Shown here: positions 1 to 64,000 of the stretch, in pieces
Layout of the letters: each line of letters starts with the position of its first letter
How positions within the stretch are numbered: position 1 is the first letter of the stretch
DNA from: Cenococcum geophilum
Taxonomy: Eukaryota
DNA: 64,000 nucleotides
Direction of reading: 5' to 3'
NCBI GenBank assembly: GCA_050273025.1
Contig: CP158635.1
Span: 8,494,001-8,558,000, forward strand
Notes under the pieces: generated by a model
Told to the model about the DNA's origin: nothing
Seen by the model: the letters and a program-made list of their open reading frames with translations, nothing else
Database searches by the model: none
Position numbers and translations under genes: made by a program

Positions 1-269
1 CTTTCTATATAAAATCAGAAGCCCCACGCGAGCCATCGCGGGCACGAGAACAGTAGAGGGTTGGAAAATGGATTGTCGAGGCGACGATAAGGTCGAAGGC
101 GCGCTAAGGCCCTCCATACTAACCTAGTACTAACCTAGGCCTCAAAAACGCGTCCGAAAAGTAGGGGCCACCACCTAGGGGGGGTGCGATATTTGGACGA
201 TATGTCGAGGACCTTGGGGGCTCGTGCGTAACCCGAGGTTATGCCAAGCTTAACCCGGACCTCCGATAC
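1..269 (-). mobile_element. Terminal 269 bp of an unRIPped CryptonF copy (rest lies left of the window), inserted in a copia LTR
   Basis: Aligns with the ends of the RIPped Cryptons at ~8596-8874 and ~13603-13880 but keeps CpA/TpG/CpG. Ends CCTCCGATAC and is followed directly by LTR sequence CTACACGATGG. Confidence 0.85.
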
Positions 270-2896
270 CTACACGATGGCCCGCGCGCTGTCACGTGAC
301 ACGTCGCTGAGCTCAAAGAGACTGCCCAAGTACCCCCCCTACCAACACACCCCCCCAGGCTCTATGAGCTCTAGCGAATAGGAAACTCCTCCGGGATGAC
401 TATACCATGCTCCGTAAGGTCGTGGTTAATAGGTAGGGGTAGTACAAGTAGTAAGAAATGAAATTGGGAAAAATGGAAATTTCGAATATCGACGACGCTC
501 GATCGCCCGTCTCCCATGCTGAAAAGTAGTATTAGTAAGCCTTTGAAATCTGAAACTGAGTCGATTGGTATCAATTCCGAGGTTTCGCCGGTCGTAGTAT
601 GATTTCCTAATTAGGACTAGGTGACCCAGGAGACTTTGGTGACTCCGACACCCATCTTGAACGCCTCATGGGCGACCTTTGGTAGAGCCTTCGTCAAGCC
701 GTCTGCTGGCTGATCCATGCTCGGTATATGGTGTAGTTTAATCCTACCCCGTTCAATATCCTTGCGGAGCTTAATATCCGCATAGTGGTCCTTTGGTCTT
801 TTGACGAATCGATGCGTCTTGACCTTCTTGTGTTGAGTCGTCTCAACAGTCAGTGTCTGCCGCCAGCGAGGAGCCTCTGGTGACTGCAGGGCTTCCTTCA
901 ACATTCGCGGTATCTTGATCTTGTGCGGAGCTTTTGGATGAGACTCCGGATGAGGCTCCAGAGGGGTCGGCTGTATATGTGCGTGAGACGAGCATGCAAC
1001 TGCCGTATAATAGACCTTCTTTGGTTCAGTAGTCGCTGTCTCCACACCCCCCTCAAGCTGTTGGTCAATTCGGTAGACGCCGCTGTTATCAGAATCGACG
1101 TCGTCTTGATCGTTATGACCTTCGTCGCCCTTGGCGATCGTCGGTATTATGCTCTCCCTGCTTTGAGAGATCTGGCGCTTTGCCTTCGAGGCGTGCGCAA
1201 TATATTGAGGCTTTGAAGCCTGTCGAACGACATATAGGCCGTTCTTGCAAGTCGCTCTGCCCACCACCAAATCGTCGGAGTACCGTCGAATCGTACGGCC
1301 GCCTGTTTCCTTGTCAGGCCCAATGTAGAGCTTCTTGCGCTTCTCAAGAGCCGACTCCGATAGGAGCTTGTAAGGTGATTTGGGTGCATAGTAGGCCTCA
1401 GTGGTTACCGTGCAGGTGTTGCCGTCGTCCATTAGTAGGGGTATATGTACCGTCCCTTTGCCAATCGCATAGTGGATAGTCCCCCCTGACGTTCCTATTT
1501 CGTAAGGTGGCAATAAGGTCTTGTACTCAATGAACTGACTTTGTTCATTGCTTATTGTAATATTGGAACAGGAATCAAGGAACCAGTCGTCCTGATTGCT
1601 GTCGCCCAAGTCGTCGACTATGGCCATGCTGCTGATGAATAGGCCTTCTGCCGAGCCTCTGCCTGTCGTTCCGACTTGATGATTCGAATTCGATGTAGTC
1701 TCTACCCCATCCTGGGGTGGATCTATGCATAAAATATGCTTTTTGTAAGGCCTCCACGCCGGGTATCGAAGCTCCGGGTGAAGGTAGAAACACCTCTCCT
1801 TGTCGCCAGGGTGCTTGCCATTGCAATGTGAGCAGCGCTCAAGTTCCTTTTCTTCTGAATTGGATTTTGGTTGATCGTCTGGCTTCTTGCTGACTGAGGA
1901 CATCGCGATGGAGGTATCTGGTCGAGTACGACTCTCGTCCATAAGGTCGCTCACCAGTTCCTCTATTGTAATAAGGTCTTCCTCCCTTGTGACTCTCCTG
2001 GCTGCCTCTCGTCGATTAGCTGTCCAAATAGGAAACTCCTCTTCCACCGCGTGAAGCAATCGGGCGTGCGCCTGCTTCCTTGATATCGGCATTGACGCTG
2101 CATTTGATTTTCTCATGCCTGAGACGAAGGCTTCTGCGTAGGCTTCGAGCGAGGTGTAGTCTTTGCGACTAAGATCGAGCCATTGGTTCCATATTTGGTA
2201 GTCGTGAACGAGACCTTGCGCGGTACAGAGTGATCGAATTGAGTCAAGCAGGTCCTTGATGGAATCTCGCGGCTTGCCCGATGCGGCGAGACGATCGCGA
2301 ATCGATTCTGACACTGCTCCCTCTATTATCTCAAGTCCCATTATCTGTTTATGTCGCCATTCTCGGCGTTCGTTCGTATTCGTTGGCGGCTCTACAGCCG
2401 TACCTTGTATCATTGGTAGGAGGTCATGAAGCTCAAGTCGTCGTACGATTCGACGATACCATTCTTCGTAATTGCTGTCCCCTTTCAATACAGGAACAGC
2501 CCCAAGAGAGCTCTGGTATTCCTTCTTCTTTTGTACTGTGTCCGCCATGGTATGCAATCAATCGGTTTAACCGTATCGTGCGTGGCGTGTATTTGTATTG
2601 GTTTGTTATGAATTTCTGTCGCACCGTGCCGGCTCTGAATTCGAGGGTATGTGGCTTCGTGTCGACCAGTCAATTAGAAAATAAAATGGCAGCTGATAGA
2701 GCTTTGATGGAAGCTGCAAGAGGGCTCATAACCTGTCAGGGCACTGAGCAGGCTGATGGAATGATACATATGATGCTCTATGAGGAAGCTCAGGGGCTCG
2801 AAGGCCCCGAGAAGATATCTACACGATGGCCCGCGCGCTGTCACGTGACACGTCGCTGAGCTCAAAGAGACTGCCCAAGTACCCCCCCTACCAACA
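270..2896 (-). mobile_element. Non-autonomous Ty1/copia LTR retrotransposon, internally deleted, unRIPped
   Basis: Complete 163-bp 5' LTR 2734-2896 (TG...CA). The 3' LTR remnant 270-347 matches 2819-2896. Minus-strand PBS GGTTATGAGCCC (2722-2733, half-tRNA-iMet type). G-rich PPT at 348-359. Confidence 0.92.
617..2557 (-). CDS. Copia Gag-protease polyprotein fused in frame to RT N-terminal and RNase H C-terminal remnants
   Basis: Gag N-terminus (LKGDSNYEEW), Cys/His knuckle CSHCNGKH, protease WFLDSCS, GLY motif, RT start (EALQSPEAPRW), RNase H end (IPSMDQPADGLTKAL). No HHCC/DDE integrase and no YVDD. Confidence 0.88.
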   Translation of the reverse strand: MHTMADTVQKKKEYQSSLGAVPVLKGDSNYEEWYRRIVRRLELHDLLPMIQGTAVEPPTNTNERREWRHKQIMGLEIIEGAVSESIRDRLAASGKPRDSIKDLLDSIRSLCTAQGLVHDYQIWNQWLDLSRKDYTSLEAYAEAFVSGMRKSNAASMPISRKQAHARLLHAVEEEFPIWTANRREAARRVTREEDLITIEELVSDLMDESRTRPDTSIAMSSVSKKPDDQPKSNSEEKELERCSHCNGKHPGDKERCFYLHPELRYPAWRPYKKHILCIDPPQDGVETTSNSNHQVGTTGRGSAEGLFISSMAIVDDLGDSNQDDWFLDSCSNITISNEQSQFIEYKTLLPPYEIGTSGGTIHYAIGKGTVHIPLLMDDGNTCTVTTEAYYAPKSPYKLLSESALEKRKKLYIGPDKETGGRTIRRYSDDLVVGRATCKNGLYVVRQASKPQYIAHASKAKRQISQSRESIIPTIAKGDEGHNDQDDVDSDNSGVYRIDQQLEGGVETATTEPKKVYYTAVACSSHAHIQPTPLEPHPESHPKAPHKIKIPRMLKEALQSPEAPRWRQTLTVETTQHKKVKTHRFVKRPKDHYADIKLRKDIERGRIKLHHIPSMDQPADGLTKALPKVAHEAFKMGVGVTKVSWVT

Positions 2897-2921
2897 AGTT
2901 GCTTATTAAGATAAATATAAC

Positions 2922-3379
2922 GTAGCATATGGGGTTTTGCTCGTCCCTAGGTTTTGCTTATTTTAAATATTAAAATACGCAAGTAGGCCCCACCAAAAAT
3001 CACAAAAATCGCAGTGTAATATCTTAATAACCACTTAATAATAACTTCTAAAAATTTAAATTTGGACTTTTATATACGCCCTATAGCTCCTATTAAAGTT
3101 ATATAATAATTAGTTAAGTAGTTTTTAAGATATTATAATTTAGGGGCTAAAATAAGGCTAAAATACTATATCTTAAAAACCACTTAACTAATTACTATGC
3201 AACTTTAATAGAAGCTGTAAAGTGTATATAAAAGTCTAAATCTAAAATTTTAGAAGTTATTATTAAGTGGTTGTTGAGATATTACACTGCGATTTTTGTA
3301 ATTTTTGGTGGGGCCTGCTTGCGCATTTAGATGTTCAAAACGAGCAAAACCCAAGGACGAGCAAAACCCCGTGTGCCAC
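2922..3379. repeat. Foldback/MITE-like element with ~200-bp inverted arms, partly RIPped
   Basis: GGGGTTTTGCTCGTCC (2931) pairs with GGACGAGCAAAACCCC (ends 3370), and complementarity continues inward. Confidence 0.85.
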
Positions 3380-3414
3380 ATTAATCGATAAGCAAGTGGG
3401 CAGTACAAGCATGT

Positions 3415-3570
3415 GGCCCAAAAACCCCAAAAAAGGTTCTTTAATATCTTAACAACGGCTTAATAATAAATAATAAATAATTATAATTAGACTTTTATAC
3501 TTACTTTAAGACCCTAATTAAAGTTTTAAAGCAATTTAATAAGTGGTTTTTAAGATATAATAATTGGGAA
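3415..3570. repeat. Single arm of the same foldback family
   Basis: Shares the core TAATATCTTAA(T/C)AA...CTTAATAATAA...ACTTTTATA...AAGT(A/G)GTTTTTAAGATAT with 3018-3140 and, more divergently, 5171-5290. Confidence 0.7.
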
Positions 3571-3596
3571 ATTTTTTTAGCAACCGTTCCCTAACC

Positions 3597-4943
3597 CTAG
3601 CTGCTAGGGGCCCGGCTACGCTCGGGCCAGGTCTGAGGCCTAAGACTAGGTGTGGCCATGGAGTTCTGGGCATGATCCCTCAATTTCTGCCTCACAAAGT
3701 GCTCGACTTTTCTCCGACCCTCAGAGACAGATGAAGCGATTGAACTTCCCAGCTGGGCGACCACTCTATTCCCGCTGCCATCGTCAAAGCATACGCTGTT
3801 GTGACTAGACAACTCTCTAGCAATCCATTCCTGTGTCGTTCCGATATGCTCAGCCCCGCCAAAACGATACAGATGCATGGCGAGCATGGCGTATAGTTGG
3901 TAACCCAGCCAGACCCACTGAATAGTGGTAGGAGCAAAAATGAAGGCGATCAGCCCTCCAGGATATACCACAATGGAGCCAACGACGGTAAACATAGATA
4001 TTACTTCCCGAACACGATCTCCAAAGGCGCCCTTCCGATGGCGAATAGGATGACCGTAATGTCGAAAGAACTGAAGGACTAGCTCAGACGGCCCTTCAAT
4101 CAAAAGAAAGCCCTTAGAGAAGTCTTCAACTTCACACAACAATTGTTCGTCCTTTGGCCTGTTTGATAGTGGCGTCTTCCCCCCGTGCTCCGGTGCAGTC
4201 CGTACTGACGAAGGTTCGACCGACTTCCGCCGAACACGGCAAAAAAGTCCTACAAGTTTGAGAAGTAAAGGAGCAAGGTACCAAATAGAGAAGAGACTCC
4301 TCCAGACGGTAGCGTTAACAATCCCAACAGCGAGTGTAATGATCTCGCTCGCTATTATGGCTGCAATATACCGGAATTTCAGTCGGCCAATATCGCCATC
4401 AACTATTGGCAGGTTCTCGGCAACAGTAGAATCCGCTCTCAAAATATTGAGTACGAACACAGGGCGCTGTGCTCTGACTTCCTGCACGACTCTTGCCGCC
4501 GATTCGTCGTCTCCTGGTGTGGCAGGATCCACCGTGTCGATTCGGGGCTGCCAGGGAATAAGACCTAGCACCGTAATCCAGAAGGCGTTCCGCGCCGCTT
4601 TTCTCTCACTCTTACTGCCGTCGGCCATCCGCATGACGTAGTGATGTCCTGTATCATTGTAGAAAGCCGTCCCGAGCATGTCGCCACGGCAATAGCCTTT
4701 CCACAGGCCGGCGAAAACGAGCCTATCCAGGGCCTCGACAGCAGCCTTATGAATAGGCCCGCCGATAGGCATCAGGAAAACAATGGCAATGAGAGATTTC
4801 AGGCTCCGGATGTTGTAGAATCGTGATGGCCATAACATGCGATGGAATATGGAGGCTGAGGCTACCTCCGTGCCTAGGTAGCCGACTATGGTGCCTAGGG
4901 CCGTAAATGCGGCAATAGACAGTGTGTTCGCGTCGGCCCCCAT
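3597..4943 (-). CDS. Uncharacterised fungal multi-pass membrane protein, 448 aa, intronless
   Basis: Uninterrupted ORF with no RIP bias. Hydrophobic segments at the N-terminus, ~190-235 and ~315-360. Motifs LWPSRFYN and QFFRHYGHP. Confidence 0.85.
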   Translation of the reverse strand: MGADANTLSIAAFTALGTIVGYLGTEVASASIFHRMLWPSRFYNIRSLKSLIAIVFLMPIGGPIHKAAVEALDRLVFAGLWKGYCRGDMLGTAFYNDTGHHYVMRMADGSKSERKAARNAFWITVLGLIPWQPRIDTVDPATPGDDESAARVVQEVRAQRPVFVLNILRADSTVAENLPIVDGDIGRLKFRYIAAIIASEIITLAVGIVNATVWRSLFSIWYLAPLLLKLVGLFCRVRRKSVEPSSVRTAPEHGGKTPLSNRPKDEQLLCEVEDFSKGFLLIEGPSELVLQFFRHYGHPIRHRKGAFGDRVREVISMFTVVGSIVVYPGGLIAFIFAPTTIQWVWLGYQLYAMLAMHLYRFGGAEHIGTTQEWIARELSSHNSVCFDDGSGNRVVAQLGSSIASSVSEGRRKVEHFVRQKLRDHAQNSMATPSLRPQTWPERSRAPSS

Positions 4944-5124
4944 GCTTGATTGTTTGTGTTGGAGCTTATAGGTTTAGTAGTTAAGGATTGTGTTGTGCTT
5001 AATGGGCATCAAATTTATTCAATGACGGAGACGTCATAAATTAGACGCTCCGTAGTAGAATTTGGTTACGGGGCAGGGGAAGCACGTGGAACGGCTCCCT
5101 ATGCCCCTAACGTGTTTTATCAGT

Positions 5125-5469
5125 CATCCAGTAGCCCCAAAAACTACCAAAAATTGGAAAAACTGTACCTTAATATCTTAATAATGACTTAATAATAAAT
5201 TCCAAAATTTTATAATTAGCCTTTTATACCTATTTTAAACCTATTATTAGATTTAAAAAATAACCTATTAAGTAGCTTTAAAAATATCGTAAATATCGCA
5301 ATTTATCTTAAAATTGGGAGCTAAAACTTAATATACTAGAACTTTATTAAAAGTCTTAATATAGGTATAAAAGGCTAATTATAACATTTTGGAATTTATT
5401 ATTAAGCTATTATTAAGATATTAAGGTATAGTTTTTTTTATTTTTAGTGGTTTTTAGGGCTATTAGATG
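5125..5469. repeat. Second foldback/MITE-like element of the same family
   Basis: CATCCAGTAGCCCCAAAAACTACC pairs with AGTGGTTTTTAGGGCTATTAGATG (allowing RIP). Arms of ~110 bp. Confidence 0.8.
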
Positions 5470-5705
5470 TCTATCACATATCGGGGGGGCTGATTTGGCG
5501 CGGTTACAACCCGGGTTAATACAAGGTTAAGGCTACCCCTGCTAATAACGCGCCCGAACCCCACACGAGGTCGCGCAGCGACCGCCCCCAAGTACTTTCG
5601 CACGCGATTTTAGGCGAAAAGGTACATAATTTATATTAGATCGGTACTTCTGGACGGTCGCGTAATATTACTCTAAATTTATAACACCTAAACAGGCTCT
5701 ATTCC

Positions 5706-5906
5706 TATATTAAGGCGTCTTAGTTACTATAGTATAGTCCTATATTAAGACGTCTCGGTCACTAATATAGTCTTATATTAAAACGTCTTAGTTACTATAG
5801 TGCAGTTATATATTAAGGTGTCTTAGTTACTACAGTATAATCGTATATAGAGGCGTCTTAGTTACCGTAGTATAGTTATATATTAAGGCGTCTTAGTTAC
5901 TATAGT
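5706..5906. repeat. 35-bp tandem repeat (6 units) downstream of the Crypton gene
   Basis: Unit TATATTAAGGCGTCTTAGTTACTATAGTATAGTCC. Confidence 0.9.
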
Positions 5907-5917
5907 AAAATAACTAT

Positions 5918-8500
5918 TTAGATATTCTTATAAAGCTAATCTAAAGAACGCCGACCTTGTAGCTATTCTAGCTAGTTAATAGCCTATCTCTTATCTCTTA
6001 CTATACCATCTTCTACGCGCCGTCTTATATCCTTAATTATCCTATAGTAACGGCTATAGAATATAGCCTCGCCGTTATCCCGCTAGTGTGCCCCCTAGTA
6101 ATAATTAAGAGCTTTAATTAACGGCCTACCTGCTAGCCCTAAAGTCTACTTAATCTAAAGCTAGAAGACTAAATTACCACCTTAAAGTATTTTATATTTC
6201 CTTAGCGGCGCCTATAGGTTAAGGATAAATAGGAGAGATAGTTAAGTATTAGCTTATACCTACGCTAGGAGGGGCAATACAGATATAGTAAATAGCTAAA
6301 TAGGTAGTGCGGATATTATAGACAGCTAAGTAAATAGTGCGGATATTATAGACAGCGGCTAAGTAGGTAGTATAGATATTATAAACGGCTAAGCAGGCGG
6401 CGTAAATATAGTAGATATTATAGTAAACGGCGTAGGCTTGCCTAAAGGTAGATATATAGACTCTATAGGCCCTATCTAGATACCCGTCTTCCCTTACTAG
6501 ATCTATATAAATATAAATAATGCTAATAACCTTTCTATTTCGCTAAGGCGTTTTAAGATTATCTATATATATAATTAAACCCCCTTTATCTTAGAGATTG
6601 CGGTCTTATATTTTAGCTTAGCTACAGCCTTATAGGTAGGCTAATATTTCCGCATTATTAGCTTATTCGGTATAACTACGTCAGCTAGCGAGCTTTTTAC
6701 CCACATAGTAAACCTCTAGTACTCCTTATAACCAAAAAGGGGGTCCTTCTATAGGGGGTAGAGCGGGAACTACTTATATAGGATTACTAAGTCCTATAAT
6801 AGGATTACCCTAAGCGCGTAAAGAAGGCGTAAAAATCTTAAGCCTATAAGGTTAAGCTATATAACCTTATTATCGGCCCTACCTAGGTAGTAGGCCTTTA
6901 TATATTTTAGCTAGACGTTAGTCTTAGGCCATATCTTTAAATAAAGGGCCTCCTTTAGCACCTCCCGTGCGTAGGGGAGAAAGTAGCCCTTTTTTTCCTT
7001 TAGAAAGCTAGCGATTAACTATATAAACGTATAGAGTAGGTAGCTAAGGTAGGCTCCTATTATCGCGTCTATATTTTAGCGTCCAGCCCATCTAATTTAA
7101 GTCTCCTTAACGCCGCTAAGCTTAGTATACTAAACGCTCTGCTTATAGGCGCTATAGGTCTTCTCCTTTAAGTAAATTCCTACCCCCTAGAACATCTTTT
7201 TATTCTATTTAAACTGCGTATAATAGCTTAGCGGCTATTATAGTACTTTAATACTACTAGGGAAGACGTATAGGTTATAGTAATCCTCTAGCTACTAAAA
7301 GGATAAAAAGCTTTTAGCGCCGTCTTTACCCTAGCGGTTAAAGAAGTAGAAGGCTACTATAGAGAGGGGGTAAAGGATAGGGTTGGCGTTCCGTATATAG
7401 CCTATATACTTAACCTTACTATACTAATTCTGCTTCCCTTATATTATTAATATAATTATATATAGCGCTAACTTATTCAGTTTAGGCCCTTTATTCTCTA
7501 GTTTAATAAAAATAAAGTTAGTAAGCTAAATATCTTATCTACTTTTACTATAGGTAATAGTAGTATAGCCTAAGGAACGGGTTAGAAAACGGCAGCTATA
7601 TAGACTAGGTAGGGTATATATAAACCTAATAAATACTTAGCTATAGTTTAAAGGTAAGACTTAACTAAACCTAGTATCTTAGAGCCTATCTCCTAGTACT
7701 AAGTAATTGCCTTTTTAAGCCCTTTAACGTTATAGCCGCTAGTAATTATAAATAGGCCTTAATTAATAAAGTTAACGCGTTAAATCTAGTCTTTATTACG
7801 GCGGACGCTATCTAGTACTACTAAAAGCTTCGCCCCCCATAGCGGCTGCGAGGTCTTACCTTTTAACTACTATACGTAAAGCTTAGTAATAGCGAAGATA
7901 TAGCTATTTATAACTAAGTATTAGACTATTTTATTAAATAGGGCATCTAGAGCCTCCTTATCCCATATCTCCCCTTCCTCCTTTATAGCTTCCTCCTCTA
8001 TGCCTACAGCTGCCCCTACGGCTGCCTCTACGGCTGCCCCTGTAGCTGACTTTCCCTTTAGCTACCCTACCCGCTTAGCCGTCTTCTACCTCTTCTTTAC
8101 CCACTCGCTATCTTTCCATATCTTTTTCCGTTTTAACTTCCGTTTTTAATAGCTAGCAGCCTATAATTCCCAATTAATAACTTACTACTTTAGAAGTAGG
8201 TAAAGCTTATCTTTTATTACCTAGGCGCTGTTTATATTACCTTCTAGTCTTATATACTAGTCTTCCTACTTTTTCTACTTTAGCTCGTACGCCTTTATAG
8301 TATTCTTTAAGCGCTAAGCCTTATAAATATTATATAGCTATACCGTCTAGGCCATAAATTTATTCTAGAGGCTATAGGAAGAGGGGGAGAAGGAGGCTAG
8401 AGGGACTTCCTTTAACTATAAAGTAGACCGTAAGGTAAGAAGATTCTTAAAAGACTCTATCTCCGCAAGAGGTTAGGGGGAAGACGCGTAAGCGCGGCGC
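5918..8500 (-). pseudogene. RIP-inactivated Crypton tyrosine recombinase (NDC10-II-like YR domain + C-terminal GCR1_C domain)
   Basis: De-RIPped reading gives GKQNQHGKVEYMGCMRNANPILCPLS..AFYFFNRWG (~7440-7330), KTHSAxKQS..AELSGVEETQIRxAGRWNMDAMIGAYLS (~7165-7040) and GPSIEALD..WGA.WRDNGEAMFYSR (~6130-6050). Start position approximate. Confidence 0.85.
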
Positions 8501-9109
8501 GGGTATAGGTAAATAAAGCCACTAAACACATAAATATTAATAAAGGAGGAGAAGAAGAGAGCTCTATATTATAGAATTAGAATTATAGTAGGCCGTTCTA
8601 TATAAAACTAGAAGCCCTACGCAAGCTAGGAGCTAGCGTAGGTATAAAAATAGAAAGAAGGTTAAAAATTAGATTATTAAGGCGATAATAAGGTTAAAGG
8701 CGCGTAATAAGGTCCTTTATATTAACCTAGTACTAACCTAGGCCTTAAAAACGCGTCTAAAAAGTAGGGGCCACTACTAAAAGGGGGGGGGGAATATTTA
8801 GACGATATGTCGTGGACCTTAGGGGGTTATACGTAACCTAAGGTTATACTAAGCCTAACTCAGACCTCTAATACCTATCACATATTAGGGGGGCTGATTT
8901 AGCGCGGTTATAACCTAGGTTAATACGAGGTTAGGGCTACCCTTACTAATAACACGCCCGAACCCTATATGAGGTCGCGCAGCGACCGCCCCCAAGTACT
9001 TTCGCACGCGATTTTAGGCAAAAAGGTATATAATTTGTGTTAAATTGGTACTTCTAGATAGTTATATAATATTACTCTAAATTTATAACACCTAAACGGG
9101 CTCTATTCC

Positions 9110-9450
9110 TATATTAAGGCGTCTTAGTTACTATAGTATAGTCCTATATTAAGACGTCTTAGTTACTATAGTATAGTCCTATATTAAGGCGTCTTGGTTA
9201 ATGCAGTATAGTCCTACATTAAGACGTTTCGGTTACTATAGTATAGTTATATATTAAGGCGTCTTAGTTACTACAGTATAGTCCTATATTAAGATATCTT
9301 AGTCACTAGTATAGTCTTATATTAAGATGTTTTAGTTACTATAGTGCAGTTATATATTAAGGTATCTTAGTTACTATAGTGTAATCGTATATAGAGGCGT
9401 CTTAGTTACCGTAGTATAGTTATATATTAAGGCGTCTTAGTTACTATAGT
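9110..9450. repeat. 35-bp tandem repeat (10 units) in Crypton copy B
   Basis: Same unit as 5706-5906. Confidence 0.9.
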
Positions 9451-10167
9451 AAAATAACTATTTAGATATTCTTATAAAGCTAATTTAAAGAACGCCAACC
9501 TTATAGCTATTCTAGCTAGTTAATAGCTTATCTCTTATCTCTTACCATACCATCTTTTACGCGCCGTCTTATATCCTTAATTATTTTATAGTAATGGCTA
9601 TAAAATATAGCCTCGCCGTTAACCCGCCAGCGTACCCCCTAGTAGTAATTAAGAGCTTTAATTAATGGCCCACCCGCTAGCCTTAAAGTTTACTTAGTCT
9701 AAAGCTAGAAGACTAAATTACCGCCTTAAAGTATTTTATATTTCCTTAGCAGCGCCTATAGGTTAAGGATAAATAGGAGAGATAGTTAAGTATTAGCTTA
9801 TGCCTACGCTAGTAGGGGTAATATAGATATAGTAGACAGCTAAGCGGGCGGTATAAATATTATAGATAGCTAAGCGGACGGTGCGGATATTATAGATAGC
9901 GGCTAAGTAGGTAGTACGGATATTATAAACGGCTAAATAGACGGCGCGGATATAGTAAACGTTATAGTAGACGGTATAGGCTCGCTTAAAGGTAGATATA
10001 GACTCCGTAGGCCCTATCTAGATACCTATCTTCCCTTACTAGATTTATATAAATATAAATAATACTAATAACCTTTCTATTTCGCTAAGGCGTTCTAAGA
10101 TTATCTACATACGTAATTAAACCCCCTTTATCTTAGAGATTGCGGCCTTATATCTTAGCTTAGCTAT

Positions 10168-11615
10168 TGTGACGGCTCGAACCATCGAACAAATGTCTCG
10201 ACAGAGACTTGAACGAATGCTTGCAAGATCAAGCGAACGAATGCTGTATTACGAAGATATTAAGCTAAGGAGCAAGAGAAGGTGGTGAGGCCACGTCTAT
10301 ATACACACGCCAAGTCTTAAGCGAACCCCTGACTAGGTGACGCGCTCCAGCGCCGTCACATCACCCCCCCCTTTGAAAAAGCCTGCCCTCAGGCGTCATT
10401 CTCCAGTACTCGTCTACCTTGTATACAGTTGTAGTTATTTGCTGCAGGTGGGGCAGCAGTAGTCGATGAGATGCTGCAGGCAGAGCAGCGAGTGTCAGTT
10501 GGAATGCTGCAGGCAGAGCAGCAAGGGTCGATCGTAGTGCTGCGGGCGTAGCAGCAGAAGTTAATTGTGGTACTGCAGGCAGGAGCAGTAGTGGTCGAAT
10601 TAAGGTTTAGCTGCAGGCAGAGCAGCAGATATCTGTCGGGTAGTAGTACGGTACTAGCGGCGGTAACGATAGTGGTCGAGCACAGAGCTCGTCTATCGGT
10701 TGTCTTGTAATAGCAGGTTGAACGTAGAGCTTGGGCTATCAATTGGTCGAGTGATCGTAGGCGTAGAGGCACGATCATTGTCTCGTCGACTGTTGGCAGG
10801 GCAGCAGTCGTTTGTTGTAGCAGTACGATGCAAGCGGAAGTCGTGGATCGCAGGCGTAACGGCACGATCGTGGTCAGGTCGTAGTAGCAGGCATATTGGC
10901 GCTACTGTTGTCTAGTATATAGATCGTATGCATATCGGCACGATCGGTAGTCAATAGCAGAGTGATGCCAGCGTCGGTAGTCCTAGTCGATTTCGTTCCT
11001 CAGAGTATACGTGGCTTAGTGGCTGTCAAAAAGGACTATTTAGGTAGCAGTACGGTGCCAGCGTCCGTAGACGTACGGTCGTTCGGTCGGTCGGTCGATC
11101 GATCGTCGACAGATATACGCGTTAGACGCGTCGTCGTCGTTCGGTCGATAGGTCGGTCGGTAGGCACACGCGTTCGGTTGACGGATATACGCGTTGCTTG
11201 GTCGGTCGACGAGCTCGTACGGTCGGAAAGAGGTTACTGCCCGGCACGTGCTTCCCCATAGCATAGGCGGCCGTTAGGTAGAGAATTGAAATAAAAACAA
11301 AAAGAAACATGAGGGTGCCTGCATGGTATAGGGACTAAGCTTCTCGCAACCCAGCTACCACAGGACTTCGTGACCTGAGACATGATACCGCAGCCTGCAT
11401 ATGACTGGGGAGCTTAATATAATGTGACGGCTCGAACCATCGAACAAATGTCTCGACAGAGACTTGAACGAATGCTTGCAAGATCAAGCGAACGAATGCT
11501 GTATTACGAAGATATTAAGCTAAGGAGCAAGAGAAGGTGGTGAGGCCACGTCTATATACACACGCCAAGTCTTAAGCGAACCCCTGACTAGGTGACGCGC
11601 TCCAGCGCCGTCACA
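10168..11615 (-). mobile_element. TRIM (miniature non-autonomous LTR retroelement), 1448 bp
   Basis: Apparently identical 193-bp LTRs 10168-10360 and 11423-11615 (TGTGACGG...CCGTCACA). 5-bp TSD GCTAT. PPT at 10361-10375 on minus. No gag/pol motifs internally. Confidence 0.93.
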
Positions 11616-14060
11616 GCTATAGCCTTATAGGCGGGCTAATATTTCTATATTATTAGCTTATCTGGCATAACTACGTTAGCTAGCAAGCTTTCTACCCGCG
11701 TAGTAAACCTCTAATACTCCTTATAGCTAAAGAGGGGGTTCTTTTATAGGGGGTAGAGCGGGAACTACTTATATAGGATTACTAAGTCCTATAATAGGAT
11801 TACCCTAAGCGTGCGGAGGAGGCGTAAAAATCCTAAGCCTATAAGGTTAAGCTATATAACCTTATTATCGGCCCTACCTAGGTAGTAGGCCTTTATGTAT
11901 TTTAGCTAGATATTAGTCTTAGGCCATATCTTTAAACAGAGGGCCTTCTCTAGCACCTCCCGTGCGTAGGGGAGAAAGTAGCCCTTTTTTTCCTTTAGGA
12001 AGCTAGTAATTAACTATATAAACATATAAGGTAGGTAGCTAAGGTAGGCTCCTATTATCACGTCTATATTCTAGCGTCTAGCCTATTTAATTTAGATCTC
12101 CTTAACGCCGCTAAGCTTGGTATACTAAACGCTCTGCTTATAGGCGCTATAGGTCTTCTCCTTTAAGTAAATTCCTACCCCCTAAAATATCTTTTTATTC
12201 TATTTAAACTGCGTATAATAGCTTAGCGGCCGTTATAGTACTTTAATACTACTAGGGAAGACGTATAAGTTATAGTAGTCCTCTAGCTGCTAAAAGGATA
12301 AAAAGCTTTTAGCGCCGTCTTTACCCTAGCGGTTAAAGAAGTAGAAGGCTATTATAGAGAGGGGGTAAAGGATAGGGTTAGCGTTCCGTATATAGCCTAT
12401 ATACTTAACCTTACCGTACTAATTCTACTTTCCTTATATTATTAATATAATTATATACAGCGCTAACTTATCTAGTTTAGGCCCTTTATTCTTTAGTTTA
12501 ATAAGAATAAGGTTAGTAAGCTAAATATCTTATTTACTTTTACTATAGGTAATAGTAGTATAGCCTAAGGAACGGGTTAGAAAACGGCAGCTATATAGAC
12601 TAGGTAAGGTATATATAAACCTAATAAATACTTAGCTATAGTTTAAAGGTAAGACTTAACTAAACCTAGTATCTTAGAGCCCGTCTCCTAGTACTAAGTA
12701 ATTGCCTTTTTAAGCCCTTTAATATTATAGCCGCTAGTAATTATAAATAGGCCTTAATTAATAAAGTTAACGCGTTAAATCTAGTTCTTATTACGGCGGA
12801 CGCTGTCTAGTACTACTAAGAGCTTCGCCCCCTATAGCGGCTATAAGGTCTTACCCTCTAACTACTACGCGTAAAGCTTAGTAATAGCGAAGATATAGTT
12901 ATTTATAACTAAGTATTAGACTATTTTATTAAATAGGGTATCTAGGGCCTCCTTATCCCATATCTCCCCTTCCTTCTTTATAGCTTCCTCCCCTATACCT
13001 ATAGCTGCCCCTATAGCTGCCCCTATAGCTGCCCCTATAGCTACCCCTATAGCTAACTTCCCCTTTAGCTACCTTACCCGCTTAACTATCTTTTACCTCT
13101 TTTTTACCTACTTACTATCTTTCTATATCTCTTTCTGTTTTAACTTCCGTTTTTAATAGCTAGCAGCCTATAATTCCTAGTTAATAATTTACTACTCTAA
13201 AAATAAGTAAAGCTTATCTTCTATTACCTAGGCGCTATCTATATTACCTTCTAGTCTTATATACTAGTCTTCCCACTCTTTCTACTTTGACTCGTACGCC
13301 CTTATAGTATTCTTTAAGCGCTAAGCCTTATAAATATTATATAGCTATACCGTTTAGGCCTTAAATTTATTCTAGAGGCTATAGGAAGAGGGGGAGGAGG
13401 AGGCTAAAGGGGTTTCCTTTGACTACAAAGTAGACCGTAGGGTAAGAAGATTTTTAAAAGACTCTATCTTCGCAAGAGGTTAGGGGGAAGACGCGTAAGC
13501 GCGGCGCGGGTATAGGTAAATAAAGCCACTAAACACATAAATATTAATAAAGGAGGAGAAGAAGAGAGCTCTGTATTATAGAATTAGAATTATAGTAGGC
13601 CGTTCTATATAAAACTAGAAGCCCCACGTAAGCTAGGAGCTAGCGTAGGTATAAGAATAGGAAGAGGGTTAAAAATTAGATTATTAAGGCGATAATAAGG
13701 TTAAAGGCGCGTAATAAGATCCTCTATACTAACCTAGTACTAACTTAGGCCTTAAAAACGCGTCTAAAAAGTAGGGGCCACTACCAAAAGGGGGGGGTAA
13801 TATTTAGACGATATGTCGCGGACCTTAGGGGGTTGTGCATAACCTAAGGTTATGCTAAGCCTAACCTGGACCTCTAATACCTACCTACAACTCCTAAGTA
13901 AGAAAGCACCACGTGCTAAGAGGCAAATTTTGGGACAGTGAGACTTATATTACAATAGCAATAGTAAGTAAGGAGGATTAATATTTATTACGCTAGTTAA
14001 GCGGTATATATATATATAGATAGCAACCATAAAAGAAGAGTTGCCAGTATTGGGAATAAA

Positions 14061-14140
14061 GGCAAGTGGTTACCACATAAGGCAAATTGCCATCACGTGT
14101 GGCAATTTGCCGTTACGTGCGGCAAGTTGCCGTCACGTGT
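14061..14140. repeat. 20-bp tandem repeat, 4 units (GGCAANTTGCC-GTCACGTG consensus)
   Basis: GGCAAGTGGTTACCACATAA / GGCAAATTGCCATCACGTGT / GGCAATTTGCCGTTACGTGC / GGCAAGTTGCCGTCACGTGT. Confidence 0.8.
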
Positions 14141-14558
14141 CGCCGCGGCAGTAGCGTGGCGAGGAGCCTTAAGCTCCTCGCCCTCCCTCATTTAAGAACA
14201 ACAATTATTATCATACTATCTACGAACCGTAGCTACGTGATATCACCTTGTGTAACTAACATTTATAAAAGATTTTACTATATTTAATAATAACTTTAGT
14301 AAACTTTATACTGTTTAATAACTAATTAAAATATATTACTAATATATTTAAAATTGTATACTTTATTTACTATTTTTTTTCTATTTTTTTTTTAAAACAA
14401 AGGATAACTTATAAGTTTACTTAATTTAAAGTATTTTTTAGAGGAACCCTATTATAATTACAATATATTATAATGATATTTAGATCTTACTTTAAAATTT
14501 TGCTTAAAGTTTATTTAGGGTTTATCTAGGCTATCTTTTAATACCTTTACTTCGGCTA

Positions 14559-14896
14559 TAGGCAAAACTCCTTAATACGATACCGGGTATATAATGATAT
14601 ATTTGGTATTACGATCTACACGCCCTAATCATGCCCTTTTTGGTGTGACTAGCGATAATCTGACTTTGGGCGATATCGTTAAGCTCTACCACCAATATCG
14701 GTATAACTAGTTGCATGGGAAGGGGGTATATCTGGCCTATAAGGAGGGAAATCTATACCCTTTAGGCTTTAAGAACCACTTTTTGTTAAAGTTTTACTGC
14801 TTATTTACCCTACACGTGACTCTTGATATAACAATACCATTGGTATTACGATACATTTGGCGCCAAAACCCATAACGTACTAAGGAGTTTTGCCTG
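14559..14896. mobile_element. Tc1/mariner-type MITE, 338 bp
   Basis: 21-bp TIRs TAGGCAAAACTCCTTAATACG (RIPped) / CGTACTAAGGAGTTTTGCCTG, flanked by TA on both sides. Confidence 0.85.
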
Positions 14897-15122
14897 TAGT
14901 GGGTTAAATTAAGCGAGCGGGGTGAAGTGAGGCCTCACTTCATCTCACTCAATCGACTCTGACCTTTCCGCTCCTCGCCGCTAACCATCCAGTACCTACC
15001 TTTTCGTGTCCCTACCGTCCTATGCATCCGAGAGCCATTTCCCGACCGTCGACTGGCTGGCCAACTTCGATCTTAATGTCTAAAACGCAACAAGTGTACC
15101 AATTAGGCCCTCTACGCAACTT

Positions 15123-16955
15123 CTAGAAAGTCAGGTCCTTTTCCCTTCCGAACATCCTTCGGAGATAGGTCCAGCAGTCGTCCCTTTCTGTTGATAATGG
15201 AATGGGCTTCGTGATTCCCGTTGGGCCGCGATCAATGCGCATCGGATGCTGTCCTAGATAGATCCATTCCAGCTCTGGCAGCGAATCAGCGTATTTCGCA
15301 GCTATCGTAACCATTTCATTTCGATGCTGCATCTCCCATACTAGTTCGAGCTTCTTTACAGGGTCTCCTTCCCTGAAGAAGGGTTGGGCGACGAGGGTCG
15401 CCAAATTACGGGGAAACCTGTCCTCATAATAGCGCTCGGGATCCCCTTCCCCCTGAGTCTCTAGGTCTAGGTTTTGCTCAATATAAGTATCCCGGGAAAA
15501 TGCGAGTTTGCGAAGATTTCGTAAATTTTGGATACAATTCTGCATAGCATCATGGTTGATGACCCACGAATGCCTCCATCCTGCTTGGCATCCCGCACTC
15601 AGACAAAGTTGCTCTAGTCTGTGTATGGTGGATATCTGATCCAGTGCGCTTTGCGGAATATGATCTTGATTCTCAGGCCATCTTAGGCTCAAAGAAATGA
15701 GATTTTTGAATTGTCTGCGGAGCAAAGGGAGTAGTTGTTCTTCAAGGAATTGAGGTGCTTCACCATCGATCCTCAATTTTCGGATGTGGGAATTCGCTTG
15801 AAGAAAGCCTAGTGAAGGGTTCATCATCTTAAGGCTACTCCACACAAATACTTCGAGATTGGGCAGATACCCACACGTGTTGAAGAAGTCTGCAACCCTC
15901 GGATTTTTACTGATATCAACCTCCAAGAACCGGATCGGGCTGGAGCCGCCCGGCTGAATTAGGATATCGAGCCAGGCAGGGTCGTACTTCATAATGCTGC
16001 CAATCTTTAGATCCTGTAACCGCCTAAAAGATGGGCGTTCGTTGACAGGGTCGGGTAGCTGAACGGACGGAGTTGATCCTAGGATGTTAAGGCATGCCCA
16101 TGTGAGAGACTCCAGAGTTGGTGCTGCAAGACAAAGTAGATTGCAGATAAGTGGCGATGTGGCAACATCTTCTCCACCACCCGAAATCGTCCATATCACA
16201 TCCAAATACAGTGAATTCAAGCGCCATCTACATTGGTCTGATGACAGACCAAGGGAGAACTCCTTGTCAACCGACACGCGCTGGAGAACAAGATGCCGAA
16301 GATTTGAGGAAATGATTGCCTCAAAGAAGTTCTTGTCGACGGGGGCGCCATCCGCCCAGAACAGATATTCTAAACGAGGCAAAACTTGTGTATTCGAAAG
16401 GACCAAACTGATTTTGGGCATGTACTCTTCAAAGAAAGTCTTGCATGCTTCATCAAGACGTGCCTTTCGCACGTCTGCATCTAACTGAGCGAAGTCCTCG
16501 GAAAGCTCAATCTCATGGCGATAGGTGATCCATCCAGGGTTCGTGGCGACAGTGATTTTCCGGATACAGGCCCCTATGGATGGTAGCCTAGTTTTGCCGT
16601 GGTTTTCGGAACGTTCCTCATGCTCCTTAAGGAGAACGCCGAGGATACCGATAGCGCTATCGCTGTAGTCAAGTCTGACGTTCGCAAACTGACGGGAGCG
16701 AGCAAGTTGGCGGCAGTCGCGATTGACTAGAGCGAAATTTCTCAAGTCCTCTTGAGGAACTAGCTGAATTACGTGCCATACGAGCTCGATAGGTAAGCGG
16801 GACAGTAGGAAATCGGATAAGAAAGGCCGGCCTTCGTTGATACGATCGAATGAGAGGGGGATCGGATCCTCAATTTCTTTGCCGAAGTCATCCTTTGTTC
16901 CGGAAAAGGTGGGCATCATCAAGCCCATCAGGTCGCTGTGCTGAGACGACGGCAT
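15123..16955 (-). CDS. F-box protein with LRR-like C-terminal region, ~610 aa, intronless
   Basis: F-box LSRLPIELVWHVIQLVPQEDLRNFALVNRDCRQLAR followed by LxxLxL repeats. First ATG at 16955 (CCAACATG); the track's 17084 start is a TTG. Confidence 0.88.
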   Translation of the reverse strand: MPSSQHSDLMGLMMPTFSGTKDDFGKEIEDPIPLSFDRINEGRPFLSDFLLSRLPIELVWHVIQLVPQEDLRNFALVNRDCRQLARSRQFANVRLDYSDSAIGILGVLLKEHEERSENHGKTRLPSIGACIRKITVATNPGWITYRHEIELSEDFAQLDADVRKARLDEACKTFFEEYMPKISLVLSNTQVLPRLEYLFWADGAPVDKNFFEAIISSNLRHLVLQRVSVDKEFSLGLSSDQCRWRLNSLYLDVIWTISGGGEDVATSPLICNLLCLAAPTLESLTWACLNILGSTPSVQLPDPVNERPSFRRLQDLKIGSIMKYDPAWLDILIQPGGSSPIRFLEVDISKNPRVADFFNTCGYLPNLEVFVWSSLKMMNPSLGFLQANSHIRKLRIDGEAPQFLEEQLLPLLRRQFKNLISLSLRWPENQDHIPQSALDQISTIHRLEQLCLSAGCQAGWRHSWVINHDAMQNCIQNLRNLRKLAFSRDTYIEQNLDLETQGEGDPERYYEDRFPRNLATLVAQPFFREGDPVKKLELVWEMQHRNEMVTIAAKYADSLPELEWIYLGQHPMRIDRGPTGITKPIPLSTERDDCWTYLRRMFGREKDLTF

Positions 16956-17313
16956 GTTGGGAAGCTTATTCGGGTCGTTTTTGGAGGAGTACTGAGTGCA
17001 CAATGCGTGATGGGAGAAGATAAAGAAGTGATATATACGTTGCGACAGAGGATTACGCAGATTAGGTGAAGTGAAGATTGCCAAGAGCGGGGAAACCCAC
17101 TGATTAACCGAATCAAAGGTTGTTCCTGCGGACGACGCTAAGGCCTCGGTATATCCTCGCCAAAAAAGTCTATTCGTCCAAAGCTTCGAAAACTTTCCTC
17201 GTCACAGATGGCATTGTCAAACGAGGGTCTCGCCGGGTTCATTGGTACCTGCAAAGACACACTCCAAAATCTTAGCCTGCATCCTTGATTCCGGAAGCTG
17301 GAGAGACGTTTTT

Positions 17314-17625
17314 ATGTTCAATTGGAGTGAGCTACCCCTGGCGAAATTATATCTCATTGCGTTGCATGAAGGCACCCATGGCGTATCATTTAGATCAATT
17401 CACCTGAAGCGTCCAATTATCGATGAGTACTGGTTCTGCGGCTTGCATCCACTTCCCGACAATGAAGAATGTGATTTCTTGCAAAGCTTCCATTACGTCG
17501 CCCGAGAGGACATAGACACGAGCGTGACTCTAGCAGATGGAGATGGCGAGGATATCCACAAATGGCCTTCTATGCTCGCAGACAATTACCAGTTGGTGGA
17601 TACGGAGCCTAGCCTCATGTACTGA
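17314..17625 (+). CDS. Possible small protein or gene fragment, divergent from the F-box gene
   Basis: ~103-codon unRIPped ORF with protein-like composition; no recognised motif. Confidence 0.3.
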   Translation: MFNWSELPLAKLYLIALHEGTHGVSFRSIHLKRPIIDEYWFCGLHPLPDNEECDFLQSFHYVAREDIDTSVTLADGDGEDIHKWPSMLADNYQLVDTEPSLMY

Positions 17626-17962
17626 ACACTAAAAGTTACCGATAAGCAGTAAGCCCTTTGTTTCCTAGTTTCTGTCACTATGCCACCAAGCCGAAAGGAC
17701 AGTGTGAGTGTTCATTGAGTCTGGAGCTCGGCCTGTGTTGCTGAAAGCTCCGGGAGTACTGGCCAAGGCCCTAAAACCTCGGCTAGTGTAGATATTTTAG
17801 CTCCGGCCCAACTTCACTAGGTATACAATCTAACTTTTACTACGCTATATTAAGACGCTATAATTTAATTGTTTTTTAATTTTAACGTTTTTAAAGGTGG
17901 TTTTAATAATTTATTATGTTTCTATAATAGAAGAATAGCTTATAGATAAAGTAAGTTGTAGT

Positions 17963-18028
17963 AGGTTATATTAAGGTTATATTAAGGTTATATTAAGGTT
18001 ATATTAAGGTTATATTAAGGTTATATTA
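17963..18028. repeat. 11-bp minisatellite (AGGTTATATTA)x6
   Basis: Direct reading. Confidence 0.9.
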
Positions 18029-19574
18029 AGGATCTAATATAGGTATAAATTCTAGAGAAGTAGAGGCAAATTAGAGTAGAAAAGGTATTTATTAATATTC
18101 TATCTATATTATTATTTAAATTTAATTAGACTATATTAGTTCCTACTAAATCCCTTTTAGCCTCTATAGAATAATAACGATAGTATAAGGTAATAGGCTC
18201 TATATTACCTAGACTACTATAAAAGGTAAGTAAGTAACTAGCTTAATGCTAAGTATAGCTATACAGAACAATATATATAGGTAAGGCGACTTCGTCACCT
18301 AACGGATAGCTCTATTATAAGCAGCGTAAGTATATATTTAGGTTATATCTATAATTTAATATAGAAATAGATACCGCCTAATAGCCTAAATATATAATTA
18401 TATAATAAGGATCTAATTAGGATATAGAATAAGAACTTTCTCTAAAATAGGTACGTAAATCTTTTTATAAGGATAGTATAAGTATAAGATATAAATTATA
18501 TTTTAGATAAAACTATATTATATCTATAATCTAACCTTAATATATTATTAATAAGGTTCTTTATAGCCCTATTTAAGGTCTAAATATTAGTATAATAGCT
18601 ATATGTAGTACTTTAGAGTAACTTTTAGGTTATATCTTAAAGAACTTATTTCCTAGGATAATCTAAGCTCTTTAAACTTAGATAATAGTAGGAGTAAGGG
18701 TTCTAGTACTCCTAATACTACTTTATAGCTAAATACTATAACAAAGCGCATTTCTAGCGCCCTAGCTCTATATACTAAGGTATAGTATATTAAACTTAGT
18801 AAGCGCCTAATATAGGTACTATTCTTCTATATTAAGGTAATATCTAGTATATATCTGGCTTATATCTAGGATCTAACTTTAATATAGTACTATAGTAAAC
18901 ATCCCTTTATCTATATTCTGCTAGAGGATATTTTCTCTAAATAGGATTATACTATTAGGAAGATTATAGTTATAAGTGCTATATATCTCTATTTTATCCT
19001 AGATCTAACTATAATAAGATCTAAATACTAAGTATAATATTTATACTTAGGGAATAAAATTTACTAATAGTTATAGAGGATTAATTAAGTATATTAAATT
19101 ATATTTCTAGGTAAGAACCTAAATATATCTATATTATAACTAGCTTTTAACCTAAAAAATAAAGAAAAATATAGGCTATATAATTTATAGTATAAAGCCT
19201 AGAGGTTAAAAAGAACTATAATTTAGTAATTTAGCTAGTATATTTATCTATATATCTATATTATATCCTAGATCTAACCTACTATAGTAGCTTAGTAGAC
19301 CCTTTATAAAGCTATCTAGATAGAGGTAAAACTAAATATTATATACCCTATTAGTAAGGCAGTTAAAAAGGCTAGAATTTATAATAATATAAACTATTAC
19401 TCTTCTATCTAGAATATATTAATAATATATTAATAATCTAATTAGAAATAGAACTTAATTTTACTAAATATAACGCTATTAGATATTATAGATAACCTTA
19501 AAGGTAATAAGCCTTTTAATATAGTTAAGAGCTATACTAAGTATCTAGGATAGGTTAGATTTTAAATATAGTAT

Positions 19575-19670
19575 AGTTCTATCTTAGTTCTATCCTAGTT
19601 CTATCCTAGTTCTATCCTAGTTCTATCCTAGTTCTATTCTAGTTTTATCCTAGTTCTATCCTAGTTCTAT
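19575..19670. repeat. 11-bp minisatellite (AGTTCTATCCT)x~8
   Basis: Direct reading. Confidence 0.9.
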
Positions 19671-21070
19671 TCTTTACTACTAAGTATTAAGTATAGAGTA
19701 TAGAATATAGAGTATAGTAGGAGTATTTAAAATCGGCTTTTTCTTAGATATTATAATATCTTTATATTTAGGTAATTACCTTAATATAACCTGTACTCCT
19801 TATACTTATAAGTATAAAAACTTATATTAACTAGGTTTTTATTATAATTTTCTAAGCTTTAACTCTATCTTTTGGTTTTATAGTTTAATTACTTTTACTT
19901 TAGCTTTATATATAGAACCTAGGCTTCTTATTTATAAATATTTAATTAAGATTATTATAATATTAACTATTATAAGAATTAAGTTTATTAAGTAATAGTT
20001 ATATAAAGTAAAGACTATAAGCTACTCTTATATACTTAAATATAATTGGCTTATAAGCTAGATATATTAAGGATATATCTAGATAATCTTACCTAATAGT
20101 AAAATAGACCTAGAATATAGTAAAACCTAACTATTATTTAATATTATAATAGAGGAGACTAAAATATATTAGCTTTATAGAATTTAGTAAGATCTAGAAT
20201 ATAATATACTAGAGTAAATAGAGGCTATAGATTATAAGTAAGATTTTAATTATACGCCTTATAAACTTTATAATTAAAACTATAGGTATATACTAGTTCT
20301 AAAAAATAATATACCCAATATATCTAATATAATAGATATAATAATATAATAATATAAATATAATATTTATATATCCTTTTCTCGTCTTTCTCTATAATTT
20401 CTTTATAGTAAAAATTTTATAGCTAAGAGTATAAATATTTATAATAAAATACGCCTATATAGAGTATCTATTTTCTAAAGCACTTTAGAGGCTAAAAAGA
20501 GTATATACTATACTTATTCTATCCTTTAATATATATAAATATTATATCTATTAATATTAAAACTAAGTTATATATAAGATATATCTAGGATATATCTAGG
20601 ATATAGTCTTTTATGTTCTTATATATCTTAGTAATATTCTTATTATATATCTCTAGATTAGATAAATCTATAATATATTTAATTCTATACTTAGAGGATA
20701 TAAAATATTCTAGTATCTTTTAACTAAATATAAGTCTTTTTATTACTAGAGATCCAGTTTATATAATTAATATTAAGCCTAGTTATATTATAGAATTCTA
20801 CTTATTACTAGCGTTAAAGAAAAGGCATTAGTAGATTATTATAGCTGGTATTTAGGATTATATATTTTTTATAATACTCTTAATATAAGCTAGATATATC
20901 CTAGTTACTATCTTTAATATTTATATATATATATTCTTCTTATACTTATTACCCCTTATAAAAGAAGTACTCTTATAATTATTTAAAATCTTTAATTAAG
21001 AACTAAGTTGCTTTTATTAGTAATAGTATAAAAGAACTATCTAAGATAGGTAAGTGCGTGGGGGTGCCTG

Positions 21071-21532
21071 GATTATATTCTAGATATATTACTAATATAT
21101 CCTAGGTTATATTTTAGATTATATCCTAAATATATTCTAGATTATATCCTAGGTTATATCCTAGATATATTCTTAATTATATCCTAGGTTATATTCTAGA
21201 TATATTCTTAATTATATCCTAGGTTATATTCTAGATATATTCTTAATTATATCCTAGGTTATATTCTAGATATATTCTTAATTATATTCTAGGTTATATC
21301 CTAGATATATTCTTAATTATATTCTTGGTTATATCTTAAATATATTCTTAATTATATTCTAGGTTATATCCTAGATATATTCTTAATTATATCCTAAGTT
21401 ATATCCTAGATATATTCTTAATTATATCTTAGGTTATATCCTAAATATATTTTAGATTATATCCTAAGTTATATCCTAGATATATTCTTAATTATATCCT
21501 AGGTTATATCTTAAGTTATATCCTAGATATAT
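21071..21532. repeat. ~35-bp higher-order minisatellite built from 11-12-bp TATATCCTAG subunits
   Basis: Repeating TATATCCTAGGT-TATATTCTAGA-TATATTCTTAAT. Confidence 0.9.
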
Positions 21533-21949
21533 CTTTACGCAATTTAAAGTAGTTATATATTGTTAGTTATTTCTAATCTAAAGATTATATAATCTTAAAT
21601 ATCCTAAAGATAGGATATAGTTATAATATTATATAATTAAGTATATAAATGGCGATAATTTTAAATAATTCTGTTTTAAAACCTTATTAAGTGTGCGCGC
21701 ACGGTGTTAAAGTTCATCCAGTGTAAGATTTTGTAACGTGGCGTATTTCCACACTCCCGGAGCTTTTGGCAACACTGGCCGAGCTGTATACTCTACCAGC
21801 CTTTAGTCAGCTATACCCCATCCTGACACCCTACCATGCCATCGACTATCACCGATATGCTGTACTGCACAGTTGACACATTTAGAGTTGAAGAAGAAAA
21901 TAAGAATAAAGTATAACCGGGGGTGATTAGGCAAGCAATTGAAAGTGGT

Positions 21950-24900
21950 ATATGTATAACGGAAGGCCACGAGAGCTAGCGCTGCGCAACAGTGATTAAA
22001 GACCCTAGGAACCCCGCACGTATTAGGATAACTTATAGGAATGAAGTCGAGCTCTAATATGTAAAAGAAGCGGCTTAAAAAACCTTAGCACCTAGTGTTT
22101 AGGTGCTACGAGACCAGCTCTACCTAGTAAAAATTAATAACGCTAACCGAACAGCAGTTCTTAACTAGGAAGGAAAGATTTAAGATAAAGCAGTAGAGGT
22201 GCTAGGAAAAGAGAATAATGTATACATAGCCTAGATAGGATGGCTTAGTAAAAAAGACATAGGAAAGGCATATGGATTAATGGTTGTGTACATTACTAAA
22301 AGTAGTAAGGCAGTACGGTTGCTATAGAATTAATACTTTTATATTATAGGGGAATTAGCTTATATTAGAACCTATAAACCTAAAAGCGGTCTAACGCAAT
22401 ACTACTAGTGTTAGATACTAGGATATAAAGCATTTATATATATAAGACCGTAAGTATATGCTAGATGCGCTTAAGAAGGACATTATTATAATAACTGCCA
22501 AGGATAGATTCTAAAGTATATACCTTGCGGAGGACCATATAAATCGTTTAGTAAAAATTATTAAGTGCTTTATCCTACCCGCTATGTATAAGACACTTTA
22601 GGTACTTTAACTAAATATTTAAAAGTAGAGTATGGTATAGTAGAGCCTAATAAACGATGAACAACTAAAAGACTTTGGAGTGTTAGCAATATTAGAGCTA
22701 TACGCATAGAAAACGGACGATATGGTTGTAATAGTCCCTATAGGACACCCAAATTGGACTAAGGTAATACCTACGGCCTAGCGTAAAGAGAGGTGGGCGG
22801 TATGGAGCATACTATAGATTTAAAAAGATATTAAGGCCGTATAGGTGCTAGTATAATTGGTAAACCTTACCGCGGCGGTGCTGCGCCTTCCTAATAGATT
22901 AGTACTAGTGGTGTTAGTATATGTTAAGGGAAAGAATATAGAAGCACTATAAGATATAACTAGTAAACTATACTAACTAATTTAAGAAATATAGAATAAG
23001 ATAGGTATATAAACTGATATAATACTTATAGGAGACTTTAATTGGCACGATTAGCTATAGGGAGGAAATAACGTCTTGCTGGCGAGACAGGGAGAAGCCG
23101 ACCCGATTATTAATCTTATAGGAGATTACTCCCTGCGTAGCCTGCTGCCCAGGAGTATAAAAATATAGTAAAATGGCAACTATAAGATAACGATTGACCT
23201 AATCCTAGTATTAGATGAGCTAGTATCTATAATAGTAAAGTGCACTGTATATAAGACAGAACACGGATCTAATTATAGGGCAATTAAGATAATATTTAAC
23301 ATTGCGGTCCCTAAACGCGCTATAGAATAGAGAATGCTTTTTAAAAACGCACTATAGAATAAAATTAGGAATAGGATTACTACCGCCCTCTGTATTATCC
23401 TAGTAGGTAGTAGAGTATAGTAGTAAATAGACCGGCTTATAGAGGTAGTACTAAAGGCAGTTTACGCATTAACTCCGAAATCTAGACCGTTATTATATAT
23501 AAAAAGGTAGTGGACAATAAACCTTACGAAGCTCCGCTAAGTATATACTTACTAGAGAAACTGGGCAAAGAACTAACGCTAAGTAGGCTAGATAGTACTA
23601 GAACTAGAGCAATAAGTAAAGGAGGCCTTAAAGGAATACTATAATACAATACGGAAACAGAAAAGGACACATTGGAACAACTTCCTGGCCGATAATATAA
23701 ACATTTAGTAAGTAGCAAAATACCTTAACCTAAGCGGTAACTCAGCGTTTAATAAGATACTACTATTAGTAAGGATAGATAGATCTACTACAGAAGGTAA
23801 AAATAAGTAAGTAGCGGAGCTGTTAACTACATTCTTTCCCCCACTGCTAGTAGGAATAGAGGACGAGGGTCCATAGCCTTAACGAACGCTAATACTAATG
23901 CCGCGTCTTATAATGGAAGAGGTAAAACGGAAGATATTTGCGGCAAAGCCTTGGAAAGCGCTAGGGGATAATAGCCTACTAGCAATGGTGTGGAGGCAGA
24001 TATGGCTAGTAATAAAAAACAGGGTTCTACTCCTCTTTTAGACCTTACTAGACAAGGGCGACCTTCTTAACCAATAGAGAAATGCCAAAATTATACCGCT
24101 TAAGAAGCTAAATAAAGGAGACTATATAAAGGTAAGGGCATAGAGGCCTATCTCTCTGCTATTTACGTTAGGCAAGGTGCTAGAGTCTATAGTTGCTAAA
24201 AGAATATCGCACGCGGTAGAGACCTTTAAACTACTACCTATAAATCACTTCGGGGCAAGAAAGGGGCGCTCCACTAAATAGGCGCTACTGCTACTATAAG
24301 AATATATCTATAACGCGTAGAGGTCTAAGAAGGTGCTTAGCCTTATTAGCTTTAATATAAAGGGTATATATAACGGAGTATATAAAGAGAGGCTACTATA
24401 GAGGCTTATAGCAAGAGGTATACCGCTAGTGCTAGTGCGGTAGATTAATGCATTCTACTCTAATTGTACGGCGACTATTTTAGTTAACGGCTATACCTCT
24501 AACTAGCAATAGTTACTATAAGTAGGACTACCGCAAGGATCGCCGCTCTCGCTAATACTATTTCTCTTTTTTAACGCTAATCTAGTCTAGTACCAGCTTA
24601 ATGCAAATAAAGGCTTAATGGCGTTTGTGGATAACTATAATACATAAATTACAGGACCATTAGCAGCAGTAAACTGCGAAGGTATTTAGGCTATTATTAA
24701 TAGAGCAATAAACTGGGAGAAATAAAGCGGCGCAACGTTTAAAGGTGAAAAGACTATGCTAGTGCACTTTATAAGAAACGCGGACCGGACTAATACTACC
24801 CCATTTATAATTAAAGGAAAAACAGTTACACTAGGGTATACAGCTAAGATCCTAGGGGTAGTTATAGATATAGAGCTTTGGTATAAGCGACATATCACAA

Positions 24901-26540
24901 AAGCAGCTATTAAGGGCCTTATCGCAGCTATGGCACTAAAGAGACTCTAGATAGTATCCCCTTCAACTATAAGATAACTGTTTGGGGCAATGGTAGCGCC
25001 AGTAGTAGACTACGCCTTAAACATCTAGATGCACGCCTGCGGGGGTTCCGCTATAGCCGCAATAAATAGGGTATAAAAAATTGGAGCGTAGGCAATTATA
25101 GGAACTTTCCGTATAGTAGCTACGGTTATTAGGGAGGCCGAAGTAAGCATACGGTTAGTACGCGAGCGGCATTTAGAGAGGGCTACTAAGTTATAGGTTG
25201 ACCTTAACACGCTATATAAGACAAACCCACTCTTAAGGCTCTATATAAAGGTGCTCTAGAGGTTTACATCCCCACTGCAGAAGATAGCCTATATATATTA
25301 ATATACACCAACAGATAAGATGGAGGTTATTCAGCCCTACGTGGTACCACCATGGGAGGATTAACTGCCTATAAGCATTAACCTAGATAAAGATAGGGCA
25401 ACTGAAGCCGCCAACTCTATTTAAGGCATATAGATCGCAACAAGCTCATCCAGGAGGAGAGACATAGTAGGGATAGAAGGTGTTGTCTACGACACCCTTA
25501 GCAATACGCTAAATAGGGAAGCTGTTATATACTTAATTACACTAGGACTAAGAGCAGAATAGAACCTATATATAGCTAAACTGGCGGCAATATTAATGGC
25601 AATAAGGTGCTTACTACTAGATCTACAGAAGAAATAGATTACTATATTTACTAGTAATTAGGCAGCACTACTAGCAATTAATTAACCTAAGTAACAATCC
25701 GGCTAAATAAGTATTATATAGATCTATAACATAGCCCGCACGTTAAGGCAAAGAAGTAACTATTTTCTTATTATATAGGTCCCTTAAGGGGAGTTCAAAC
25801 TAGGCAAGAAGGTAAAAGTAGTAGCACGGCAAGCTACTACACAAAAACGCCTACCGCGAGGATAATAACACTAGGCTAAGGCTATAATAATAAACACCGC
25901 AAAAACAAAATAGTGGGGTAGGAAAACACTACTGGAAGGAGTAGGAAGGTATTTAAGAAAAATGGATATAGCACTACCAGGTAAATATACCTATAGGCTA
26001 TATAACTCCCTTAAGCAAGAAGAGGTAAATATGTTAGCCTAGTTATAGATAGAAATAATATAACTTAATAGGTATCTACACCGCATTAAAGCGGTAGAAT
26101 TAGATTAATATAATTACGGACAGGCAAGAGAAATAGTTAAATACTTTCTCTTTAGGTATATAAAATGGACATTATATTAAGAGCAAATGCTGCAGTAAAC
26201 AGATATAAGAAGAGGCAGCTTATCCTTCTATCTTAGGGGAAAGGCGTTAACTAACTCTAGACAGTAGACACCAAACGTGGACGCAGTCCGAGCGATAGTA
26301 AAATACGCAATAGCCACCAGACGACTTAAGGCAGAATTAAATTAATAACCCGTCCACCACAGTCAGAAACTCCCCCCCCTCCTCTATGCTTTAACTAACC
26401 CACACCACACACCCTTGTGCCACCAGCAGATCTCGCTTTAATTACTAAAGATAGGACACTAAATACTTAGAGGAACGGACCCTAAGACGACTTGCTACTA
26501 ACTACCCACGAGATCTCGTAGAATAAAGCATAAGTAAGAC
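21950..26540 (+). mobile_element. RIPped Tad1-like LINE, 5'-truncated in ORF1
   Basis: Relict CCHC knuckles (~22400-22550), endonuclease GDFN (~23030), KAPG (~23955), RT GLPQGSPLS (~24525) and FVDD (~24625), then RNase H-like and C-terminal Cys regions. Ends approximate. Confidence 0.9.
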
Positions 26541-26767
26541 TAGGAAGTACTAAATAAGGTAGATGTATGGGCTTGTATGAGAATATAGCGATATTAAAGG
26601 AAGCGAAATTATGTAATATAGTACTAGTGCCCTCTAGGCTTAGTGCCTCCGGGCGGAATAAACTTCATCATCATCCTGACACCCGAAGAAAAGATGAGAG
26701 AGAACGGATTACCCGCTTGGGAAGGGATAGGATGGAACACGTATATTGATGTTATCGCGGTGACGGA

Positions 26768-29007
26768 TCATTTCCCGTGCAGCATGTGCCAGCGCGTCCG
26801 TATTGCGCCCGGGGTCCGACCTGGGAAGCGTTTAAATATATCCTTCCACTCTATATCCATTCTATCTTTATATGCAAGCAACCGCTGTTCCTCCGACTCC
26901 GATCACGGTTTATACGTTCGTTGGTGGAAACGCACATCGTCTCTGCTGAATCCCTAATTGTTGCCGACAGCATAAGGTCTGTATTCGCCTGTGTCTTTCG
27001 CCCCATTCTCGTCCTCTTCGTCCCCGTCATCGTCTGGGTGGTCAGTGTCATGACTGGCGGCATCACTGTGGGGATTGCTCATCCGGCCTGTATTAAGCAG
27101 CGTTAAACTTCCACGAGTACGTGGGCCTGACACACTATCGTCGTATCGGTATCCCAATAGCATCCATGAATCCGGCGATAGCTGGGTCATACGGATAACT
27201 TTGCCTTCTCCACCGAGAAGCTTGTAATCTAGGGCCATCGGGTTAAGAGACAATTTTAAGTCACAGCAACGGACAATTGCTGTCACAATCGACGAGCCTT
27301 TTGGCACAGGGCAAAGCGTGAGATCAGTTACCTGATAAGCCACGTTGGCGCTGGTCCATAATTGTTGTTGGTCCATCTCCAGCCTTCGTTCCCGAAGAGG
27401 ATGTTCGTGGGGAGCAAGACCGAGTCGCGCTGTCCGTTCTGGGCCTAGACAGTTGCAGTGGTTGGGATGATGCTACTTGTCGCGATGTCCTCGTAGGCTT
27501 CGTGCTCCGGTCCCATGGTGTAAGAACAGTTCGTAATGGACTGCACCCTCTCTTCCGGACCGGACGATCGCTGGGTTTATGTCGTTGAGAAGTTGTCGCT
27601 AAAGCCCTCCAGGACACGCCAACGACCCGATTAAGTTCGTCCTCGTAGCTTTCCCCAACTTTACTACCGCTGCCTTTTCTGTTCTTTCCACGCCTACCCG
27701 AATCTAGATCGATATCTTAATCGCCGTCTATTCCTTTAAAAGGAGAGATGGATTGTCTCGGGGAATGCAGTAGCTATGACTGTCCCCCGGACATGTGCGC
27801 CATCGTCGCCATTCTCTTTATCGAGGAGGTCGTTTGGGGGCAGGCTTGGGGCGCCAGCATCATCGCCTTTGTTGTCACTGCCCGGAAGACCAGGGCTAGG
27901 ACGGTTGCTGGCTCCCGAAGGGGAAACTTGGCCGCTGGAGGTTGGCAGAGGCGTTGACTTGGGTGTGGATACAGGATCGAGTGTGAGGCTCTCTGCCCGT
28001 CGCTTGGCCAGTCTTCGCCGCTTCATCAAACGAGAGTCTTCCAGATTCGGTTGCGGCATAAGGTCCAGCACTTCTACCGAGGAGATTATCGTATCGGCAG
28101 ATAAAGCTCGTGTCCATTTGCGTGTTACCGATGGTCCGCCTGTCACGCCGATATCGTCCAGGAGAGGTTCGTCCTGCGCTTGCGAACTCTCTTCGAAGAC
28201 GTCAAAAATGGGCTCCTCAATTCTGGAACGCTACTCACTATGACGGACACTTTCTGTATCATCTATGGAGAGGGCGCGCACCCCAGCCGCGTCTCGATCG
28301 CCATGCTGTCCGGCACTGTATTCTTCGCTGCCAGCAGCCGCGTCGTAACCGTTCTCTTGATAGTCTGGCTCTCCGTTGTCAGGCTCGACGTCCGTTGTAC
28401 CGTCGCTTTCTTCGGCTGCATCGTTCTCCTCGGCTGTGTCGCTCTCCAAAAGCAAAGGAAATTCTATGGCCAATTAGTAAATCGACGCCGCGATTGACTG
28501 ACGTACTTACCTGGACTGCTTCGGTCAAAAACCCCGTTTATAGCCGAATTCGCCTTCGTGACGCCTGTAGCGTGGTCGGCCCCTCCGTCGTCAAGTGATT
28601 CCCGACCGGACTGGTAATGCTCTGGTTTCTCCCGAAAGGGGGCGGCACCAAGTCCATCGACGACGTCTACGCCCATATATCAGCTGGGTTCTGTTGGCTT
28701 GTAACGTTCAATGTAATACCTTGACGTAGCAAACTAGAAGGGTCCGCAACTCCGAATGGAGCGGGTACTCTAGGATTAAGGGGCGCGATGCATTGGAATC
28801 TGGCATTGGGAAATCGTCGATATTGAACCACTCTCCACTATCTCTGAAGGAGACGGCTTCGGAATGGTTGTGCTCCGCCGTCTTGGTTTTCGCATTTGCT
28901 TTGCTCTTAGATTTTGGTTTGGGCTTGGATGCCGAAGGAACGTAAGGAATATATTTCGTAGGAAAAAGCGAAGGGGCTAGTGAAAGGGTGCTGTAAGAGG
29001 AGGCCAT
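26768..29007 (-). pseudogene. Spliced gene with C-terminal Myb/SANT domain (Starship-terminal type), disrupted
   Basis: C-terminus reads KP*SESEEQRLLAYKDRMDIEWKDIFKRFPGRTPGAIRTRWHMLHGK. Canonical intron 28464-28510. In-frame stops at 28231, 26954 and 26903 (the first Myb Trp), plus apparent frameshifts at ~27400-27750. Confidence 0.8.
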
Positions 29008-30498
29008 TTTCGTGTGGCGATCTGCTGGCTTCTCTGGTCGTGAAGGAAATTGGAAAGATGCGGCTGTCTCTCCGGACTAAATGTCACTTTACGTACCGCC
29101 GACGACAACGCCGTATGAGAAGGAGGATTGTGAGGGCCCTGCATAAATGCCGCATATAGCGTAGAGACGGTTGTAGCGGGCAGTGCAGGGAGGCTGTCTG
29201 CAGGGAGAGTGAGGAGAACTTGAAGTCTGTCGGCCTCGGCGTCTCCGAGACGACCACATGTCGCGTTCGCAGGCGCCGTGGAAGCCCCGTAAGAAGAGCC
29301 TGCCTAACTTACTCGGCGATTGGCCAGTAAATGGTCGTTATAACCCGGTCGTGCGCATCTTTTAGCTGTCTAAGGATTTATATTACTTCGAACGAAACCG
29401 CCGATCGCCAGCTAATTCCTCGATCGTCTATTAACCCCCTTACGTAGGACGAGTCTGTATTGGATAACGCATGAATGCCCAATTCCCGCCGGCAGAGCCC
29501 CGTGCCGTCAGATGGTTGGCCTGCGGGGCTCTGTTCACCTCTTATAGCACGCCCGACGCCACCTCCGAGCTGTCAGCTGCCAGTTTCTAAGTATCAGCCC
29601 CCTGCTGGTTGTATCGCGATGTTACAGTAACGCCAAATGCCTTATACGAGGCGGAGCATCCTGCTGTAACTATGGCGTCAACGTGGGCGCCAAGAGGGCC
29701 GCATTAATGCGTCATGTGGGTGAATGGCCGTGTCCCCGCCTAAGGGAGAGGGCATAGAGCCAGGAGCTGGACGGTAGCTGGGCCAACGTATTCAACCGAA
29801 GGAGTAGGATGCAGTACTCGAGTGTCAGAGCTGAGACAATGGCGTAAGCTCTGTGCATTCGTTCGCCGAAACCAGGAATAAGGCAGTGCACAGTAAATGC
29901 TATCGGCGAGTCCGGAGCAGGGGAGAACGAGTTGCGCGACCGCCGGCGCCGGGGTTTGCTGAGCGGCAGGTGGGAGCTTCTCCCTTCCGCCGCAGCTGCC
30001 GCTAGCACAGGATGAGCGAGCATCTTGCGCGAGAGGGAAGAGACCTTCCATGGAGAGGGGAGAGTGCGTGAGTGCAAGAGAATGGAAAGCCGGTGGGCCG
30101 CCAAACGCTTGCGGATGCGGGCGCAGAAGCTTCGACAGCAGCCATCGCTGGGAGATGAAACGCTGGACAGCCCAAATCCGCATAGGGGTGAAATGACAGG
30201 GACGAGGCAAGGCAGTGCCATGTTGGATGGCGACTGAGATTCGAAAAAAATGCCTCACAAGGGATTTACTGAGGCCCAATGGGAGCAGCTGGAGCGGATA
30301 GGGGGCGTGCAGACGGAGGGATGTGAGTAGAGAGAAAAAGATGAGGAGAGGGAGGGAAAATGACGGCGAAGGCAGGGCCTTTTATGGTGGTCGTCAAGGC
30401 CAATTGCCGGTTCGGGCGTAACGCGAAAACCGTAAGCGAGGCGCGGATTACCCAAACGGGGAGCGTCTATTTCCTGATGCACACTTGCCGTCTGATTG

Positions 30499-32200
30499 TT
30501 TACTTTATATACTATAGGAAAGATTTTACGCGGAGTATATATGTCTAAAGGGGGCCTTAAGCAGTTAATGTCAAATAATACCTATTAACTTAAGCCAGAT
30601 AAGGTTATTAATATAGCTAGGAATAGGGTTAATAACCTTTAGAAGCGGATATTTATAAGTTTTATTACAGACGCCATCTAATACGCGTATCCTACTGTGG
30701 TTAATAGTATATTTAACTTTAACGCGGATATTAAATATCCGCGTATACTAGTGGTTAATATTCTCCCTTATAGAAGGACAGAGTATATAACTCTAGAACC
30801 TATTCTAGATAGCGAGGCTTTTATTAACGGCAACTATCGCGTAAAAGAGAATATCTTCTTGGAATAACTATAGTATAATTATAAAACCGCTTTTAATAAC
30901 TGGCTTTTTTTAGTATATAGAGATTAGAAAACCGTAAAGCTTATTTAATTATATAAAGAGGAGCAGGTTAAGGCGAAAGGTACGTATAATAGCTATAAGT
31001 AGGTATTACCTATTCTAGGGCTATGGTATATATAATTAAACTTCCTATATATAGTTATGCGTACGTTCTATAGGGGTAAGGAAGCCGCGTAGTAGTTTTT
31101 AGCGCTTTATACCTATATAAACCACCTAAGACGGCGTAATATTTCTAGAAAAAAGGCCCTATTTTATTATATAGAAGAGCTAATTCTCTAAAGCTTTAAC
31201 GCTTATATTATTATATCGTTTTTACTCTATATCTACGACAAGTATAATATTAAGGTAGATAGTAAGGCTAAGCGATATATATAAAACCTATCTCCGCAGT
31301 AATTTCTAGAGTATATTAAGGATATCCGCATAGCGGCTTTTTTAAGAGATATATACTATAATATAAATTAGCGCACGTCTAATTATTTAGGGCTATTTAC
31401 CAACGTATATTAGCTAGTAGCGATATCGTCCTCTACGGATATATTAAGCTTTACCGCTAGTAACTATAATATAGAGTTCTTTAATTATATTAAGTTCCTA
31501 TAGGTTATTAATACTTATAAACTTCTAAAATATACTATTAAGTATGCGGATATTGGACTACTAAAGCGTATAATCCCCTATCTTTGCTTATACTTTTCTA
31601 GAAGCTTATTAAAGAACTATATATATAATATACTAATCCTATAGCAACTAGTTAGAATAAGCGCTTATAATCTAGTGCTTTAATAGGCTATCCTTACCAA
31701 TAGTTTAGTTAACCTCTAAAGGCGGCTAAATAGCTTCTTTAAGACGGATCGCCTTAATAAACTACTAAATCTTTAACTTAAGGAGTTGCTTTAGATATAT
31801 AGGAATTTGACGTTTGGTATAGACAAGCTATTTAAGTAGAGTATTCTTATAATAAATTATACTAGCGCGCTCCGCGATATTTTTAAGTATATATTTAGTA
31901 AGCGTATAAACAGCAAATATACAACTAAGTCTCTAGCGCTAGATATCCGCTATCTTATAGATTAGATTAGGAAGGATTTAATTATATAATATATACGGCG
32001 CTTAGCGGATTTTAAAGCTCCTTCGCTTCTATAGCGCGGATATAAGAAACTTATAAAGGACGGCGTAAATACATTTAACGCCTTCCTATTAACTGCAGCC
32101 GGTTTACTATTTAATCCCCTTATATACAACTTTGGTAATACTAATAAAAATATAGAGGTACTAAAAGAAGCTGCTGAATATATTTATATAGTTTATTGTC
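30499..32200 (+). pseudogene. 5'-truncated, RIPped DUF6589 (Academ-type) transposase
   Basis: De-RIPped reading gives FTSYTTGKILRG..GLKQSM (30499), LVYGDQKT (~30910), WVLPIPGLWH..LNFL (~31000), YADIGLL (~31543), KNYAY and ILANSLVNLQGR..SFFETDRLNELLN (~31690-31770). Confidence 0.8.
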
Positions 32201-33628
32201 CTAATGTTATACCTATTCCTCTGCAAATATATATATTAGTTAGTATATAAGTTGCTTAATAAATGCTAAAAGTAATAGTAATAGTAATATATTGTTTTTG
32301 CGGATATACTTCTATTATAAGCGGGTTATCTACGGATTTACTATATAACCCTTATAAGGACGGATTTAATAAAGCTATAGATAATATGCTAGAGGACTTT
32401 TAAATACTTAGGCTTATAGTACGTTTCTATCTTAATATATTAAGCGAGTTCTTTTTATTAATATTAATTCTAGACAGTATATAATCTTCTTAGTGCGTAG
32501 TATATAATATAGTAATTAGCTATTTTATAGCGCGGATATATAAATATCTTCATCTTACCTTATATGGATATCTTCATCTTACCTTATATGGCTATCTTTA
32601 CCTTAGCTTATATGGATATTATAATATTAATTAAGTATATCTATTAAATATAAGGCGGAGACTTGATTCCTATATATATAGTAGTAAAAAGGTAAGAGCT
32701 ACTATTTTATTATTATAAACCCGCAGTAACAGCTAACTTATATTTACTTATTTAATATCTAGTAGCCTAGCATTACGTATAAATGCAATAATACCACGCC
32801 TTAGGAATAAAAGCTTACCTTTTATCTTACTTAGAGAATCTCCAAACTTATTTAACCGGCGATCTATAGCTTAAATATCTTTCGCTATATTAATTACCCG
32901 TTTACAAACTATATTAACACGCGTGAAAATAGTAATTACTAAATATACCCTAACAGATTCCATGCTAGCGAAAGTAGTAGCAGTAATAGTAGCACCTGGC
33001 ATGCTAGCAATTAAAAAAAGAAGTAGAGAAGCGGCGGTAGAGCGGGTGCGTCTACGGCTGCGTGTACTACTATAAGTGGGAGTCTTAATAGGGGGGGAGG
33101 TCTTAGTGGGGGGGAGAGGCGTAGTGGCGCGGGTAGGGATAGTGCGAGTACAAAGCTATACGGATATCAATAATATCCGTATTGTTAAGATATAGATATT
33201 ATACCTTCTTAGTAGGTGTTCCAGCCAGGCTATTAGCAGAAGCTAATTGCGCACGTTTTTTGCGCTAAGGTATAACTAGCTCCAAATTTAGTAAGCTTTC
33301 CTATATATATATTAGCTGACAGAATAATAGTATTATATTAGCGTATACTATTCTATATAACCTACTACTAAAACAATATCTTAAGCACGTACCTCTAAAA
33401 AATGCCTAGAGTTCTACTTGTAAACGCGATATTTATAGCTATACTTCTCGTATAAAGTATATAGCGGATTACGCAGCTTACTAAAGCTACCCTTAATATT
33501 TTAAATATATATTAATATCCGCTAGCGAGCTTCCTTTGTACTTTCCTAAATACTAGCTTTTAGAGTGTACTATTTATTCGCTAACGGCACTTAGATAGGA
33601 AGGCGCTTATTTATATTAGGAGTACTAT

Positions 33629-36600
33629 TATAAGGGGATCTTATGGGTAGGGGGCTATAAGGACACGATTGGAATAGGATAAATTAGTAAGAGAGACAAA
33701 TCCTTAAGGAGGTAAGGCCTCTAGGATTGTAGAGACTATATACTACGGGCACGTGCCTCCGGCACGTGACCGGCGACTATCTAAGGGGCGTCCGGGGGTT
33801 GTCCTAAGGGCAACCTAAGGTGTCCGCAATAATATCCCTTATATTGCCCCCCCCCTTCTTGCAGTCGGCCCCCGATCGCTATTACCTTACGGTAAGGAGA
33901 TTATAAGGGCTCGTCCTAGAAGAGGTTCAGAAAGATATTAGAGAGGTGTTAGTATGCCGCTATATATTATCTATCTATCTAACCCCTGCTTTAAACTCCT
34001 GAAAAACCTTAATAAGGAAAAAATATAACTAGAGAAAAGACGCGAGGATTACTAGGAGACCTATTAGAAGCCTACTGGAAGCATACTAGTAACTACCTAG
34101 GCTAATATAGGGATTTTTATATAACTCTGCTTCTAAGCCTTTATACTAGTCTATAATTAATTATAAGTATTATAGGCAATTTAGTGTTCTAGTATAGTTC
34201 CGTAGAACCTTTTAGTATAGGATTTAATATATAGAGCCTTAGCTTACCGTTATCTTTAACTGCTAAGATATAGTCTATAATTCTTTCTTATAATCCTTTT
34301 CTTATAATCCTCTACGTTACTAACGTATTACTCCCGTATTTGCCCTTAGGCTATTAGATACGGTTAAGGTATTAATTAGTTAGTTAAAGAGACTTATCTC
34401 TTAAGATTTAGTATATATGCTTTTAAATCTAGTAGTCCTATGCTGTATATTTGGCGTAGCTCTACTGCCTAGCAAATAGGGACATTTTACAATAGCAATT
34501 GTAGCTATTATACGATTGTTAAGAACGTCTATAACGTTGTTCTTTAATACTATAGTATCATTTTAGGTCTAATTTAACCTATATACGTCTTTGATTTAAC
34601 GTCTTAATTGCCTTCCCCTAGCCGCGTAGTTAGTTTTTATAAGGAAGTAATAGTCAAATAACTTATACGCGTGTTTTCTTCCTTTTAAATAGCGCTATTG
34701 TAACGGAGTTATATTAGTAAGGTTACGGCTATTTACTAAAAGGGTAATGGACGGTAAAGTATAAAGATACTTTGCTTATTAAGCTTAATCCTTTTCCTTA
34801 GCACCTTACTTCCCATTATTAACCTTTGTCTAATTTAGACGTATCTTTAATATATTATTAAGATTTTCTTCTTTTTCATTATTAATTTAATATACCTCTT
34901 TGTTCTCCTACTAACTGCTCTTTTAAGTAAATTCTATAGCGTATCCTAGCCCTACCTTTGCATATAGAACCCTAACCCCCACTAACCCGTAACTAGTGCT
35001 AGTCCTACCTAAATAATTTTACCTATACGTCTTTAAAAGACTAGAAATCTAATAATAGGATTCTGGAGGCTTGTAATAAGACGCACTATATTAGATCTAA
35101 TACCTTTAGTCCTTATAATTAATGCATGCGTACTAAAAGCGGTAGTTATATTAAGGTGGGTTTTCTATTCTTAATAGATTTCTATTGCTAACTTTAAGCT
35201 TTAATAGCCTAGGCCTAAGTGGCGACGTTCCTTTAATGTCCTTAACTACTATATTACCCGGGCTCTCTCTTATTCTAGCGTAAATACTAAATAACTTAGC
35301 CGAATTTGAGACTATACTACGGCCATCTATACTACCTATAATTCCTAGTAAGCCAGCTAGTAACGCCTAATACGAGAGCAAGGTTAGTATACTGAGGATA
35401 GGGTGCGTAATAGGGGTAATAAGAAGAAGGTTGCTGTCTACTATAGGAAGGAGTTTACGCATATACGTTAAGTTTTGAAAGAGCATAATATAATAAGGTA
35501 TTAGGTAGGTTACCCTTCGGGTACCTAGCGGATAGGTAACTAATAGTTGCTGTAGTAAGGTCTTAGTGGTTCTAGATTATACTAGCTAGCTAACGTCTCT
35601 GTTTATTCTAGGCTTAAATATATCTTTATTAACTATAAGCTTACGCCGCAAGAGCTTCGTTGGTATTGGTTTAGACTTAATATTAGTATTAAGCGTTTAA
35701 GAGTCTCTACTCTAGCTACACCTCATTATCCTACCCCTGTTTTTATGCCTACTTATACGCCTACTAAGGCATCTAGATCCCATTCTTATTAGCCATTACT
35801 TAGTGGCCTAATAGATACTAATCCTACTCCTAATAATAATAAGGCGTAGTGGCTTTTCAGATTAGGTATTTATAGTTTAGACTTTTAGGATTCGTTTTTG
35901 TATATAGTAGCAATTAAGGACCTCGATTAGGTGCTTAGGAAGGCCTTAAAAGGCTTTTAAGAAGGGCTTAGAAGCCCTAGGAACAATGTTCCTAGTATAG
36001 ATTAATAAATAGGAATACAATTCTAGTAAAATGCCCTATTGACTCTATGCTATATACGTAAAAAGGCTAAGGACCTGTCCTACCTTAGGCTATAGCCCTA
36101 TCCCTATGGTTTCCGGAGCCTGTCCGTTCCATATCCGATTTAACCTATTTACTCTTTTCGCGAGCTTTCTTTATAGGTCGCGATAATACCGTAGTATTAA
36201 AGCGCTTTCTATAACTTATAGATTGTGGACCTTAGTCCCAATATTCTTTTAGAATATCTTTATAATAATTAAGGTGATCCTCTAGTTCCTATATAGAGTC
36301 CTTAGCGGGCTAGCCTAGCTATTTAACTTTAAATTAAAGCTTATTCTTAATAGACTTATAGTATAGTATAGCTTTAACCTTATACCGCTTGCCTACTACC
36401 TTAGGGTGTTTAATTAGGCCTAAACGGAAGTTCTTTTCTAGTAGTAGTCTATACTATAGCTCTAGTAGGTTTATGTGAAACACTAGATATATATAGGCCA
36501 TAAATAGGGGTAGCTAAAGACAATAGGCTAGCTTATTAATTCATTCCTTGACTTAAAAGGGACCTAAGTATCTTATATTGAGCTTCTTTGATAGTTAACG

Positions 36601-39600
36601 GGTTTTAATATTTGTTAAATATAATAGAACCTCATCGCCTACTCCGAAATGCTTGTTCTGGTACTTATAGTTATACTAAAGTCTTTATTACTCTTAGGCA
36701 TCTTATAGGCTCTGCTTCGCATACTTCTATTACTCCTCCCATTTCTAGAGGTATCCTTATACTCTTTAGTGGATGTCCTTTAACTTCCTAATAGGATCCT
36801 ATAACTAATTATACGGCCTTAGCCAGTAATTATTAGGTATACTATTAAACCTAAATAGTTAAACGCTATACGTAATCTGGATTAGTGCATACTTATATAA
36901 TATATATTACTTTAAATTATAAGCGTACTCCGTATATAGAAGTAGCTTACACTAGTTATCTTGCTAGTAGTTTAAATACATTTATAGGTAAGACTCCAGT
37001 TCCTAGTTCTAGCGTTCCATTTACCTATCTATCTATAGGTAGAAAGCCGTACTATACTAGTGGTCTATCTTTAAATAAAAGCATAGGTCCGACCAGTATT
37101 AACTTATAAAGATGCTGCCCCTATCAGTAATAATAGAGTATAGCTAATCTACTTTAAGAAAGCATTTCTCCTTAATTAGGTTGGTGAGCTCTTATATATT
37201 AATTGTTTTATTAATAGAAAGGTATTAGACGTACTTTAAAAACCTATTAATAAGTACAAGGACTAAATTGTATATTTATCCTTAGCTATCTTTAGATGGC
37301 GGGAGATCCGTAATAAAGTCTATAGCGTAATATTACTATAGCTTACTAGCGGGGGGAACTGATTTAAGTAGACCCTATAGCTTATACCTACGGATCTTAT
37401 ATACTTAATACTTCTCGCAATAGCTAATATACTTCTTTACTTCCTAATTAAGCCTTAGCCAATAGTATTTGCGCTAAAGTAATTCCACTATTTTTACTTA
37501 ACTATAGTGGCCGCCTAGGGGATTATCGTAATTCTTTATAAGAATCTTCTATCGTAGATTTGCTTCTTATGGCACCTAAACCTTACTACCTTTATATAGT
37601 AGGCCCATCGGGTCTAGTTCCTAATGGTAGCGCCTAGTAGCTTCCTTTCTATTACATTTCCAGTCTACTTTTGCATTAAGGATGGCATAGGAAGCGTCCC
37701 TCCATTATACCTTACAAATAAGATTTATTAAACTTTTAGATAGTTCCTGGGTAAAAGCTATTTTGTCCTATACTACTCTAAGTATAAGACTAGATAGTAT
37801 TATAGATCTTATACCTCTTTAATACGCGTACGTTAGGAAGGCCGCTACGAGGTTAAAGTCCTTTAGTTATTATAGGGCTCTGAGTTCCAATTGCTCTATA
37901 GCTTTGCTATTTATTTAAGGGGATAGCTTAGCAATTAGAGATAGTATATTACTAGGTTCCGAGAATATATTAGGGACGTCCTATTTAGGTATATTCGGAC
38001 CCTTATTAGTAACGGACTGGGTACTAGCTAGAATATTAGTAGAAACCAATAGGGCTTATACTACCTAAGACTTAGTATATAGAGCTATAGGTGCTTAAAC
38101 ATCCTACACCCGGAGCTTATTCTATAATATAGGGAGTAAAATATCTATTATCTGTTTTCCTTCTCCTGTTTTAAAGCCTTTAGTATAGTTTAGCCGTCAT
38201 AATAGTTTATTGGCAGGGTTGTTTTCCCCTAGCTTATATTTAATCTTAAAATTAAATCGCATAAGCTTCTCTACCTATTTAGCTTATTAAGGTATAAGCT
38301 CCTTTATAGTTATAAAGTAGCGTAGATTATAGTAATCTAAGAGTATACGAGTGGTATAGCTCGCGTGCTTAAGGTAGTATCGCCACTATTTAAAGCAGTT
38401 AACTATAGCTAGCAGTTCCTTATCGTGGGTATAATACCTAACTTTAGGTCCCTGGAATTTTCTATTATAAAATACTATTAGTCTCTAATGGAGCTAGGTA
38501 GCGTCTAGATGCCTATTAGGTTATAGTAGGATACTAGTAAGGGTAAAATTTAATATATTAGTAATTATTATTAATAGCTAATCTAGGTTAAAATGCCGCA
38601 GTAATAAAGCTTCCGTAAACTTTATATAAAGTTCCTAGAAGGCCTTCTAAACCTTTCCAGGCTATAACCATAGCTTATACTATTTAGTTAGTCCCTTTTT
38701 AGTTTTCTTCCTTACCGCCTTTAAGCTTTTTACTCCTTAGGTTAGGTCTTAGGAAGCTTCCGTAATATAGTTAGATAGGTATTAGGCGACGTCTAAGTAG
38801 TTATAAATAAAGCGCCTATAGAAATTGGCAAAGCCTAGGAATACTTAAACATCCTAGTAGCTCTTTAGCTCCGGCTACTCCTAGATTATTTACACCCTTA
38901 CTAGGTCTATAATTATACCTATAAGCGTTATAATATACCCTAAAAACTCGACCTGCTTAGTATTAAAGATATACTTTAACGCCTTAGCGTAGAGGCCCTA
39001 ATTATCTAAACGTTCCAGTACTTTACGGACGTGTTACTCGTGTTAATCCTTGTCTTCTAAGTAAATTAAGATGTTATCTAAATAGATAACGTATATACGG
39101 TTAACTAGTCCCCCTAAGGCTTTATAAATATATAATTAGAATATTATAGGCGTATTAGCTAGCCCAAAAGGCATTACTAGATATTTAAAGTGGCTATATT
39201 AGGTCTTAAAAGCGGTCTTTTACTTATCCCCTTCTTTAATACGGAGCTTATAATAGGCGTCTTATAGATTTAACTTTATAAAGATCTTCGCCCTAGATAG
39301 TTAATCTAGCATTTTACTAACTAGTAGTAGTAGGTAATAGTTCTTAATTATAATCTTATTAAGACCGCAATAGTTTACGCATAGCCTTATAGTTTTATCT
39401 GGTTTTAGGATAAAGAGGATTAGCGCGCCTAATAGTGATTTACTAGGCCAGATCCATCCCTTTTTTAGTAAGCTATTAAAGTACTCCTATAGGATCTTAA
39501 GCTCTTTATATAAGAGGTTGTAGATAGAAAGGTTTAGCGGTTACTTGCCTTCTTTTAGATTAATTATATAATTATACTCCAAGTTCTGCGGTAGGACTTT

Positions 39601-42542
39601 AGCTCTCCTACCCAAAAATACCCTTAATAAGTCCTTTAGGCCTACTAGAATATTTAATAAATTAAGGTCGCGTTTATCCTTTATATTATTATTAGGTAGA
39701 TTCTAAAGCTCCCTTAAGATACTTACGGGCAGCGTTATACGCTATAGTAGTTGCTTATACATAGTTGCCACTATATATTAAACCGTTTTATGCGGTAGCT
39801 AGTAAAGGGTAGGGAACTCCTTAACGCAGCATTTAAGGTGCCGTAGTATACTCTCTATATATTGCTTAAGCCAGAGTAACCTATAGCGGTTAAAGTATCT
39901 TATAAGATCCTTAAGATCGCCGCCTCCCTATAATATCTCTGTAACCTATCCGGTAGTTCCCTATAAGGTTTCCGTTATAGAGGGGTTATTACCTATACTA
40001 GGCTCTATACCCATCTTGCTATTAAATAGGGGTTAGATCTAATACTTCTTTAGGTATAAAGCGTATACTATTTCGCCTAAGGCTATATTCTCTAAGATGT
40101 CCTTTAGGCTTATTAGTAATATACGCCCTTTTAAATCTTTATTATTCTACTATTTAAAGGCTCTAGTTTTAAAGCGTATTTTAAAATCTACTTCCGCAAG
40201 CTAAGGGTATTTAAGGATAAAGTCGTAACCTATAAAGTTAGCCGCTTAGAAGGGTTACGGGCTAACTACCTTAGTGCGGTTATATATATTGGTTACTAAT
40301 ATTATAAGCTTATAGGTACTATATAGCTTAATCTAATGCTTATCTAGGAAGCCTATAATAGGTTTCCGCCACCTTTATAATAGGATAAGTTTATACTCTT
40401 TTACTAAATTATATTATATAAGATTAATTTCGGCGCCGCTATTATATAGTGCTTAGAACTATCGTACCTTACCTATAGGGAGTATTATTTCTAGCTTAAT
40501 AGTAATATAAAGAGTCTCTCCTTTTATATCTTGCCCTAGTTATAGTTAGGAAAGGTCCATAACTAGGGCTTTTCTTTTTTTAAATTATTAGTACGGTTGT
40601 TGCCCTACTTATTTTTTTAATAGAATTTACCTCTAGAGTTTTCTCTTAACTTCTTAGAGTGTTTTCGTAAAGGTGTTAGACGGGTATTAGGTTAACCCTA
40701 GAAGTCTTTTCCATTATTTAAGGTTCCTAACTTTAACCCTTTTAAAGTTCTCTTTAAGAACAGCTTCTTTAAAGGTTAGGTCTGCCCTATATTACTACTA
40801 AAGTACCCGCACCTCTAGTAACCCCCTAGCTTCCTATTAAAAGAGGTCTAGTTCTTTACTGCATCCTTAGCGTTTAGAACCGCTCGTTTAAAATCCGTAT
40901 ATGCGGTAATCCGTAGTAGGGCTCCTACGCGCTTTATTTCGTCACAAATTACTAGCTTAATTCTAGCCTAGATAAATCCGATCTTCTCCTTCTTATAAAC
41001 GCTGCCGTCCTTATTTTTAAAGGGCTTTAAATCCATCTATTAAGCATAAGTTTTTATAAAGTTTATAAACTAGCGGAAGTCTTAACAGTCTAGCTATATA
41101 CTATTCTAGAATTGTTCTATATTGTTATATTATATAATATATAGATTTTAGGTCTAACCCTTTAGGAAGGTCTATAGCTATAGCTATGTTATAATTTGCT
41201 CTTTATTAAGTTAATTAAGCGCGATCTAGTTTAGTAATTGGTCTTTAATCTTACTAATAATCTAGCGTATACGCTCTTTAGTATTATCTTATATTATTAG
41301 CATTTTAAAGAAGTTGTCTACCTCGTAAACCTAATCGTCTAGCTATTAGGCGTTAGGTTTATAACGAAGTTCTAAACTACTAAAGGCCTTAGCTAGTCAG
41401 TCTATATCCTTTTTCCGTTTATTATATAAGTGCCTCTTTAAGTCTTCTATACCTCCTTAGGTAGGTACTAAATAGCCCCTAGGAAGCCCTTAGCCTTAAC
41501 TAGGTTATAAAAAAATTTGCTTAGCTTAGATTAAACCCTACTAGATATAAATTTGCCCTTAAAGGGTTCTAATATATTTATTAGTAGCTTCCTCCCGCAT
41601 AGCTTCCAAGAGCCTTATAATAGCTTCCTAATATCCGTCTTAAAGGAGATTAGTATAGGGCTCTTAACCTTCCGAACTTGGGCCTAAAGAAGCTCCTACT
41701 ATAGAGGTAGTATTAGCACTAGTAGCTAGTGCGGGTTTCCTAATAAGCCTTAGGTCTTAAGTTAGTGTTTAGGTTTAGTTTTCTAAAGGGGTAGGCCTAC
41801 TTAGCTTGTAAGCAGTCTATATACTACTACTATACTAATTATAGGCCGGTGGTCTTCCGGGAGGGTTCTAGTTGGGTCCCTAGTCGGACGTATTAGTGTA
41901 TTCCTCTAGCATTTCTAGCTTAGGGGAAGATCTTAGGGTTACCTCTAGCACTTAATCTTCTAATTAGCCTAGGTAGGGCTAAAGGGGTTCCAGTTACTTT
42001 CTGGTAGCATTATAACTATTATAAAGGGTATCTGCGTTTTCCTTAGCGGTAACCGTAGGTATATGAGAGTCTTTAAGCTCCTGGAGCATCTAGGTATTAG
42101 GGCTTATTCGGCCGTCTTACCTAGAGGGTTATATTGTCGTAATCTCTTACTATTAGAGGGACCTTCCTGCCTTTACGCGACGGCTTTCTATAAGGTATCT
42201 ATAGAGTTTCCATTTAGGTTATCGCGAGATTTTAAGAGAGAATGGTAGTTATAAATAAAAGATATAAATAAATAATCTAGTCCTTAAAGCCGACTGCCCT
42301 TCTAAAAAAGAGTAGGAAGGATTTAAATATAAGGGGATCTTATAGACAGGGGGCTATAAGGACACGATTGGAATAGGATAGATTAGTAAGAGAGACGAAT
42401 CCTTAAGGAGGTAAGGCCTCTAGGATTATGGAGACTATATACTACGGGTACGTGCCTTTGGTACGTAACCGGCGACCATCTAAGGGGCGTCCGGGGGTTG
42501 TTCTAAGGGCAACCTAAGGTGTCCGCAATAATATCCCTTACA
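33629..42542 (-). mobile_element. Full-length RIPped Ty3/gypsy chromovirus, copy 1
   Basis: 215-bp LTRs 33629-33843 and 42328-42542; TSD ACTAT; PPT after 33843. RT VIYLDDILIY (~39060-39090). Chromodomain YEVEAIL..KVKWLGW..EDSTWEP (~36240-36385). PBS resembles the LTR-internal CGAATCCTT (self-priming type). Confidence 0.93.
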
Positions 42543-43949
42543 ACTATAGAGATTATAAGGGCTACAGAGATTACAAGAATTAGCATTATTAAGGTCTTTA
42601 CCTTTATCGCTATTTAAAGATTTGCTATCTAAAGGAACCTTATATATAGTGTTTAGGTTACTATAAGAGGTAAATTAGTAGATAAGACGCTAAAATAGTA
42701 TAATTAATATATACAATTTAATAGCTATCTTAAGCTTTATATTTATATTAGCAGCCTTTTTAGCCTACTTTTTAAGAAATAAAGATAAACGAGCCTTATT
42801 AAGCCTCTTCTTAAAAGTATTAGGCGGTGGTAGTAGAAAGGCGGATAGTAAAGTAGCCTATAGCAAAGATGTAGGTAGCGGAAAGGTATCCAGTAAAAAG
42901 GTAAGCAGGTTTTTAGCGGATTTCACTTTATCCTTATTATTGTTGTCTACCAAACCTTATAAAGAGCGCTTTAGTATATATTTCCTAAAATTATATTAGC
43001 TATAGGTATAATTTAGTATTAGAAAGCTTACTCTCTAGGTAGAGATTCTAAAGGATTAGTAAAATAAAGAGCGTCCTTAAAAGCGTCCTTAATCATTTTA
43101 TTATTAATATCGCGCGTATTAAGTTCCTTAACTAAATAGCTATTAGACGTATTTAGAGGTATAAAAAAAGGCATTATAGATAGTAGTATACTAATTAATA
43201 GTAGATAAAACAATAATAATAAAGTTTATAGTGCGTTATTATAAGGTACAGAGGTTAATTAAAGGTAAATATCCACACTATAGATTTTATTGAATTAGCT
43301 TACTAACAAGTAATTACTATTATAGTGACTTACCTTAGTAAATATCAACTACCTTATATACATTTATTTGTAACGCGTAAATCCTTTATAGTTAAGTTAC
43401 TACTAATTAAAGTAAGTAGGCGCCGTCTAGTTAACTTACGAAATAATATTAATATAGAATTACCGCTTAGCTAAGGTGCTAGAGAAGGGTTATAAGCGGA
43501 TATTAGGTTTACTTAGTAAACGAATTTCTCCCTTTTAAAGTGCGTAGATACGTCCTTTTATTTTCTCTTACTGCGAGGCGGATCTAATATTGGCTAAAAG
43601 GCTTAAGGTATAGTAGTCTAAGAAGAACGGATAATATCTAATTAAGAGGATTATAAGATACTTAAACTAAATGGCTAATATAGTATAAGTTCTACGGGTT
43701 TTAGAAGCTTTAGGTATAAACCTTAGTATCCCTCTAAATAAGAATCTAGTAAACTATTTAAATGCGTATATAGATATTAATTAGAGCTCTACCCTAGTCT
43801 TAATTAAGTTAATAAATAAGTAGAACGCTAAGGAATATTAAATACTAACCTATTAAAGTTGCGTTATATCTAAACCGAGGGCGGAAATTAAGCACTAGGC
43901 TATAGGTTCTAAGCTACGCTTAGTTTAGAAAGCGGGCCGCATCTAATTT

Positions 43950-44400
43950 AGAAGGTAGGGATTAAGTATTAGTACGCGAATTCTAAACTGTACCTAGTTT
44001 AGAGGGCGGAGATTAAGTATTAGCCTATAAACCCTAAGCCTTAAAATTCCCTAGGAGCGGAGATCTAGTATTATAACTTAAATTCTAAGCCTTAGGATTT
44101 TCTAGGAGCGGAGATTTAATACTACGTTACAAATTCTAAATTTCCGGATTTCCTACTACTTAGGAACTAGTACTATGCCGCAGATATTAAACTTTGGAAT
44201 TTTTCGTAGTTAGAGATCTAGTACTATATTCTGAATATTAAACCTTAGGCTTATCTAAAAGTTAAGACTTAGTATTATACTATAAGCTCTAACACTTAGG
44301 CTGCCCTAAGGATTTAGATTTAATACTGCGCTATAAGCTTTAATATCTAGATTACTCTAGGGGCTAAGACCTAATACTGCGCTATAAGCTCTAATATCTA
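43950..44400. repeat. Degenerate ~51-bp (17-codon) tandem repeat, ~9 units
   Basis: CGGAGAT/GATTTAATACT-like anchors recur every ~50-51 bp (44008, 44058, 44109...). Confidence 0.65.
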
Positions 44401-45711
44401 GCACTTTAGCTGCGGCCTATTTATACTTATATTGCTACTACTATTAGTAAATAGACATATCTGCGTCTTTTTTAAAGTTATACTACTAGCTAGTGCAGTA
44501 CTAGAGGGGAGGATTGGCTAAATAAACTGGCTTAGAGTTATATTAGCACTAGCTATATAAGTAAAGGTAGTACTTTTTACTTAAGTAGAGTGGCGGGAAG
44601 TACTAGATTTACTTCTAGTTAATTTTACTAGCTAAAAGGGAGCTAACTCTATAGTAGCTAATATATTGGCCTATAGGTCTACGCATTAGAATAAGCTTCC
44701 TAACTATATTAGCGAGCCACCAGGCAAAGTATGCGGTTATTAAGCATTAATATATAATTAATCGGACGAACTATTTAAAAGCCGCTATAAGCGACGAGCC
44801 TAGGTTAATAGATAAGCTACTAAACTACTATACTAACCCTATAGATATCCGTCTACACCCGCCGTATAGGCTAATTCCCTTCTAGTATCCTACTACTAAG
44901 ATAGTGTAGAGGGTGCTATTATGCAGCAGTTTGCTATCACCGTTAACACTAAATTACCGCAGATTGCTGCCGACGATAGACTATTACTAGTAGGACTATT
45001 AACAAGACCACGTTAATTTGTAATAACTATATATGGAGATCGCTATAGAGATTAAACATCACGCTATGGATTAGCGCTACCTATATTTAAGCTAATAATA
45101 CTATTAGACTTCTGCTATAAAGCTTAAAGGCTATACTATAGACTAATACCTAGGTCGTTCTAAGATATAAACTAAAGTAGCGAAGAATCGTAAGGAGCTA
45201 TATTAAGAAGCTATTAAGAATAATAGAGGCGCTATAGAGAGTTATTAGGATGCCGAAGGCCAAGTTAAGGGTACTACGGATATATACTAGACAATTTTTA
45301 AGCGGGCAGCCGTATATCTAGAGTATACGAATATTAAATATCTAGTTGTTAAAATGGCTGCAATAGAGTAGCATACTTAGTCTAGGACCAGTTTGCCTAT
45401 AAGTCTTAGGTTAATACAAGCTAAAATATTTAAGATTCGGTTATATCCGTTTGCGAGCTAGATGCTAATAATAGCTATAAGGGCGGTAATACTTTGGTCT
45501 GTATCGATTAATTAAAGCTAGCACTCCTTATAGTTAATATACTAATAGGTCCCTATTGACCTACTAATAGTAAAGGCGTCTATAACGAACTTCTAGATAC
45601 AGTAACACGTCTACTAGATTGCGACGCAACCTATAAGACGCTAGTACTAAAGTATTGCGTTTCTTCCTTATAAATAAAGCGGATAAGCCCCTTCTACTAG
45701 CCCTATAAAGT

Positions 45712-48700
45712 GGAAGGACTATATAATAGATAATAAATGGGAATGGCTAGAACTAGAGAAAATAGAAGTTAAATAAGTAATTTTCTCTAGCTTTAATAAA
45801 AAGGCTCTAGGACCAGATAGGATATCTTTTACAATTTTATAAAAGGCCTACCCTATTATAGAAGATCTTCTATATAGAATCTATAGGATTTTGTTTATCC
45901 TAGGCTATCAGCTAAAGGTCTAGAGAGAAGCTTAAGGGGTTATTTTTCCTAAAGTAAATAAGGAGGACTATTCTTTACTAAAGTTATATAGACCTATCTC
46001 CTTACTAAACTACCTAGGAAAGACTCTAGGAAAGATCTTTACTACTAGATTAGAATATCTAGTTAGTACTACTAGCTTACTTTAAGATTTTTAACTAGGA
46101 GGAAGAAGACAGCGGTCCGTAATAGACGCAGTCTTACTACTTCTAAATAATATCTAATCTAAAAATAGTAGGAAAAAGGCAAGATAAAGGATAGCTACTA
46201 CGTTATTTCTAGACGTAAAAGGGGCTTTTAACCATGTCTCTAAAAACTAGCTTTTATCTATCTATAAGGAACTAAGACTACCTATAGCGTTTATATAATA
46301 GGTAGCTACTTTCCTTAGCAATAGAAAGCCACAGCTCTCCTTTAATAGGCAAATATAAAAAAAAGTAGAACTAGAAACGGGGATACTATAGGGATCGCCT
46401 ATATCCCCTATTTTATTTCTACTATATATACGTAATATCTACGGCATACAGACAGAAGGAGCTTATTCTCTTAGCTGCATAGACAATTTTGCAATTATAG
46501 TTACTTTAAATTTAGCTAAATCTAATTATAAAAAGCTAGAGAGAGTAGCGCTAGAGCTAATATCTAAAGCTAAAGAAGTTACTATTAGTTTTAACGTTAG
46601 CAAAACAGAGCTTATATCCTTCTATAGTAAACGCACTACTATAAAAGAAGGGTTAAAGCTAGGAGACATAGAAATATCCCCTAAACCCCTAGTTAGGTAG
46701 TTAGGGGTATTTCTAAACTTTAAGCTTACTTTTAAACAATATATAGAAATATAAATCTCTAAAGCAAAGGCAGCCTTCTATTTAATTAGAAGACTAGGTA
46801 ATATATAAAAAGGTCTATCTCTATAAGCCCTACGACAGCTCTATATAGCTTGCGTTACCACTATAGCAGACTATAGAGTATAATGCTGGTGGAAAAGCAA
46901 ATCTAGAGATTACCTACTAGATAGGTACCAATCTCTATAAAAAAGGCCCTAAAACTAGTTCTAGGAGCGTTTAGAGGATCTCCTAGCCAAGCTATAGAGA
47001 TTAAAGCCTCTATTCCTCCTCCTAGAATTAAAATTAAAAAGCTTTGCAATAGCTACGCATTAAAAATTCTAAAATTTAAGGAAAACCATGCAATTAAGAA
47101 GGTCTATATAGAAGAGGTTAATAAAAATAGAGACAAATTAGCAGCTAGTTCTAGCTCTAGTTCTAGCCCTAAAAACTCTACTATAAAGTACCTCTTACAG
47201 CTAAAGACATAGCTACTATCTCTAGCCTCTAAAGTTCAGCAGCTAATTTAAAACTAGAAAATAGAGAAAATCTCTCTAAATTAGTAAAAACCGTGGTCTC
47301 CTCCTATTCCTGCATCCTTTTCTATCTTAAGAGGTAGTAAGAAGGAAGCTATATAAGAACATTTAAGACTAGTAGAAAATCTATAAGAATTCCTAGAGTG
47401 GGACTTAGTAGATATATACTATATAGATAGTTTTAAAGACAATAAGTTAAATATAGCTACCGTATATAAAATAGGGGAGAGAAATAGGATTAAATATATA
47501 ATAAACTGGAATCTAGGACCCTATATAGAAATTATAAACGTAGAGATCTATACAGTTTATAGGGCCCTAGAATACCTAAAATAATAAAAACCAAAAGAGA
47601 AATAAGTCTATATCTTTATAGATAGCCAAGCGGCCATTAAGGGATTATAGCTTAGTTCTCTTATAGGGGGGCAAGAACTAGTCTTTAAAATTACGCAAAG
47701 CTATTCCTATTTAGCTAGTAAGGGGATCTCTATTAACTTTTATTGGGTTTCTAGCCACCTAGAAATCTATAGGAACAAAATAGTAAATAAGCTAGTGTAA
47801 GGGGATCTTGTAAACAGGGGGCTATAAGGACACGATTGGAACAGGATAGATTAGTAAAAGAGACGAATCCTTGAGGAGGTAAGGCCTCTGGGATTGTAGA
47901 GACTATATACTACGGGTACGTGCCTCTAGCACGTAACCGGCGACTATCTGAGGGGCGTCCGGGGGTTGTCCTAAGGGCAACCTAAGGTGTCCGCAATAAT
48001 ATCCCTTACATTACCCCCCCCCCTTCTTGCGGTCGGCCCCCAATCGTTATTACCTTACGGTAAGGAGATTATAAGGGCTTATCCCAGAAGAGGTTTGGAG
48101 AGATATTAGAGAGGTGTTGGTATACCACTATATATTATCTATCTATCTAACCCCTACTTTAAACTCCTAAAAAACCTTAATAAGGGAAAAACATAACTAG
48201 AGAAAAGACGTAAGGATTACTAGGAGACCTATTAAAAGTCTACTGGAAGTATGCTGGTAACTACCTAGGCTAATATAGGGATTTTTATATAACTCTGCTT
48301 CTAAGCCTTTATACCGGTCTATAATTAATTATAAGTATTATAGGTAATTTAGTGTTCTAGTATAGTTCCGTAGAACCTTTTGGTATAGGATTTAACGTAT
48401 AGAGCCTTAGCTTGCCGTTGTCTTTAACTACTAAGATATAGTCTATAATTCTTTCTTATAATCCTTTTCTTATAATCCTCTGCGTCACTAATATATTACT
48501 CCCGTATTTACCCTTAGGCTATTAGATGCGGTTAAGGTATTAATTAGTTAGTTAAAGAGACTTGTCTCTTAAGATTTGGTATATATACTTTTAAATCTAG
48601 TAGTCCTATGCTGTATATTTGGTGTAGCTCTACTACCTAGTAAATAGGGATATTTCGCGATAGTAATTATAGCTATTGTACGATTGTTAAGAACGTCTAT

Positions 48701-51700
48701 AACGTTGTTCTTTAATACTATAGTATCGTTTTAGGTCTAATTTAACCTATATACGTCTTTGATTTGACGTCTTAATTGCCTTCCCCTGGCCGCGTAGTTA
48801 GTTTTTGTAAGGAAGTAATAGTTAAATAACTTATATGCGTGTTTCCTTCCTTTTAAATAGCGCTATTATAACGGAGTTATATTAGTAAGGTTGCGGCTAT
48901 TTACTAAAAGGGTATTGGAAGGTAAAGTATAAAGACACCTTACTTATTAAGCTGCTCCTTTTTTTAAACACCTTACTTCTCGCTATTAACCGTCGTTTAA
49001 TTTTGGACGTATCTTCGATATATTATTAAGATTTTCTTCTTTTCTATTATTAATTTAATATGCCTCTTTATTCTCCTGCTAACTACTCTTCTAAGTAGAT
49101 TCTATAGCGTATTCTAGCCCTGCCTTTATATATAGAACCCTAACCTCCGCTAACTCGCAACTAGTACTGGTCCTACCTAAATGATTTTGCCTATATATCT
49201 TTAAAAGACCAAAAATCTAATAATAGGATTCTGGAGGCTTATAATAAGACGTACTGCGTCTAATTTAATACCTTTAGCCCTTGTGATTAATGTATGCGTA
49301 CTAAGAGCGGCAGTTATATTAAGGTGAGTTTTTCTATTCTTAATAGATTTCTATTACTAACTTTAAGCTTTAATAGCCTAGGCCTAAGTAGCGATAATTC
49401 TTAGCAAGCTAGCTAGTAACGCCTGATATAAGAGTAAGGTTAGTATACTGAGGATAGGGTGCGGGATGGGGGTGATAAGAAGAAGGTCGCTGTCTACTAT
49501 AGGAAGGAGTTCGCGTATATGTGTTAAGTTTTAAAAGAGCATAATATGATGCGGTATTAGGTAGGTTACCCTTTGGGCACCTAGCGGATAGGTAACTAAT
49601 AGTTACCGTAGTAAGGTCTTAGTGGTTCTGAACTATACCAGCCAGCTAACGTCTCTATTCATTCTGGGCTTAAGCGTGTCTTTATTAACTATAAGCTTAC
49701 GCCGTAAGAGCTTTGTTGGTATTAGTTTGGACCTAATATTAGTATTAAGCGTTTAAGAGTCTCTGCTCCATCTATACCTCATTATCCTCCCCCTGTTTTC
49801 ATGCCTACTTATACCCCTACTAAGGGGTCTAGATCCCATTCTCGTTAGCCATTACTTAGTGGCCCGATGGATACTAATCTTGCTCCTAAGGGTAAGGCAT
49901 AGTGGCTTTTCGGATTGGGCATTTAGGATTTATTTTTGTATATAGTAGTAATTGAGGACCTTAATTAGGTACTTAAGAAGGCCTTAAAAGGCTTCTAGAA
50001 AGGGCCTAGGAGCCCTAAAAACAATGTTCCTAATATAGATAAATAAATGGGAATGCAATTCTAGCAAAATGCCCTATTAACTCTATACTATATATATGAA
50101 AAGGCTAAGGACCTGTCCTGCCTTGGGCCGTAGCCCTATCTTTATGGTTTCCGGAGCCTGTCCGTTCTATATCCGATTTAACCTATTTACTCTTTTCACA
50201 AGCTTTCTTTATAGGTCGCGATAATACTATAGTATTAGAGCGCTTTCTGCAACTTATAGATTGTGGACCTTAGTCCTAATATTCTTTTAGAATATCTTTA
50301 TAATAATTAAGGTAATTCTCTGGTTCCTATATAGAGTCCTTAGCGGGCTAGCCTAGCTATTTAACTTTAAATTAAAGCTTATTCTTAACAGACTTATAGT
50401 ATAGTATAGCTTTAACCTCATACCGCTCGCCTACCACCTTAGGGTATTTAATTAGGCCTAAACGGAAGTTCTTTTTTAGCGGTGGTCTATGCTATAGCTC
50501 TAGTAGGTTTATATAAAATATTAAATACATATGGGCTATAGATAGGGGTAGCTGGAGACAATAGGCTAGCTTACTAATTCGTTCCTTAACTTAAAAGGGA
50601 CCTAGGTATCTTATATTAAGCTTCTTTGATAGTTAACGGGTCTTAATATTTGTTATATATAATAGAACCTTATCGCCTACTCCAAAATACTTGTCCTGGT
50701 GCTTGCGGTTATACTAAAGTCTTTACTACTCTTAGGTATCTTATAGGCTCTACTTCATATACTTCTATTACTCCTTTTATTTCTAGAGGTATCCTTATAC
50801 TCTCTAGTAGATGTTCTTAGACTTTCCGGTAGGATCCTATAACTAATTATACGGCCTTAGCTAGTGATTATTAGGTATACTATTAAACCCAAATAGTCGG
50901 ACGCTATAGGCAATCTGGATTGGTGCATACTTATATAATATATATTGCTTTAAATTATAAGCGTACTCCGCGTACGGAAGTAGCTCGCACTAGTTGTTTT
51001 ACTAGTAGTTTAAATATATCTGTAGGTAAAACTCTAGTTCCTAGTTCTGGCATTCCGTTTGCCCATCCGTTTATAGGTAGAAAGCCGTACTATAACGGTG
51101 GTTTATTTTTAAATAGAAGTATAGATCTGACCAGTACTAACTTATAAAGACGCTGCCCCTATTAGTAATAATAGAGTGCGGCTAATCTACTTTAAGAAAG
51201 TATTTCTCCTTAATTAGGTTAGTAAGCGCTTATATATTAATTGTCTTATTAACGGGAAGGTATTAGACGTACTTTAAAAACCTATTAATAAGTATAAGGA
51301 CCGAATCGTATGTTTGTCCTTAGCTATCTTTAGATAGCGGGAGATCCGTAATAAAGTCTATAGTGTAATATCGCTATAGCTTACTAGCGGGGGGAACTAA
51401 TTTAAGTAGACCCTATGGCTTGTGCCTACGGATCTTATATACTTAACACTTTTTGTAATAGCTAATATACTCCTTTGCTTCCTGCTTAAGCCTTAGCCAA
51501 TAGTATTTACGCTAAAGTAATTCTACTATCTTTACTTGACTATAATAGCCGCCTAGGGGATTATTATAATTCTTTATAAGAATCTTCTATTATAGATTTA
51601 CTTCTTATAGCACCTAAACCTTACTACCTTTATATAGTAGGCCTATTAGGTCTAGTTCCTAATAGTAGCACCTAGCAGCTTCTTTTCCGTTATATTTCTG

Positions 51701-54700
51701 GTCTACTTCCGCATTAAAGGTGGTATAGGAAGTATCCCTCTGTTACACCTTACGGATGAGATCCGTTAACCCTTCGGATGGTTCCTAGGTAAAAGCTATT
51801 TTATTCTATACTACTCTAAGTATAAGACTAGATGGTACTATAGATCTTGTAACTCTTTAATGCGTATACGTTAGGAAGGCCGCTATAAGGTTAAAGTTCT
51901 TTAGTTATTATAGGGCTCTAAGTTCTAATTGCTCTATAGCTTTACTATTTATTTAAGGGGATAGCTTAGCAATTAGAGATAGTGTATTACTAGGTTCCGA
52001 GAATATATTAGGGATGTCCTATCTAGGTATATTTAGACCCTTATTAGTAATAGACTAGGTACTAGCCAGAATATTAGTGGAAACTAATAGGGCTTATACC
52101 GCCTAAGACTTAATATATAGAGCTATAGGTGCTTAAGTATCCTATACCCGGAGCTTGTTCTATAATATAGGGAGTAAGATATCTATTATCTGTTTTCCTT
52201 CTCCTGTTTTAAAGCCTTTAGTATAGTTTAGCTGTTATAACGATTTATTGGCAGAGTTGTTTTCCCCTAGCTTATATTTAATCTTAAAATTAAATCGCGC
52301 GAGCTCCTTTACCTATTTAGCTTATTAAGGTATAAGCTCCTTTATAGTTATAAAGTAGCGTAAATTATGGTAATCTAAGAGTATATAAGTAGTATAGCTC
52401 GCGTGCTTAAGGTAGTGTCGCTACTGTTTAAAGTAGTTAACTATAGCTAGCAGTTCCTTATTATGGGTATAATACCTAACTTTAGGTCCCTAGAATTTTC
52501 TGCTATAAAATGCTACTAGTTTCTAATAGAGCTGGGTAGCATCTAGATGCCTATTAGGTTGTAGTAGGATACTAGCAAGGGTAAAATTCAATATATTAGT
52601 GATTATTATTAATAGCTAATCTGGGTCGAAATGCCGTAGTAATAGAGCTTCTATAAACTTTATGTGAAGTTTCTAAAAGGCCTTTTAAACCTTTCCGGGC
52701 CATAACTATGGCTTATACTATTTAGTTAGTCCCTTCTTAGTTTTCTTCCTTACCGCCTTTAAGCTTTTTGCTCCTTAGGTTGGGTTTTAGGAAGCTTCCG
52801 TAATATAGTTAAATAGGTATTAGGTGACGTCTAAGTAGTTATAGATAAAGCGCCTATAGAAATTGGCAAAGCCTAGGAATACTTAAATATCCTAGTAGCT
52901 CTTTGGCTCCGGCTACTCCTAAATCGTCTACACCCTTACTGGGTCTATAACTACACCTATAGGCGTTATAATGTACCCCAGGAACTCGACCTGCTTGGTA
53001 TTAAAGATATACTTTAACGCCTTGGCGTAGAGGCTTTAATTATCTAAATATTCCAGCACTTCGCGGACGTATTACTTGTATTAATCCTTATCTTCTAAGT
53101 AGATTAAGATGTTATCTAAATAGATAATATATATGCGGTTAACTAGTCCCCCTAAGGCTCTATAAATATATAATTGGAATATTATAGGCGTATTAGCTAG
53201 CCCAAAAGGCATTATTAGATACTTAAAGTGGCCGTATTAGGTCTTAAAAGCGGTCTTTTACTTATCTCCTTTTTTAATACGGAGCCTATAATAGGCGTCT
53301 TATAGGTCTAACTTTATAAAGATCTTTACCCTAAATAGTTGATTTAGCATTTTACTAACTAGTAGTAGTAGGTAACGGTTCTTAATTGTAATCTTATTAA
53401 GACTGCGATAGTTTATATATAGCCTTATAGTTCCATCTGGTTTTAGAATAAAGAGGATTAGCGCGCCTAACGGCGACTTACTAGGCTAGATCTATTCCTT
53501 TTCTAGTAAGCTATTAAGGTACTCCTATAGGATCTTAAGCTCTTTACGCAAGAGGTTATAGATAGGAAGGTTTAGTGGTTGCTTACCTTCTTCTAAATTA
53601 ATTATATAATCGTACTTTAAGTTCTATGGTAGGACTTTAGCTCTCTTGCCTAAAAATACCCTTAGTAAGTCCCTTAGGCCTATTAGAATATTTAATAAAT
53701 TGGGGTTGCGTTTATCTTTTATATTATTATTAGGTAGGTTCCGGAGCTCCCTTAGAATACTCGCGGGCAGCGTTATACGCTATAGTAGTTACTCGTATAT
53801 AGTTGCCACCGTACGTTAAACCGTTTTATGCGGTAGCTAGTAGAGGGTAGGAAACTCCTTAACGCAGTATTTAAGGTGCCGTAGTATACTTTCTATATAT
53901 TGCTTAAGCTAAAGTAACCCGTAGCGGTTAAAGTATCTTATAAGATCCTTAAGATCGCCGCCTCCTTATAATGTCTCCGCGACCTATCTAGTAGTTCCCT
54001 ATAGGGTTTCCATTATAGAGGGGTTATCACCTATACTAGGCTCTATACCCATCTTGCTATTAAATAGGGGTTAGATTTAATACTCCTTTAGGTGTAGAGT
54101 GTATACTATTTTACTTAGGGCTATATTCTCTAGGATGTCTTTTAGGCTTATTAGTAATATACGCCCTTCTAAATCTTTATTATTCCACCATTTAAAGGCT
54201 CCAGTCTTAAAGTATATCTTAGGATCTGCTTCCGTAAGCTAAGGGTATCTAAGGATAAGGTTATAACCTATAAAGTTAGCCGCTTAGAAGGGTTACGGGC
54301 TAACTACCTTAGTGCGGTTATATATATCGGCTACTAATACTATAAGCTTATAGGTACTATATAGCTTAATCTAATGCTTATCTAAGAAGCCTATAATAGG
54401 TTTCCGCCACCTTTATAATGGGATAAGTTTATACTCTTTTACCAAATTATATTATATAAGATTAATTTCGGCGCCGCTGTTATATAGTACTTAGAACTAT
54501 CGTACCTTACCTATAGGGAGTGTTATTTCTAGCTTAATAGTAATACGGAGAGTCTCTCCTTCTGTATCTTACCCTAGTTATAGCCGGAAGAGGTTCGTAA
54601 CTAGGGCTTTTCTTTTTTTAAATTGTTAGTGCGGTTGTTGCCCTACTTATTTTTCCAATAGGATCTGCCTCCGGAGTTTTTTTTAACTTTTTAAAGTGTT

Positions 54701-57427
54701 CCTATAAAGGTGCCGGATGGGTATTAGGTTAACCCTAAAAGTCTTTCCCGTTATTTAAGGTTCTTAACTTTAACCCTTTTAAAGTTCTCTTTAAGAACGG
54801 CTTCTTTAAAGCTTAGGTCTGCCCTATATTACTACTAAAGTGCCTACGCTTTTAGTAACCCCCTAGCTTCCTACTAGAAGAGGTCTAGTTCCTTACCGCA
54901 TCCTTAGCGTTTAGAACCGCTTATTTAAAATCCGCATATACGGTAATCCGCGGTAGGGCTCCTACGCGCTTTATTTCGTTATAAATTACTAGCTTAATTC
55001 TAGCCCAGATAAATCCAATCTTCTTCTTTTTATAGATGCTACTATCCTTATTTTTAAAGGGCTCTAAATCTATCTATTAAGTATAAGTTTCCACAAAGTT
55101 TATAAACTGGCGGAAGTTTTAATAGTCTAGCTGCGTACCATTCCAGAATTATTTTATATTATCGTATTATATAATATACGGATCTTAGGTCTAACCCTTT
55201 AGGAAAGTCTATAGCTATAGCTATATTATAATTTACTCTTTATTAAGTTAATTAAGCGCAATCTAGTTTAGTAATTAGTCTTTAATCTTGCTAATAATCC
55301 AGCGTGTACGCTCTTTAGTATTATCTTATATTATCAGCATCTTAAAGAAGTTGTCTACCTTATAAACCCAATCATCTAGCTGTTGGGCGTTAGGTCTATA
55401 ACGAAGTTCTAAACTACTAAAGGCCTTAGCCAGTCGGTTTATATCCTTTTTCTATTTATTATATAGGTGCCTCTCTAAGTCTTCTATACCTCCTTAGGTA
55501 GGTACTAGGTAGCCCCCAGAAAGCCCTTAGCCTTAACTAGGTTATAAAAGAATTTGCCTAGCTTAGATTAAACCCTACTAGATTTAGATTTGCCCTTAAA
55601 GGGTTCTAATATATTTATTAGTAGCTTCCTTCTATATAGCTTCCGAGAGCCTTATAATAGCTTCCTAATATCCGTCTTAAAGGAGATCGGTATAGGGCTC
55701 TTAACCTTCTAAACTTAGGCCTAGGGAGGCTCCTACTATAGAGGTAGTATTAATACTAGTAGCTAGTATAGGCTTCCTAACGGGGCTCAGGTCTTAAGTT
55801 AGTAATTTACTTAGATTACCTAAAGGGGTAGGCCCACTTGGCTTATAAGCAGTCTATGCACTATTACTATGCCAATTATAGGCCGGTGGTCTTCCGAGAG
55901 GGTTTTAGTTAGTTCCCTAGTTGGATATATTAGTGTATTCCTCTAGCATTTCTAGCTTAGGGGAAGATCTTAGAGTTACCTCTAGCGCTTAATCTTCTAA
56001 TTAGCCTAGGTAGGGCTAAAGGGGTTCTAGCTGCTTTCTAGCAGTATTATAACCGTTATAGAGGGTGTCTATATTTTCCTTAGCGTTGCCGGTAACTGTA
56101 GGTATATAAGAGTTTTCGAGCTCCTAGAGCATCTAGGTATTAGGGCTTATTTAGCCGTCTTGCCCAGAGGGTTATATTATTGTAATCTCTCGCTATTAGA
56201 GGGACCTTCCTGCCTTTACGCAATGGCTTTCTATAAGGTATCCGTAGAGTTTCCATTTAGGTTATCGCGAGATTTTTAAGGAGGATAGTAGTTATAAATA
56301 AAAGATGTAAATAAATAATCTGGTCCTTAAAGCCGACTACCCTTTTAAAAAAGAGTAGGAAGGATTTAAATATAAGGGGATCTTATAGATAGGGGGCTAT
56401 AAGGACACAATTGGAATAGGATAGATTAGTAAGAGAGACGAATCCTTAAGGAGGTAAGGCCTCTAGGATTGTGGAGACTATATACTACGGGTATATGCCT
56501 TTGGCACGTGACCGGCAACCATCTAAGGGGCGTCCTGGGGTTGTCCTGAGGGCAACCTAAGGTGTTTACAATAATATCCCTTATAGCTAGCTAAAAAGGG
56601 CCTTTCTAAAAGAAAACTATAATCCTTTTATACCTCCCTAGCCTATATAGGGAGAGCAGTAAGAGAAAAGATACTAGAATAGTGGAAAAATAACTAGCAG
56701 CAGAATAAGAATAAAGGAAAACACTATACTAGGATCTATAAGGGAAGCTATTCCTTTTCTCTTAAAGCCCCTAAGGATAAATATCCTAAAAGGCTATAAT
56801 TAGCTTTCTTCTAGCTAAAGCTAGAAAAGGGCTATTTTAAATCCTTCTCTAAAGTAATAGGGAGGGAGGATAAAAATGGTAGATGCTTTAGGGAATATAG
56901 AGCACTATAAACCCCTAGGCACCTACTACTAGACTACAACCTATATAGAGAAGAAAGAAGAGAAATGTAAAAGAAACTAGGCTCTTCTCTCTTTCTAAAT
57001 AAGCTATTTTGTATATAAAAAGGAAAAGAGGCACTTTTTCTATTTTTAAGTAGGACAGGGATAGCTACTAGAAAGTGGCTAATAATAGCAGAATTTATAG
57101 AAGGAGGTAATTCCTACTAGGCTTCTAGTAAAGAGATATTAGTAAGTAAAAGAACAGAAATAAATTATAAAAAGATAGGGATAGGTGTTAGGATTTCTTA
57201 TTTCTTATAGGTTTCTACCGTTTTCTTATTCCCTAGTAATTGCTTATAACTTAGTACTTTACTAAGAAACTATAAACCCTTAGTTTAGGGGCTTATAAAC
57301 TACTAGGATATAGTTACTAGTATATATTAAGCTGCCCTAAGGGATTTATATATATAGGACTATAGCGCTATAGCCTAGAGGCTGTATACGCAGTATTGTA
57401 TATAGTATAATATAGCGGATATAAAAA
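45712..57427 (+). mobile_element. 5'-truncated RIPped Tad1-like LINE (RT + RNase H), interrupted by gypsy copy 2
   Basis: KAPGPD (~45800), GIPQGSPISPILF (~46380), IDDF (~46478). RNase H WVxxHxxIYGNE.ADKLA split at 47795. A-tail at 57423. Probable TSD AAAGT. Confidence 0.88.
47796..56585 (-). mobile_element. Full-length RIPped Ty3/gypsy chromovirus, copy 2 (same family)
   Basis: 215-bp LTRs 47796-48010 and 56371-56585; TSD GCTAG; colinear with copy 1 apart from small indels. Confidence 0.93.
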
Positions 57428-59374
57428 AAAGTACTAGATTGTTAAATCCACCTTATTACTACGCTAGTATTATATTAGGAACGCGTTCTAAATATATTTA
57501 GAACTACTTACTATAATAAAAGTATCTACTCCCTTAAGGAGCTTCTCTATTTTTAAATAGGCTTTATAAGTAGCCTAAACTATTAAAATAGGGTTAGAAT
57601 GGGTTATAGATAGCTTATGTAGCTCTTTAAAGTAGTAGATGTTATATTTTAAATTAATTTAGAATGGATTTAATGGATTTATAATAGAAGGTGAGGTGGA
57701 GGGTAAGGATAAAGTGAGAGAGGAAAGGTGAGATTTGTGGTGGGCGGAGGTTTCGCTTATCGGGCCGACCTTTTAGCGTGGTCTAGCCGACCTGTACGCA
57801 CCTATTTTAATACAACCCGCATAGTCAATTCCAACCTACTTATCTTAAATGACTATTCTTTACAAGGCCTAAGGCGTACTCAGCCCCACTTCTTTTTACC
57901 ATCGTGATTCACCTCGGATGCCCGCATCTCCAGTAAGCGACATGCGAGTCGAGTCTTCCGATAAGATTGGTATAACGGACTGTGGGATTCCGCCGAGGCC
58001 GATTGGGCTCCGCTGGCAGGTTGCGGTAGCGGAGTGGCGGGGTACTACGGTATTAAGCCACGCCACTTTGCGGGGTACCTAGTGATGCAGAATTTCCTGT
58101 TGAAGGACAGCACGTTTCAAGATAAGGTGTCGGTTAATAGGAAACGAGCGGAATTCCGACCATAGTAGTATATGGCTAAAGCGGTGAAAAATATTTGCTG
58201 TTCTTTGACAGGCCAGTTCGGCAAAGTGGACTGAATGACGAATCCTCACTCTCTGCGTTTCCCCAAAATTGCGATCTATGCCCAAGCATCCCAGGTGCCC
58301 TGTCAACCTTAAATGGAGAAGGTACTAATATAAGGCAAGCTCCCAAAACCTCACCCGTTACACTGATTCACAAGATCGACTCGAGGTATTTCCTTTCTGA
58401 TTTAGTCGAAATTTGGGGCGGTCTTACGCTGCTGTATGATGCCAGGCAACCTATCATAACTTAGTGGGCACCGTGAGAGATTATTGAGGGTAGTTTACGG
58501 GTTTTATTTTATGGTGGTTAGATGAGTATACGTAGTAGCAGTGGCATGGGCAGATCTATGACATTCATGAATACTTCATTATAAATAGCACTGTTGAACT
58601 TACCCTGCTCAGCTACTAGTAATCTCCCATTCCCTCATCCTCCTTCTGCATGTGATCATCTTTATTCCGCATCTCTAGCTCTTGATCGCTACTTCCATCA
58701 GACTAATAAGTGTTTAATCTGCTGTGCAAGTTAGTACCACTTAGTAAAACAGCAAGATCTATGCCAAACTTTGCTGGAACATGAGTTTTTCACTTCCGCT
58801 GTATAGAATCTAAGAGCGCCATAACCGCTTTAGTAAAGAAGTAACAAATATGATTTATATTGATTCCTGAGATCAGCACCAGGTTATCAAGATATTGATC
58901 TCAGTTCCGTCTAAACAGAGCCAACCCTCTTTCGAACACCAGGATGCATCTTTGAATTACCTTTCCCGTACCCCTATATGCCTTCGTGGGGTTCAAGAGA
59001 CTTTCTCTCCGCTTGATAACCCACTATGACTCGTCCACGGAATTAAAAGGTCTCAGAAGACTTTAATATAATAATTCAGAAGTTATCAAGGCAAAGAGCA
59101 AGCAACGAAAGTTATCCTAAGTGCAGGAAACGCTTCGCAGATGTTTCTCTTTCTGCTGCGTGATGTAATATTATTGGATGCAAGAGGTAAAAGGAGCAGG
59201 AATTCTCAGTGACTAAGCCTTGATCAGTTCCGTAATTCTTGTTTGAAAGAGAGAATAGAATGATATCATCTAATTACTGAAGACCGCCAGATGTACGCCA
59301 AAACGTGCCGATAAATCCTGAATGTAGTGCCCGACATAATATCACGCCCATATGCGAAGAAACATGCGAGCTGT

Positions 59375-60068
59375 TCATTGACTGCGCTGTTGTCTTGCCC
59401 TCTTATATTCATCATCCCATTTTCTTTGTCGTTCCTTCTCAGCTGCCCAGGCCCGCTGGGCGTCTTTCTCATTCATGTTTTTAACTGAACGGGCGAAATC
59501 CATGCGACGCTGCAATTCGTCCCCTGTATGTTGGGCTTCTAGTGCTTTTGTTTGAACTATCGAAGACAACTTGGAATTAGCATATCTGCTAGTTCTGGGA
59601 TAAAGGTATAGAGGCATTGTGCTTACCTCCTTTGCTCAGTTTGGATTTTGGTTTAAATATGACACCCCGGCGATGCCAACGAGTATCCTGTGCTATGGTA
59701 TCTTCCTGCCTTCCAGTGATGGTACATTCGTCATTCGTATAATCTGTACTGGCCTCCAGGTGCTTTTCAGATAAATAGGTGCTTGTCATAACCTCTTCTT
59801 CATCATCAGCATATAGAAGAGTCTCGTCCACGTAGGATACCGTTGTCGTTTCAGGAGAGCGGTTCAGAGCAATTTTCTCATCAACGAGTGTATCCCGACT
59901 TGGTGTAAAGCTCCGACGATGCGAGGGTATTCCCGTTGCTTTCTCCGTAGAAGTACGTACAAGCACACGGCGGGGTCTCAAATCTTCCTCGTCGACCTGA
60001 AAGCTTCCATCGCGACTTCCGATCGCGTTGCCTCGTCGTCTAAAGAAGGATCTGAGTAGGCACGACAT
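59375..60068 (-). CDS. Hypothetical protein, 207 aa, two exons (60068-59627, 59556-59375), C-terminal charged helix
   Basis: Intron GTAAGC...GCTAAT...TAG joins two track ORFs in frame. Confidence 0.75.
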
Positions 60069-60553
60069 GATATTGTGTAGAGGTCAGGTCGGCGGCAGAG
60101 GTGAGGGAGTTCGGAGTGCGGAAGTGAGAGAGTTCGGAGTGCAGAAGTAGTGACATTCGGAAGATCGCTGCAGGCGGGCTGTGCGATGATAAGCCTTCAG
60201 GTAGATTACTTCGGGGCAGAGCACCTGCATGCGAGCGGGGCTGATACGCCGGGCCAGGGGCACCAGCGGGCGCTATTGGCGGGCGCTTCGATCGACCAAC
60301 ACCTAAGCCACACATCCTCCTTGATGATATGACCCACCATTTCTGGTACCCATAACATCCACCCTATGCTCTACCAATGGAGCCTCCCGCCGCGTGCACG
60401 GCGGATTCCTCTTTATGATCGACCTGATTATCTGCCCGTACACTTTGCAGGCACTATTCGGAAGCATACTATTAACATGTCCAGAATCTAGAAATTGTGC
60501 GAATCACTTTTCAATCCCTACGTTCGACTTAGAACCTTACATTTCGGAGCAGA

Positions 60554-61657
60554 ATGTCCAAATCACAGATTGGAAGGAGCTTGCCCAAAGCTTTTACATT
60601 CAGTTCTAAGCCCTCTCAGGCTGTCGACCTCGAGCAATCCTCTCCGCGCACACTGAAGAAGTACCTTGAGGGCTTCCATAGTCTGAGCGCCCTTCTCGCC
60701 TCCGATCCTGACCTCCAAGTCTACCGCCGCTTCGACTCTTTAGCCTCCCGAAATCTTCTATATTTACAAGCCGAGATACTTGATCTTGAAGCGCGTCTCG
60801 AGGAGTTGGATACCGCAGACCTTGAAGTCGCAAATGCGGAGGAGTCGGAATGGATGGAGGTGAAGCTGTCGGCTCGATGCTGGGAAGCATTCGTGGAGAA
60901 AGCAGAAAGTGGAGAAGAGAGGGAAGCAGAAAGAATGCGCCTAATACGGCAGATTCGTGAGCGTCTAGCAGAATACCGTGCGTTGATTCTTGGTGGAGAT
61001 TTGCCTGGAACTATGTCTGAGGGGTGCTGACAAGCGCAAGAGGACGCTATTATCCGCCAAAGCACTATTCTCAACCTAGAGAATCCAAATGCAAGAGTCC
61101 GCAGTGCCATAACGGGCTGGTTTGAGCAGAACAGGCCTCTTGTAGGTCATGGTAGGAATCTCTTCAACGGCAAAGCCAAATATGACATTGTAGCTTTGAG
61201 GACCCCACCGGATCAAGACAGATTATCCATGTTCTTACAAAATCACCTAGGCTATCTCTTAAGGGATAGGAGGGCTGGCAAGGACCATCCTTCAAGTTGG
61301 GAAGGCATGCATTACTACCCTGACACCACCATTCAGCACATAGTATCTTTCATGAGCGTATTGCTTGCTGCACTGCTACTCGTAGGCGCCATAACGAGCT
61401 TGTACTTTGTGGTCAAGCCAGCTGTTAGAATGGGATTGCTTGCAGGATTTACGACTCTATTTGCCGGTAGCATTGGCTTGTTCACAAACGCCAGGAAAGT
61501 TGATATATATGCTGCAACCGCAGCGTGAGTAATCAAGATTTAATCCCTATCCTTATATTGAATATTACGCTCATGAAATTTTAGGTATGCGGCGGTTCTA
61601 GTTGTGTTCATAGGTAATGTTGGGCCCGGTTCTAGTGTACAACCTAGCCTAGGATAG
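60554..61657 (+). CDS. DUF6594 family membrane protein, 326 aa, three exons (60554-60977, 61041-61524, 61585-61657)
   Basis: YRRFDSLASRNLLYLQAEILDLEARLEELD, QDRLS and terminal ATAAYAAVLVVFIG. Introns GTGCGT..CTGAC..AAG and GTGAGT..TAG keep the frame. Confidence 0.9.
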
Positions 61658-62539
61658 CTGCCGGACGATAACCCCGTAAAACTCCACGGCAATTCTCCGA
61701 TTAGGCTTCTAGATGGTAAGGAGCTTTCGGTTGCTTGGCGAATTTCCATAGACTCCTGAGGTTCCGGTCTTCTGAAGCATTGGAAGGCTTCTAATCAACA
61801 CACAATTTTGGTGGGTGTTTGACATGTCTTCCTACACCTAAGTACTATTTATCCACTGACTGGTCCGCGGATTGTCCGATAATGGCCGCGCTTTCCTTCA
61901 AGACTCAACGATATGAACGGATTCCCTACGGTGGCTCTCCGGGTTATGTGTCGCTGATCGGGGAAGGATTCCAAGGCGGTAACCTCCCCTAGTAGGCGAA
62001 CGGTGGTGAAGATGCAATGTAGATGACAATTTATGAACGTATAAGTAGTTGGTAGAGGCTTTGGAAAGACACGAGCGTAAAGAGGAGCAAGTCATTCTGA
62101 TGTCCGCCATGAGGCCAGCGTCTAAGAGATTCCGATGTCAGAATTTTGCAGTGCAACGGTTCGTCCTTGCAGCAGATCAGAACTAACGGCTACAAGATAT
62201 CATCCTATTCATGATCAGCTCGGGCATGCTAAACCGCTATCGAAAAAGGTATCACGAAGGGGTTAAGGCAAGCATGGACTACGGAGCAGGGGTTTATTGG
62301 TAGACTATACTATTTCCTCTATTTCATGCATTTAAGCTTGAATCGCCTAAACACGGTCTCGGACCCTTCACCAAGCAAATTTTGAGAATTTCTTATATTC
62401 CGCAGCCAGTCTTCATCTCCCTTCAACACCGCTCCTTCGATTCATCACCTTAAGCTGCGCAGAAGACATCATCTGAGAGCCCTTGAGATTCCATTCATCA
62501 TTTAATCTCCCTTACAAGCTTTCTCGCCTTCACCTTCAA

Positions 62540-63075
62540 ACGTGTCAATATCGCTCCTACGCCTTCGCCTGCGACCACTACCGCCAAGCCCGTCTGTCGA
62601 CCTGTCGTGGCACGATTCAGCACCCGCATTTCAGCAACATGTCTTGGTGCTGATCCCGCACATCAAGTATCAACATTTTCCTCAAAACCAACTGTAAGGC
62701 CTGTCGTCGGGCAGAGCTCATTGAGGAATGGAACAAACAGGATAACGAGATTGCGGATATTGCTGAGCTGACACACCGAGTACGTAGATCTCTCAGCCCC
62801 TTCTAGTAGAACTCCTGAAGCTAACTCTACTATCTTTATTTCAGATGCAAAACCGCGAAGGCCGCCTGCAGCGAGCCAGAATCGCCGCTAGAAAGAGCCG
62901 AGAGCTTCCAGGAGCCACTAGATAGATATTGCGTGCCACGAGACGCCCGTGATCGATTCATCAAAGACCGTCGAAATGCGGTGGAGTGGCTCGAAGAAGA
63001 ATTTCCGCGACCGAGCGTGGGAGCTGCAAGGCCCGGAAAGATTTGTGAGAGTGCGTCGCCACTGCGCTTTTAGCT
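62540..63075 (+). pseudogene. Small Cys-rich fungal gene relic (MC-x8-CxH type)
   Basis: ACG in place of ATG, then CQYRSYAFACDH...C*...CKAC with TGA at 62651. Intron-like GTACGT..CTAAC..CAG at 62780-62844. Exon-2 frame uncertain. Confidence 0.5.
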
Positions 63076-63774
63076 GAAGCCCGTGGGGGACTCAGACCTC
63101 GCAAGCTCGGCCTTCCGTGGAACCTCACTGCTCTGAAGGTGGGTGCGTGGGACTTGGAAAAGGGACTGGCGATACGGGCGCATTTAACGAGATAGGCTGG
63201 AGAGAATGAAAGGGTGCAGCAAAGGAGAGTCTGGATAGCTCTACGTTTTTGAGTGCTCTTATACTGTTTCATTATTCTAACATAGTCTCGTAGCATAATT
63301 TCAGTAAGAATTGGATTTCACGGAAGAAATACTGAAAATATCGTAAAAAGTATTTCGATACCATGTTAAAGCCCATATTTCAAGCACGTTCTAATACCTT
63401 ACTATCTCTGTACAGCTTCCAGTAACTTTCAAGATCTTCCTCAAGTATCGAGGTATAAAACTAAGTAAAAAGCCTTCCTGGTTTTCACTATCCTTCTATC
63501 CCTTAACCCGTCGAGGCGCAACGATGCCAGCTTGGCAGGCCCGTGCAGGAACACCGTGCCGAGCTGTACTCGAGGCATCGCAGAGCATGAATTAGCTAGC
63601 AATTTACACCTAAATCAATGCCAGAAAATGCCCAGAACATCTAATGAAATCGACTATGTGAAATGGAAGGATCCTCGTACCAAAACCTCGAAGAAGCCAC
63701 CACCAGAGCCATAGGTTCTACCTATATTTACTCCCTTTCGAATTAACAACTATTGGGACCGCGACAAGCCCTCT

Positions 63775-64000
63775 ATACCCTAGTCTTAACTAGCATAACC
63801 CCCTAGCTAGCTTTAAGCTATTTTATATTAATAAGATAATAGATAAAATAGTAGTTTAGATAAATAAGTATATAGCAGCGCATAAATACTATAAAATAAA
63901 GCCTTAAATAGTAGGCTTAGAAAGTGGTTTCTAATATCTAGGTAGAAGTTATATATATACTTTAGGGTAACAATTTATACGGGAATAATAATAGAGCCTT
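63775..64000. repeat. Start of another RIPped repeat, unidentified
   Basis: Abrupt switch to TA-rich, CA/TG-depleted sequence. Confidence 0.6.

Follow-up and report, generated by a model that had tools for sequence, protein, structure and literature searches.

How do two copies of a cut-and-paste transposon come to lie exactly head to tail? Within the window, by which we mean the whole 64,000-nucleotide stretch of Cenococcum geophilum DNA analyzed here and to which all coordinates refer, two RIP-mutated CryptonF copies, A and B, are joined in this way (Table 1). Positions 5471-5764 match 8875-9168 at 89% identity, and 8780-8877 match 13786-13883 at 90%; these end matches establish the head-to-tail order, with the CTA at 8875-8877 common to both copies. 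The letters at 8866-8889 are CTCTAATACCTATCACATATTAGG, with CTATCA at 5471 and CTACCT at 13881, just as the original prediction quoted them, and with RIP changes reversed the joint is precise, CCGATACCT running directly into ATCACATATCGG. That reversal, also part of the prediction, is backed by three comparisons. Copy C, a GC-rich and little RIP-mutated end at the window edge (76.6% identical by blastn to positions 3126-3407 of A), finishes in ...CCGATACCT, followed by an A and then by unrelated flank, and in an alignment its end at about window 1-272 reads ...GGACCTCCGATACCTA; copy A's own left end is CATATCGGGGGGG; and unmutated forms of both ends occur in related metagenome copies. The dimer itself, as predicted, consists of two copies whose exact join matches the joint expected of a circle. 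Aligned over 3398 bases, the two copies show 263 transitions and 4 transversions; of the transition sites, 120 are mutated in A alone and 143 in B alone. A and B are thus distinct, which makes duplication by the assembler less plausible.

Table 1. Features of the Crypton dimer and its surroundings, in window coordinates
Feature	Position	Strand	Evidence
Copy C, right-hand end (window orientation), cut by the window edge	1..271	-	blastn, alignment, right-end regular expression
Left target half-site GATGTCT	5466..5472	+	sequence and position counts, 111 unique solo left junctions
Crypton copy A, 3404 bp, heavily RIP-mutated, GC 0.376	5473..8876	- (coding strand)	repeats, blastn, family junctions
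35-bp tandem repeats within copy A, 5.8 units	5706..5907	.	repeat search
Tyrosine-recombinase domain remnant, copy A	6719..7561	-	Pfam NDC10_II, residues 439-719 of read-through frame
Head-to-tail joint	8868..8889	+	A end ...CTAATACCT at 8876; B start ATCACATATTAGG at 8877
Crypton copy B, 5006 bp with its later insertion of 1448 bp	8877..13882	-	repeats, blastn
35-bp tandem repeats within copy B, 9.9 units	9107-9451		matching array to that of A
Small LTR-type element inside copy B, without sign of RIP	10168..11615	+	sequence, repeats, GC 0.48
Dimer right flank ACCTACAA	13883..13890	+	sequence, right junctions

The insertion in copy B has direct terminal repeats of about 193 bp (TGTGAC...GTCACA) that are 99% identical, and a 5-bp target duplication, GCTAT, at 10163-10167 and 11616-11620; without it, copy B measures about 3.55 kb. 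To the right of the dimer, we considered a second Crypton with the same core as the flanking DNA and rejected it, as 13884-18205 holds no recombinase, just a minus-strand F-box gene remnant. Separately, a loose end at 13877 coincides with the left flank of metagenome locus L001, and the piece in common is a repeat end of about 70 bp found at several loci with differing continuations.

NDC10_II is the Crypton-type tyrosine-recombinase fold. With stop codons read as X, Pfam identifies this domain in copy A (minus strand; E 5.1e-18, 65.6 bits) and, in L004, the least mutated copy of the family, at residues 421-706 (E 8.4e-36), with a GCR1_C domain C-terminal to it in one common frame (residues 891-970, E 3.9e-13); both matches agree with the Crypton identity originally proposed. 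GCR1_C is below detection in the six frames of copy A, which is more mutated than L004. No further Pfam family came up when copy A was searched in all six frames (E up to 1) and L004 in its three coding-strand frames (E up to 0.1), and neither set of frames contains a reverse transcriptase, a DDE transposase or a Rep/helicase domain. By its domains, then, the element is a CryptonF transposon of about 3.5 kb, with a single minus-strand gene predicted to encode a tyrosine recombinase with GCR1_C. A shuffle test detected no terminal inverted, long direct or subterminal repeats beyond chance: the best inverted match of the 90-nt ends was reached by 155 of 1000 shuffles and the best direct match by 162 of 1000. 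Instead of a true target duplication, the element has a short terminal direct repeat: the left flank carries DATAHCT and the right end GATACCT. RIP has mutated each of the 37 distinct complete copies (GC 0.376-0.501), the ORFs of the family are all at most 152 aa, and tblastn against 682 kb of Crypton-bearing DNA recovered this CryptonF family alone and no other Crypton family.

Related copies, sampled outside the window from metagenome contigs at 123 loci (numbered with the prefix L), define the ends of the element and its preferred target. We tabulated 111 unique solo left junctions and 25 unique solo right junctions. Before TCACAT, the left junctions read G51/T33/A26/C1 at -8, A84 at -7, T102 at -6, A106 at -5, T56/C30/A24/G1 at -4, C109 at -3, T111 at -2 and A111 at -1, and TCAC directly follows the flank in all 111. 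The right junctions read GATACC, then T in 24 of 25, then A10/C8/G4/T3; by BLAST, ATACC is present in 45 of 45 right ends. Compared position by position, the left-flank consensus DATAHCT mimics GATACCT, with which the element itself ends on the right. Since the base after CT varies at right junctions, the A that follows CT on the left is supplied by the element; and since the left junction retains the target's base at -4 while the right junction carries the element's C, the swap falls within CT. The junctions thus bound the exchange to the shared CT and show insertion directly after DATAHCT without target duplication. A copy nested within the 35-bp repeat region of another (L011) gives a direct view of such an event: its flanks abut at positions 415 and 414 of the uninterrupted copy, with no duplication beyond CT, so that ordinary target site duplications, which the original prediction had raised as grounds against itself, do not appear there. 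A weaker T-A-T-H signal lies to the right of the target, at +5 to +8 of the 25 right junctions (A at +6 in 14, p 0.008; T at +7 in 18, p 5.5e-7; A at +8 in 17, p 1.6e-4). In the window, the left half-site GATGTCT, whose last two bases (5471-5472) are the crossover dinucleotide, agrees with DATAHCT at 6 of 7 positions, and the right flank opens with an A that belongs to the target, at the position that varies behind CT.

Exact head-to-tail joints recur in this family. Beyond the window we found 21 more, at 14 loci and with at most three joints in a row; L023, L066 and L071 each have three, about 3497 bp apart. The 23 tandem rows, of which the window's is one, comprise 22 distinct joints, and 22 of 22 read ATACC-TAT[CT]A[CT]ATAT. 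Unequal crossing-over can extend any dimer, so joints inside one array are not independent events. By a strict pattern, 8 of 123 distinct left ends come after a Crypton right end, and Crypton right ends make up about 47 of 2697 DATAHCT sites in the same Crypton-enriched DNA, an estimate of enrichment that comes from DNA selected because it contains Cryptons and from a pattern that misses heavily mutated ends.

We propose that the dimer probably arose by site-specific integration at the end of a resident copy, a mimic of the preferred target, with RIP and then the LTR insertion following. This retains as the best mechanism one of the routes first suggested, the entry of one circle at a resident copy's end. 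In this model the recombinase would join a site in the chromosome to a circular copy carrying ...CCGATACCT fused to ATCACATATCGG.... The right end of a resident copy closely reproduces the preferred half-site, and a joint within an existing array reproduces the circle joint in full; because both resemble preferred sites, new circles would insert there more readily, and arrays would grow. Once the dimer had formed, RIP would have mutated both copies past function, and the small LTR element would have entered copy B last. The identical exact joint would be left if the circle that integrated were already a dimer, or if the recombinase mediated an exchange between sister chromatids. Transversions differ little between copies (A versus B, 4; B versus L009, 5), and comparison by transversions only finds subfamilies nearly identical internally, with no signal for local duplication as against separate integration. 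Counting against site-specific integration, the window's half-site carries a G at a position that is A in 106 of 111 sites, and a 2-nt crossover bound is narrower than the overlap of 6-8 bp quoted for tyrosine recombinases in passages of PMC3212892.

The strongest competing explanation dispenses with a free circle, and invokes unequal exchange or slippage between the DATAHCT flank and the GATACCT end, followed by homologous unequal crossing-over among array members. The element is bordered by an imperfect direct repeat of 7-8 bp, and exchange inside it gives the observed joint exactly; arrays with at least three joints are the product expected of unequal crossing-over after a dimer has formed. 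Adjacent array copies also differ by 79-92 transitions per kb, against a median of 108 per kb for non-adjacent copies of the same subfamily (88 pairs), but a lower distance between neighbors is equally expected from two near-saturated RIP targets. Slippage would favor a perfect GATACCT, yet this appears in none of the visible first left flanks of arrays, which read GATGTCT in the window, GATAACT in L018 and L041, GATATCT in L017 and L069, TATATCT in L027, AATATCT in L061 and GCTATTT in L040. With identities of 2-4 bases a poor substrate for slippage or exchange in any case, we judge this route unlikely.

A second alternative, close to the original prediction, draws on the Tn916 family, conjugative transposons that use a tyrosine recombinase, pass through a circular intermediate and leave variable hexamer coupling sequences derived from the previous site. 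On this reading, the 6-bp spacer CTATCA was brought from an earlier site between the arms CCGATA and TATCGG, and only CTA matched the new target. The arms are indeed present at the joint and in the family's unmutated ends, as a 6-bp perfect match that extends to 8 of 9 (the top inverted match across the joint, CCTCCGATA against TATCGGGGG), and GATA is also what is conserved in the left half-site of the target, with the weaker T-A-T-H on the right. The arm match is nevertheless at chance level, since 504 of 5000 shuffles of both 25-nt ends reach or exceed the score of 8/9; the spacing between the arms is 9 bp at the joint versus 6 bp between target half-sites; and the crossover CT lies off-centre between the arms. 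We therefore rejected both a canonical tyrosine-recombinase core site, given the chance-level arms, unequal donor and target spacing and exchange bounded to CT, and the arm-spacer-arm layout that had been predicted. The invariance of TCAC is equally at odds with a carried spacer: TCA is a fixed end of the element, the end bases are not derived from the site, and tandem joints are identical save for C-to-T changes. Nor is the match to the target limited to CTA, as it runs over DATAHCT and the A after CT belongs to the element. Coupling sequences of the Tn916 kind are accordingly very unlikely here.

Finally, false duplication of a single copy during assembly is hardly credible. In its favor, none of the pieces listed from four public runs spans 8877 by 31 bases on each side, and the family is so repeated in these runs that Crypton bins reach hundreds of times the depth of 3873-4840, a single-copy stretch. 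Against it, 267 of the 3398 aligned bases are different in A and B, repeat number adds a difference of about 150 bp, the LTR insertion is in B only, and the other 21 exact joints lie in separately assembled contigs. The runs were compared at 85% likeness as contigs of about 200 bases from hundreds of diverged copies. A piece from run X5 (8660-8887) extends 10 bases past the joint, and joints and loose ends in this mapping represent cross-mapping among copies.

Site-specific integration at a resident end has familiar parallels. In Cre/loxP, Flp/FRT and lambda-type tandem lysogens, a site on a circle recombines with a chromosomal copy and multimers with exact joints form. The Crypton arrays resemble these in that a resident integrant offers further sites; unlike Cre/loxP and Flp/FRT, the arms are at chance level and identity is needed at CT only. 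The joint bases, unlike those of the Tn916 family, are constant except for RIP changes. The circle model for Cryptons is that of Goodwin (2003), as quoted in PMC3212892 and PMC9977147. In the parts of Kojima and Jurka (2011; PMC3212892) used here, tyrosine-recombinase sites are given inverted arms of 11-13 bp and a 6-8 bp overlap that must match, and fungal CryptonF elements are 2.9-4.6 kb with 2-19 copies and terminal repeats TAACTA, or TAACTA/TACCTA for CryptonF-1_MC (Additional file 1). Our element shares the size class of CryptonF-1_MC (Microsporum canis) and CryptonF-1_CI (Coccidioides), the single protein with tyrosine recombinase and GCR1_C, the lack of terminal inverted repeats and similar terminal words (left flank TA[T/C/A]CTA, right end TACCT; PMC3212892). 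It differs from those described in the same passages in its far higher copy number (at least 123 left ends), in its sampled copies all being RIP-dead, and in its exact head-to-tail arrays, which are absent from PMC3212892, where the word "tandem" stands in the reference list alone. For CryptonF-1_cRei of Chlamydomonas reinhardtii, activity, clean excision and gain in copy number have been observed (Lopez-Cortegano et al. 2023, PMC9977147, excerpts). There too the terminus mimics the target with one middle mismatch tolerated (CACCG/CAYCG, as against GATACCT/DATAHCT); our copies, unlike that active element, are fossils alone, and the excerpted passages of PMC9977147 make no mention of arrays. 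Literature covered by title and abstract, and in part by passages, yielded no Crypton arrays. The dimer is thus a new case within the known CryptonF kind, and its arrays are without match in the literature searched.

A bolder reading of the CT bound, which we regard as a long shot, is that Crypton recombinases swap strands within a 2-nt crossover led mainly by one half-site, or exchange a single strand pair finished by replication, and that exact arrays serve as an intermediate through which copy number rises. At a resident end, or through sister-chromatid exchange, a dimer would form, and a monomer circle would then be excised to leave one copy behind. If true, such an intermediate would explain how active Cryptons can combine clean excision with a gain in copies, the behavior reported for Chlamydomonas (PMC9977147).

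The family offers more than 100 fossil insertion sites and more than 20 exact joints. To our knowledge, no class of eukaryotic DNA transposon is less well understood than the Cryptons, whose activity was first seen only in 2023. From these fossils come an expected circle-joint sequence, a DATAHCT target motif, and a bound on strand swap at CT without target duplication, all concrete substrates for a recombination assay. For annotation, they indicate that Cryptons can be high-copy and arrayed, besides rare and dispersed, and the arrays at resident ends suggest a testable route by which a cut-and-paste element may gain copies.

Repeat comparison and full-length blastn confirm that one element is present between 5471 and 13883 as two direct copies, A and B, meeting head to tail at an exact joint with CTA at 8875-8877 common to both. 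GC-normal and AT-rich blocks alternate along the window, a pattern typical of RIP, and aligning A with B over 3398 bases gives 263 transitions and 4 transversions. Since 120 of the transition sites are mutated in A only and 143 in B only, these are separately mutated copies and not an assembly echo, as the original prediction had argued from independent RIP. Its reversal of RIP at the joint, from CTCTAATAC to CTCCGATAC, is upheld by the end of a third copy, C, which carries far fewer mutations and reads ...GGACCTCCGATACCT; the left end of copy A confirms the unmutated form CATATCGG.

Features of the window around the Crypton dimer
Feature	Position	Orientation	Details
Copy C (third copy end)	1-271
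Diverged relative of foldback element	2990-3567
Foldback (MITE-like) inverted-repeat element	5122-5472		350 bp; 133-nt arms, 85% complementary; 85 nt between
Copy A	5473-8876
Copy B	8877-13882
Repeat pair	5471-5764 vs 8875-9168	direct	89% identity
Repeat pair	8780-8877 vs 13786-13883	direct	90% identity
30-bp tandem repeats	6272-6419 / 9816-9963
Small LTR-type element	10168-11615		1448 bp, GC 0.48; interrupts copy B
Right-flank repeat of dimer	13884-14265		about 380 bp
20-bp tandem repeats with CACGTG	14081-14140		inside right-flank repeat
Long open stretch with F-box domain	about 15000-17800	minus	Pfam PF00646, E 5.5e-6

The element proves to be a Crypton, as predicted. With stop codons translated as X in all protein domain searches, the six frames of copy A yielded NDC10_II, the Ndc10/Crypton-type tyrosine-recombinase fold, on the minus strand (E 5.1e-18) and no other Pfam family, and the least mutated relative, metagenome locus L004 (GC 0.50), yielded NDC10_II (8.4e-36) and GCR1_C (3.9e-13) in the same frame. 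Kojima and Jurka define CryptonF as recombinase plus GCR1_C (PMC3212892). Pfam searches of the element detected neither a reverse transcriptase nor a DDE transposase or Rep/helicase, and a shuffle test of the ends found no terminal inverted repeats beyond chance. We therefore assign the element to CryptonF; its coding sense is that of the minus strand of the window. The terminal repeats in Additional file 1 of PMC3212892, TAACTA in CryptonF-1_CI and TAACTA/TACCTA in CryptonF-1_MC, agree with the ends of the present element, which is an ordinary CryptonF in gene content, ends and absence of inverted repeats. Tandem 30-bp repeats lie between the two domains, also in L004, where they encode a 10-residue Pro/Ser/Ile/Ala-rich unit, so that the protein linker is itself repetitive.

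A 22-letter left-end motif retrieved relatives from at least 123 loci on metagenome contigs. RIP has mutated each of the 37 distinct complete copies (35 at the loci listed, 2 in the window); their GC content is 0.376-0.501, and their longest family ORF has at most 152 aa. Copies differ by about 120-145 transitions per kb but by 0-1 transversion per kb within a subfamily, which is a very strong RIP signature. Transversions define at least three subfamilies among the loci listed, one typically 3497 bp long, which holds most arrays seen, one of 3501 bp and one, including A, B, L009 and L030, of about 3.4-3.6 kb. Each is nearly free of transversions internally, which suggests separate bursts.

After look-alike flanks were merged, the matches listed gave 111 unique solo left junctions, that is, copy ends without an adjoining Crypton, and TCAC is invariant at all 111. 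The bases before it are G51/T33/A26/C1 at -8, A84 at -7, T102 at -6, A106 at -5, T56/C30/A24/G1 at -4, C109 at -3, T111 at -2 and A111 at -1, a consensus D-A-T-A-H-C-T-A (D, A/G/T; H, A/C/T) that mimics the element's own right end, G-A-T-A-C-C-T. TCA and the A before it belong to the element, and the joint therefore holds nothing from a previous site, contrary to the proposal of a spacer carried over from one. At 25 unique solo right junctions GATACC is followed by T in 24 and then by A10/C8/G4/T3, with a weaker signal beyond (A at +6 in 14, p 0.008; T at +7 in 18, p 5.5e-7; A at +8 in 17, p 1.6e-4); ATACC is found at 45/45 right ends detected by BLAST. At left junctions the base at -4 comes from the target but the A at -1 is invariably that of the element; at right junctions the C equivalent to -4 is invariably the element's, but the base after CT is the target's. 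Both strands must therefore have been exchanged inside CT or at its borders. In agreement with this, at locus L011 a copy lies inside the 35-bp repeat region of an oppositely oriented copy and its flanks abut at 415/414 of the uninterrupted copy, so nothing beyond CT was duplicated or lost. Such a CT-bounded exchange is unusual for a tyrosine recombinase, and is the basis of the speculative reading of a 2-nt crossover.

Of the predicted arm-spacer-arm core, CCGATA and TATCGG are present, and their inverted match extends to 8/9 (CCTCCGATA against TATCGGGGG). When the two 25-nt ends were shuffled, however, 504 of 5000 trials scored at least as well, and wider windows around the joint gave no inverted match above chance. 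In the target, the left half-site has GATA as its conserved part, and T-A-T-H appears on the right; the spacing between these half-sites is 6 bp in targets versus 9 bp at the joint, and the crossover CT lies off-centre. A tblastn search of 682 kb found no second Crypton family in which to look for covariation of the arms. The palindrome is unproven, and the layout as drawn does not fit. Overall, what the prediction observed is confirmed and its interpretation is supported in part.

Head-to-tail joints recur in the family. The matches listed contain 22 distinct joints (23 rows), the window's and 21 on 14 loci, all reading ATACC-TAT[CT]A[CT]ATAT without filler; L023, L066 and L071 have three each, spaced about 3497 bp, and contig ends cut off several arrays. 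By strict motif, a Crypton right end precedes 8 of the 123 distinct left ends among the matches listed. Over both strands, DATAHCT has a density of about 4 per kb, and Crypton right ends make up about 47 of 2697 such sites in a Crypton-enriched sample. Joints are thus more frequent than expected if motif sites were chosen at random, by a margin that is uncertain because the sample was Crypton-chosen, the motif misses heavily mutated ends and the joints of one array are not independent.

We propose that recombinase-mediated, conservative, site-specific recombination is the likely source of these joints. A circle joint ...GATACCT/ATCACAT... would recombine with a site ending in DATAHCT, for which the right end of a resident copy is a good half-site and an array joint reproduces the circle joint in full. 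Resident ends would thus be favoured for integration, and arrays would grow. The route could be a circle entering a resident end, integration of a dimeric circle, or sister-chromatid exchange. The main rival, which we consider unlikely, is that the joints arose without the recombinase, by unequal exchange or slippage at a short direct repeat and then homologous unequal crossing-over. The visible first flanks (GATGTCT in the window; elsewhere GATAACT, GATATCT, TATATCT, AATATCT and GCTATTT) form no perfect repeat, which argues weakly against such a founding step, although unequal exchange or crossing-over probably contributed to lengthening arrays. Counted in transversions, B is about as far from its neighbour A (4) as from L009 (5), and such distances carry no signal on the route. 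Among the papers that literature searches listed, none dealt with Crypton arrays by title or abstract, and at that level we found no Crypton family in print that is both high-copy and in exact head-to-tail arrays; a curation guide describes Cryptons as 'generally low copy number' (PMC8969392).

The flanks are themselves repetitive. The right arm of the foldback element stops exactly at the Crypton insertion point, and this element has further diverged relatives in L013, L022 and L065 (about 67-79% identity, including the window's). In L048 (1103-1477), a solo Crypton occupies the equivalent point of an 85%-identical right-flank repeat but has a different left flank itself, and a loose end at 13877 in sequencing runs matches the left flank of L001; recombinase-mediated rearrangement might relate these flanks. 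Right of the repeats, in GC-normal DNA, the F-box stretch is presumably a host gene.

The LTR-type element has TG...CA ends, and its direct terminal repeats of ~193 bp (TGTGAC...GTCACA) are 99% identical. It is flanked by a 5-bp target duplication (GCTAT) and contains 33-bp tandem repeats but no long family-like ORF. Read depth suggests that it is multicopy, and it resembles a non-autonomous LTR retroelement that was active recently. Its GC content shows no sign of RIP, so it arrived later; the order would then be dimer formation, RIP of both copies and LTR insertion. An unRIPped element inside RIP-mutated DNA hints that RIP has ceased to work effectively at this place. The nested Crypton copy (L011 1240-4737; also L012) entered a GATATCT target where the other repeat units read GACGTCT. 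RIP may already have struck its host copy by then, in which case transposition continued between rounds of RIP.

Follow-up and report, generated by a model that had tools for sequence, protein, structure and literature searches.

Starships are giant transposons moved by a tyrosine recombinase, and ascomycete genomes harbor nests of transposons as well as AT-rich, RIPped blocks that enclose unique islands. Several features of Starship insertion have been reported. For the Hephaestus family, PMC10104507 gives TTAC(N7)A as the experimentally defined target and attributes Starship direct repeats to a match between the element end and the target, and the starfish supplement lists TTTACA and TTACAA as curated Hephaestus direct repeats for two A. 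fumigatus elements. Insertion of Starships into transposons and into AT-rich DNA is on record, and enrichment of the Hephaestus family has been reported in a single class only (PMC11162782). According to PMC12256816, MYB/SANT-only genes placed at the edge opposite the captain and in opposite sense occur in 32% of the non-redundant Starship-like regions, 23% having a captain as well and 9% MYB/SANT alone.

The locus described here lies in a 64-kb window (the whole stretch of 64,000 nucleotides that was analysed, to which all positions refer), in which a GC-balanced, un-RIPped island of ~3.85 kb (26620–30497), delimited by GC content and the RIP composite index, meets a RIPped DUF6589 transposon. 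The island (26.6–30.5 kb) may be what is left of the terminus of an inserted element, and we tentatively read it as the distal end, opposite the captain, of an old and now decayed Starship-type element. The pattern agrees with such an origin, which the window alone cannot prove.

The Joint and Its TTAC(N7)A Motif

On the island side (~26.6–30.4 kb) GC is 0.50–0.65 (0.48–0.65 over the island up to the joint) and the RIP composite index is below 0; from 30.6 kb rightward GC is 0.30 and the index +1.1 to +1.6. Right of 30600, TpA/ApT is 1.3–1.8 and (CpA+TpG)/(ApC+GpT) 0.17–0.29, values typical of RIP (taken as TpA/ApT > 0.89 and (CpA+TpG)/(ApC+GpT) < 1.03, with transitions as the differences between copies), and under purine/pyrimidine coding the transposon copies align near-perfectly (1157–1230 of 1246). 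Five other copies of the transposon (L001–L004 and L006), all from one metagenome, read through the breakpoint. The window aligns to every one of them from 30498, after ...CTGATT|GTTTAC in the window and ...GGTGA|GTTTAC in the copies, and the joint is therefore placed at 30497|30498 with a 6-bp ambiguity (30498–30503). The switch from un-RIPped to RIPped DNA that an earlier note had called at 30499 is thus real and lies at most 2 bases from that call. The joint is old, being also present in a genome diverged by 1–2%: an orthologous metagenome contig (L005), independent of the window, has the identical joint. The ENA-derived protein P0186, which begins ~15 bp inside the island end, spans it too.

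The hexamer GTTTAC (30498–30503, plus strand) is common to the island end and the intact transposon and is therefore a candidate direct repeat or microhomology; it overlaps TTAC-TTTATAT-A, a TTAC(N7)A match at 30500–30511. As in a Hephaestus-type insertion, TTAC lies inside the shared hexamer. A motif start at one of the seven possible joint positions has a chance level of ~2.5–4% (~2.5% if one strand is counted, 4.2% if both are). At the homologous site the motif is intact in two of the five sister copies (L001 and L002), and TTAA replaces TTAC in L003, L004 and L006. The motif itself is common: the window holds 201 matches on both strands (shuffles average 246), and the 3,131-bp transposon part holds 11 on the plus and 8 on the minus strand, one per ~165 bp over both strands.

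A DUF6589 Transposon Broken at Both Ends

The RIPped DNA right of the joint (30498–33628, plus strand; blastn identity of 80–89% to the five read-through copies) is the first piece of a ~11-kb TIR element. It encodes a DUF6589 domain at ~30649–31791 (PF20231, E 7.4e-26, 91.2 bits against a cut-off of 27, profile positions 25–368 of 410). The 5' terminus of the family maps 1,228–1,266 bp upstream of the breakpoint in five of five other copies, where the TIR begins with TTACCTCAG and a 9-bp target duplication is seen; the duplication GGTTTCAGC flanks L001, and in L002 two neighbouring copies are 9 bp apart. Missing from the window copy are the first 1,246 bp, and with them the beginning of the DUF6589 protein. 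Its frame starts at 30499, homology to the relatives (454 at E <= 0.001) begins at query residues 2–5, and the long relatives (750–1062 aa) have 260–430 extra N-terminal residues; the frame therefore begins mid-protein at the border, as the earlier note had held.

The element is interrupted by a nested LTR retrotransposon at 33629–42542 (LTRs at 33629–33841 and 42328–42540 by self-blast, with a 5-bp target duplication). This insertion is absent from the sister copies, whose alignments share 5 bp across 33628/42543; a second copy of the retrotransposon occupies 47798–56585. The second transposon piece (42543–45698, plus strand; blastn to L001, L002 and L004) carries an extra ~976 bp at 44023–44997 and is truncated at ~45698, its last ~2.7 kb missing; purine/pyrimidine Smith-Waterman alignment did not find this remainder in the window (scores 25–33). 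A RIPped, 5'-truncated LINE (45699–47797, plus strand; RVT_1 E 6e-17, reverse transcriptase at ~45957–46619) adjoins the break and is itself cut by the second LTR element. No Starship-like sign accompanies this 3' break, from which it follows that plain decay yields such ends here.

A search of the whole window for the missing 1,246 bp gave only weak blastn matches of 60–69 nt, and RIP-tolerant alignment scored 27–33 against 26–34 for shuffles and 705–1230 for the positive control. The idea that this 5' part is hidden in the hyper-AT block at 17.6–21.5 kb was rejected; the weak matches at 19007–19075, obtained with three of five queries, were not upheld by purine/pyrimidine alignment.

The transposase had been described as Academ-type. 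A target duplication of 9–10 bp is the AcademH rule given in PMC10045372, and the resemblance extends to the ~11-kb size, low copy number and fungal occurrence (PMC10045372 and PMC10799480). Unlike AcademH, the transposon of the window type shows no DEAD or Helicase_C match, on either strand, in the 8.3-kb remainder of L001 (oriented 6300–14558), and 30499–36000 of the window has no Pfam match beyond DUF6589 and thus no helicase. The scanned copies are RIPped, yet DUF6589 is still detectable in them; the Academ superfamily had no Pfam counterpart as of 2017 (PMC5751038). An Academ-type identity is thus no more than a candidate: the duplication agrees with AcademH, and no helicase was found.

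The Island and Its Myb-Family Pseudogene

The earlier note had proposed a minus-strand gene with a C-terminal Myb domain 1.5 kb inside the edge, and such a gene was found, as a pseudogene. It runs from an ATG at 29007, 1,491 bp inside the joint, to a stop codon at 26768–26770 on the minus strand, faces inward, and is colinear with residues 1–672 of P0154. Five in-frame stops (28231–3, 27774–6, 27717–9, 26954–6 and 26903–5) and frame changes near 27790 and 27360 interrupt it, and the first of these stops is also present in L005. The predicted C-terminal Myb/SANT DNA-binding repeat (26771–26902, minus strand) matches PF13921 (E 2.2e-6, 28.2 bits, cut-off 22.9) and PF00249 (E 4.8e-6, 27.0 bits, cut-off 24.4); by alignment to P0154, its first Trp codon is TGA (26903–26905). 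Judged by homology, the pseudogene belongs to a multi-copy Dothideomycete Myb family with 35 homologues, most at 43–62% identity, among which four Dothideomycete genomes have 6, 5, 3 and 3 paralogues. These proteins are ~650–680 aa long with the C-terminal repeat and no other domain. In the eight species with both numbers, family match counts follow starfish captain counts (Spearman 0.84, p 0.0095), a correlation confounded by overall repeat load.

Between the pseudogene and the joint, a small minus-strand ORF (29715–30221) is matched exactly by P0189. Its relatives P0187 (79% identity over 42% of the query) and P0188 (42% over 66%) derive from two other JGI/IMG contigs, so that the block has diverged relatives elsewhere; since these mix reading frames, its conservation is probably at the DNA level. 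A Pfam search with 11 island ORFs returned just a sub-threshold HTH_29 (E 0.053), and no transposase partner was seen within or adjoining the island. That the Myb gene is a component of the DUF6589 transposon was ruled out: among six loci, Myb-family proteins match L005 alone.

L005 is 98.1–98.9% identical to the island over 27771–30497; its island stops at 27771, and it has an additional 727-bp insertion. Shares of island words in sequencing runs, computed with reads unplaced, were 0.95–0.99 in four runs of the probable source sample, 0.51–0.64 in five runs of three other samples, 0.67 in a root metagenome, at most 0.16 in ten runs, and 0.00–0.04 in four runs labelled as the same species. Presence/absence polymorphism might underlie the low values; word shares without read placement carry no weight.

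Left of the Island

The island adjoins a RIPped LINE (21500–26620, plus strand) with positive RIP indices up to ~26600, an endonuclease at ~22905–23285 (Exo_endo_phos_2, E 1.3e-8) and a reverse transcriptase at ~24135–24794 (RVT_1, E 4.2e-14), both read with stops as X. That this LINE carried the island into the transposon by 3' transduction was dismissed: the joint has no A-rich tail, no transposon 5' part lies left of the LINE, and the island of L005 lacks such a LINE neighbourhood. Beyond the LINE lie Crypton-like tyrosine-recombinase repeats as separate 3.4-kb RIPped units. The left 30 kb, which had been taken for GC-balanced cargo, thus proved to be mostly RIPped LINE and Crypton-like repeats, with three long un-RIPped ORFs (F-box, Pol_BBD and one without a Pfam match). 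DUF3435 had no match in the 136 ORFs of at least 64 aa in the whole window, nor in six-frame read-through scans of 5400–8900, 13880–15130, 17200–26770 and 30499–36000, and no further Starship-associated gene family was seen left of the joint. Neither the captain nor the transposon 5' half that were expected upstream turned up in the 30.5 kb on that side; over this distance, the check set in the earlier note goes against the Starship reading.

Origin of the Joint

In the reading we prefer, as a tentative choice, a Starship-type element would have integrated by site-specific recombination at TTAC(N7)A, 1,246 bp into a resident DUF6589 transposon, leaving GTTTAC as a repeat common to element end and target. 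The distal-edge gene of the element would be the Myb gene that points inward from 1.5 kb within the edge, its family presumably Starship-linked, and both the captain and the transposon 5' part would be located beyond the 30.5 kb on the left. As in the Hephaestus Starships of Paecilomyces, Aspergillus and Penicillium (PMC10104507, PMC11162782), TTAC(N7)A stands at the putative integration point, the candidate element end and the target share a short repeat (here GTTTAC, TTTACA and TTACAA in the A. fumigatus elements), and an un-RIPped low-copy candidate element sits beside RIPped DNA. Unlike them, the locus offers one candidate end, decayed and with no captain, left end, TIR or empty site seen; the one orthologous contig, L005, is occupied. 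The host is apparently a Dothideomycete, and the enrichment reported for the family concerns a single class. The Myb gene resembles the distal MYB/SANT genes of PMC12256816 in domain content, 1.49-kb distance from the candidate edge, inward orientation, multi-copy nature and counts tracking captains in eight species; it differs from them as a pseudogene with five stops. The break at 30498 in all five read-through comparisons, with GTTTAC on both sides, speaks for a Starship end, as do the full motif in L001 and L002, the inward Myb gene of a multi-copy family, the match counts that follow captain counts, the diverged relatives of the terminal block and the recorded insertion of Starships into transposons and AT-rich DNA. 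Against it speak the captain and 5' part not found in the window, the lack of other Starship-associated genes on the left, the decayed 3' end of the same transposon copy, the commonness of the motif, TTAA in three of five sister copies, the class-restricted Hephaestus enrichment and the confounding of the captain correlation, and the 6-bp shared string equally suits microhomology-mediated joining. Of the right end first proposed, the break, the motif and the inward Myb gene stand; the captain and the 5' part did not turn up in the window, and the un-RIPped DNA adjoining the joint spans just 3.85 kb. A landing in another transposon is supported in that the copy breaks off within its transposase gene at the very base where composition switches. 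At its right end the element, if real, is dead, with a Myb gene reduced to a pseudogene and with inroads and erosion by LINEs and other repeats.

The next most probable account, close behind although we do not favor it, is ordinary decay: a transposon nest would have undergone deletion or rearrangement, losing the first 1,246 bp of the transposon and neighbouring DNA, and the ends would have rejoined through GTTTAC microhomology. The island would then be left-over low-copy DNA, and TTAC(N7)A coincidental. Like ascomycete nests in general, the locus combines nested LTR and LINE elements, copies cut short, and RIP that stops sharply where repeats give way to unique sequence. Decay would also explain why the same copy has lost its last ~2.7 kb beside a 5'-truncated LINE, why the island is eroded differently in L005, and the lack of captain and 5' part within 30.5 kb, and it is favored by a motif density of one per ~165 bp and by sister sites without TTAC in three of five cases. 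It has to accept three joint coincidences (a 6-bp microhomology, TTAC within it followed by A at +7, and an inward Myb-only family gene as the nearest gene), in contrast to ordinary nests the break falls at a known recombinase target motif and near an edge-type gene, and the diverged relatives elsewhere of the block next to the joint stay unexplained. It is unlikely that the island is instead the end of a different, undescribed low-copy mobile element with the Myb family, such as a Harbinger-like two-gene element or a non-captain tyrosine-recombinase element, inserted into the DUF6589 transposon. The multi-copy family with diverged paralogues within genomes, the terminal block conserved on other contigs, the pairing of a transposase with a Myb-like protein in Harbinger (PMC12256816) and the Crypton-like repeats in the window would suit such an element; the island has no transposase partner inside or alongside, however, the ~650–680-aa Myb proteins carry no second domain, and the Crypton-like copies are separate units beyond the LINE. 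Since RIP hits repeats only, a composition switch is expected at any transposon/host border, and the border could in principle be the natural terminus of the transposon in unique host DNA or an assembly artefact. Both are highly improbable and were refuted by the read-through copies, by the mapped 5' terminus with its TIR and target duplication upstream in all five, and by the joint of L005, which recurs, moreover, in P0186.

Implications

Starship end or deletion joint, the locus is a known kind of thing. Starships that insert into transposons, that target TTAC(N7)A or that carry MYB/SANT genes at an edge have been published before, and the picture of Starships would not change; if the joint arose by deletion, the locus is ordinary transposon-nest decay. 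As a small by-product for an uncharacterised Pfam family, the TIR and the 9-bp target duplication of a ~11-kb DUF6589 transposon have been defined. If the preferred Starship reading is true, the locus would provide a dated, base-resolved Dothideomycete distal end with a target known from sister transposon copies, and a Myb edge gene with many paralogues as a handle on the function of the MYB/SANT gene and of the terminal block. A more doubtful proposal treats the Myb gene, together with the ~1.5 kb that separate it from the joint, as a distal-end module conserved in a Dothideomycete lineage of Starships that target TTAC(N7)A, a target type so far tied to a family reported as enriched in one class. 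Were this so, the locus and the five paralogous "empty" targets would supply a base-resolved distal end, which could serve to work out the Myb binding sites and the role of the Myb protein in large-element transposition.

The joint between the island and the DUF6589 transposon

The window is a mosaic in which GC-balanced stretches alternate with AT-rich ones whose dinucleotide content bears the mark of repeat-induced point mutation (RIP). From ~26.6 to 30.4 kb the RIP composite index is negative and GC is 0.48-0.65, and from 30.6 kb rightward the index rises to +1.1 to +1.6, with GC at ~0.30. The un-RIPped island thus delimited comprises only 3.85 kb, and a RIPped plus-strand LINE (21.5-26.6 kb; Exo_endo_phos_2, E 1.3e-8; RVT_1, E 4.2e-14) lies at its left; mutated repeats thus bound the island on either side, and the left 30 kb, which the earlier note took for Starship cargo, is not GC-balanced throughout.

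The right border of the island had been described as resolved to the base, and this is borne out by related copies. An exact 32-base pattern just right of the border retrieved six contigs from one metagenome (L001-L006). In five of them (L001-L004 and L006), which carry other copies of the transposon, the sequence reads through the site (...GGTGA GTTTAC TTTATATACT...) and the alignment to the window starts at 30498 in every case, which places the joint between 30497 and 30498. The hexamer GTTTAC (30498-30503) occurs both at the end of the island and in intact copies of the transposon. The sixth contig, the orthologous L005, has the same joint, with 98.1-98.9% identity to the window in the island and 96.2% in the transposon part, the differences being nearly all transitions. 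A natural transposon terminus and an assembly artefact were considered and are excluded by the L005 joint, the upstream 5' termini in five copies and the 9-bp duplication flanking the copy in L001. If an insertion did take place here, the empty site of the window transposon copy would read ...GGTGAGTTTACTTTATAT...

The frame from 30499, with stops read as X, matches DUF6589 (E 7.4e-26, profile positions 25-368 of 410). Among 1.84 billion representatives a full HMMER search found 454 relatives, many of whose alignments start at query residue 2-5, the first codons past the border, and relatives of 750-1062 aa carry 260-430 extra residues N-terminal of the domain, in which no further Pfam domain was found; the frame does, as proposed, begin mid-protein. 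All five copies place the transposon 5' terminus 1,228-1,266 bp upstream of the breakpoint, and the transposon ends are inverted repeats (TTACCTCAG.AGCT.AGAC; TIRs of ~20 bp, starting TTACCTCAG). In intact copies protein homology extends 90-107 nt upstream of the breakpoint, so that conserved coding sequence, and not the terminus alone, is missing from the window copy. The 1,246-bp 5' part, represented in L001 by oriented positions 3571-4798, is absent from the 64 kb by blastn, which gave only AT-rich matches of 60-69 nt, and a RIP-tolerant Smith-Waterman comparison (purine/pyrimidine code, 64 kb) scored 27-33 versus 26-34 for shuffles and 705-1230 for the positive control. Rightward, the window copy is interrupted by a nested LTR retrotransposon (33629-42542, 5-bp duplication) and runs past it to ~45698, where it is truncated also; the last 2.7 kb was not found in the window, and a 5'-truncated RIPped LINE adjoins this 3' break. 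The 8.9-kb LTR element (LTRs of ~213 bp) is present as two RIPped copies, 33629-42542 and 47798-56585, 89-91% identical, the first inserted in the DUF6589 transposon, the second in a LINE. Beyond the transposon nest, in DNA of normal GC, lies a DUF6594 (PF20237) gene (60533-61525, plus strand) that an intron or frameshift divides between two neighbouring ORFs (E 2.5e-19 and 3.8e-27).

The name "Academ-type", given to this transposon earlier, may or may not apply. According to PMC10045372, AcademH makes target duplications of 9-10 bp and AcademX ones of 3-4 bp, and the 9-bp duplication flanking the ~11-kb copy in L001 (oriented 3571-14558) fits AcademH; however, AcademH is defined by its helicase, and the remaining 8.3 kb of this RIPped copy gave no DEAD or Helicase_C match on its two strands. 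On neither strand of the transposon, described from L001 and also from L002, L004 and L006, was a second recognisable protein domain found. The L001 copy contains an internal duplication (6788-8811 similar to 8818-10699), and L002 holds two copies head to tail, 9 bp apart. Inverted arms of ~320 bp, 67% identical, occur in the window at 2990-3311 and 5146-5450 (2990-5450 overall), enclosing an intact 458-aa ORF (3600-4973, minus strand) that has no Pfam match. The arm recurs in L004 and L006, 43-46 bp upstream of the 5' end of the DUF6589 transposon.

A decayed Myb-family gene inside the island

The minus-strand gene reported to lie ~1.5 kb inside the border, with a C-terminal Myb domain, was recovered as such: 1,491 bp separate its start from the joint, and it is transcribed inward and runs from 29007 to 26771, where it follows residues 1-672 of P0154, a homologue of 679 aa, colinearly, with the Myb repeat at its C-terminal end (26771-26902; PF13921, E 2.2e-6; PF00249, E 4.8e-6). 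It is a pseudogene, with five in-frame stops in conserved blocks (28231-3, 27774-6, 27717-9, 26954-6 and 26903-5, the last where the Myb repeat would have its first Trp) and shifts of frame near 27790 and 27360. L005 has the stop at 28231-3 too, and inactivation of the gene therefore predates the divergence of the two genomes. The part left of 27771, Myb repeat included, is missing from L005, whose pseudogene carries a 727-bp insertion at window site 28621-28629 (L005 oriented 2975-3701), flanked by a 9-bp target duplication; the island is undergoing erosion. This insertion is AT-richer, is absent from the window and may be a non-autonomous element.

A search confined to longer proteins gave 35 homologues, most with 43-62% identity across ~82% of the query; 11 are unnamed, and 23 of the 24 with a source name are from Dothideomycetes (Lizonia 6, Bimuria 5, Zopfia 3, Phaeosphaeriaceae sp. 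3, Lentithecium 2 and four species with one each), the remaining one being a weak match in Geoglossum (E 9e-4). The family is multi-copy, its proteins are ~650-680 aa long and their sole domain is the C-terminal Myb.

Content of the left 30 kb

DUF3435, the recombinase ("captain") of the giant Starship transposons, is absent from the 136 ORFs of at least 64 aa in the whole window and from read-through six-frame scans of 5400-8900, 13880-15130, 17200-21500, 21500-26770 and 30499-36000. The left 30 kb contains three adjacent RIPped Crypton-like tyrosine-recombinase repeats, the LINE, an F-box ORF, a Pol_BBD ORF and the 458-aa ORF, and none of these is a Starship marker.

The Crypton-like repeat, 3.4 kb long, is present in three adjacent head-to-tail copies (5471-8877, 8875-13884 and 3-272, minus strand) and encodes NDC10_II (PF16787, E 5.3e-18; domain ~6719-7561, minus strand), the fold of Crypton tyrosine-recombinase transposons; integration of a circle into an existing copy would fit the tandem arrangement. 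One copy is interrupted by an un-RIPped insertion (10165-11615, GC ~0.48) bounded by 196-bp direct repeats (10165-10360 and 11420-11615, 99.5% identical, ~1.06 kb between them), which looks like a recent small LTR-type element and whose ORFs have no Pfam match. The Pol_BBD ORF (620-2557, minus strand; 646 aa, E 4e-7; retroelement gag-pol-like) and the F-box ORF (15126-17201, minus strand; 692 aa, E 2.5e-6) are intact and un-RIPped. The block at 17600-21500 is extremely AT-rich (GC 0.19-0.28), with tandem-like repeats at 21067-21533, and has no Pfam match in six frames.

Origin of the joint

A Starship-type element may have inserted into the DUF6589 transposon, the island being its relic end. 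Hephaestus, a Starship family, integrates at TTAC(N7)A, with direct repeats arising from the match between element end and target, as stated in PMC10104507. The motif TTAC TTTATAT A proposed for the border begins at 30500, although TTAC(N7)A is frequent (201 matches in the window) and would start by chance within the seven possible joint positions in ~2.5% of cases on one strand and 4.2% on both; at the homologous site the full motif is found in L001 and L002, and TTAA in L003, L004 and L006. MYB/SANT-only genes, according to PMC12256816, occur at the edge opposite the captain and in opposite sense in about one third of Starship-like regions. PMC11162782 describes AT-rich DNA and transposons as insertion sites of some Starship families, and the Hephaestus family as enriched in one class only. 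In the eight species with both counts available, Myb-family matches become more numerous as the captains listed in the starfish supplement do (Spearman 0.84, p 0.0095), a correlation confounded by overall repeat load. Diverged relatives of the 29.7-30.3 kb block, between Myb gene and joint, occur on two further JGI/IMG contigs, and as these relatives mix reading frames the conservation of the block is probably at the DNA level.

Each of these signs is weak singly. The joint could instead have been made by a microhomology deletion or rearrangement, a reading only slightly less likely: microhomology-mediated end joining, too, leaves a common 6-bp string, and the unrelated truncation of the same copy at ~45698 indicates that truncated transposon ends arise at this locus with no Starship-like sign. 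This microhomology, however, holds a known target core with the A at the right distance, and the first gene is an inward, Myb-only member of a multi-copy family; together with the conserved terminal block, these features favour a Starship-type insertion somewhat over a deletion joint formed by chance. Against the insertion count the absence of a captain, an interior filled with transposons and the second truncation, so that a Starship-type relic end is suggested here tentatively, as a serious possibility short of a probable one; another Myb-bearing mobile element is unlikely. The kind of event is already known either way. At the least, the locus would illustrate routine decay in a transposon nest; at most, it would add to the Starships a new decayed member, from a Dothideomycete-like genome, whose target is unusually well defined.
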